A stretch of 32,000 bases of DNA from Crocosphaera subtropica ATCC 51142 (GTDB taxonomy: Bacteria; Cyanobacteriota; Cyanobacteriia; Cyanobacteriales; Microcystaceae), in NCBI RefSeq assembly GCF_000017845.1, contig NC_010546.1, positions 2,400,001-2,432,000 on the forward strand, in the 5' to 3' direction. Both the position numbers and the translations under genes were made by a program. The notes beneath the pieces are model-generated. The model was given only the letters and a program-made list of their open reading frames with translations, ran no database searches and was not told the DNA's origin. Below are positions 1 to 32,000 of the stretch, piece after piece (position 1 is the first letter of the stretch; each line of letters begins with the position of its first letter).

Positions 1-860
1 AATAAACCCAATTCTTTTAATTTGGGGACTGTATGATGGTTCGTTCCTCCTGCGAGTTGCACCCATCCGGGTAAATCAGCGTTTAACACTTTTTTACCGA
101 GTCGAATGGCGGCGTGGGTGGTTCCTTTGCCAATATCTCCACTCATGGGACGACCATCGGTTTGCCAGATTAATTCGCAGGGTAAGGGGGAAATGATCTG
201 ATAAAGGGTTTGTAAATAATTAATTAACCCTTCCCCGTCAGGACAGCTAATGGCCAGAAGTTTCAGTTGTTTGACTCCAGGATATAATTGTTGCCACAGT
301 TGCTTAAATTGTTTTTCTCGTCCTACTTGGGTATGAATTTCGACGGCATCTATACAGTTATTTTGGATCAACGGTAGGATGGTTTTTGGCGTAATTATCT
401 GCGATCGCGTTTCAATTAAATTTAAAGGACAAATCGGTAAACAACGGCCACAACCGTAACATCGTTGTTCTATAATTCCTGAAGCATCAATAGCTTGTGC
501 TGGACAAATCCACTCGCAGGGACGTAAACAATCAGCAGGACATAAGGTTTGATTGAAATAGGCTTTACGAAAGTGGGGATCTTGTCCATCGTTTAAACTC
601 ACCATTAGTAAGGGTTTATTTATTTGGGGATATCCTTTATTTTCCGCGATTTTTGCCCATTTCATCCCTAGATTTATTCCTTCAGTCCCTGCATTGATAA
701 CTGCCGGATCAGCAGCGACATCGATACAGTCGGCACCAGCTAAAGTGTAAATTAGGGACAGATGACGAATGGCTGGCAAGTCTTGGAAACTTGCGCCACA
801 GATTAGTTTGAACCATTGTCCTCTCTTCAGAGAGGCTAAAGGGGATAATAAATCATTCAC
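1..860 (-). CDS. ldpA: LdpA-like Fe-S protein (light-dependent period protein), C-terminus cut by the window edge
   Basis: Minus-strand frame is open from GTG at 860 to the window edge. An in-frame TAG lies four codons upstream of the GTG. My translation is VNDLLSPLASLKRGQWFKLICGASFQDLPAIRHLSLIYTLAGADCIDVAADP..., followed by two Cys clusters, CPADCLRPCEWICP and CYGCGRCLPICP, as in 4Fe-4S-binding cyanobacterial LdpA. It is absent from the ORF track because it is incomplete. Confidence 0.7.
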   Translation of the reverse strand, partial: MNDLLSPLASLKRGQWFKLICGASFQDLPAIRHLSLIYTLAGADCIDVAADPAVINAGTEGINLGMKWAKIAENKGYPQINKPLLMVSLNDGQDPHFRKAYFNQTLCPADCLRPCEWICPAQAIDASGIIEQRCYGCGRCLPICPLNLIETRSQIITPKTILPLIQNNCIDAVEIHTQVGREKQFKQLWQQLYPGVKQLKLLAISCPDGEGLINYLQTLYQIISPLPCELIWQTDGRPMSGDIGKGTTHAAIRLGKKVLNADLPGWVQLAGGTNHHTVPKLKELGL

Positions 861-1005
861 TCTTCTATGCTAATAGTTTTAACTAAGGATTGTGAGATTT
901 TTCTTTGGGATTAACTGTGTTTGGGTTACTGCTCAAATATTTACTGGTTACATAATACAACATATTACAAAAATAATTCAATTATCAAGAAAATAATGGT
1001 ACGGC

Positions 1006-1578
1006 TTAAGACGGCGATCGCTTGTTGGGGGTTAATATTTCTTTAATTGCTGCGATCGCCAAACAACTAATACCTCCTAATTCTAATATCCAGTTAAGAC
1101 GAATTCCTCCTAATTCCCACCCTAATAACCGATCAACATGATGAAATGAAGTCGCTCTAATAATAATAAAAACCAACAAAAAAATAAGACCTAATAAGGG
1201 TAAAATAAATTGTTTTACTTTTGTTCCCATCCATTGCATTATAAACATAAAACTTGCACTACTAATGGCAACTAATCCGATGATAAAATCCCTTTGAACA
1301 AAACGTCTTTTTTCATACCATCCTTGTTTTATTGCTATTTTTTTACCCATTATCGTGAACCAAGATTGTAGGTCTAGTTGTTTATTAATTCCTAGTATGA
1401 GTAAAAGTAAAGATAATGCCCACCAAATCCAATGACTATTTTTCTTTTTCTGTCCACATTTGAAACATAAAATAGCTGTTATAAAATAACCCAAAACTGT
1501 TAGCCATCCCATAATAGTCGGATCGCCAATTCCAGGTTTCCAATTATTGCCTGAAATCATAAGTCCGTATTGTATCAT
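1006..1578 (-). CDS. hypothetical integral membrane protein (about 5 predicted TM segments)
   Basis: 190-aa ORF with several long hydrophobic stretches (WLTVLGYFITAILCF, WWALSLLLLILGI, FIIGLVAISSASFMFI, LPLLGLIFLLVFIII, LGGISCLAIAAI). I recognise no family. The gene is AT-rich. Confidence 0.5.
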   Translation of the reverse strand: MIQYGLMISGNNWKPGIGDPTIMGWLTVLGYFITAILCFKCGQKKKNSHWIWWALSLLLLILGINKQLDLQSWFTIMGKKIAIKQGWYEKRRFVQRDFIIGLVAISSASFMFIMQWMGTKVKQFILPLLGLIFLLVFIIIRATSFHHVDRLLGWELGGIRLNWILELGGISCLAIAAIKEILTPNKRSPS

Positions 1579-1913
1579 TATTTTTTATAGTAATAATTAT
1601 ATTAAATTAAATCATTAGCAAATATCATAAGTGATAGAATTCAATATTAACTATTCACTGATGAATGGGTAACTGAGAAGTTTTTTCTGAATTTTGTTGG
1701 TATCATTCTTAATGAGTTGATTAACTTATTAAAAAAATCTTAAAAATGGTTTATGCTGAAGATCAACAGCCAACTGTAGTATCATAGTTAGACTATTATC
1801 ATAATAATGACTCATATTTCTACTATGTTAGGGTTGAAAGCAAATTTTTAACCTTGGTTCATGGTTGTAACATATTTTAACTTGTTGATCTTCATAAATA
1901 AATACAAATTTGA

Positions 1914-3050
1914 ATGAATTTTATCTTAGTTTTTGGGTTACTTGTAGCAGGACTGGTCTTATTAGTAGTTGGGGCAGAAATTTTAGTAAGAGGGGCTGCT
2001 CGTTTAGCTGCAAGTCTAGGCATTTCCCCTTTGGTCATTGGCTTAACCATTGTTTCTTATGGGACCAGTTCTCCAGAAATGGCCGTGGCTGTGCAGTCTA
2101 GTTTAGCAGGTCAAGCGGATCTCGCTTTAGGGAATGTTATTGGTAGTAATATTTTTAATATTTTAGTCATCTTAGGATTGTCTTCTATTGCCATCCCCTT
2201 GATGGTGGCTCAACAGTTAATCCGTTTAGATGTTCCTATTATGATTGGGGTATTTTGTTTAACCTTATTTTTTGGCTTAGATCGCACCATCACTCGTTCT
2301 GATGGGATAATTTTGTTGATTGGTGGGGCAATTTACACGGGATTTTTGATTTATCAAGGGTCAAGACAATCCAGTGATCCAGACTCTGAATATGAAACAG
2401 AATATGGCAATAAAACTCCGTTATCCTTGATGCAATGGATTAAAAATATTGCCTTTATTTTATTAGGAGTCGGCTGCTTAGTCTTAGGATCACAATGGTT
2501 AGTCGATAGTGCCACAACCATTGCCCGTCAAATTGGAGTGAGTGATTTAATTATTGGTCTTACCATCGTAGCAGCAGGAACTTCGTTACCAGAATTAGCC
2601 ACATCCGTCGTCGCTGCTATTAAAGGAGAACGAGATATTGCTGTGGGAAATGTAGTAGGCAGTAACATTTTTAATATTTTAACCGTGTTAGCCCTTTGTG
2701 CCATTGTGTCGCCCATAGGGGTTCCCGTGTCTGATGCAGTCCTACATTTTGATTTACCTGTCATGGTAGCTATTGCCATTGCTTGTTTACCCATTTTCTT
2801 CACAGGCAATGTCATTGCTCGTTGGGAGGGATGCCTATTTTTAGCCTATTATCTGGCTTACACTACCTATCTCATTTTGTATGCAACAGAGCATGATGGC
2901 CTGTCAATTTTTAGTAGTGTGATGTTATTTTTTGTCATTCCCATTACTGCGATTACCTTAATGATTTTGACCATCAATAGCTTACGAAAAAAACAACAAA
3001 AAAAACAATTAAGGAATCAACCCAGAGAAAATAAAGATGAATTAAATTAA
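1914..3050 (+). CDS. CaCA-family sodium/calcium (cation) antiporter, YrbG-like
   Basis: 378-aa polytopic protein with the two alpha-repeat signatures GTSSPEMAV and GTSLPELAT, each followed by GNV(I/V)GSNIFNIL. The two halves are separated by a hydrophilic loop. This is the classic Na+/Ca2+ exchanger membrane-region architecture. Confidence 0.85.
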   Translation: MNFILVFGLLVAGLVLLVVGAEILVRGAARLAASLGISPLVIGLTIVSYGTSSPEMAVAVQSSLAGQADLALGNVIGSNIFNILVILGLSSIAIPLMVAQQLIRLDVPIMIGVFCLTLFFGLDRTITRSDGIILLIGGAIYTGFLIYQGSRQSSDPDSEYETEYGNKTPLSLMQWIKNIAFILLGVGCLVLGSQWLVDSATTIARQIGVSDLIIGLTIVAAGTSLPELATSVVAAIKGERDIAVGNVVGSNIFNILTVLALCAIVSPIGVPVSDAVLHFDLPVMVAIAIACLPIFFTGNVIARWEGCLFLAYYLAYTTYLILYATEHDGLSIFSSVMLFFVIPITAITLMILTINSLRKKQQKKQLRNQPRENKDELN

Positions 3051-3105
3051 GGTTTAATTAAGGGAAGTAAAACAACAGAGAAAGTGGTAGGGAAGAAAAG
3101 ATACA

Positions 3106-3909
3106 ATGAGTCTTGTGACCAGGAGAATGGAAAACATGAACATTGTGTTGAAAATTGGCGATCAAGCTATCTCATCTGAAGAGCTATATCCCCTACTCGC
3201 TCAGTATCGCTTACTACCACAACTAGCCAAAGAAATCATCATCGATCAAGCGATCGCCGATATCACCTGTACACCAGAAGAAACCAATCTAGCTAAGCAA
3301 CAATTCTATCAAAGACTACAAATCAGCGACGAAACTCAACTGAAAGCTTGGTTAGATGCTCATGGCATGACCCAAGAACAATTAGAAAAATTAAGTGTCA
3401 GGGATTTAAAAATCGAAAAATTTAAACAACTCACTTGGGCAGATAAATTAGATCCCTATTTTGTCAAATGTAAAGGACAATTAGATCGGGTGGTATATTC
3501 TTTAATCCGTACCAAAGATCCAGGGGTTGCCCAAGAACTCTATTTTCGCATTCAAGAAGGAGAAAACACCCTCAGCGAATTAGCTAGACAATATTCCCAG
3601 GGGTCAGAAGCCCAAACCGGGGGACTCCTTGGTCCAGTGGAACTCAACACCCCTCACCCTAAAATTGCACAAATTTTAGCAGCCAGTCGCCCTGGGCAAC
3701 TTTCCCCTCCCACTCAAATCGGAGATTGGTGGATTATTTTGCGGTTGGAGAAGTATATGTCAGCCCAACTAGATGACAAGACAAGACAACGACTCCTTAA
3801 CGAACTCTTTCAAGGTTGGTTATTAACCCAACTTCAACAAAATGTTTCTTTTTCTCCCCCTCAAGTTTCTGCCAAGAAAGAACAGAGTTATACTGGGCAG
3901 TCGAGTTAA
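3106..3909 (+). CDS. parvulin-type peptidyl-prolyl isomerase (SurA/PpiC-like)
   Basis: 267-aa ORF. The C-terminal half (VYSLIRTKDPGVAQELYFRIQEGENTLSELARQYSQGSEAQTGGLLGPV...GDWWIILRLEK) resembles a PpiC rotamase domain. The start is uncertain: ATGs at 3106, 3127 and 3136. AGGAGA at 3121-3126 best fits the 3136 start. Confidence 0.65.
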   Translation: MSLVTRRMENMNIVLKIGDQAISSEELYPLLAQYRLLPQLAKEIIIDQAIADITCTPEETNLAKQQFYQRLQISDETQLKAWLDAHGMTQEQLEKLSVRDLKIEKFKQLTWADKLDPYFVKCKGQLDRVVYSLIRTKDPGVAQELYFRIQEGENTLSELARQYSQGSEAQTGGLLGPVELNTPHPKIAQILAASRPGQLSPPTQIGDWWIILRLEKYMSAQLDDKTRQRLLNELFQGWLLTQLQQNVSFSPPQVSAKKEQSYTGQSS

Positions 3910-4312
3910 ATCTATCTAGTTAAATCAACAGATAAAGCCAATCTCGTTGAAATCGTGGGAAAGATTCATTATAAAAAAGAGGGTCAAACTTGATTCTTTC
4001 CATCGACGGTAGAAAACCTTAGTTAGTCTCCAACACTGATCCAGTTGACAATCCGTCTGCTATTAATAATAATTCTCAATTAAAACCCAGTACACTGATT
4101 ATCTGAATCATGATCAACATTTGCCTGAATTTTATCGATCTAATGAATCAACAGTCCCGAAGGCTGTGGGTCACTCAGAACGGTTTTAGCCAGGGAAGTT
4201 TCTATGAACTTTAGTTAGTCCCTCGACATAGAAATGTTGGAAAAAAGTACAACCCTCCCAGTGCTAGAGACTAGAAGCATCAGTCTAAACCTCTCAAGTT
4301 GATTTCGTCATT

Positions 4313-7306
4313 ATGACTCATACTACCAGCGACATACAAGATTTTCTTCATCACATAGACCCCTTTGACCAACTATCGGAAACCGCCATCGCCACAATCG
4401 CTAATCAGTGTCAAATTTGGCGTTATCGTATGGGTCAAGTGATTTTGATGCGGGGGAAACTCTCCTCCTATGTGACCATCCTCTTAGAAGGACAGGGACG
4501 CTTATTAGGGTACGATCCTCGCACCCAAATGCCCAGCACCCTGCAACGATTACAACCAGGATCGATTGTTGGAGACGTTAACCTTGTACGGGGAGTTCCC
4601 TGTGAAACTGTTATTGCTTCGACAGAAGCCGTGGGATTAGCTCTCAGGGAAGAACACTTCTGGAGCTTATTAGAAGAGTATCCCAGGCTAAAAGAGCAAT
4701 TTCAAGGCCAATGTAGCTTAAGCGAACTTTACGATCTTCTTGGTACTTATTTAGCCCAACAAGCCCAAGGGGACATCAATATCAAAGCTTTAGCAGAGGA
4801 TCTCCTCGAAGATGCTCAAGTTTACTACCTAGAGCCAGGAAAAAATAGTTTACCCCCAGAGCATCAGCAACAACTCTGGTTAGTCAGTGGGGGAGGCACG
4901 CTTGAAAATTTTAAGGTAGGTAATCGTTTAATCTCAGATAATGGCAACCCATCAGTGGTGGTTACAGGCAATCAACCAGTCCGTGTCATCATTTTACCTC
5001 TTCTGGATCTAAGTAACACCCACAACCAAAGCCAGTTGAACTCAGTCCAAGAATCGTCTGCTATTTCTTTAGACAAAGTTGAAGAAGAGATTCCCTATGC
5101 AGATGTGGAAGTGGTGGGAGTTGCTCCTGCCCCAGAACCTTCCAAGAAAGAAAAAAGGCGCAAATCCTATCCGTTTGTCAAAGGAAAAACCCCGTTGGGC
5201 GTGGGTTCAGCCTGTTTTCAAATGCTGAGTCAATATTTTGGGATGCCCTATCGTCGGGATGTCATTCGTCGCATTTTAGCGCAACAATTACAACGAACAG
5301 GAACCCTCTCATTACCCTTATGTGGGGCGATTACCGAATTAATGGGACTCAACGCCCAATTAATTAAAATTCCTGCCTCTTCCTTTACCCAACTAAAAAC
5401 CCCTGCCTTACTTATCTGGCAAGATAGTCTCGCTATCTTATATGACGTGAGTGATAAAGAAGTGGTAGTGGCCGTGCCGGAACTGGGGATTTTACGTCGT
5501 AGTCCCCGTGAGTTTCTAGAAAGGTGGGGAGATACTGGAGAAGTCTTATTATTACAACCCACTAAAGAAACCCCCCAACAACGATTTGGTTTGAGTTGGT
5601 TTATTCCGGCCTTAAGACAATATCGTCGGGTATTAGCAGAAGTTTTTATTGCTTCGTTTTTCGTACAGTTATTCGGCTTAGCGAATCCTTTAATGATTCA
5701 GGTGATCATTGATAAAGTGATTGTGCAGAATAGTGCCGATACCTTACAAGTATTAGGAACATTTTTATTAATTATTGCTATTTTTGAAGCAGTGTTGACA
5801 ACCCTGCGAACCTATTTATTTGTGGACACCACCAACCGCATCGATATGAGTTTGGGGTCAGAAATTATTGATCACCTGTTGCGGTTGCCTCTGCGGTATT
5901 TTGAACGCAGACCAGTGGGGGAAATTTCGACACGGGTGAATGAGTTAGAAAATATCCGTCAGTTTTTAACAGGAACTGCCCTGACAGTAGTGTTAGATGC
6001 GGTGTTTTCTGTCGTTTATATTGCCGTGATGATAGTCTATAGTCCCCTGTTGACCTTGGTAGCCTTGGGTATCGTACCCATTTTTGTGGCCATGACCCTA
6101 GTTTTCTCCCCTACCATTCGCCGTCAACTGAGAACCAAAGCCGAAAGAAACGCCCAAACCCAGTCCTATCTGGTAGAAGTAATGTCAGGGATACAAACCG
6201 TTAAGGCACAAAATATTGAACTGCGATCCCGTTGGCAATGGCAAGAAAAATACGCCCGTTACGTCTCAGCCGGGTTTAATACGGTCATTACTTCTACCTT
6301 GGCTAGTTCTACCAGTGGCTTTCTCAATAAATTATCCGGACTATTAGTATTATGGGTGGGAGCTTATTTAGTATTGCAACAAGAACTCAGTTTAGGACAA
6401 TTAATCGCCTTCCGCATTATTGCCAGTTATGTTACTTCACCCATTTTACGACTGACTCAACTGTGGCAAAACTTCCAAGAAACCGCCCTCTCCTTAGAAC
6501 GGTTAGCGGATATTGTCGATACCCCTCAAGAAGCCGAACGGGATCGCAGTAATATTCCCATGCCAGCTATTCGAGGGGCAGTGAAATACGAAAACGTCTC
6601 CTTCCGCTTCAAACAACACGGTCCTTTGCAACTGAAAAATATCAATATTGACTTCCCGGCTGGTACCTTTATCGCTGTAGTGGGAGGCAGTGGTGCCGGA
6701 AAAAGTACCCTCACGAAACTGATTTCACGATTGTATGAACCCGAAGCTGGGCGTATCTTAATCGATGGTTACGACATTTCCAAAGTGGAACTGTATTCTT
6801 TGCGTCGTCAAGTAGGGGTAGTTCCTCAAGAAACTCTCTTATTCGAGGGATCAGTACAAGATAATATTGCCCTGACTAACCCCGATGCCACCACCGAAGA
6901 GATAATAGAAGCAGCCACCGTGGCCGCAGCCCATGAGTTTATTATGACCCTACCCAATGGGTACAATACCAATGTAGGAGAGAGAGGATCAGCCCTATCA
7001 GGGGGACAACGACAACGGATCGCCATTGCTCGATCAGTGCTGCAAAATCCCCAAATCCTAGTATTAGACGAAGCCACCAGTGCCTTAGACTATGCCACCG
7101 AACAGCAAGTCTGTTTAAACCTATTGAATGCCTTTAGCGATCGCACTGTTTTCTTTATTACCCACCGTTTAGGGACCATCAGAAGTGCAGATGTCATTTT
7201 AATGATGGATTCAGGATCGGTCGTTGAACAAGGAACCCACGACGAACTAATGGCTCTTAAAGGTCGTTATTACTACCTCTACCAACAACAGGAAGGCCAT
7301 CAATAA
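4313..7306 (+). CDS. ABC exporter, HlyB/bacteriocin-exporter type: N-terminal cNMP-binding-like domain, C39-like domain, 6-TM domain and nucleotide-binding domain
   Basis: 997 aa. Residues about 10-125 form a CAP/cNMP-like beta-barrel (GQVILMRG...GSIVGDVNLV...). Residues about 285-415 are C39-like (GVGSACFQMLSQYFGMPY). A type-1 exporter TMD follows. The NBD has Walker A GGSGAGKST, signature LSGGQRQR and Walker B ILVLDEATSALD. Confidence 0.9.
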   Translation: MTHTTSDIQDFLHHIDPFDQLSETAIATIANQCQIWRYRMGQVILMRGKLSSYVTILLEGQGRLLGYDPRTQMPSTLQRLQPGSIVGDVNLVRGVPCETVIASTEAVGLALREEHFWSLLEEYPRLKEQFQGQCSLSELYDLLGTYLAQQAQGDINIKALAEDLLEDAQVYYLEPGKNSLPPEHQQQLWLVSGGGTLENFKVGNRLISDNGNPSVVVTGNQPVRVIILPLLDLSNTHNQSQLNSVQESSAISLDKVEEEIPYADVEVVGVAPAPEPSKKEKRRKSYPFVKGKTPLGVGSACFQMLSQYFGMPYRRDVIRRILAQQLQRTGTLSLPLCGAITELMGLNAQLIKIPASSFTQLKTPALLIWQDSLAILYDVSDKEVVVAVPELGILRRSPREFLERWGDTGEVLLLQPTKETPQQRFGLSWFIPALRQYRRVLAEVFIASFFVQLFGLANPLMIQVIIDKVIVQNSADTLQVLGTFLLIIAIFEAVLTTLRTYLFVDTTNRIDMSLGSEIIDHLLRLPLRYFERRPVGEISTRVNELENIRQFLTGTALTVVLDAVFSVVYIAVMIVYSPLLTLVALGIVPIFVAMTLVFSPTIRRQLRTKAERNAQTQSYLVEVMSGIQTVKAQNIELRSRWQWQEKYARYVSAGFNTVITSTLASSTSGFLNKLSGLLVLWVGAYLVLQQELSLGQLIAFRIIASYVTSPILRLTQLWQNFQETALSLERLADIVDTPQEAERDRSNIPMPAIRGAVKYENVSFRFKQHGPLQLKNINIDFPAGTFIAVVGGSGAGKSTLTKLISRLYEPEAGRILIDGYDISKVELYSLRRQVGVVPQETLLFEGSVQDNIALTNPDATTEEIIEAATVAAAHEFIMTLPNGYNTNVGERGSALSGGQRQRIAIARSVLQNPQILVLDEATSALDYATEQQVCLNLLNAFSDRTVFFITHRLGTIRSADVILMMDSGSVVEQGTHDELMALKGRYYYLYQQQEGHQ

Positions 7307-7392
7307 AGCCAAGTTATAGTTGATCACGGGTCACTGATAACGGTTCACTGACCCATTTAACACCCCTTGAATTCTTTTTATAGGTATGAATT

Positions 7393-9132
7393 ATGATTAA
7401 CACCAATGGTAAACATGAAAGAGACGACGATCTCACGCAAAAAAACTCAGACCAAGGGTCATCGGCCTTAGCTACCACTGATAATGCTAACGATCCCTTA
7501 TCTAGAAACTTATTAGCCCCTATTACCTCCGAACACGCCGTCATCCTCCGTCAATCTCCTAGTTGGTCTAGAGGAGTAGTCTGGACGATTATTGGCGTAA
7601 CCACCGCAAGTATTGTCTGGGCGGCCATTGCCAAAATAGAACAGGTGGTGCCAGCACAAGGACAACTCAAACCCCAAGAAGCGGTTAAGGAAGTCCACGC
7701 CCCCCCCGTCGGTGGTGCAGTCGTAGAAGAAGTATTAGTCAAAGATGGGGAAAAAGTCAAACCAGGAGACATCCTAGTTATCTTAGATTCAGAAGCCAGT
7801 ACCGCAGAGTTAAAGTCTCTAGAAAAAGTCAAAGCTTCCTTAGAACAAGAAAATCGGTTTTATCGAACCTTGATGAATCAATCCCTCGACCCTTCAGACG
7901 TAGAACGAGCCATTATTAAACTCGATTTACCCACCGAAGTTGCAGCCCTTGCTCGCAACCGTGCGGCCTTAATGGCAGAAAACCAACTTTATCAAGTTGA
8001 ACTGGGTAATCAAGCCTCAGGAACCAGTTTAACCCCAGAACAACTAGCTAGACTCCAAGCTTCTCAAGCTGAATCTTCCTCTAGAGCATTATCAGCCCAA
8101 CTCGAAATGGATCAGCTAGAAAAACAACTCAGGCAAACTCAAGTGGAATTAGCGGATGCTAAAAAACAATTGCTCGATGATCGCAAAGTGTTAAACGAGA
8201 TTCAACAAAGAAACGAACAAGCCATTAAAGAAGCCAACAAAGCCCTCGAAATTGAAGAAGCCATACTACAAGATATTGGACCGTTGGCCGAAGAAGGGGG
8301 CGTGGCTCGCTTACAAGTAGAACGACAGCGACAAACCATCGCTGAACGACGACAACAACTGACAGAACAAAGAGCCAATGGCACCATTGAATACGATCGC
8401 CAAAAACAACAAGTTCAAGATCGTCTCAAAGAAATTGAACGATTTACAGAAGAAGAAAAACGCTTAAAAATTGCCATTAATCAGGCACAAGCTCGATTAG
8501 TCAATACCGTTAAACTAACAGAAAAGGACTTGAGGGACAAAATTGCTGATAATAAAGAAAGAATTGCTGATATTGACAGTCAATTGAATAAAACGATTAT
8601 CGAAAACGATAAAAGAATTGCTGAATTAGGGAGTCAAATCAGTCGCACAAACGTGACCCTTAAATATCAAGAAATTAAAGCCCCTGTAGGGGGGACAGTG
8701 TTTGATCTCAACGCTGGCCCCGGTTATGTTCCTCCCCCAAACCAAACCGAACCCCTCCTGAGAATTGTGCCTGATGATAATTTAATTGCTGAAGTGAATA
8801 TTACTAACCAAGATATCGGTTTTGTACGAGTCGGTCAGCAAGTTGATGTGCGAATTGATTCTTTTCCCTTTAGTGAATTTGGGGATATCAAAGGAGAAGT
8901 CATCTCCATTGGTTCTGATGCCCTAGAACCAGACGAAATTCATCAATATTATCGATTTCCTGCCAAAGTAGAACTGGATCAGCAATACTTAACCACTGCT
9001 GACCGAGAAATTCCTTTACAATCAGGAATGTCTGTGACTGCTAATATTAAAGTCAGGGAAAATCGTACAGTGCTAAGTTTAATTACAGAATTGTTTAATA
9101 AGAAAGTGGAAAGTCTCAAACAAGTGCGTTAA
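7393..9132 (+). CDS. HlyD-family periplasmic adaptor (membrane fusion protein) of a type I secretion-like system
   Basis: 579 aa. It has an N-terminal TM segment (VVWTIIGVTTASIVWAAIA) and a lipoyl-like motif (VKDGEKVKPGDILVILD). A very long Q/E/L-rich coiled coil follows, then a C-terminal beta-barrel (IKAPVGGTVFDL...VGQQVDVRIDSFP). It lies directly downstream of the ABC exporter. Confidence 0.85.
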   Translation: MINTNGKHERDDDLTQKNSDQGSSALATTDNANDPLSRNLLAPITSEHAVILRQSPSWSRGVVWTIIGVTTASIVWAAIAKIEQVVPAQGQLKPQEAVKEVHAPPVGGAVVEEVLVKDGEKVKPGDILVILDSEASTAELKSLEKVKASLEQENRFYRTLMNQSLDPSDVERAIIKLDLPTEVAALARNRAALMAENQLYQVELGNQASGTSLTPEQLARLQASQAESSSRALSAQLEMDQLEKQLRQTQVELADAKKQLLDDRKVLNEIQQRNEQAIKEANKALEIEEAILQDIGPLAEEGGVARLQVERQRQTIAERRQQLTEQRANGTIEYDRQKQQVQDRLKEIERFTEEEKRLKIAINQAQARLVNTVKLTEKDLRDKIADNKERIADIDSQLNKTIIENDKRIAELGSQISRTNVTLKYQEIKAPVGGTVFDLNAGPGYVPPPNQTEPLLRIVPDDNLIAEVNITNQDIGFVRVGQQVDVRIDSFPFSEFGDIKGEVISIGSDALEPDEIHQYYRFPAKVELDQQYLTTADREIPLQSGMSVTANIKVRENRTVLSLITELFNKKVESLKQVR

Positions 9133-10385
9133 TGGGACAAACAAAAACAATGGATTTATTGGAATATCAGGCTAAAGAACTTTTTCATCAGGTAGGCATT
9201 CCCGTTTTACCCTCCCAACCCATTGCTCAACTTAGTGAACTTAAACACCTCCATATTCGTTATCCAGTGGTCTTAAAATCCCAAGTCCATTCTGGGGGTC
9301 GTGGCAGGGCCGGAGGCATTCGTTTTGTGCAGAATACCATCGATGCAGTGGCTGCAGCCCAAGCTATTTTTAGCTTACCCATTTTAGGAGAATATCCCGA
9401 AGTGATTCTGGCTGAAGCTCGTTATGATACCCAGGACGAATTTTTTCTCTCCATTCTCCTCGATTATCAATTACAACGGCCGGTGTTAATGGGTTCAGCT
9501 AAAGGGGGAATTGATGTAGAAACCCTATTGAAACATATGCACAAAGTTATCCTCGATCAAGGGTTTTCTCCTTTTTATGCCCGCCGTTTGGCTACCAAAA
9601 TGGGTCTTCGGGGTCCCCTGATTCATGGGGTGAGTACCATTCTTGAAAAAATGTATCAATTATTTATCGAAAAAGACCTCGATTTGATTGAAATTAACCC
9701 CTTAGCTGTGAGTGCCTCTGGAGAAGTTATGGCTTTAGATGGGAAAATAACCGTCAACGATATGGCCTTATCCCGTCATCTAGACTTGTTGAGCTTTCTT
9801 TCTCCGAAAGCTGATCAGACCTCTAGCGTCTCCCCCAATCAAAACATTGTCACCACACCTCCTCAAAAACCCCGTTGGCTTGGAAGTAAGGAAAAAGGGG
9901 GTAATGTGGGTATCATTGCCAATGGGTTGGGACTCACCTTAAGTACCTGGGATCTGATGGTTAACCAGAAAGGACAACCCTTAGGAGCTTTTATTATTGA
10001 AGAAAAAAGTAGCAGTAAATCGTTAATTAAACAGTTAGGAATTGCTGTAGAAAAAATGCTCACTCTTCCTGAGATTCAAATCATTTTAATCAATATTGTC
10101 AGTAGTGAACCAACATCGGCCTTAGTTGCTCAGGGGATGCTGGATTATTGTCAACCGACTATGGTGACACCGGATAGCGAAGAACGATTATCCCGACCAA
10201 CAGGGGCAAATTCTACCCGCCAAAGACAGATAAACTCCTCTCCTAATTCTAACCCTATCCAATGGGTTCTGAGACTGGCTACAGGGGATATCAAGTCCAT
10301 CGAAACATCCCTTTCTGATTTACCCATTTATTGTTTTGAGGATCTTAGCGAGGCGGTTAAAAAAACCGTTGCGTTAACTCAGTAG
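9132..10385 (+). CDS. SucC-like ATP-grasp protein (succinate--CoA ligase beta-subunit homolog, divergent C-terminal domain)
   Basis: 417 aa. The N-terminus MDLLEYQAKELFHQVGIPV...VVLKSQVHSGGRGRAGGIRFV matches the SucC ATP-grasp start (MNLHEYQAK...VKCQVHAGGRGKAGGV). The ATG at 9132 overlaps the HlyD stop (TAATG). An alternative start is M7 at 9150. The C-terminal half keeps GNVGIIANGLGLTLSTWDL but lacks the glycine motifs. Confidence 0.75.
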   Translation: MGQTKTMDLLEYQAKELFHQVGIPVLPSQPIAQLSELKHLHIRYPVVLKSQVHSGGRGRAGGIRFVQNTIDAVAAAQAIFSLPILGEYPEVILAEARYDTQDEFFLSILLDYQLQRPVLMGSAKGGIDVETLLKHMHKVILDQGFSPFYARRLATKMGLRGPLIHGVSTILEKMYQLFIEKDLDLIEINPLAVSASGEVMALDGKITVNDMALSRHLDLLSFLSPKADQTSSVSPNQNIVTTPPQKPRWLGSKEKGGNVGIIANGLGLTLSTWDLMVNQKGQPLGAFIIEEKSSSKSLIKQLGIAVEKMLTLPEIQIILINIVSSEPTSALVAQGMLDYCQPTMVTPDSEERLSRPTGANSTRQRQINSSPNSNPIQWVLRLATGDIKSIETSLSDLPIYCFEDLSEAVKKTVALTQ

Positions 10386-10390
10386 TTAAC

Positions 10391-10583
10391 CTGAGTTCGG
10401 GTTTCGGAGTTAGAGCATTATTGCGGAGGCGACTCAACCGTCGTCACACGGCGGTTAGAAAACACACCAAGCAGAGGAGACAATAGGTGTTTCAGACAAC
10501 GATAGAATTGACCAAGGAAGTGCGCCGAGGTGTCCTCGGCAAGCACAAGTCTTGGTTAGTCTTTCAGCTTATCCCGAACTCAC
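10391..10583 (-). mobile_element. MITE-like or PATE-like non-autonomous element carrying the 41-nt terminal module of the IS200/IS605 tnpB 3' end
   Basis: Positions 10391-10431 are 39/41 identical to 22597-22637. There are perfect 10-bp inverted termini: TGAGTTCGGG at 10392-10401 and CCCGAACTCA at 10573-10582. TAGTTAA direct repeats flank it at 10383-10389 and 10586-10592. Internal hairpins lie at about 10436-10456 (8-bp stem) and 10524-10540 (GCCGAGG-TGT-CCTCGGC). No ORF is present. Strand is given by analogy with tnpB orientation. Confidence 0.55.
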
Positions 10584-10619
10584 CTTAGTTAAATAAATTT
10601 AGTCAAACATACAAAAATC

Positions 10620-11540
10620 ATGAAATGGGAAGCCGATAGTAAAGTTTTAATTCAAGGAATCACCAATCCGTTAGGAATTAGTTATGCTGCACGGATGAAA
10701 GCCAAGGGAACCAATATTGTTGCAGGCATTACCCTAGAAGAACAAACGGCCGAAATGGATGATATTCCCATCTTTACTTTGGTAGAAGAAGCCGTGAAGC
10801 AGATAGGGGAAATAGAGATTAGTCTAATTTTGACCCCTCCTTACGAAGTCTTAGACGCTGGATTAGAAGCCATGGCCGCTGGCATCAAACAATTAGTGAT
10901 TGTCACTTCTAGAGTTCCTCCCCTCGATTTGATCGCACTCCTAGAACAAGCTCAAGTGACTAATACTTTTGTCTTGGGATCAGGAAGTGAAGGGTTACTG
11001 GTTCCCGATCAGTTTTGGTTAGGGATTATGGAACCCGACTTCTATACAGCCGGTCAAGTGGGGATTATTAGTCGTTGCGATCGCTTAATGGATGAGGTCG
11101 CCCTCAATCTAACTCAAGCAGGGTTAGGGCAGTCTTTAGCCATTAGTTTAGGATCTGATGCCGTCATGGGATCGAATTTTGAGCAATGGTTACAAATCAT
11201 GGAAGAAGACGAAACCACCGAGGCGATTATTTTATTAGGGCAACCTTATAGTAGTCCAGAATTATTAGCTGCAGAATATATCGATTCAGCCATAGAAAAA
11301 CCCGTTATTGCTTATCTTCCAGGGATTCTAGCCCCCATGAACCGCAGTTTCGGCGATGCAACTAGCATTATTGCCAGTCAATTATCTTATCAAAGGGGAG
11401 ACAAAACCAGGGAAAATCCAACCATTACAGCCCTCAAAAAAGCTGGTGTTAAAATTGCCAATAGTGTTGAGGAAATTCCCAAATTAACCAAGCGGATTTT
11501 TTCCAATCAACGTCGTAGGTCAAGAACCGTCAATAAGTAA
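10620..11540 (+). CDS. SucD-like CoA-binding protein (succinate--CoA ligase alpha-subunit homolog lacking the catalytic histidine)
   Basis: 306 aa, colinear with SucD: KVLIQGITNPLG.., VGIISRCDRL.., GSNFEQWLQIMEEDETTEAIILLG.., KPVIAYLPGILAP. The phosphohistidine loop reads RSFGDATSII instead of RMGHAGAII. Confidence 0.75.
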   Translation: MKWEADSKVLIQGITNPLGISYAARMKAKGTNIVAGITLEEQTAEMDDIPIFTLVEEAVKQIGEIEISLILTPPYEVLDAGLEAMAAGIKQLVIVTSRVPPLDLIALLEQAQVTNTFVLGSGSEGLLVPDQFWLGIMEPDFYTAGQVGIISRCDRLMDEVALNLTQAGLGQSLAISLGSDAVMGSNFEQWLQIMEEDETTEAIILLGQPYSSPELLAAEYIDSAIEKPVIAYLPGILAPMNRSFGDATSIIASQLSYQRGDKTRENPTITALKKAGVKIANSVEEIPKLTKRIFSNQRRRSRTVNK

Positions 11541-11541
11541 C

Positions 11542-11555
11542 CAGTGACCAGTTAA
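11542..11555 (+). repeat. STRR-like heptamer tandem (CAGTGAC CAGTTAA) just after the SucD-like stop codon
   Basis: Read directly from the sequence. It belongs to the same heptamer family as 12982-13002 and, in reverse complement, 7330-7350. Confidence 0.4.
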
Positions 11556-11680
11556 CATTACATTGGTCTAGTCTCCTTGGTAAAATAGTCAAGGCATTGA
11601 CCATTAGAAGAAAAACCCCCGAACACAGTAAGGTATTGTTTGTGGGTACGGCATTCAGAGGAACATAGGAGTAACATTCA

Positions 11681-12979
11681 GTGACCGTAAAAATTGGTTT
11701 ACTCGGTTTGGGAACAGTGGGAACAGGAACCGCACAAATTTTACTAGACCCCACGGGACGCAATCCTTTATTACAAGACATTAATATCAGTAAGGTGGGG
11801 GTGCGATCGCTTGATAAACCCCGTCAAGTCCAACTCGCTCCAGGGGTGATCACCACCGACTTAGAGACAGTGGTTAATGATCCCGAAATTGCGATCGTTG
11901 TCGAATTATTAGGGGGGATCGAACCAGCACGATCGCTCATTTTACAAGCCATTGCCCAAAAAAAGCACGTGGTCACCGCTAATAAGGCAGTGATTGCTCG
12001 TCATGGTGATGAAATCTACTCAGCAGCCAACGAGGCAGGGGTCTACGTCCTCTTAGAAGCAGCCGTCGGCGGTGGTATCCCTATCATTAAACCCCTGAAA
12101 CAATCGTTAGGGGCAAATCGCATCAGTAGCATTATTGGCATTGTTAATGGCACCACCAACTATATTTTGACCAAAATGACCAGTGCCGGAGCGGACTTTG
12201 CCGAAGTTTTAACCGAAGCACAACAATTAGGCTATGCTGAAGCCGATCCCACTGCTGACGTAGACGGGTTAGATGCAGCAGATAAAATCGCCATTTTAGC
12301 CTCTTTAGGGTTTGGCGGACGGGTTAAACGAGAAGATGTTTATTGCGAGGGTATTCGTCAAGTCAGTGCGGCCGACATTACTTATGCCGATCAATTAGGG
12401 TTTGTGATTAAATTATTAGCCATTGCCAAAGGAGCAGAGGGAGAAATCTCCGAACAATTACAATTAAGGGTTCATCCTACCCTGGTTCCGAAGGATCATC
12501 CCCTGGCCAATATTAATGGGGTATCTAATGCGGTTTTGGTTGAAGGTAGCCCCCTGGGCCAAGTGATGTTTTTTGGACCGGGGGCTGGAGCCGGACCAAC
12601 GGCCAGTGCAGTGGTTTCCGATATTATGAACATTGTGGCTATCCTCAAAAGTAGCGGACTAACAACGACCCTTGATCCCTTATTAAGCTGTGTTCATCAA
12701 CATTTTTGTCAAATTACCCCCATTGAAGCGATTAATACTCGTTTTTATGCCCGTTTCCTGACAAAAGATTTACCGGGGGTCATTGGTCATTTAGGGACAA
12801 CCTTTGGCAACCATCAAGTTAGTCTCGAATCAGTGGTACAAATCGGCTTTCAAGGGGAACTTGCTGAGATTGTTGTCGTCACTCACTATGTTTGTGAAGG
12901 TAACTTTCGCACTGCCCTAGACGAAATTCGTACCCTAGAGGCGATTGATAGTATTCCCAGTATTTTAAGGGTTTTATAG
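11681..12979 (+). CDS. hom: homoserine dehydrogenase
   Basis: 432 aa with a GTG start. N-terminal Rossmann motif IGLLGLGTVGTG, catalytic-domain motifs GIVNGTTNYILT and AEADPTADVDGLDAADKIAILA, and a C-terminal ACT-like regulatory domain. Confidence 0.9.
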   Translation: MTVKIGLLGLGTVGTGTAQILLDPTGRNPLLQDINISKVGVRSLDKPRQVQLAPGVITTDLETVVNDPEIAIVVELLGGIEPARSLILQAIAQKKHVVTANKAVIARHGDEIYSAANEAGVYVLLEAAVGGGIPIIKPLKQSLGANRISSIIGIVNGTTNYILTKMTSAGADFAEVLTEAQQLGYAEADPTADVDGLDAADKIAILASLGFGGRVKREDVYCEGIRQVSAADITYADQLGFVIKLLAIAKGAEGEISEQLQLRVHPTLVPKDHPLANINGVSNAVLVEGSPLGQVMFFGPGAGAGPTASAVVSDIMNIVAILKSSGLTTTLDPLLSCVHQHFCQITPIEAINTRFYARFLTKDLPGVIGHLGTTFGNHQVSLESVVQIGFQGELAEIVVVTHYVCEGNFRTALDEIRTLEAIDSIPSILRVL

Positions 12980-12981
12980 AG

Positions 12982-13002
12982 CAGTGAACAGTGAACAGTG
13001 AC
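12982..13002 (+). repeat. STRR-like heptamer tandem repeat (CAGTGAA CAGTGAA CAGTGAC)
   Basis: Three phased heptamers lie directly after the hom stop codon (12977-12979). They contain the predicted GTG start (12991) of the next gene. Confidence 0.6.
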
Positions 13003-13953
13003 CAAAAAAAAGTAAACGATGATGGGTTTTGGAGAAAAAATAATCTTTTTTTACCTTTCCTATCGGTAAAAACTAGGGGTTGGAGAGCAAGGGTCTTCAT
13101 TCCTTTACTTTTTGTAATTTGCTGGTTATTTCCTTTATCTGCACGCTGTAAAGCGAATCTCATCGAGATCGCTCAATCTTCTCCCTCAGAACTTTGTCCC
13201 ACCCCTGTGTTATCCCGTTTAGAACGTCATCGGGTCATCTCAGGGGAAACCATCGAAAGTATTGCTCAACAATACAATCTCGTCCCTCAAACTTTGATCG
13301 GTGTTAACCCCAGTTTGCAAGGGGGACAGGTGCAGGTGGGACAAGACATTTTAATTCCTCCGTTTAATGGCATTAAAATTACCGTACCCAAGGGGGCTAC
13401 TTGGCAAGACCTAGCCACTGCTTATGGTATTCGGGCTGATGTTTTGTTTGAGATTAATGGTTGTGTGGAAACCCCACAAGTGGCGTTTATTCCTGGGGTC
13501 AATTGGAAACCAGAGGAACCCCCCTCTCAAGATAATTATACCGGGTTAAGGGGTTATCCTTTGCCAATGGCGGCACCGGTGGGACTCAGTTATGGATGGC
13601 ACATTGAACCCAATACCGGAGAGTCTTTTTTTCATGGGGGTATGGATATTTTGGCCGAAGAGGGAACCCCTGTCTTAGCGGCTGACTCAGGGGAAGTGAT
13701 TTATGTCGGCCAAGAGGGAAATTATGGCTTTTTAGTGATCGTTGATCATGGGAATGGTCGACAAACTCGATATGGTCATCTTAGTCGCTTTGAAACACGC
13801 ATTGGTCGGTCTGTGCAAGTGGGTGATGTGTTAGGGTATGTAGGAACAACGGGACGGCCTGATCTTGTCAATCCTCATTTACATTTTGAGGTGCGTTTTA
13901 AGTCCCCTGTGGGTTGGGTAGCCCAAGATCCTCAGATTCATTTGTCTGAGTAA
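12991..13953 (+). CDS. secreted LysM-domain M23-family metallopeptidase
   Basis: 320 aa. Signal-like segment RARVFIPLLFVICWLFPLSA. LysM-like segments ISGETIESIAQQYNLVPQTLIGVNP and ATWQDLATAYGIRADVLFEING. M23 motifs FHGGMDI, GYVGTTG and PHLHFEV. The GTG start is uncertain, and there is no in-frame ATG nearby. Confidence 0.8.
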   Translation: MNSDQKKVNDDGFWRKNNLFLPFLSVKTRGWRARVFIPLLFVICWLFPLSARCKANLIEIAQSSPSELCPTPVLSRLERHRVISGETIESIAQQYNLVPQTLIGVNPSLQGGQVQVGQDILIPPFNGIKITVPKGATWQDLATAYGIRADVLFEINGCVETPQVAFIPGVNWKPEEPPSQDNYTGLRGYPLPMAAPVGLSYGWHIEPNTGESFFHGGMDILAEEGTPVLAADSGEVIYVGQEGNYGFLVIVDHGNGRQTRYGHLSRFETRIGRSVQVGDVLGYVGTTGRPDLVNPHLHFEVRFKSPVGWVAQDPQIHLSE

Positions 13954-13981
13954 AGTGTTTTTATTGAATATTTATTTTGAA

Positions 13982-14977
13982 TTAATGTCTTTTTTGATGC
14001 CATTGCCAAGCGTGGGAAATAATATTGTCTAAGCTAGAATATTCCGGTTTCCAACCTAATACTTTAGCAGCTTTTTCCCCACTACCCACTAAAATAGGGG
14101 GATCACCAGGACGGCGATCGCTGATTTTAACATCAATGTCTTTTTGAGTTACTTTAATGGCTGTATCAATGACTTCTTGAATCGAAAATCCGTTTCCATT
14201 TCCTAAATTAAAGACATCAGATTTTCCTCCTTTTTGTAAATAGTTTAATCCCAAAATATGTGCTTGAGCAATATCAAGAACATGAATATAATCCCGAATA
14301 CAAGTACCATCGGGGGTGGGATAATCTCTGCCAAAAATAGAAATAAATTTGCGTTTTCCTAAAGCGGTTAAAAGCACTAAAGGAATTAAATGGGGTTCGG
14401 GATCATGATCTTCCCCTAATAACCCATCTGGGTGCGCTCCGGCTGCGTTAAAATAGCGGAAACAAACATAGTTTAAATCATAAGCTTTTGAGAAATCCTG
14501 TAAGATTTGCTCTACCATTAATTTACTAGCACCATAAGGATTAATGGGGTTTTGGGGATGTTCTTCAGTAATGGGAGAAAATTGAGCGACTCCATAGGTG
14601 GCACAAGTGGAAGAAAAAACCAATTTGTTAATAGAAGCTGCTTTCATAGCCTCTAATAAAGTAAGAGTATTAGCAACATTATTACGGTAATATTTTTGCG
14701 GTTCTTTAATGGATTCTCCTACATAAGCAAAGGCTGCAAAGTGCATAACCGCATCAATAGAATACTGTTGAAATAGATCATCTAATAGGGAGCGATCGCC
14801 GAGATCACCTACTATCAAATCCACCTCTAAAACCGTTTCGACTAAATCTCGATGACCATAGATTAAATTGTCGAGAATAATTACATCATAACCTGCGTTT
14901 TTGAGGGCTAAAACGGCATGGGAACCGATATATCCGGCTCCTCCTGTTACTAAAATAGTACCTTGATTAGATGACAT
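13982..14977 (-). CDS. galE: UDP-glucose 4-epimerase
   Basis: 331 aa. Motifs: ILVTGGAGYIGSH (NAD binding), SSTCATYG and YGASKLMVE (YxxxK). Length and C-terminus are typical of GalE. Confidence 0.85.
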   Translation of the reverse strand: MSSNQGTILVTGGAGYIGSHAVLALKNAGYDVIILDNLIYGHRDLVETVLEVDLIVGDLGDRSLLDDLFQQYSIDAVMHFAAFAYVGESIKEPQKYYRNNVANTLTLLEAMKAASINKLVFSSTCATYGVAQFSPITEEHPQNPINPYGASKLMVEQILQDFSKAYDLNYVCFRYFNAAGAHPDGLLGEDHDPEPHLIPLVLLTALGKRKFISIFGRDYPTPDGTCIRDYIHVLDIAQAHILGLNYLQKGGKSDVFNLGNGNGFSIQEVIDTAIKVTQKDIDVKISDRRPGDPPILVGSGEKAAKVLGWKPEYSSLDNIISHAWQWHQKRH

Positions 14978-14998
14978 CGTTATTGATTTAACTAAATG

Positions 14999-16234
14999 TT
15001 AGGGTTTAGATTTGACAAGACTACGAAGTTTATAGCGTATCCGTTTCACCAGGGGAGGACGACGTTTATCTTCTACAGCTAAAGCCGGATGAACGGGCGG
15101 TAAGGAGAACAATAAAGGACGCTGGATGGATTGTTTTCGACCAGCAGTTTGATGTAATTCTCTAATAAAATCTGCCCATTGATCGGCTGCAACGGTATCA
15201 GAATAGTCCGCTTCAATTTTTGCCCGTGCGCCTTGGGATAGTTTTTCCCAAAGTCCCGTTTCTTCCTGTAAGCGTCGAATGGCGGCAACAAAACTATCTC
15301 CACGATCATCGACTAATAAACCGGTTACACTATCTTCAACCAGTTCTGGGATACCGCTACGAATCCGTAGACACACAGGAACAACCCCACAGGCCATGGC
15401 TTCCATTAAGGCAATGGGTAAGCCTTCGTAGTCTGATAATAAAACAATGACATGACTTCCTAAGAGGTGTTTCTGTACTTGATCACTGTTCAGTCTACCC
15501 CCTAATTTAACGGGAATGTCTTGAGCGTGTTGAGCAAGGATTTTCTCAACAGCACCCTGCTTTGATCCACTTCCATAAATGATGGCTTCTGTATTGGGGA
15601 CTTCTTTAACCGCACGACAAAAAGCTTTAGTTAATAATGAAATTTGTTTTTGTTCTTCGACTAAACGACCGACATAAAGGATTTTTAGTTTCTCTGAGGG
15701 TTTTTTGGTAAGCGTTCTGGGAATCGGCACTCCGCAGGGAATACATCTAATCTGAGTTGAGGTAATTTTATTTAAAAAGGTTTGCTCAATAAAACGAGAA
15801 ACACAAACTAGACCAGAAAGTTGATAATCTGGTTGACCAAAGACAAATTCATCGACAAGGCCATGATAAAAAGGATCATCAGAGTGCATCACCCCAATAG
15901 TGGGAATACCAGCTTTTTTGACCCAGCGACTCGCATAAAAAGCGGGAACAACAAGATGAGGAACAAAAATATCAGGCGGATCTTTTTTTAATTGTTGTAA
16001 TATCCAATTAATGTGTTGATCGGTGTGATAGGGAATTTGATAAACGGAATGGTTAAATCCCTCTTGTTTGACCCTTTGAACGCCTTGACATTCCTCTTCA
16101 TTGCCTCGAATGGAAAATAAGACCCTTGATTCGATGCCACGCTCTCTCAAAGAAGGAAGAAGACGAGGTAACCAAGCATAAGGTCCGCCAACAAAGTTGG
16201 GATAATCGTGAGCGCAAAAGGTGACTTTTATCAC
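14999..16234 (-). CDS. GT4-family (GT-B fold) glycosyltransferase
   Basis: 411 aa with a GTG start. C-terminal motif SDYEGLPIALMEAMACGVVPV...PELVEDSVTGLLV (E-x7-E type) is typical of the glycosyl transferase group 1 family. Confidence 0.8.
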   Translation of the reverse strand: MIKVTFCAHDYPNFVGGPYAWLPRLLPSLRERGIESRVLFSIRGNEEECQGVQRVKQEGFNHSVYQIPYHTDQHINWILQQLKKDPPDIFVPHLVVPAFYASRWVKKAGIPTIGVMHSDDPFYHGLVDEFVFGQPDYQLSGLVCVSRFIEQTFLNKITSTQIRCIPCGVPIPRTLTKKPSEKLKILYVGRLVEEQKQISLLTKAFCRAVKEVPNTEAIIYGSGSKQGAVEKILAQHAQDIPVKLGGRLNSDQVQKHLLGSHVIVLLSDYEGLPIALMEAMACGVVPVCLRIRSGIPELVEDSVTGLLVDDRGDSFVAAIRRLQEETGLWEKLSQGARAKIEADYSDTVAADQWADFIRELHQTAGRKQSIQRPLLFSLPPVHPALAVEDKRRPPLVKRIRYKLRSLVKSKP

Positions 16235-16302
16235 GTTAATAACCTAAGTTTTGCTATGAATTTTTAGCTTTTTCTAGAAACAGTATGACCTTATTAAAAA
16301 AA

Positions 16303-17328
16303 TTAGAATTGATTAACTTTTTGCTGAGTAGATTTAATATTTTTTTTGTCTATTTTAAACATTACTTTCAAATCAAGTTGAGTATTTTTTATTAAGTTTC
16401 TCAACACTAGCTTTCCATACTTTAATTGAGATGGTTCATCTCTTAAATAGTAGTACATCAATTTCCAAAAATTCCAGTTCAGACAATCCAATAAGGATAC
16501 TATGCTGCTCCAGTTTCTAATTAAATTCAAATAAACAGATGCTTGTTTCTCAGGAAGAACCTTAAAGTTAGTTGATACAAAATTTAAAATTATATAGTTT
16601 TCTATGTACTGTATCAAACGTTTACGTTTGTCCTTTTCACTATAGGCTCGACTCATTTGAGAATGATATCTATAATAGTTAAGGGATTGATGACAAAAAG
16701 CAATATCATAATTTTTGAGAATTTTTAGATAACAATACCAATCTCCTGATAATCTCATATTCTCAGGAGCCATTCCTGCTTCTATATAGGCTTTTTTTCT
16801 CATGAGTACAGCACTAGCATTGGGTATGGTATTTTGAATAATTAAATAGTTGGCAACTTCATTGATTCCACTATTGGTAAAATCATTATTCCATCTATTG
16901 TTAGCTATTTTCTGAGTATAATCAGAGTAATTTGCTGTTATTTTACCCTCTTCATTAATCTGTAATGATTGACAATAAGCAATACCTATTTTTGGAGCAT
17001 CTTCTAACAACGGAACTAATGTTTCTAAAAACTTTTCATCTGCACAATCGTCAGATTCAGCGATCCAAATATATTCTCCTTTAGCTTCTTTGACTCCCCT
17101 ATTCCATTGCTTAAAAGGACTCCCACTATTTTGAGAATTAAAAATTGCTTTTTTAATTTTAGGATGATTAGCATATTTAGAAAAAACTTCTTTTGTATTA
17201 TCGGAAGAAGCATCATCTAAAAAAATGATTTCAAAATCTTGATAGGTTTGATTTAAAATACTATCTAGACGTTGTTCTAGAAATTTGGCATGATTGTAAC
17301 TTGGAATAATAATAGTTACTTTTGGCAT
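16303..17328 (-). CDS. GT2-family glycosyltransferase
   Basis: 341 aa. N-terminus KVTIIIPSYNHAKFLEQRLDSILNQTYQDFEIIFLDDASSDNT plus a later ESDD motif (D-x-D type) fits a GT-A fold. The gene is very AT-rich. Confidence 0.85.
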   Translation of the reverse strand: MPKVTIIIPSYNHAKFLEQRLDSILNQTYQDFEIIFLDDASSDNTKEVFSKYANHPKIKKAIFNSQNSGSPFKQWNRGVKEAKGEYIWIAESDDCADEKFLETLVPLLEDAPKIGIAYCQSLQINEEGKITANYSDYTQKIANNRWNNDFTNSGINEVANYLIIQNTIPNASAVLMRKKAYIEAGMAPENMRLSGDWYCYLKILKNYDIAFCHQSLNYYRYHSQMSRAYSEKDKRKRLIQYIENYIILNFVSTNFKVLPEKQASVYLNLIRNWSSIVSLLDCLNWNFWKLMYYYLRDEPSQLKYGKLVLRNLIKNTQLDLKVMFKIDKKNIKSTQQKVNQF

Positions 17329-17390
17329 AGTTTTTAAGAAAGTTACTTAGTTACTAAATATGTTTTGAGTAAATCAGGATAAACTATTTT

Positions 17391-18467
17391 TCAGACTTTA
17401 CTGATATTTCCTGTAGATGTATCTACATATTCAAGAGTTTCAAGAAATACTTGAGGTTGCTTTTTGAGATACCTATCTATTTTAGCATTTTTAGGTATTA
17501 GATTAGCAAATGAATAAGCTTGACTTCCTAAATACCAGGCATAATAAAGTAGTGAGCTAACGATTGAATAGAAACTAGCTTTTTTCTGACAAGCAATCTC
17601 TTCTAAAACAACATTTTTTTCAAGCTCTTTAAACTTCATGTTTTCGTAAATTTCAAAAGATTGAAATAGTTCAATAATTGCATTAATAGATTTATTATCT
17701 TGTTGGTCAGGATGGAATTTATAATATAAGTTATTAATATGTTGATGCTTCAAGAGCATTAATACACGTCCTAATCCTATTAAATAATCTTCTATGTTAA
17801 TAACTTTAGCCTCTACCAAAGGTTCTAAAACTAAAATATGTGTGTTTAAAATATCGGTTTCAGTCGCAATTTTATTATTATTGTTTTTTAAGTTAATAGG
17901 AATTTTTATTACTTTTTCTAAATCTGGAAATGCAGCATCTGAAAACTTATATGCCGTTAAATAACTATCAGGAAAAAAGCTTTTAATATGTTTTTGTTTT
18001 AGACGATTTCCATAATTTAGTTTAAGGTAAATGTCATTTTTTAAATAATTTATATACCTTGACTTTTTTTTAAATAGGCTATTAGCTTGTTCACGATATG
18101 AAAAGGAAGTTTTACCTTCTTCTAGTAAACATAATCCTTCACAAAGATGATGAGAACCCATCAAATTTATCATATTGTAAAATATGTGAGGAATATAAAG
18201 TATAAAAGAACAATTATCGGAGATATTTATTATATATTGGTCAAGTTCTTTCAATTTTTCTCGTCCTTCCCAAAATTTTGAACTAATAGGAAAACTCTCT
18301 TTTGGGTTATGACAAAAAGGAAAATCAAAGAATGTATATCCTTCATAGAAGTCAATTCCTCTATAAGCCAAAATCACAACTTCTTCATTGGGTATCTTTA
18401 GATATTCAATAACCCCCAAAGCAATTAGCTTGGTAATTTGACTTTGAATAAAAAAAATATGCTTCAT
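17391..18467 (-). CDS. hypothetical protein, possible sialyltransferase-like (GT52/GT38/GT80-type motif pair) glycosyltransferase
   Basis: 358-aa ORF with a Rossmann-like N-terminus MKHIFFIQSQITKLIALGVI. An E-E-G motif lies at aa 116-118 (nt 18114-18122) and an H-P motif at aa 252-253 (nt 17709-17714). It lies in a glycosyltransferase block and is very AT-rich. Confidence 0.5.
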   Translation of the reverse strand: MKHIFFIQSQITKLIALGVIEYLKIPNEEVVILAYRGIDFYEGYTFFDFPFCHNPKESFPISSKFWEGREKLKELDQYIINISDNCSFILYIPHIFYNMINLMGSHHLCEGLCLLEEGKTSFSYREQANSLFKKKSRYINYLKNDIYLKLNYGNRLKQKHIKSFFPDSYLTAYKFSDAAFPDLEKVIKIPINLKNNNNKIATETDILNTHILVLEPLVEAKVINIEDYLIGLGRVLMLLKHQHINNLYYKFHPDQQDNKSINAIIELFQSFEIYENMKFKELEKNVVLEEIACQKKASFYSIVSSLLYYAWYLGSQAYSFANLIPKNAKIDRYLKKQPQVFLETLEYVDTSTGNISKV

Positions 18468-18514
18468 GCCTATATAATATCAAGATAATCTGTGTTGATG
18501 GTAAGTTCAGTATA

Positions 18515-19147
18515 TTAAACTAAGCCTGATCGCAAAGCAACAACGGCGGCTTGTACCCGATCATCAACCGCCAATTTATTCATAATACCCCGAACATGGG
18601 TTTTAATGGTATTGGTGCTTAAATATAAATCTTCAGCAATTTCATTGTTACTTTTGCCTTCCACAATTAACTTTAAAACTTCTAACTCTCGTTCCGATAA
18701 TAGGGCAATATTTTGATTCGGTTCTGGGTTTGGGGATTTCAAATTATCTAAGACTAACCGTGCAATTTGAGGATCAAGATACGTCGCCCCATCTTGGGCT
18801 GCTTCTATGGCAGCTAATAATCGCTCTAAACTAGCCCCTTTGATACAATAGGCATCGGCTCCACTGGATAAGGCAGCAACGACTTCCGTTTGTAAGGTAT
18901 GAGAAGTCAACATAACCACATGAATATTGGGTTCTTGTTCCTTAATTTGTTTAGTAGCAGCAATGCCATCTAAACGAGGTAAACCGATATCCATGACCAC
19001 TAAGTCAGGCTTAAGTTCCAACGCTTGTTGAACACCAGTATAGCCGTCTTCGGCTTGTCCTATAATCTCAAAGTTAGGATGTTCACTTAACGCTTGTTCT
19101 AAACCTAGTTGCATCAGGGGATCGTCTTCGACAATTAAAATTCGCAT
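18515..19147 (-). CDS. NarL/LuxR-family two-component response regulator (REC plus LuxR-type HTH)
   Basis: A start at ATG 19147 (MRILIVEDDPLMQ...) gives 210 aa. REC acidic pocket EDD...DLVVMDIGLP. C-terminal HTH LSERELEVLKLIVEGKSNNEIAEDLYLSTNTIKTHVRGIMNKL. The longer track ORF to 19258 adds a non-homologous 37-aa extension. Confidence 0.85.
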   Translation of the reverse strand: MRILIVEDDPLMQLGLEQALSEHPNFEIIGQAEDGYTGVQQALELKPDLVVMDIGLPRLDGIAATKQIKEQEPNIHVVMLTSHTLQTEVVAALSSGADAYCIKGASLERLLAAIEAAQDGATYLDPQIARLVLDNLKSPNPEPNQNIALLSERELEVLKLIVEGKSNNEIAEDLYLSTNTIKTHVRGIMNKLAVDDRVQAAVVALRSGLV

Positions 19148-19325
19148 GGAGGTGATAAGGTAACAAGGAACTTTATTAACCATATGCCAAAAGTTAAAAA
19201 AAATCAGTATTTTTTGAGGCACATCTTCACAGAAACCTGCACTCATGCTTAAATTCACCCATCTAGGGGAGGCACAAACATGATCTGGTTAGGCACTCTT
19301 TAGTTAGAGTGAGATAGTTAAGTTT

Positions 19326-21560
19326 ATGACTTTAACTCGTAGTCCGTGGCAATCTTTTTCTATTAAAGTTGCTCTGGTAGCCCTGGCTTACTTGAGTGGT
19401 AGTCTCTTGGCGCATTGGGGGATGGGGCTTGGAGCAGAAATGTCTCCCCTAGGGTTTTCGGCCGGCATTGCTCTAACTGCGTTGTTAATTTACGGAGAAC
19501 AAGTCTGGTTAGGAATTTTTCTGGGGGATGCTCTCTTAATGTTCCTTTTAGGAGCAAATTGGGCAATCATTTTCAGTTCGGCAGTGGGTAGTAGTCTCTC
19601 AGCTTGGTTAGCTTTTAAATTATTACGTTGGTGTCATTTTTCTTGTCGGCTTTCTAGAATTCATGATGTCACCGCTTTGGTGTTTTTGGCGGGGATGGTG
19701 TCTCCTATCTTTAACGCCACGATTGATACAGTGTTAGCCTTGCTAATGGGTTCTCTGAATTGGCAGAATTTTGCGTCACAGTGGTGGATAGGATGGTTGG
19801 GAAGTTGTAGTGGAATTTTAGTGATAACCCCCTTTCTCTTGCGGATATACCTCGATAGCGTAGGCTTATTGCGTCGTCATAAAAAAGAGCGTGTTCTCGA
19901 AGGAATTATCTGTGGGGGACTGTTATTAGGGTTGAGTTGGATGGTATTTTACCGTCATCCCCAGGTAGAAACAGTGATGGATGGGGGTTTGAGTAATGCT
20001 CAGTATTTGGAATATTTGCCTTTTCCCATTGTTGTATGGGCAGCCATTCGTTTTCAAACTTGGGGGGCAGTTTTAGGCAGTTTGTCTTTAGCTTTACTGG
20101 CGATCGCAGGAACGGATCAAGGGGTGGGTCCGTTTGTGATGCAAACTGCTAATGAGTCTCAAGCCATTTTATTGCTACAAATGTTTATTGTTATTGTCAG
20201 TGGAACCGCTTTATTATTATCAGCAGCAGTAGCAGAAAGACAACGGGCAGAACGACAGTTAAGAGCAACCTTAGAACGGGATCATTTATTAGCAGAAGTC
20301 TCTTTAAAAATTCGTCAATCTCTTGATTTACAACAGATTTTTAACACCACGGTTACAGAAATTCGTCAGTTAATTCGTGCTGATCGCGTTTTTATTGCTT
20401 CTTGGCAAGATGGAGGACGTATTGAGGTAGTCGCTGAGTCTCTCAATGGTCATTATCCCAGTTTATTAGGGGGCAATGCTAGGGACGATTTATTAACAGA
20501 TTTACCCTCTCTATTTACTCAAGCTCAAACCTTTATCGCTGATGATATTAAAGCCTTAAATTTATCCCCAACGGTACAACAATATACCCAACAGTATCAA
20601 ATTAAAGCAGCGTTAGTTGTCCCTTTACATCTCGATGGTAAGCCGTTAGGGTTATTAGTGGCTCATCAATGTTTTGGAGTCCGCCATTGGCATAAACAGG
20701 AGATAAAGTTATTAGAACAATTAGCCGGCCAAGTGATGATTGCTATGAGTCAGGCACAACTTTATCAACAGGTACAACGGTTAAATTGTAATTTAGAAAA
20801 ACAGGTACAACATCGCACTTACCAACTTCAGGAAAAAATTAGCGAAGTACAAGAATTACATGATATGAAAGCGGTCTTTTTGCAAGCAGTTTCCCATGAT
20901 TTGCGTACCTCGATTATGGGTCTTTTAATGTTACTGAAAAATTTACAAAATCGTCCTGGAGATAGCTTAACCTTATCTCGATCTATTCTCGATAGGATGA
21001 TTAATAGTAGTGAGCGTCAGTTAACTTTAATTAATGCCTTGTCTGAAGATCATTTTTCAGAACAAAGGCCATTAATGATTCATTGCGAATCGTTATCCTT
21101 ATCAAATTTTATCAATGAATTAACCCAAGAATGGCAGCCATTATTAAAACAAAATCAAGCTCATTTAGCTGTGAATATTCCCCATAATTTACCTTTGACT
21201 TATGGAGATAAGGAAAAATTACGTCATGTCTTTGATCATCTTGTTACTAATGCTTTAAAACATAATCCGCCTGGAATTAATTTAAGTATTGATTTCACCG
21301 TTGATCAAGGTATGATCTATTGCCTTTTAACTGATAATGGAGTAGGAATGTGTGAACAACAATGTGGTCAACTGTTTAAATTATATCTTCGTAGTTTACA
21401 CGATAGACGGAGGACGGGTATTGGTTTAGGTTCTTATCAATGTCGTCAAATTATTGAAGCTCATGGGGGTAATATTGGCGTAAAAAGTACCCCTGGAAAT
21501 GGTTGTCAATTCTGGTTTACCCTTCCTGTGGCTAAAAGTCAACCTTCAGCAGTGAGTTAA
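19326..21560 (+). CDS. sensor histidine kinase: multi-TM (MASE1-like) sensor, GAF, HisKA and HATPase domains
   Basis: 744 aa. About 300 aa of N-terminal polytopic membrane region. GAF-like segment LLAEVSLKIRQSLDLQQIFNTTVTEIRQLIRADRVFIA...LGLLVAHQC. H-box FLQAVSHDLRTS. N, G1 and G2 boxes NALKHNP, TDNGVGM and GIGLGS. It is divergent from the NarL-type regulator. Confidence 0.85.
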   Translation: MTLTRSPWQSFSIKVALVALAYLSGSLLAHWGMGLGAEMSPLGFSAGIALTALLIYGEQVWLGIFLGDALLMFLLGANWAIIFSSAVGSSLSAWLAFKLLRWCHFSCRLSRIHDVTALVFLAGMVSPIFNATIDTVLALLMGSLNWQNFASQWWIGWLGSCSGILVITPFLLRIYLDSVGLLRRHKKERVLEGIICGGLLLGLSWMVFYRHPQVETVMDGGLSNAQYLEYLPFPIVVWAAIRFQTWGAVLGSLSLALLAIAGTDQGVGPFVMQTANESQAILLLQMFIVIVSGTALLLSAAVAERQRAERQLRATLERDHLLAEVSLKIRQSLDLQQIFNTTVTEIRQLIRADRVFIASWQDGGRIEVVAESLNGHYPSLLGGNARDDLLTDLPSLFTQAQTFIADDIKALNLSPTVQQYTQQYQIKAALVVPLHLDGKPLGLLVAHQCFGVRHWHKQEIKLLEQLAGQVMIAMSQAQLYQQVQRLNCNLEKQVQHRTYQLQEKISEVQELHDMKAVFLQAVSHDLRTSIMGLLMLLKNLQNRPGDSLTLSRSILDRMINSSERQLTLINALSEDHFSEQRPLMIHCESLSLSNFINELTQEWQPLLKQNQAHLAVNIPHNLPLTYGDKEKLRHVFDHLVTNALKHNPPGINLSIDFTVDQGMIYCLLTDNGVGMCEQQCGQLFKLYLRSLHDRRRTGIGLGSYQCRQIIEAHGGNIGVKSTPGNGCQFWFTLPVAKSQPSAVS

Positions 21561-21749
21561 ACCATCTCATTATATTTTTGAAAAGAATTATAAAAATTTA
21601 TCAATTAATTGAAAATAGAAGGTAAACAATATTACCTTAAGGAAAAGGTATTATATTATTACCAGTTTCTTAATTAAAGATTAACAACTTAATAAATTTG
21701 CAGTCCTTCTGTAAAATGGGAGGTTGTACGGTCAGTTATGTAACTTATT

Positions 21750-22550
21750 ATGAAGCTTCCTCCTCCTCTAGATACCCTACGCAAAGAGCTAGAAGCAACT
21801 CAAAAACTCTATCTTAAAATAACCCCTTCCTTTAGTAGCAAACTGACTTTATGGGAAAGTAAGTTTGGAGGAGAACCCTATTTTCCTAAAGAACTAGAAT
21901 ATCCCAAAAGTCCAGAAGGAAACCCCTTAATTTTATTAGCTCAAATTAATTTTTCTGAAACCTTGTTATTAGATAATTTTCCCAAAGAAGGAATCTTACA
22001 ATTTTATATTGATAGTTATCATGATTTGTATGGTATGAATGATGAAGATATGGCTGAGCAAAAGCATTTTCGGGTAATTTATTTTGATAAAATTAATTTA
22101 GATGAAAAAAAAATAATCACTGATTTTAGTTTTCTTCCGAGTATGGATGATCCCGATATGATATTACCATTTATTGGGAGTTTTGCTTTGACATTTGAAC
22201 AAAAGTCTGAACCCATTAGTGGTTGTGATTATCGTTTAGAAAAGATGATAGAAAATTTCGTTGATAATTCAGAAGAAGACTTAGATTATTATGATCTTTT
22301 AGAAGATTATTTAGACTTATATGATGGAGAAGAACATAAATTAGGTGGTTATCCCTTTTTTACTCAAGATGATCCGAGAATTGATTTTGATGAAAACATC
22401 GAACCCTATGAATTACTGTTTCAAATGATTTCCGATGAAGACGCAGACATTATGTGGGGAGATGCGGGAGTTGGTAACTTTTTTATTCAACCGTCTGCAT
22501 TGAAAAAATTAGATTTTAGTCGGGTTATTTATTCTTATGATTGTTGTTAA
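21750..22550 (+). CDS. DUF1963 (YwqG-like) family protein
   Basis: 266 aa. Segments SKFGGEPYFPKELEYPK...PLILLAQINFSE...GILQFYI and C-terminal HKLGGYPFFTQDDPR...ELLFQMISDEDADIMWGDAGVGNFFI match my recollection of the DUF1963 signature. There is an acidic D/E/Y-rich middle region. Confidence 0.6.
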   Translation: MKLPPPLDTLRKELEATQKLYLKITPSFSSKLTLWESKFGGEPYFPKELEYPKSPEGNPLILLAQINFSETLLLDNFPKEGILQFYIDSYHDLYGMNDEDMAEQKHFRVIYFDKINLDEKKIITDFSFLPSMDDPDMILPFIGSFALTFEQKSEPISGCDYRLEKMIENFVDNSEEDLDYYDLLEDYLDLYDGEEHKLGGYPFFTQDDPRIDFDENIEPYELLFQMISDEDADIMWGDAGVGNFFIQPSALKKLDFSRVIYSYDCC

Positions 22551-22596
22551 ACTTTGGCTTTCCTATAGCAACCTTAATGCGGAGTGCTATATAAAG

Positions 22597-22770
22597 CTGA
22601 GTTCGGGGTTTGGAGTTAGAGCATTATTGCGGAGGCGGTTGAAAAGCGTACCTCTCCCTGATCCTCTGTTCGCATGACGTACTCCAGGCGTTCGTTGCTT
22701 AGGCAACAGAACGCTGGCTTCTCCTCTTCTGAGCGCGAAGATTTGCGTTTTATAGTGAGGCGAACGCCCA
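22597..22770 (-). ncRNA. predicted TnpB omega RNA (right-end RNA) scaffold
   Basis: By position: it overlaps the last ~50 codons of tnpB and runs to the element's right end, where omega RNAs are encoded. It is densely structured. GGCGTTCG at 22687-22694 pairs with CGAACGCC at 22761-22768, and a GTTGC-TTAG-GCAAC hairpin lies at 22694-22707. The terminal 41 nt are conserved in the second element. Extent is not experimentally defined. Confidence 0.45.
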
Positions 22771-24031
22771 ACCCCACTTTTTTAATCAATATCCCACTGT
22801 TAATATCTCTTGCCATTGATGCACCACAATCACAAGAATGCCAACGATCTGATAGTTCTTTGGGAACATAATTAAGACAAATTGCACAATATCGACTTGT
22901 ACCTTTTGGATTAACTTTAACAACTTTCTTACCAGCTTTTGCAGCTTTGTAAGGAAGAATCTCGTTAAGAAATCCAGAGATACCAGCATCAGCAAAACTT
23001 TTATTTAATCCAGATTTAGCCGATTGACCATTAGGTAGAAAAGTCCCATCTTCTCCCTGTTTAGGCTTGTTTCGTCTAGACATATTTGATATCTTTAAGT
23101 TTTCGACAAATAAAACATCAGCTTTATCTAATAGTTGATTAGCTAATTCATAATGCCATTGTTGACGTTGCCTCGCTATTTTCTGATGAAGTTTGGCTAC
23201 TTTTTGGTTAAGTTTTCTTCTTGCTTTAGATCCTAATTTTCTACTATCTCTTTTTGATTGAAGTTTAGTTAATTTATCTTCAGATTGACGGTAGAATTTA
23301 GGTGGCTTAACAGTAGTTGAGTCACTGCAAGCAACGAAAAACTCCAAGCCACTATCTATCCCTAAACTGTTTTCTTCTGTTGGTTGAATATCTACAGTTA
23401 AGCTAGGAACTGATTTATCTTCAAGTGTTAACGTTACATACCATCCATCAGCCTTTTTGGTAATTAAAGCACGTTTTACTGTAAATCCATCAGGCAAAGG
23501 GCGATGTTGAATAAACTTAATTTCACCTAATTTGGGGAAAGTAATGCGATTATTATTAACACAGTCAGCCTTGATAGATGGAAACCCAATTGTACGATAC
23601 CTATTCTTTCCTTTAAATCGAGGTTTACCACTACGTTTTCCATTTTTGTCCCCCTTGATATAACGGCTAAAAGCAAGATCAACTCTTTTTACCATATCTT
23701 GTAAAACATGGGCATGGATGTCTTTATACCAAGGACGTTCTTGTTTTAATTGAACTAATGACCTTTTTTGTCTGTAATATTCTGGTTGTTCTCTAGGTTC
23801 AGCAATACTACAAATTAAAGGACAAGAATCAATATAAGTTCGGTTATTTTCCCACCAATCAAATCTATCAGCCAATAAATAATTATACTGACATCTTAGT
23901 TTTTCTAACCAACTATTTAGACGACAGCGTTGTTCGTAGTTAGGTTTTAAACGGTATTGATAGGAAACTATTATGGGTTTACCTCGACCTGCTATAATGA
24001 CTGTAACACAAAATAGCAACGGTGACAACAT
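22616..24031 (-). CDS. tnpB: TnpB, RNA-guided endonuclease (IS200/IS605 accessory protein, OrfB)
   Basis: N-terminal YQYRLKPNYEQRCRLNSWLEKLRCQYNYLLADRF is typical of TnpB. RuvC-I is LGIDSG (D248 in track numbering), RuvC-II is LFVENL (E332) and RuvC-III is ARDINSG (D431). The zinc-finger cysteines are CAIC...CDCG. The start is uncertain: ATG at 24031 (M23 of the track ORF) is chosen, and the homologous region begins about 20 aa later with no canonical start codon there. Confidence 0.85.
   Translation of the reverse strand: MLSPLLFCVTVIIAGRGKPIIVSYQYRLKPNYEQRCRLNSWLEKLRCQYNYLLADRFDWWENNRTYIDSCPLICSIAEPREQPEYYRQKRSLVQLKQERPWYKDIHAHVLQDMVKRVDLAFSRYIKGDKNGKRSGKPRFKGKNRYRTIGFPSIKADCVNNNRITFPKLGEIKFIQHRPLPDGFTVKRALITKKADGWYVTLTLEDKSVPSLTVDIQPTEENSLGIDSGLEFFVACSDSTTVKPPKFYRQSEDKLTKLQSKRDSRKLGSKARRKLNQKVAKLHQKIARQRQQWHYELANQLLDKADVLFVENLKISNMSRRNKPKQGEDGTFLPNGQSAKSGLNKSFADAGISGFLNEILPYKAAKAGKKVVKVNPKGTSRYCAICLNYVPKELSDRWHSCDCGASMARDINSGILIKKVGLGVRLTIKRKSSRSEEEKPAFCCLSNERLEYVMRTEDQGEVRFSTASAIML
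23993..23998 (+). promoter_or_regulatory. candidate -10 box (TATAAT) for tnpA
   Basis: A perfect TATAAT lies 32-37 nt upstream of the tnpA ATG at 24030. There is no convincing -35. Confidence 0.3.
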
Positions 24032-24437
24032 GAAAGATGATTTTGTTTCTAGTGGTAGAGCAATATCAGACTTAAAAGCACACTTAGTTTTGACCACTAA
24101 GTATCGCCGTAAAGTATTTACGGGGTCAATGATAGAACGACTTCAAACTATAATATGGGAACTCTGTTGTAAGTGGGATTGTAAGATGATTGAGGTCAAT
24201 GGCGAGGCAGACCACATTCATTTACTTTTTCAATATTATCCACAACTAGAATTGCCTAAATTTGTAGGTAATTTAAAATCTATAACAAGTCGCCGTTTAA
24301 GAAATGAATTCCCAGAGTTAGCTAATGTTTATAAAAAGTCAGTTTTGTGGAATGAATCTTATTTTATTGCTAGTTGTGGAGGCGTAACAGTATCCCAATT
24401 GAAAGAATATGTTGAGAATCAAAAAACTCCTAATTGA
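24030..24437 (+). CDS. tnpA: IS200/IS605-family Y1 (HUH) transposase TnpA
   Basis: 135 aa from ATG 24030. Motifs: KAHLVLTTKYRRKVF, the HUH motif in ADHIHLLF, and C-terminal SYFIASCGGVT with the catalytic Tyr region. The size is typical of IS200 TnpA. The track ORF from 23973 adds 19 aa without homology. Confidence 0.85.
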   Translation: MKDDFVSSGRAISDLKAHLVLTTKYRRKVFTGSMIERLQTIIWELCCKWDCKMIEVNGEADHIHLLFQYYPQLELPKFVGNLKSITSRRLRNEFPELANVYKKSVLWNESYFIASCGGVTVSQLKEYVENQKTPN

Positions 24438-24681
24438 CAAATTTTCGGACATCGAGTCCTTAATTTGTCGGGCTGTCCTTCCCGACACTGAACTTCGTTA
24501 CAGTGCGGGGCTGTCGCCGTTAGCTCAACTAATCATCTCTATTGTTAATAAAGAGAATTGGTATCACCTCGGTCAGTCTAAAGTTTTTCAGTGGAATCAG
24601 TGGTGAGACTCCGAGAGATGATTTATGGTAGAAATAGAAAAATTGTGTTATTAAATGCGATCGCAATATTAGGGAAAGATT

Positions 24682-25101
24682 ATGGCAGAAGAGACGAAAC
24701 CTAAGGCAAAAAAAGAAAAGCCCCCCGCTATTGAAGAGAAACCCTTCACCGAATTTATGGAGCAACATTTTACCCCAACGCTCAAAGACAGTCTAAAGAA
24801 ACAAGGACTCGACGATATCGAGTTATCCTTCACAAAAGCTCCCTTATCTATCCCTGGGGCCACCTCTGATGAACCCTGCTGGCAAGTAATCGGCACTTGG
24901 AACCAAGGAAAACGAGCCTTTAAACTCTATTTTCTTGAAGAAGATATCAAGGGACAAAAAGCCTTTTCTTATGCCGTTAATGGCAAGCCTCCAAGTACCG
25001 TTGAATCCTTTATGATCGATGAACGTAAGGTTACCTTAGATTTGATGGTGTTATATACTCTACAACGCCTTAATGGACAAAAATGGTTAACCCGAAATTA
25101 G
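24682..25101 (+). CDS. conserved hypothetical protein (small, soluble, with a K/E-rich N-terminus)
   Basis: 139-aa ORF with codon usage like its neighbours. The AEETKPKAKKEKPPAIEEKPFTEFMEQHF start resembles a cyanobacteria/plastid-lineage DUF family, but I cannot name it with certainty. Confidence 0.55.
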   Translation: MAEETKPKAKKEKPPAIEEKPFTEFMEQHFTPTLKDSLKKQGLDDIELSFTKAPLSIPGATSDEPCWQVIGTWNQGKRAFKLYFLEEDIKGQKAFSYAVNGKPPSTVESFMIDERKVTLDLMVLYTLQRLNGQKWLTRN

Positions 25102-25119
25102 TTAATTGATGGGAAGGTA

Positions 25120-25161
25120 GGAAGTGCAGGAAGACTATTTATATTCTCTTCCTCTGCTTCC
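25120..25161. terminator. candidate bidirectional terminator hairpin between convergent genes
   Basis: GGAAGTGCAGGAAGA at 25120-25134 pairs with TCTTCCTCTGCTTCC at 25147-25161. That gives a 15-position stem with one mismatch and two G-T pairs, and a 12-nt loop. It lies between the stop of 24682..25101 (+) and the stop of murB (-). There is no strong U-tract. Confidence 0.35.
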
Positions 25162-25241
25162 CCGTTTCTACTTTAACAAGGCGGTCAGTAGTCGGCCATC
25201 AGCCGTCAGATAAACGCTAAATATTAAACGCTGATAGCTAG

Positions 25242-26189
25242 TTACAGAGTAGAAAACTCTCCTAAAATCTTAACCTCTGGTTCGAGTAATAAAGACCAAT
25301 GACCCTGAACTTTTTCTTGAACATGATGAATGAGTCGAAAAATATCTTGTGCTTTAGCCTGACCGCAATTTAAGATAAAATTCGCATGACGTTGGGACAC
25401 CTCTGCATCTCCCACTCGATACCCTTTTAACCCTAACTGTTCAATTAGCCAACCGGCAGCATAAGGGGTTGGGTTACGGAAAACACTGCCACAACTGGGT
25501 TTATCGTAGGGTTGAGAACTTTTACGCTTCCAAAGATTGTCCTGTGTGGTGGCGGTCACTGCTTCACGGCTAAACCCAGGTTGCAGTTGAAAAGTAGCTT
25601 CTATGACCAACCGTTGACCTCCCTGTAACGCAGAGGTGCGATAACTGTAGTTTAAGTCTTCTGGTGTTAAGGTTTCCACCTTGCCATCTGGGGACACCAC
25701 CACGGCACTGACTAAACAGTCAGCAGCACATTGGTTATGCGCTCCTGCATTCATCACTACTGCCCCACCAACAGTCCCAGGGATACCCACAGCCCATTCT
25801 AAGCCACGCCAGCCCCGTTTTGCTGCTTGCCAAGCCACACTCACGATGGGTTGTCCGGCTGCTACGGTAATGCGTCCTGTTTCTTCATCAAAGCGACGAT
25901 GACGGAGATAACGGGTACTCAAGACTAACCCTTCAATGCCACGATCGCTGATTAATAGATTTGATCCTGCTCCTAATAACATTAAGGGCATATCTTGTTT
26001 TTGAAACCATTCAAAGGTTCCTTGTAACTCATCCCAGTTACGAGGAGCAGCATACCATCGGGCTTGTCCCCCAACTCGATAGGAGGTATGAGGGGCAAGA
26101 GAAACGTTGGGATAGATTTTTCCTGTGGTTCCTGATAGTTCGACGGGTTTAGATGAAGGGGAAAAAGCGGTGGTCATGGCTATTTGCAC
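25242..26189 (-). CDS. murB: UDP-N-acetylenolpyruvoylglucosamine reductase
   Basis: 315 aa. FAD-binding domain motifs LAPHTSYRVGGQARWY, LLGAGSNLLISD and GIPGTVGGAVVMNAGA. C-terminal GSVFRNP...AGWLIEQLGLKG. The track start is GTG at 26189, and ATG at 26177 is an equally plausible start. Confidence 0.9.
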   Translation of the reverse strand: MQIAMTTAFSPSSKPVELSGTTGKIYPNVSLAPHTSYRVGGQARWYAAPRNWDELQGTFEWFQKQDMPLMLLGAGSNLLISDRGIEGLVLSTRYLRHRRFDEETGRITVAAGQPIVSVAWQAAKRGWRGLEWAVGIPGTVGGAVVMNAGAHNQCAADCLVSAVVVSPDGKVETLTPEDLNYSYRTSALQGGQRLVIEATFQLQPGFSREAVTATTQDNLWKRKSSQPYDKPSCGSVFRNPTPYAAGWLIEQLGLKGYRVGDAEVSQRHANFILNCGQAKAQDIFRLIHHVQEKVQGHWSLLLEPEVKILGEFSTL

Positions 26190-26323
26190 TCTGAGGGTAA
26201 TCTGAGAAAGACGACTGTAGGTTAAACTAATTGTTCCTGAATTTTGCCAAAAATTTAGGATGATTAGCTGTTTTGTGACTTATTAGGTTGTTTTTACCGT
26301 GAAAAATTATCACTCATCTGTAA

Positions 26324-27880
26324 TCAACAATTAATTGAAGTTTCAACCATAGCATTGGCTGTTGACTGTGTTGAAGCTGTGTGATAGGTGTTAATCATTT
26401 CAGGAATAATCTGATTTAGATTTCCTGCCCCTAAAAACAGCACTAAATCACCAGGTTTGATTAAATCAGGGATCACTTGGGGTAAACCCTTGAGGGAAGG
26501 TTCGTAAATCACCTGAGAATGGTTATTTTCTACTGCTTCGGCTAAATCTTGGCCACTGATATTGTGTAGGTTGACTTCTCCAGCACTATAAATATCGGTC
26601 AAAATCACTAAATCTGCATCCTTGAAACAAGTAGCAAATTCCTTTAAAAAGGTGGCTGTGCGACTATAGCGGTGAGGCTGGAAAATAGCGACGACACGGG
26701 AAATAGTTTCACCATCTACTTTAGACCGAGCGGCCGAGAGGGTGGCTTCAATTTCACTGGGATGATGGGCATAATCATCAATAAAGGTAATGCCATTACA
26801 CTGGCCACGCTGTTCAAACCGTCGTTTGGCTCCTGCGAAGGTAAAAAGTGCATCCGCAATGACAGCAAAGTTTAACCCTAATTTCCGTCCCACGGCGATC
26901 GCAGCTAAAGCATTACTGAGGTTATGGCTTCCTGGAATGGTAAGGCGTATTTCCCCTAAATAGTTTCCTCGTTCCCAAACTTCAGCAAAGGTTCCTTTGT
27001 GGTTGCTAGTCACATTTTGAACAGTATAGTCGGCTCCTTTACTGGGGTCTAAACTATAAGTGATAGCAGGGGTTAATTCACTAGCGACTGTCTCACAGTC
27101 TAAACAGCCAATTAATAGATCGCACTGGGTTTCAAAAATTTGAAAGGTTTTGACCACATCATCGAGGGTTTGATAATGGTCAGGGTGATCCAGTTCAATA
27201 TTGGTAACAATGCCAATGTTGGGATAGTGTTTGGTGAGAGAACCATCGGACTCATCCGCTTCTGCTACGAGATAACCCCCTTTAGCTCCAATACGAGCAT
27301 TTCCTTCCCAAGCATCCACTTCTCCTCCCACAATGATCGTCGGATCAAGGTCTGCTTTGAGCAGCATATAACCAATTAAACTGCTGGTGGTGGTTTTACC
27401 GTGGGTTCCAGCTACAGCAATGCTTTGATAGTCCCGAATTAAAGCAGCTAAGACATCGGAACGATGAAAAATAGGACATCCCTTTTCTTTGGCTGCAGCA
27501 TATTCTGAGTTGTTATGGGCGATCGCTGTTGAACAGATGACTTGAGGTAAGGTTTCTTGAAGCAATAAGCTAGGGGAGTCAGAGAAAGTTTTCCCATTAC
27601 CATTGGGGTAGGATGGTTGAGTCCCATTCACCGCCACCGATACGGTTTCTAAGACTCGTTCTGGACTCGAATTAAATAATTCTAGGTTAGTTGCTTCTTG
27701 GCGACTAAAAATATGCGCTCCTACCCCTTGTAATCGTTCGGTAATATGGGTTGAACGCAAATCAGACCCCGATACGGGTAATTGCCGTTTCGCTAAGACA
27801 TAGGCTAAGGCTGACATTCCAATGCCACCAATGCCAATAAAATGAAAGGGTCGTCCACTAAAATCTACGGTTTTCACCAT
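26324..27880 (-). CDS. murC: UDP-N-acetylmuramate--L-alanine ligase
   Basis: 518 aa. Motifs: FHFIGIGGIGMSALA, the P-loop AVAGTHGKTTTSS, EADESDGS and DDYAHHPSEI. It lies directly upstream of murB on the same strand. Confidence 0.9.
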   Translation of the reverse strand: MVKTVDFSGRPFHFIGIGGIGMSALAYVLAKRQLPVSGSDLRSTHITERLQGVGAHIFSRQEATNLELFNSSPERVLETVSVAVNGTQPSYPNGNGKTFSDSPSLLLQETLPQVICSTAIAHNNSEYAAAKEKGCPIFHRSDVLAALIRDYQSIAVAGTHGKTTTSSLIGYMLLKADLDPTIIVGGEVDAWEGNARIGAKGGYLVAEADESDGSLTKHYPNIGIVTNIELDHPDHYQTLDDVVKTFQIFETQCDLLIGCLDCETVASELTPAITYSLDPSKGADYTVQNVTSNHKGTFAEVWERGNYLGEIRLTIPGSHNLSNALAAIAVGRKLGLNFAVIADALFTFAGAKRRFEQRGQCNGITFIDDYAHHPSEIEATLSAARSKVDGETISRVVAIFQPHRYSRTATFLKEFATCFKDADLVILTDIYSAGEVNLHNISGQDLAEAVENNHSQVIYEPSLKGLPQVIPDLIKPGDLVLFLGAGNLNQIIPEMINTYHTASTQSTANAMVETSINC

Positions 27881-28171
27881 TACCTCTCCTCACACACCAC
27901 ACAACAAATAGTTAAATCAATGGATTATGATTTTACGGGCTATGATATCAAAAACTGACTCGTTGGTCATTAAGACATTTATGTTCAGTATGTACCACAT
28001 CACACTATTTTGAACCCACTTCCTTGTAAAGAGTTCCCTACTTAGCTAAGCAGACACGATAAATCAGTTATATCTCTTATTAGTCAAGACAAAATCTATC
28101 GAAAGGATGACAAACTTAAAGAACTAAGGGTTTACTAGAGTATATTCTTTGGTTAAACATTTTGGGAAAAT

Positions 28172-29314
28172 TTGGGAAAATTGTTTTTACAATCGATTAA
28201 GAATCTTAAAAAGTGTTTACGCACCTGTCAGTTAATGGCAGTTTTTTCCTTGCTTCTCTCTTCAACGGTGGGTTGTAACCTAGACCATAAGCAACCTAAC
28301 TTGAGAATTAATCAGGCTCCTATTTTAGAGTCTTCTACCTATCAACAATGTCAACCTTTCGATGTTGATCATCTATCCCATCAGGGAACAGCCACCCAAC
28401 CCTGGCAAATTGCTTATTTGTTCAAAACTAGAAGCGATCCTTTTTGGCAACAAATGGAACAAGGAGTCCAAACCGTTGCCCAAGAATTGGGCATTAAAAC
28501 CCTTGTTAAATTTACAGAAGAAAAACCGAATACATTAGGGGATGTTAAAAAGCAAATTAGTACCATTTTAGAGCTAATTGATAATAATGATTTGGATGGT
28601 TTAGTCATTGCCCCTGAAGATTCGATTCAGTTAGTTCCTATTATTGAAAAGGCAACACAACAAGGCATCAAAGTGATTGTGATTGATACGCCTATCGACA
28701 CAGATCAAATTTTAACTTTTGTTACCTTTGATAATTTTGAGGGGGGTCAAATCCTTGGGGAATGGGTAATACAAAAGTTAACTCAATCTTCTAGAAGAAA
28801 TAACAAGATTAACATTTTAATTTTAGAAGGTTCATTACATGAAGAAAATACCATCGAACGTCGACAAGGCTTTTTAGAAGGACTAAAAAGAGCGAATAAA
28901 AATTATAGTTTGGAGATTTTGGACTTAAAATCTGCTGATTGGGAAACCAAAAAAGCTAAAATGATTACTCAAGCTTGGTTAGAGAAGTTTCCAACTATTG
29001 ATGTGATTATGGCTGCGGATGATCAAATGGCAGTGGGAGCCAGTGAAGCAGTTCAAGAAGCTAATAAATCAGGAATTATTATTACTGGATTTGATGGAAC
29101 TCCCTATGGTTTAAATGCTATTAAAACTGGACAAATTGATGCAACTATTAATCAACTTCCTAGAACTCAAATTAGTTTAATTACTCAATTAATGATTAAT
29201 TCTCTAGAAAAAGAACAAACAACACTTCCCTTATGTCAACTGATTGGACAAGAACAAACTGAGAATTCTTTGTTAATTACACAAGATAATATTAATGAAG
29301 CTTTAAACCCATGA
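28172..29314 (+). CDS. periplasmic sugar-binding protein (type I PBP, RbsB/LacI-fold), probable lipoprotein
   Basis: 380 aa. A basic N-region is followed by LMAVFSLLLSSTVGC (lipobox-like TVGC). PBP-fold segments are IAYLFKTRSDPFWQQMEQG, DGLVIAPEDS, VIVIDTPI, ADDQMAVGASEAV and ITGFDGTP. The start is uncertain: TTG at 28172 lies inside a tandem 10-mer, and an alternative ATG lies at 28235. There is no adjacent permease or ATPase gene. Confidence 0.75.
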   Translation: MGKLFLQSIKNLKKCLRTCQLMAVFSLLLSSTVGCNLDHKQPNLRINQAPILESSTYQQCQPFDVDHLSHQGTATQPWQIAYLFKTRSDPFWQQMEQGVQTVAQELGIKTLVKFTEEKPNTLGDVKKQISTILELIDNNDLDGLVIAPEDSIQLVPIIEKATQQGIKVIVIDTPIDTDQILTFVTFDNFEGGQILGEWVIQKLTQSSRRNNKINILILEGSLHEENTIERRQGFLEGLKRANKNYSLEILDLKSADWETKKAKMITQAWLEKFPTIDVIMAADDQMAVGASEAVQEANKSGIIITGFDGTPYGLNAIKTGQIDATINQLPRTQISLITQLMINSLEKEQTTLPLCQLIGQEQTENSLLITQDNINEALNP

Positions 29315-31857
29315 AAGACAAGCAATCTCTTCTCAAAAAAATTAGCCATCGGATAATTCTCTTGAGTGCCATTAGTCTTATTGGTTTTATTAATAGTATT
29401 GTTATTAGTTATATTTTAGTTACCAAGCAAATTGAGAAAAGTCTTGAACAAATCAGTGAACAAAAAATTAGCACGTTTCAACTTTTTTTTGAGACTCTAA
29501 CCACTAATGTTTTAAGAAACCGCATTTTAGCCCATAATGCTACTCAAGCACAAAAAGAAGAATTATTACGTCAAATTCGTTGGCGCAATCCTGCTATTTT
29601 AGATGTCTTATTAGTAGAAAATAACGGCCAAGTTGTTGCCCAAAGTAGTCGTAGTCTTCGACCTCAAATTAATCATATTACTCAACAACCTTGGTTATCC
29701 GAACTCCAAGATATAACCCAGGTTTGGTTTGGTTTAGTTACCTATGAACTCAATAATTATTCAGTGACAATGGTGGTTAAACTAACCGATAAATTAGGAC
29801 TCCCTTATGATAATTTGAATTTAGTGACTCGTATTGATTTAACGGAACTGTTACGACAATTAGTTAATCAGCAAGCTGGAGATAATAATATCTATATTAT
29901 CGATCAGTCCCAACAAGTACAAAGGATTATTGTTCATCAAGATATTAGTTTATTAAATAATAAGAATATCAATACTCATCAAATTGATTGGAATCATTTA
30001 GAGGAGTTGAATATTGAGATATCTCCTAGTGAAGAATTAGTTTTTGCTTATCATAAAAGATTTGATGTTTCTGTTTCTGAACCCTGGCTGAAATCGTTAC
30101 AAAATCTAGTTTGGATTGTGACGATAGAACAACCTTTATTAGAAACGATTTTACCATTTCTTCCTCTTTTCCTAATCTTAATTATTATATTATTTATTGT
30201 TATCGTGATAGTCTTTAAGATTATTCGTTTTCTTAAATTCCGTGTCATTACACCTATCAAAAATTTGCAAGTGGCCGTACATCAAATTAATAATAATCAG
30301 TTTGATTTACAGCTTAATATTGATACTAATGACGAATTACAAGAATTATCCGATGGTTTTAAGGAAATGGCACAAGCCTTAAAAAATTCTTTTGCAACTT
30401 TAGAAAAAAAGGTAAAAGAAAGAACAAAACAACTGGAAAAAGCCAATCAAGCTAAACGAGAATTCTTAGGTAATATTAACCACGAATTAAGAACCCCTTT
30501 AAATCTAATTATTGGCTATATCGATAGACTTTATCAAGATGGTTATTTGAATAATGAGCAAAAAAAACAATTAGATATTATTGATCGTAATAGTCAACAT
30601 CTTTTATCTTTAATCAACCAAATTTTAGATATTTCTAAGATTGAATCAGGTCATATTACCTTACAAGAAAATAGTTTTAATTTATCCCAACTCTTAACTA
30701 ATTTACAAGAAGTATTTAACCTAAGCTGCTATTCAAAAGGGTTAAACTTGATCCTAGAAAATAAAATTGAAGACAAATTAAACTATATTTATGCCGATAA
30801 AAATAAACTTAAACAAATTTTAATTAACCTATTACATAATGCTGTTAAATTTACTGATAAAGGAATGATAAAAATCTCAGCCGAAGTTAGTAATCATAGA
30901 TCATTGCATTATTCTAAGAATCAACCAAACTATACTCTTAGAATACAAGTAAAAGACACAGGAAAAGGGATTGCGAGGGAGGAAATATCTCAATTATTTA
31001 AAGCTTTTGAACAAACGCAAACAGGACGAAACTTAAATCAAGGAACTGGACTCGGACTTTATATTAGTCATCAATTCATTAAATTAATGGGAGGAAACAT
31101 AACTGTTGAAAGTTCTCCCCATAGTGGCACAACTTTTACCCTAGAAATTCCTGTGAAATTAAGTCAAAAAGATTTAATTCTATCTCAACCAACGGTCAAA
31201 AAAGTAATTGGTTTAGCCAATCATCAAACCCATTATCGCATTTTGGTGGTTGATGACGATCTAGAAAGTCGTGATTTATTAGTTAATATGTTATTATCTG
31301 TCGGATTATCAGTACAAGCAGCTAATAATGGACAAGAAGCCATTTCCTTGTGGCAACAGTGGCAACCTCATCTAATTTGGATGGACTTACAAATGCCTAT
31401 TATAGATGGCTGTAAGGCTACTCAACACATCAAAAAAGCCAGCCATAGTCAATTTCCTTATATTATTCTTGTAACGGCTGATGCCTCTGAAACGGTACGG
31501 AAAAAAGCCTTATTCTGTGGATGTGATGACTTTGTAGCCAAACCCTATCATGGGGCAATTATTTGGGAAAAAATGACCCAGTATTTAGGGTTACAATATA
31601 TTTATGAGCAAGACAAGGATCAAGATCAGACCCCTTCTTTTCCTGATATTAATTCTGTTGATTTAGTAGGAATCCCTCGTGAGTGGTTAAGTCAAATTTA
31701 TCAAGCCAGTCTTCATCTTCAAGGAAAAAAAGTGTTAGCTTTAATTCAAGAAATTGCTAAGTCTCATCCTATTCTCGCTCAATATTTAACTCAATTAGCT
31801 GAAGGTTATCAATTTGAAAAAATCATCAATTTACTTGAAGACTATTACTCAAATTGA
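29311..31857 (+). CDS. hybrid sensor histidine kinase (periplasmic sensor, TM, HAMP, HisKA, HATPase, REC, C-terminal extension)
   Basis: 848 aa. The ATG overlaps the PBP stop (ATGA at 29311-29314). TM1 is ILLSAISLIGFINSIVISYIL and TM2 is FLPLFLILIIILFIVIVIVF. The H-box is FLGNINHELRTPLN. N and G boxes are NLLHNAVKFT, DTGKGI and GTGLGL. REC motifs are ILVVDDD...IWMDLQMP. Confidence 0.85.
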   Translation: MKDKQSLLKKISHRIILLSAISLIGFINSIVISYILVTKQIEKSLEQISEQKISTFQLFFETLTTNVLRNRILAHNATQAQKEELLRQIRWRNPAILDVLLVENNGQVVAQSSRSLRPQINHITQQPWLSELQDITQVWFGLVTYELNNYSVTMVVKLTDKLGLPYDNLNLVTRIDLTELLRQLVNQQAGDNNIYIIDQSQQVQRIIVHQDISLLNNKNINTHQIDWNHLEELNIEISPSEELVFAYHKRFDVSVSEPWLKSLQNLVWIVTIEQPLLETILPFLPLFLILIIILFIVIVIVFKIIRFLKFRVITPIKNLQVAVHQINNNQFDLQLNIDTNDELQELSDGFKEMAQALKNSFATLEKKVKERTKQLEKANQAKREFLGNINHELRTPLNLIIGYIDRLYQDGYLNNEQKKQLDIIDRNSQHLLSLINQILDISKIESGHITLQENSFNLSQLLTNLQEVFNLSCYSKGLNLILENKIEDKLNYIYADKNKLKQILINLLHNAVKFTDKGMIKISAEVSNHRSLHYSKNQPNYTLRIQVKDTGKGIAREEISQLFKAFEQTQTGRNLNQGTGLGLYISHQFIKLMGGNITVESSPHSGTTFTLEIPVKLSQKDLILSQPTVKKVIGLANHQTHYRILVVDDDLESRDLLVNMLLSVGLSVQAANNGQEAISLWQQWQPHLIWMDLQMPIIDGCKATQHIKKASHSQFPYIILVTADASETVRKKALFCGCDDFVAKPYHGAIIWEKMTQYLGLQYIYEQDKDQDQTPSFPDINSVDLVGIPREWLSQIYQASLHLQGKKVLALIQEIAKSHPILAQYLTQLAEGYQFEKIINLLEDYYSN

Positions 31858-31873
31858 TCAATAATAAATTTTT

Positions 31874-32000
31874 ATGATGTCTAACTTATCTACTCCTCAA
31901 AATAGTTCGATCATTATGGTGATTGACGATCATGTCGATAATTTAAAATTATTATCGGATATGCTAGATGAACAAGGGTATGAAGTGCGCCAATCCCTGA
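31874..32000 (+). CDS. response regulator receiver protein, N-terminal fragment (runs off the window)
   Basis: ATGATG at 31874-31879 followed by an open frame: MMSNLSTPQNSSIIMVIDDHVDNLKLLSDMLDEQGYEVRQSL. The IMVIDD...L..L motif is typical of the start of a REC domain. Confidence 0.55.
   Translation, partial: MMSNLSTPQNSSIIMVIDDHVDNLKLLSDMLDEQGYEVRQSL

Follow-up and report, generated by a model that had tools for sequence, protein, structure and literature searches.

Within the window, the 32,000-nucleotide stretch of Crocosphaera subtropica ATCC 51142 DNA analyzed here, two genes that follow type I secretion genes encode homologs of succinyl-CoA synthetase (SCS) subunits beta and alpha, denoted SucC-like and SucD-like (Table 1). 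The more likely start of the SucC-like gene is ATG 9150, because database protein P0153 starts there and the codon fits the canonical MxLxEYQAK N-terminus; the alternative, ATG 9132 (9132-10385, 417 aa), overlaps with the TAA codon that ends the HlyD gene upstream.

Table 1. Features of the SucC-like/SucD-like locus, in window positions
Feature	Position	Strand	Remarks
cNMP-binding/C39-like ABC exporter (type I secretion)	4313-7306		adjacent region
HlyD (type I secretion)	7393-9132		directly upstream of SucC-like
SucC-like (SCS beta-subunit homolog)	9150..10385	+	411 aa from ATG 9150
ATP-grasp (nucleotide-binding, "site II") domain of SucC-like	9150..9794	+	residues 1-215
S/T/P/Q-rich inter-domain linker SPKADQTSSVSPNQNIVTTPPQKP of SucC-like	9801..9872	+	residues 218-241 of 411-aa form
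Degenerate C-terminal (CoA-ligase-type) domain of SucC-like	9900..10385	+	glycine motifs lost
FIIEEKSSS replacing FLDVGGGAT in SucC-like	9990-10016	+	phmmer alignment to PDB beta chains
INIVSSEP replacing VNIFGGIV in SucC-like	10089-10112	+	phmmer alignment to PDB beta chains
Lineage-variable insertion RPTGANSTRQRQINSSPNSNP in SucC-like	10194..10256	+	residues 349-369; compared with homologs of E. coli and other cyanobacteria
Intergenic insert between SucC-like and SucD-like genes	10386..10619	.	234 nt, outside the proteins
SucD-like (SCS alpha-subunit homolog)	10620..11540	+	306 aa
QGITNPLG replacing CoA-binding Rossmann motif QGFTGSQG	10653..10676	+	alignments to PDB alpha chains
GSGSEG replacing GPNCPG (Asn122, Cys123, Pro124 alpha)	10977..10994	+	clade alignment
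SRCDRL replacing SRSGTL, N-terminus of alpha "power helix"	11070..11087	+	Gly154 to Asp, Thr155 to Arg
SLGSD replacing GIGGD	11145..11159	+	alignments to PDB alpha chains
LGQPYS replacing IGEIGG; Glu208-alpha to Gln	11235..11252	+	clade alignment
Codon GAT, Asp246 at phosphorylated His246-alpha position	11355..11357	+	HMMER alignments to SCS structures

The alignment register was set with HMMER/phmmer against PDB chains 3ufx, 1oi7, and 2yv2 (alpha) and 3ufx_B, 1cqi_B, and 1jkj_B (beta), with E-values of 1e-37 to 3e-47 (3.3e-47 for SucD-like; best quoted value for SucC-like, 1.3e-42 to 3ufx_B). The pair shares with canonical SucCD (E. coli 1SCU/2SCU/1JKJ; Thermus 3UFX/1OI7) the two-gene order, beta then alpha, full-length colinearity (as the first-pass annotation had recognized for SucD-like) at 30-34% identity, the same folds, and a fully conserved ATP-grasp nucleotide site. 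Both proteins match the NCBIfam models end to end but fall ~130-175 bits under the curated cut-offs, SucC-like scoring 201 bits against sucCoAbeta (cut-off 375.6) and SucD-like 208 bits against the SCS alpha model (cut-off 336). Pfam searches assigned CoA_binding (2.5e-16), Succ_CoA_lig, and a borderline Ligase_CoA to SucD-like and ATP-grasp_2 (1.7e-39) to SucC-like, with no Ligase_CoA match in the latter at E<=0.01. As judged from modeling, the SCS fold is kept in the pair; the AlphaFold2 model of SucD-like has a mean pLDDT of 88.9, and Foldseek matched it to SCS alpha chains of bacteria and archaea with target-normalized TM-scores of 0.88-0.92. Alpha-beta pairing is most likely retained. The same domain set occurs in 6hxq and ACLY, which are distant sequence and fold matches (1.5e-19 and 1e-6 to 1e-12, respectively). 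All characterized members of that comparison group, to our knowledge, use a phosphohistidine on a swinging loop, unlike the pair described here, in which no citrate- or acetate-specific features were seen.

Site I of SCS, formed by the alpha subunit with the beta C-terminal domain, is the pocket that joins CoA, succinate, and the phosphohistidine. All of its signatures are lost from the pair. Profile and pairwise HMM alignments to crystallized SCS chains pair "nrsfGDAtsii" with "gkrmGHAgaii" and thereby uphold the earlier placement of Asp246 at the phosphohistidine position. The other substitutions that had been read by eye were recovered by phmmer as well, against PDB alpha chains for the CoA-binding motif (QGITNPLG on QGITGREG), SRCDRL, and SLGSD, and against PDB beta chains for the C-terminal glycine motifs (FIIEEKSS on FLD(V/I)GGGA and INIVSSEP on (I/V)NIFGGI); LGQPYS was likewise paired with IGEIGG. 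Compared with canonical SucCD, site I has been rebuilt: Asp replaces the phosphoryl-carrying His, and Gln its orienting site I partner, Glu208-alpha; the two helix N-termini that cradle the phosphoryl group in SCS, one of them the alpha power helix, now bear charged residues (alpha G154D/T155R; beta GGG to EEK); and the succinate-side FGGI motif is lost together with the alpha-subunit CoA contacts GxTGxxG, Lys42, Glu97, and Cys123-Pro124. Because the phosphate-carrying His and most of the surrounding pocket are replaced, the pair, annotated here as a "TCA-cycle enzyme", is very probably incapable of the textbook SCS reaction, and the same holds for the ortholog in the model cyanobacterium Synechocystis 6803.

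The ATP-grasp N-terminus, by comparison, was correctly described as retained, and all nucleotide/Mg ligands are present. SucC-like keeps K43 (E. coli K46), GGRG, E89, E97, E181-x-N183 (E. coli E197/N199), and D197 (E. coli D213), and the ligand motifs are invariant across 73-118 homologs. The mean column entropy is 0.75 bits in this domain versus 1.9 in the C-terminal domain, and dN/dS is 0.02-0.05 in the ATP-grasp half versus 0.16-0.28 at residues 216-411. Site II is the most constrained part of the pair as well as fully preserved, from which binding of Mg-ATP or Mg-ADP would still be expected. Two S/T/P/Q-rich insertions had been proposed in SucC-like, and one of them, RPTGANSTRQRQINSSPNSNP, is a true insertion (column entropy 2.6 bits; pLDDT < 50 at residues 338-366), but SPKADQTSSVSPNQNIVTTPPQKP lines up with the linker of E. 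coli and represents the normal linker lengthened by ~10 residues (2.9 bits; pLDDT < 50 at residues 219-238). Both segments are predicted to be disordered.

The histidine-less state spans a long-branched cyanobacterial clade comprising Crocosphaera, Rippkaea, Gloeothece, Snowella, Spirulina, diatom endosymbionts, and Synechocystis 6803 (Sll1557); as aligned, histidine loss is the state of this whole clade and not a quirk of one genome. Its nearest relatives form a short-branched sister clade (Leptolyngbyaceae, Oculatella, Trichocoleus, Chroococcidiopsis, Leptothermofonsia, and others; e.g., P0119, P0443, and loci L021/L022) with ~46-50% identity in alpha and near-identical ATP-grasp motifs in beta. 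Both clades have QGIxEPLG for GxTGxxG (second Gly lost) and Tyr in place of His142-alpha, and both lack FGGI in beta, whereas the sister clade keeps the His and canonical motifs (GHAGAII, SRSGTLT, GIGGD, GEIGG, ITEGxP, and GPN(S/C)PG). The two subunits degenerate together, as beta partners of His-retaining alpha proteins still match Pfam Ligase_CoA and retain the glycine motif in part. Cyanosarcina P0131 is intermediate (His present but E208Q), and the Microcoleus FACHB-831 group represents an independent second origin of the His to Asp change. Among ~75 non-redundant histidine-less relatives, Asp246 and Asp154 (70/75 each) and Gly122 and Ser123 (75/75 each) are near-invariant, so that site I, on this alignment, is remodeled and not eroded; position 155 is Arg in 45/75, and position 208 is Gln in 56/75 versus Glu in 111/118 of the His-retaining clade.

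Both genes are under strong purifying selection and are not decaying, with dN/dS against Crocosphaera orthologs of about 0.06-0.16, similar to the neighboring HlyD gene. The long branches relative to the His-retaining clade and the variable, disordered linker and insertion of SucC-like might suggest decaying relics without function. That explanation has next to no probability, being ruled out by the selection analysis (dN/dS ~0.1 overall and lower still in the ATP-grasp half); moreover, the ORFs have stayed intact in different families (50-85% identity), diatom endosymbionts with reduced genomes keep the pair, and proteome data detect the Synechocystis orthologs and show them to be co-regulated (PMC9175036); these orthologs also show diurnal cycling (PMC4959675). 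Together with the conserved replacement residues and the intact, highly constrained ATP-grasp half, the purifying selection supports the original suggestion of a pseudoenzyme or a repurposed ATP-grasp system.

Continued succinyl-CoA (or other acyl-CoA) synthesis by a non-canonical route is improbable. In SCS, sites I and II lie ~35 Å apart and are linked only through the phosphohistidine loop, and in the pair the His, Glu208, both phosphate-cradling termini, FGGI, and most CoA contacts are replaced together. The E. coli His246-alpha to Asp mutant engineered by Majumdar, Guest, and Bridger in 1991 reportedly assembled but had no SCS activity; it carries the same substitution at the same position, although as a lone laboratory change in an otherwise intact active site, whereas the change here is natural, conserved, and accompanied by ~ten further coordinated site I changes. 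That succinyl-CoA formation could become dispensable fits the metabolic background, since cyanobacterial haem comes from the C5 route and lysine from the DapL route. In the Cyanothece 51142 model as published, succinyl-CoA is named only in the SCS reaction and a biomass "soluble pool" term, and the iCyt773 reaction lists contain both homoserine O-acetyltransferase (HSAT) and the O-acetylhomoserine sulfhydrylase AHSERL2, which places methionine synthesis on the O-acetylhomoserine route. Indirect evidence speaks against a second, canonical sucCD pair in this genome. The case for a working synthetase is that published work and metabolic models attribute the SCS reaction to the two genes and that sucCD deletion alters succinate-linked phenotypes in two other cyanobacteria: in Synechococcus 7002 it reduces succinate and malate levels and prevents growth when CO2 is sparged strongly (PMC5160925), and in Anabaena 7120 it suppresses the effect of a succinyl-CoA-producing module (PMC12508105). 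These deletion results suit a working SCS and count against a pseudoenzyme, but the strains concerned may carry the His form. In the literature searched, the papers found treat the genes as working SCS, with no mention of the missing histidine. Our searches returned no described pseudo-SCS, and we know of none.

The pair is probably a conserved SCS-derived pseudoenzyme with a remodeled site I and a live ATP-binding module, resembling pseudoenzymes generally in its lost catalytic residues, kept fold, purifying selection, and single retained ligand-binding module. We infer that SCS activity would be lost and ATP binding retained, with the loop locked and the role non-catalytic. Asp246, together with Arg155 and the new charged residues, would act as a permanent phospho-mimic that fills and locks the old phosphohistidine pocket; the Asp246-Arg155 contact is a proposal read from sequence, and the AlphaFold model has low confidence at residues 241-262, precisely the loop region. 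The protein may then work by means of its nucleotide-binding module and surfaces, serving as a sensor, regulator, or partner protein instead of a metabolic ligase, a role that the ancestral cyanobacterial SCS probably already had and that would have been kept after succinyl-CoA formation became dispensable. A locked loop offers no obvious reason for such tight conservation of the ATP-grasp half.

That extreme constraint, with every catalytic ligand invariant, would be accommodated by a repurposed ATP-grasp enzyme that moves the gamma-phosphate of ATP to a carboxylate, whether that of Asp246 in the swinging loop, which would become an aspartyl-phosphate, or that of a new acid (small molecule or peptide) handled by the rebuilt site I. 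Formation of an acyl-phosphate from a carboxylate and ATP is standard ATP-grasp chemistry, the site I substitutions are conserved and non-random, and Asp became fixed in place of the His on at least two independent occasions. However, His (CAY) to Asp (GAY) takes one base change, so the recurrence is weak evidence, and remoter long-branched members hold Asn, Glu, Gln, Lys, Ala, or Pro at position 246, which speaks against a nucleophile being strictly required there. Asp is also shorter than His and would have to face Glu197-beta at site II, and neither a candidate acceptor site nor conserved neighbor genes were found. We regard such an enzyme as unlikely and favor the pseudoenzyme.

Among the loci compared (Crocosphaera, Snowella, Gloeothece, Rippkaea, and Synechocystis), no conserved gene neighborhood named a partner or pathway. 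A gap of 0-17 nt between HlyD and SucC-like makes co-transcription likely, and the order ABC-HlyD-SucC-SucD is kept at most Crocosphaera loci, as might be expected of an accessory of the secretion genes that, for example, modifies or energizes an exported peptide. This proposal is very doubtful and largely refuted by the lack of synteny outside Crocosphaera: the linkage is limited to one genus and absent at Crocosphaera L006 and in Snowella, Gloeothece, Rippkaea, and Synechocystis. No sucC adjoins sucD in Synechocystis or Rippkaea, so the two genes are themselves unlinked there, and C. watsonii has intact SucC/D-like genes next to ABC and HlyD genes that are broken into fragments. The gap between the SucC-like and SucD-like genes is ~23-40 nt at most other Crocosphaera loci (~134 nt at L010 and ~470 nt at L012), and the insert that fills it here is absent from them. 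This insert looks like a miniature mobile element, with a 15-nt imperfect terminal inverted repeat (10387-10401/10573-10587) and a 44-nt stretch that matches the 3' end of an IS605 OrfB/TnpB gene (22594-22637) at 93% identity.

The two genes that follow HlyD in the window encode homologs of the β (SucC-like) and α (SucD-like) succinyl-CoA synthetase (SCS) subunits. The start of the SucC-like gene is ambiguous; the ATG at 9132 overlaps the HlyD stop codon (TAATG), and the ATG at 9150 gives the canonical MDLLEYQAK N-terminus that is also found in the database protein. Pfam recognised CoA_binding, Succ_CoA_lig, and, at a borderline level, Ligase_CoA in the SucD-like protein, in which the CoA-binding Rossmann and CoA-ligase/flavodoxin-like domains of SCS α are present and colinear with SucD. 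The SucC-like protein matched ATP-grasp_2 (1.7e-39), and the Ligase_CoA domain (PF00549) expected at the C-terminus of an SCS β chain gave no Pfam match at E ≤ 0.01. The phmmer alignments to crystallised SCS chains were colinear, with E values of 1e-37 to 3e-47, the best of which was obtained for the α-like protein over its full length. The NCBIfam SCS models also aligned end to end, yet the scores fell ~130-175 bits under the curated cut-offs (208.2 versus 336 bits and 202.8 versus 353.2 bits for the α models NF004230 and TIGR01019; 200.8 versus 375.55 bits and 192.4 versus 370 bits for the β models TIGR01016 and NF001913). The close relatives of the SucD-like protein are all from Crocosphaera, and many of its orthologs carry only the NCBI name "CoA-binding protein". 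An AlphaFold2 model of the α-like protein (mean pLDDT 88.9) matched bacterial and archaeal SCS α chains in Foldseek with target-normalised TM-scores of 0.88-0.92, and was of low confidence only at residues 241-262, around the former phosphohistidine loop.

Coordinates and accessions of the genes and proteins considered (window positions, or positions in database loci)
Feature	Location	Strand	Basis or genome
ABC exporter, type I secretion	4313-7306	+	cNMP-binding, C39-type, and ABC domains; above HlyB NCBIfam cut-off
HlyD, type I secretion partner of the ABC exporter	7393-9132	+	Pfam/NCBIfam
SucC-like ORF	9132-10385; likelier start ATG 9150 (411 aa)	+	ORF list
SucD-like ORF	10620-11540 (306 aa)	+	ORF list
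IS605 OrfB/TnpB (Cas12f-like) transposase gene	22616-24097	-	HTH_OrfB_IS605, OrfB_IS605, Cas12f1-like TNB domain
NadE, NrtR-like NUDIX	L018:1382-3836		Synechocystis
NadE, NrtR-like NUDIX, NAPRTase, NadD	L020:12641-16888		Gloeothece PCC 7424
Endosymbiont proteins	P0048, P0059, P0062, P0178, P0179, P0181, P0190, P0191		

The first-pass annotation, relying on a manual register, had placed Asp246 (codon GAT at 11355-11357) at the position of the phosphorylated histidine. A profile-type check against the solved SCS chains likewise put Asp, not His, in the phosphohistidine loop, with NRSFGDATSII falling on GKRMGHAGAII; the SucD-like protein thus lacks the phosphorylatable His246α of the GHAGA loop. 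The same phmmer alignments bore out the other motif changes that had been read by eye: in the α-like protein SRSGTL is replaced by SRCDRL, GIGGD by SLGSD, and the CoA-binding Rossmann motif by QGITNPLG, and in the β-like protein the C-terminal glycine motifs are lost, with (V/I)GGGA reading IEEKS (FIIEEKSS) and FGGI reading VSSE (INIVSSEP). The alignments also revealed that IGEIGG of the α chain reads LGQPYS, which converts Glu208α to Gln, and that GPNCPG reads GSGSEG. Neither of the elements that hold the phosphohistidine in SCS α, Glu208α and the N-terminus of the SRSGT power helix, is retained (Gln and SRCDRL). The α-subunit contacts to CoA appear to be lost as well, the GxTGxxG, Lys42, Glu97, and Cys123-Pro124 sites reading GITNPLG, TLEEQT, VTSRVP, and GSGSEG. 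Two insertions had been ascribed to the SucC-like protein; one is a true insertion, and the other proved to be the normal inter-domain linker, which exceeds its E. coli counterpart by ~10 residues. Both segments are variable and predicted to be disordered.

The reported retention of the ATP-grasp N-terminus of the SucC-like protein was upheld by the Pfam match and by the nucleotide-site residues expected of SCS β, which are invariant in the family (Lys46, the GGRG(K) loop, Glu99, Glu107, Glu197-x-Asn199, and Asp213; E. coli numbering). Mean column entropy in the β-like protein was 0.75 bits for residues 1-215 versus 1.9 bits for the C-terminal domain, and dN/dS was 0.02-0.05 in the ATP-grasp half versus 0.16-0.28 in the remainder; constraint in this protein centers on its ATP-grasp half. 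Over both genes, comparison with 13 Crocosphaera orthologs gave dN/dS values of 0.06-0.16, similar to those for the neighboring HlyD, and because dS is near saturation the true constraint on the pair is at least as strong as these values indicate. The genes are not dying. Conservation extends to the replacement residues in the 75 non-redundant relatives without His, with Asp at positions 154 and 246 in 70 each, Gly122 and Ser123 in all 75, Gln208 in 56, and Arg155 in 45, which argues that the pocket was rebuilt rather than eroded. The pair is unlikely to be a decaying relic.

Among the 120 best matches to the α-like protein, the His column held Asp in 105, His in nine, Asn in five, and Thr and Gly in one each. 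The His-less members include proteins of Crocosphaera, Aphanothece, Rippkaea, Gloeothece, Snowella, Xenococcaceae, Microcystaceae, and non-photosynthetic diatom endosymbionts, together with Sll1557 of Synechocystis sp. PCC 6803 (RHFGDSLTIV, SHCDRLT, and LGQPNS) and a Spirulina subsalsa protein with Glu at the His position; the most divergent representatives have Asn, Glu, Gln, Lys, Ala, or Pro there. The finding reaches a major cyanobacterial clade that includes the model organism Synechocystis. A search started from a relative that contains His recovered a large cyanobacterial clade with tight conservation (Leptolyngbyaceae, Oculatella, Trichocoleus, Chroococcidiopsis, Crinalium, Leptothermofonsia, and others) in which GHAGAII is present in 118 of 118 sequences, along with SRSGTLT, GIGGD, and GEIGG, and whose β partners still match Ligase_CoA. 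In a neighbor-joining tree the His and non-His groups are sisters, with short branches in the former and long branches in the latter. Intermediates exist, such as the Cyanosarcina protein that keeps His and has E208Q, and the tree places a second, independent His-to-Asp change in the Microcoleus FACHB-831 group. Even the His clade departs from textbook SCS: its α proteins (P0426-P0543) have QGIxEPLG for GxTGxxG, His or Tyr for Lys42, and Tyr for His142α, and its β proteins (L021:313-1482 and L022:6545-7744) lack FGGI and carry an insertion after VGG. Cyanobacterial SucCD is therefore atypical as a whole, and the substrate specificity of the His clade, whose members are also often named only "CoA-binding protein" by NCBI, may differ from that of textbook SCS. 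The His-less pair is kept in the ~2.5-3.1 Mb genomes of non-photosynthetic endosymbionts of Rhopalodia/Epithemia diatoms; from this retention, its role is probably not tied to photosynthesis.

A single histidine of SCS carries the phosphoryl group ~35 Å between the ATP-grasp site (site II) and the CoA/succinate site (site I). Since the pair has lost this His together with Glu208, the two phosphate cradles, the motif for succinate, and the contacts to CoA, the textbook reaction lacks credibility, and the pair is very probably not a canonical SCS. Retained SCS activity is unlikely, although cyanobacterial SucCD is handled as a functional SCS in reviews and in experimental work and the phenotypes of sucCD deletions in Synechococcus 7002 (PMC5160925) and Anabaena 7120 (PMC12508105) fit such activity; each of these strains may carry either the His or the Asp form. 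The initial proposal of a pseudoenzyme or a repurposed ATP-grasp system gains support from the loss of His, the conserved replacements, the constraint on the ATP-grasp half, and a dN/dS of ~0.1. Lost catalytic residues, purifying selection, and the occurrence of the orthologs in the Synechocystis proteome together fit the definition of a pseudoenzyme, from which we infer inactivity. We consider it reasonably likely that the pair is a conserved pseudoenzyme in which site I would be filled, and probably locked, by Asp246 and the new charged residues, possibly through an Asp246-Arg155 contact, and in which the ATP-grasp module would still bind nucleotide. Such a pair would act through binding, not ligation, and would probably preserve a secondary role that the ancestral enzyme of cyanobacteria already had. 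The main competing explanation sees the pair as an ATP-grasp enzyme repurposed to phosphorylate a carboxylate, possibly that of Asp246 itself. Acyl-phosphate formation on a carboxylate is native ATP-grasp chemistry and the nucleotide site is intact; we nonetheless regard this alternative as rather unlikely. Its specific form seems more doubtful still; in it, Asp246 would be the new acceptor, its carboxylate on the loop being phosphorylated at the ATP-grasp site to an aspartyl-phosphate, and the swinging-loop machinery of SCS would have become an acyl-phosphate switch driven by ATP, or else a ligase acting on a new nucleophile at the rebuilt site I. If true, the NDP-forming acyl-CoA synthetase superfamily would gain a new mode of catalysis, and a gene pair labelled "TCA-cycle" would have a new function in Synechocystis and in numerous other cyanobacteria.

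The completeness and wiring of the cyanobacterial TCA cycle have been disputed for decades, and a conserved pseudoenzyme would bear directly on maps of cyanobacterial metabolism. The step between succinate and succinyl-CoA is credited to these genes in reviews, in engineering studies, and in genome-scale models; iSyn731 assigns the SCS reaction to sll1023 and sll1557, and iCyt773 (Cyanothece) assigns it to a single gene pair, cce_2357 and cce_2358, with succinyl-CoA occurring by name in the Cyanothece model only in the SCS reaction and a biomass pool term. In a published BLAST table, Synechocystis has no superfamily members besides sll1557 and sll1023 and therefore no canonical back-up pair. 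This table and the single assignment in iCyt773 are indirect evidence against a second canonical sucCD pair in the genome of the window. The Synechocystis orthologs are expressed, co-regulated, and detected in the proteome (PMC9175036 and PMC4959675). If the pair cannot form the phosphoenzyme, the SCS reaction should leave the models of Crocosphaera, Synechocystis 6803, and their relatives, the sucCD mutant phenotypes need another explanation, and a conserved, expressed pair with a predicted live ATP-binding module would no longer have an assigned function. The clade offers a natural series, from His-retaining members through intermediates to fully remodelled ones, as a model for how a two-site enzyme becomes a pseudoenzyme. 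Testing the claim would be inexpensive, given the genetic tractability of Synechocystis and the availability of a standard assay. Full-text searches, with incomplete coverage, found no paper on the missing histidine or a pseudo-SCS, and prior notice is possible.

The SucC-like gene begins 0-17 nt after HlyD, an arrangement that would suit an accessory to the type I exporter. The ABC-HlyD linkage is confined to Crocosphaera and is not universal even there; in Synechocystis, Rippkaea, and Gloeothece the neighbors are unrelated, and in the first two sucC does not adjoin sucD. A secretion link was rejected on these grounds and a role as a secretion accessory is unlikely; the neighborhood was likewise discarded as a guide to function. 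In C. watsonii WH 8501 (L013) the ABC and HlyD genes are fragmented and the SucC/D-like genes are intact. The catalytic Cys of the exporter's C39 domain seems, by eye, to be missing, which would make this an HlyB-type C39-like domain. In two distant genomes (Synechocystis and Gloeothece), genes for NAD salvage/synthesis are found at a distance of 4-8 kb from the SucD-like gene; they are absent from the window. This proximity was treated as coincidence and may be residual synteny or chance. A promoter/terminator scan of 3900-11800 gave counts near the shuffle expectation.

The two genes are separated by a 234-nt spacer (10386-10619) that looks like a miniature mobile element. It contains a 15-nt imperfect terminal inverted repeat (10387-10401/10573-10587) and a 44-nt stretch that is 93% identical to 22594-22637, the 3' end of the IS605 OrfB/TnpB gene. 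The same spacer measures ~23-40 nt in most other Crocosphaera loci, ~134 nt in L010, and ~470 nt in L012. An Rfam scan of the window, run mainly for this gap, gave no match. Elsewhere in the window, GC content is low at 16000-18500 and 29000-31000 (0.27-0.32 versus ~0.43); the first of these stretches holds glycosyltransferase genes and an ORF without a Pfam match (17391-18467, minus strand), and may be a horizontally acquired surface-polysaccharide island.

Follow-up and report, generated by a model that had tools for sequence, protein, structure and literature searches.

The sucC-like and sucD-like genes of the window (the whole 32-kb stretch of DNA analysed) are separated by a short inverted-repeat element, and the sequence at one end of this element recurs nearly unchanged next to a tnpB gene elsewhere in the window. 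The question raised by this locus is whether the element derives from the tnpB-bearing insertion sequence (IS), and might even supply TnpB with a guide RNA, or belongs to another kind of mobile DNA. It is very probably a non-autonomous MITE from an IS982-family IS, occupying 10389-10585; the recurring sequence at 22597-22637 would be the end of a second copy, and the link to tnpB an artefact.

The element is a true insertion into the sucC-like/sucD-like junction, since the orthologous junctions of relatives are empty. The sucC-like gene upstream (9132-10385, + strand; Pfam domain ATP-grasp_2) and the sucD-like gene downstream (10620-11540, + strand; Pfam domains CoA_binding and Ligase_CoA) are separated by 234 nt here versus 27 nt in Cyanothece sp. 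BG0011, which together with Crocosphaera MAGs provides the closest homologues of the sucC-like protein (86% for BG0011). Among Crocosphaera contigs, the two genes overlap by 4 nt in three and are separated by 89 nt in another. In the alignment, the relatives run from ...AAAAAAACCGTT...TAG directly into the conserved region that precedes the ATG, and the junctions of BG0011 and the Crocosphaera MAGs, which have no element, represent empty sites. The original prediction, that an insertion splits this junction and that its deletion restores a simple one, was borne out by these comparisons. A further possibility considered was that the 89-nt spacer of the one relative (L088) is the eroded remnant of a copy inserted there. 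In comparison with the MITE, 298 of 1000 shuffles scored as high, and in comparison with the second copy described below, 21 of 1000; the eroded-copy reading was rejected as non-significant.

AACTCAG (10376-10382) and CTGAGTT (10391-10397) had been pointed out as a hairpin spanning the junction, and the two are indeed predicted to pair. This hairpin is treated as a coincidence and not as a family trait. AACTCAG belongs to the ancestral coding sequence, since a Crocosphaera MAG has CTAACTCAG in this position, and among the matches listed none of the 111 left flanks of the family elements described below has the hairpin.

Read in the IS982-family register, the element has the form ACC-TGAGTTCGGG ... 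CCCGAACTCA-CCT (ACC TG...CA CCT) and measures 197 bp, with no strand assigned. Its 10-bp arms, TGAGTTCGGG at 10392-10401 and CCCGAACTCA at 10573-10582, are perfectly complementary, as had been claimed. TAGTTAA is also present on both sides, at 10383-10389 and 10586-10592. The repeats themselves hold, and the limits drawn from them (193 bp, with TAGTTAA as the duplication) are refined to 197 bp and a 6-bp target-site duplication, TAGTTA. The left copy of this duplication (10383-10388, +) includes the sucC-like stop codon TAG (10383-10385), and the right copy (10586-10591, +) is identical to it. The left terminal inverted repeat, ACCTGAGTTCGGGT (10389-10402, +), is canonical in its outer 13-14 nt and deviates from the family consensus [A/T]TAAG in its inner part (TTTCGGAGTTAGAGC...). 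The right repeat, CTTATCCCGAACTCACCT (10568-10585, +), is canonical inward (CTTATCCCGAACTCA) and carries the outer triplet CCT versus [C/G]GT in the family. The terminal inverted repeats begin with 5'-AC: the left end reads ACCTGAGTTCGGG from 10389, and the right end read inward is AGGTGAGTTCGGGATAAG, with one substitution, which lies in the outer triplet. This copy may no longer be mobile, because of the outer CCT and the diverged inner part of the left repeat.

The element, being shorter than 300 bp, carries no transposase-related ORF; its ORFs are all of 42 aa or less and have no homologues. The two internal ORFs (42 and 33 aa) gave no exact protein record, and its six-frame concatenated peptides, searched against 5.8 billion proteins, gave nothing at E <= 10. 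An IS982 transposase used as a tblastn query found no match anywhere in the 32-kb window.

The family membership of the ends was established by a pattern scan of metagenome contigs. The pattern was TGAGTTCGGG-N155-185-CCCGAACTCA, i.e., the two 10-bp arms spaced 155-185 nt apart. At least 120 metagenome loci match it, and the similar elements are 175-205 bp long. Their consensus end, TAAC[S]TGAGTTCGGG[A/T]TAAG (at least 120 elements), is conserved beyond the bases searched: the left flank reads T-A-A-C-[C/G], the right flank [C/G]-G-T-T-A, and the arms extend inward with [A/T]TAAG. The AC...GT, inner-extension and duplication positions thus all lie outside the search pattern. Among the matches listed, AC...GT stands just beyond the searched bases in 75 of the 111 elements with enough flank, and the [A/T]TAA inner extension is present at both ends in 74 of the 111 with flanks. 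Direct repeats of 5-8 bp occur in the same register in 48/75 of the listed AC...GT elements; those abutting the AC...GT ends are 5 bp (n=14), 6 bp (n=16) or 7 bp (n=17) long among these matches. The family duplications mostly begin and end with TA, and their register is that of the window element. Likeness is limited to the ends; among the matches listed, the interiors are unrelated to each other and to that of the window element. One match, L096, was rejected as a MITE, being a heptamer array that fits the pattern by chance. Loose inverted-repeat matches in 1.2 Mb of cyanobacterial tnpB loci are without the AAC[S] context and look like chance; only L077, where the ttaaccTGAGTTCGG context is complete, is a possible exception.

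The same ends are found on elements that carry a transposase gene. Metagenome contig L131 contains, at 628-1613, an element of 980 bp, ACCTGAGTTCGGGATAAAAG...CTTATCCCGAACTCAGGT, with a single ORF of 295 aa. The ORF matches NCBIfam NF033520 ("IS982 family transposase") at 256 bits, against a cut-off of 130, and PF13612 at 229 bits. A family MITE of 189 bp adjoins this element. In a second contig, L184, the same left end precedes a second IS982-like gene, 30% identical, which is interrupted by a family MITE. Annotated related IS982 elements were also found on cyanobacterial plasmids. The IS982 element of Leptolyngbya boryana pLBX, CAATCTG|ACGTGAGTTCGAC...GTCGAACTCACGT|CAATCTG, has the same architecture with a 7-bp duplication, and the annotated IS982 of Nostoc flagelliforme (pNFSY05) ends GTCGAACTCAGGT. 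According to the published description, IS982-family elements measure ~1 kb, their inverted repeats start 5'-AC and the length of their direct repeats varies; the family has many cyanobacterial relatives, and ISNsp1 of Nostoc is a listed member (PMC7335449).

These ends suggest how the element may have arrived. With no transposase gene of its own, it carries only the two terminal inverted repeats that an IS982 DDE transposase would recognise. An IS982-family DDE transposase supplied in trans would bind the ends and insert the element, in this case at the sucC-like stop codon with duplication of 6 bp (TAGTTA). Since the insertion damaged neither the stop codon nor the start region of the sucD-like gene, the resulting 197-nt, strongly self-pairing spacer would presumably be carried inside a sucC-sucD co-transcript. 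Another copy of the same sub-family would have been reduced to one end; the IS605-type element (tnpA/tnpB) 37 nt away from this end is unrelated.

The + strand RNA of the region is predicted to fold at -80.6 kcal/mol (z = -4.4), with its ends paired and a long central hairpin. No Rfam 15 family reached its gathering score anywhere in the window, and 10300-10700 had no Rfam match even at E <= 10; a promoter and terminator scan of 10200-10800 found no such site. The element is regarded as a passenger, since there is no terminator- or promoter-like site and no Rfam match. An alternative is that the MITE has been co-opted, i.e., that as a structured RNA in the sucC-sucD transcript it changes processing, stability or translational coupling, and hence the subunit ratio. 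The predicted coding-strand fold is consistent with such a role, and the 27-nt gap or 4-nt overlap of the relatives suggests coupled expression that a 197-nt insert would disturb. There is also precedent, as mRNA stability can be altered by ERIC, REP and Correia elements that lie between cistrons. Co-option is nevertheless unlikely: the terminator/promoter and Rfam searches argue against it, no conserved interior is common to the other family members, and a neutral passenger accounts for all observations. It is equally doubtful that the folded insert between the stop codon and the next ribosome-binding region uncouples or re-tunes the SucCD-like subunits, for example by RNase processing. If it did, the locus would be a natural example of a cyanobacterial operon rewired by a MITE.

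The element could also be a native intergenic palindromic repeat, REP-like or made of short tandem heptamers, with the flanking repeat coincidental. Its left-end module is loosely 7-nt periodic (GTTCGGG TTTCGGA GTTAGAG), and the heptamer array of L096 matches the arm pattern. This origin is very unlikely given that the orthologous sites are without the element, that the 6-bp duplication falls exactly in the family register, and that the ends are identical to those of transposase-carrying IS982 elements.

With an IS982-derived MITE as the preferred reading, the repeated module can be examined in its second location. Copy 1 of this 41-nt module (10391-10431, +) consists of the outer inverted repeat and ~29 nt of subterminal sequence specific to the sub-family. 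The match reported originally, 39 of 41 positions between 10391-10431 and 22597-22637, was reproduced by base comparison, by a repeat search, which extended the repeat to 44 nt at 93%, and by local blastn within the window (E = 8.5e-14). The second copy (22595-22647, +) is a solo end, AGC TGAGTTCGGGGTTTGGAGTTAGAGCATTATTGCGGAGGCGGTTGAAAAGC, with the module at 22597-22637. It begins AGC-TGAGTTCGGGG and shares its non-canonical subterminal sequence with the left end of the full copy, which places both copies in one sub-family. The two differ by a 22-nt indel, copy 1 carrying ACTCAACCGTCGTCACACGGCG between GAGGCG and GTTAGAAAAC. The short GGTT(A)GAAAA match noticed earlier is real and represents the far side of this indel, so that the similarity of copy 2 extends to ~22647. 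When the 3' part of the MITE was compared with the IS flank containing copy 2, none of 500 shuffles reached the score. Past the left end of the IS, the DNA scored below the shuffle mean against the 5' half of the MITE and gave no matching other end. Splitting of a complete second MITE by the IS605-type element was considered and rejected, as reconstruction of the IS-free site yields no other half. Copy 2 is best described as a solo MITE end, located by chance 37 nt away from the IS, because no other half lies beyond the IS.

The 32-kb window contains one full copy and one solo end and otherwise no significant blastn match. A blastn search of PLSDB plasmids with the element found no match, and the exact 23-mer of the module had 0 matches in genome contigs and metagenome contigs, collections that apparently exclude or mask the host genome. 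Since the 23-mer, peptide and plasmid searches were all empty, the MITE sub-family may be confined to the host lineage.

The remaining issue is the tnpB gene beside copy 2. It belongs to an IS605-type insertion sequence at 22675-24527 (- strand), with a Y1 tnpA at 23973-24437 (+) and tnpB on the - strand; the IS is not part of the MITE. Its ends were defined from copies in Lyngbya PCC 8106, a copy in BG0011 and copies in nine more genera; 80 loci of TnpB relatives were fetched, and such relatives are very numerous in filamentous cyanobacteria. At the left end the IS starts TGAGCTAA (24527), and all compared copies begin TGAGCTAATGGCGACAG. At the right end it reads ...GGAGTACGTCA(C/T) at window position 22675/4. 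At least eight copies in Lyngbya sp. PCC 8106 match the window IS up to ...GAACGTCTGGAGTACGTCAC and then diverge. Both ends recur in the copy of Cyanothece BG0011, the nearest relative of the host that was available (TnpB 92% identical), and copies in nine further genera (TnpB identity 65-77%) end at GGGAGTAYGTCAC, with covarying stems before it. Thirteen copies in other cyanobacteria end ...GGAGTAYGTCAC, which corresponds to 22674/5 in the window. The module at 22597-22637 lies 37-78 nt outside this right end, in flank DNA.

The apparent overlap of tnpB with the module has a simple explanation. The TnpB ORF of the window is 471 aa long versus ~425 aa in relatives. Relative to the PCC 8106 and BG0011 copies, it has a 2-nt deletion near 22745, which shifts the frame past the native TAA at 22701-22699. 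Translation then continues to 22616 through a read-through tail (22616-22701, -), and in this way the ORF reaches the module. The original prediction had the module spanning both the tnpB stop codon and the right end of the IS; the first part stands, as the ORF stops at 22616-22618, and the second does not, as the IS ends at 22674/5. By these alignments, the module looks linked to tnpB only because a frameshift carries the tnpB ORF beyond the end of the IS.

The 3' segment of the IS at 22674-22782 (-) is conserved and structured, and represents the putative omega-RNA scaffold, which ends at the right end of the IS. A covariance model of this scaffold was derived from 10 other genomes, without the window sequence, and was run with filters off. 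On the window it scored 113.8 bits (E = 5e-29) over its full length at 22674-22782. A weak second match at 24481-24509 corresponds to the hairpin at the left end of the IS, a feature to be expected of IS200/IS605 elements. In 10389-10585 and 22597-22637, this unfiltered run gave no match at E <= 10, and the element showed no similarity to the IS at its left end (24481-24527) or at its right end. Because independent copies share one end and the model built without the window agrees with it, the 41-nt module is, as judged from sequence, part neither of the TnpB IS nor of the 3' part of its omega RNA. The identification of the module as that 3' part falls with the boundary, as the IS ends ~37 nt before the module and the model matches 22674-22782. 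A TnpB-loadable guide, GTTAACTACTGAGTTAACGC, had also been proposed for the element; this has no basis, since the element has no omega-RNA scaffold detectable at E <= 10. The other suggestion made, a MITE whose end was captured by the IS, was half right: there is a MITE, but the IS adjoins its solo end without having captured it, and a frameshifted ORF reads in.

That the element is a non-autonomous IS200/IS605 derivative, either a PATE or a stand-alone omega-RNA gene guiding the TnpB of 22616-24031, is thus extremely unlikely, even though the 39/41 match adjoins tnpB, the tnpB-frame ORF stops inside it, and the minus-strand RNA of the element is predicted to pair its 5' and 3' ends like the 3' fold of the IS: 13 copies in other genomes leave the module outside the IS, the scaffold model finds 22674-22782 (114 bits) and nothing in the element or the module, nothing else is common to the element and the IS, the ends belong to IS982 elements, and the inverted-repeat ends and target duplication, correctly noted at the outset as foreign to IS200/IS605, are both present.

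The main value of the analysis lies in this correction: a frameshifted tnpB ORF made an unrelated repeat resemble a TnpB guide-RNA module, and delimiting the IS by independent copies removes the apparent link. The clean ends of a widespread IS982-type MITE group with 5-7-bp duplications are useful for annotation, as are, for an IS605-type family of cyanobacteria, the right end and the conserved 3' RNA scaffold; neither is conceptually new.

Among known systems, ERIC/IRU, Correia (CREE) and RUP elements are ~100-200 bp long, have inverted-repeat ends, lie between co-transcribed genes and form long hairpins in the mRNA. The window element is likewise a small intercistronic element, but the transposase families of these elements are different or unknown, and mRNA effects are documented for them and not for the window element. 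PATEs keep the left- and right-end hairpins of their parent and have neither inverted-repeat ends nor a target duplication (PMC10055086, PMC3119063). Like PATEs and omega RNAs, the window element is small, structured and non-autonomous, and one copy lies beside a tnpA/tnpB element; it departs from PATEs on all three counts, however, and from omega RNAs in the scaffold model.

MITEs of IS982 origin are known from Cardinium (PMC9769881). MITECca01/02, which derive from ISCca4, are likewise short (~240 bp there), lack a transposase and have the inverted repeats of an IS982 parent. They differ in host phylum and in sequence; they are abundant in Cardinium, and their parent IS is present in the Cardinium genome, whereas none was seen in the 32-kb window here. 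The window element differs from the IS982 elements of L. boryana pLBX and N. flagelliforme pNFSY05 in being 197 bp long, in having no transposase gene and in its interior, which is unrelated to that of the IS982 elements examined. Its ends are theirs: both have 5'-AC repeats with ACSTGAGTTCG in common and, within the AC[S] triplet, TG...CA ends, and their direct repeats vary in length (7 bp in pLBX, 6 bp in the window element).

The MITE that separates the sucC-like and sucD-like genes (a 197-bp non-autonomous element of the IS982 family, window 10389-10585) belongs to a family found in metagenomes by scanning for its inverted-repeat arms. Among the matches listed (loci L089-L208), the target duplications are 5-7 bp and usually have TA at both start and end; the flanks carry T-A at the element-proximal positions on both sides, which suggests that insertion would proceed through staggered cuts at TA steps lying a variable distance apart. 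Family members are clustered: a MITE adjoins a full IS982 in L131 (427-1613), another lies within an IS982 transposase gene in L184 (2344-3300), and at least two copies occur on each of several contigs (L103 and L152 are the loci given with this clustering).

At the sucC/sucD junction there is a break in the public short-read assemblies of two sequencing runs whose sucC/sucD genes are identical; in each it lies inside the loop of the central MITE hairpin, at about window 10523-10530 (the end of L001 and the starts of L002 and L003). Because the break falls in the hairpin loop and the contig ends overlap by only 4 nt, a drop in coverage at the hairpin is suggested rather than a repeat-induced branch. 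One Crocosphaera-like relative (L088, 3743-3831) has at this junction an unrelated 89-nt spacer with no significant similarity to the MITE; the junction is therefore variable in the Crocosphaera-like group.

The 41-nt module shared by the full MITE copy and the solo MITE end shows a loose heptamer periodicity, GTTCGGG TTTCGGA GTTAGAG (window 10393-10413 and 22599-22619). A metagenome match at L096 2200-2420 was rejected as a MITE, the pattern there being matched by a true heptamer array of CCYNAAC repeats. Following the module come 22 nt (10432-10453) that the solo end lacks; these and the adjoining flank fold into a small hairpin, AACCGTCG TCACA CGGCGGTT. GGCG borders the segment on both sides, as expected for a slippage indel.

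The IS605-type element next to the solo end (22675-24527) is also present at 12 or more loci in Lyngbya sp. PCC 8106 and at one in Cyanothece BG0011, with TnpB proteins 90-92% identical to that of the window. The wide separation of these hosts points to recent horizontal spread. The window copy of tnpB (22616-24097, minus strand) looks damaged. Compared with its relatives it has a 2-nt deletion near 22745, through which the native C-terminus and stop are lost and the ORF, 46 aa longer, runs out beyond the IS boundary. At the other end Ile replaces the start Met of the relatives, so that translation would need an in-frame start further upstream.

The 3' segment of this tnpB family is a structured RNA that is well conserved (22674-22782, minus strand) and for which Rfam has no family. 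Its three stems covary across ten genera (alignments A6/A7) and its end, GGGAGTAYGTCAC, is invariant. In the window element the right-end hairpin (22684-22717) retains a GCGTTC/GAACGC stem, while the left-end hairpin (24481-24510) has the stem CACTG/CAGTG where the PCC 8106 and BG0011 copies have GTTC/GAAC; thus the two TnpA-binding hairpins of the window element no longer match each other.
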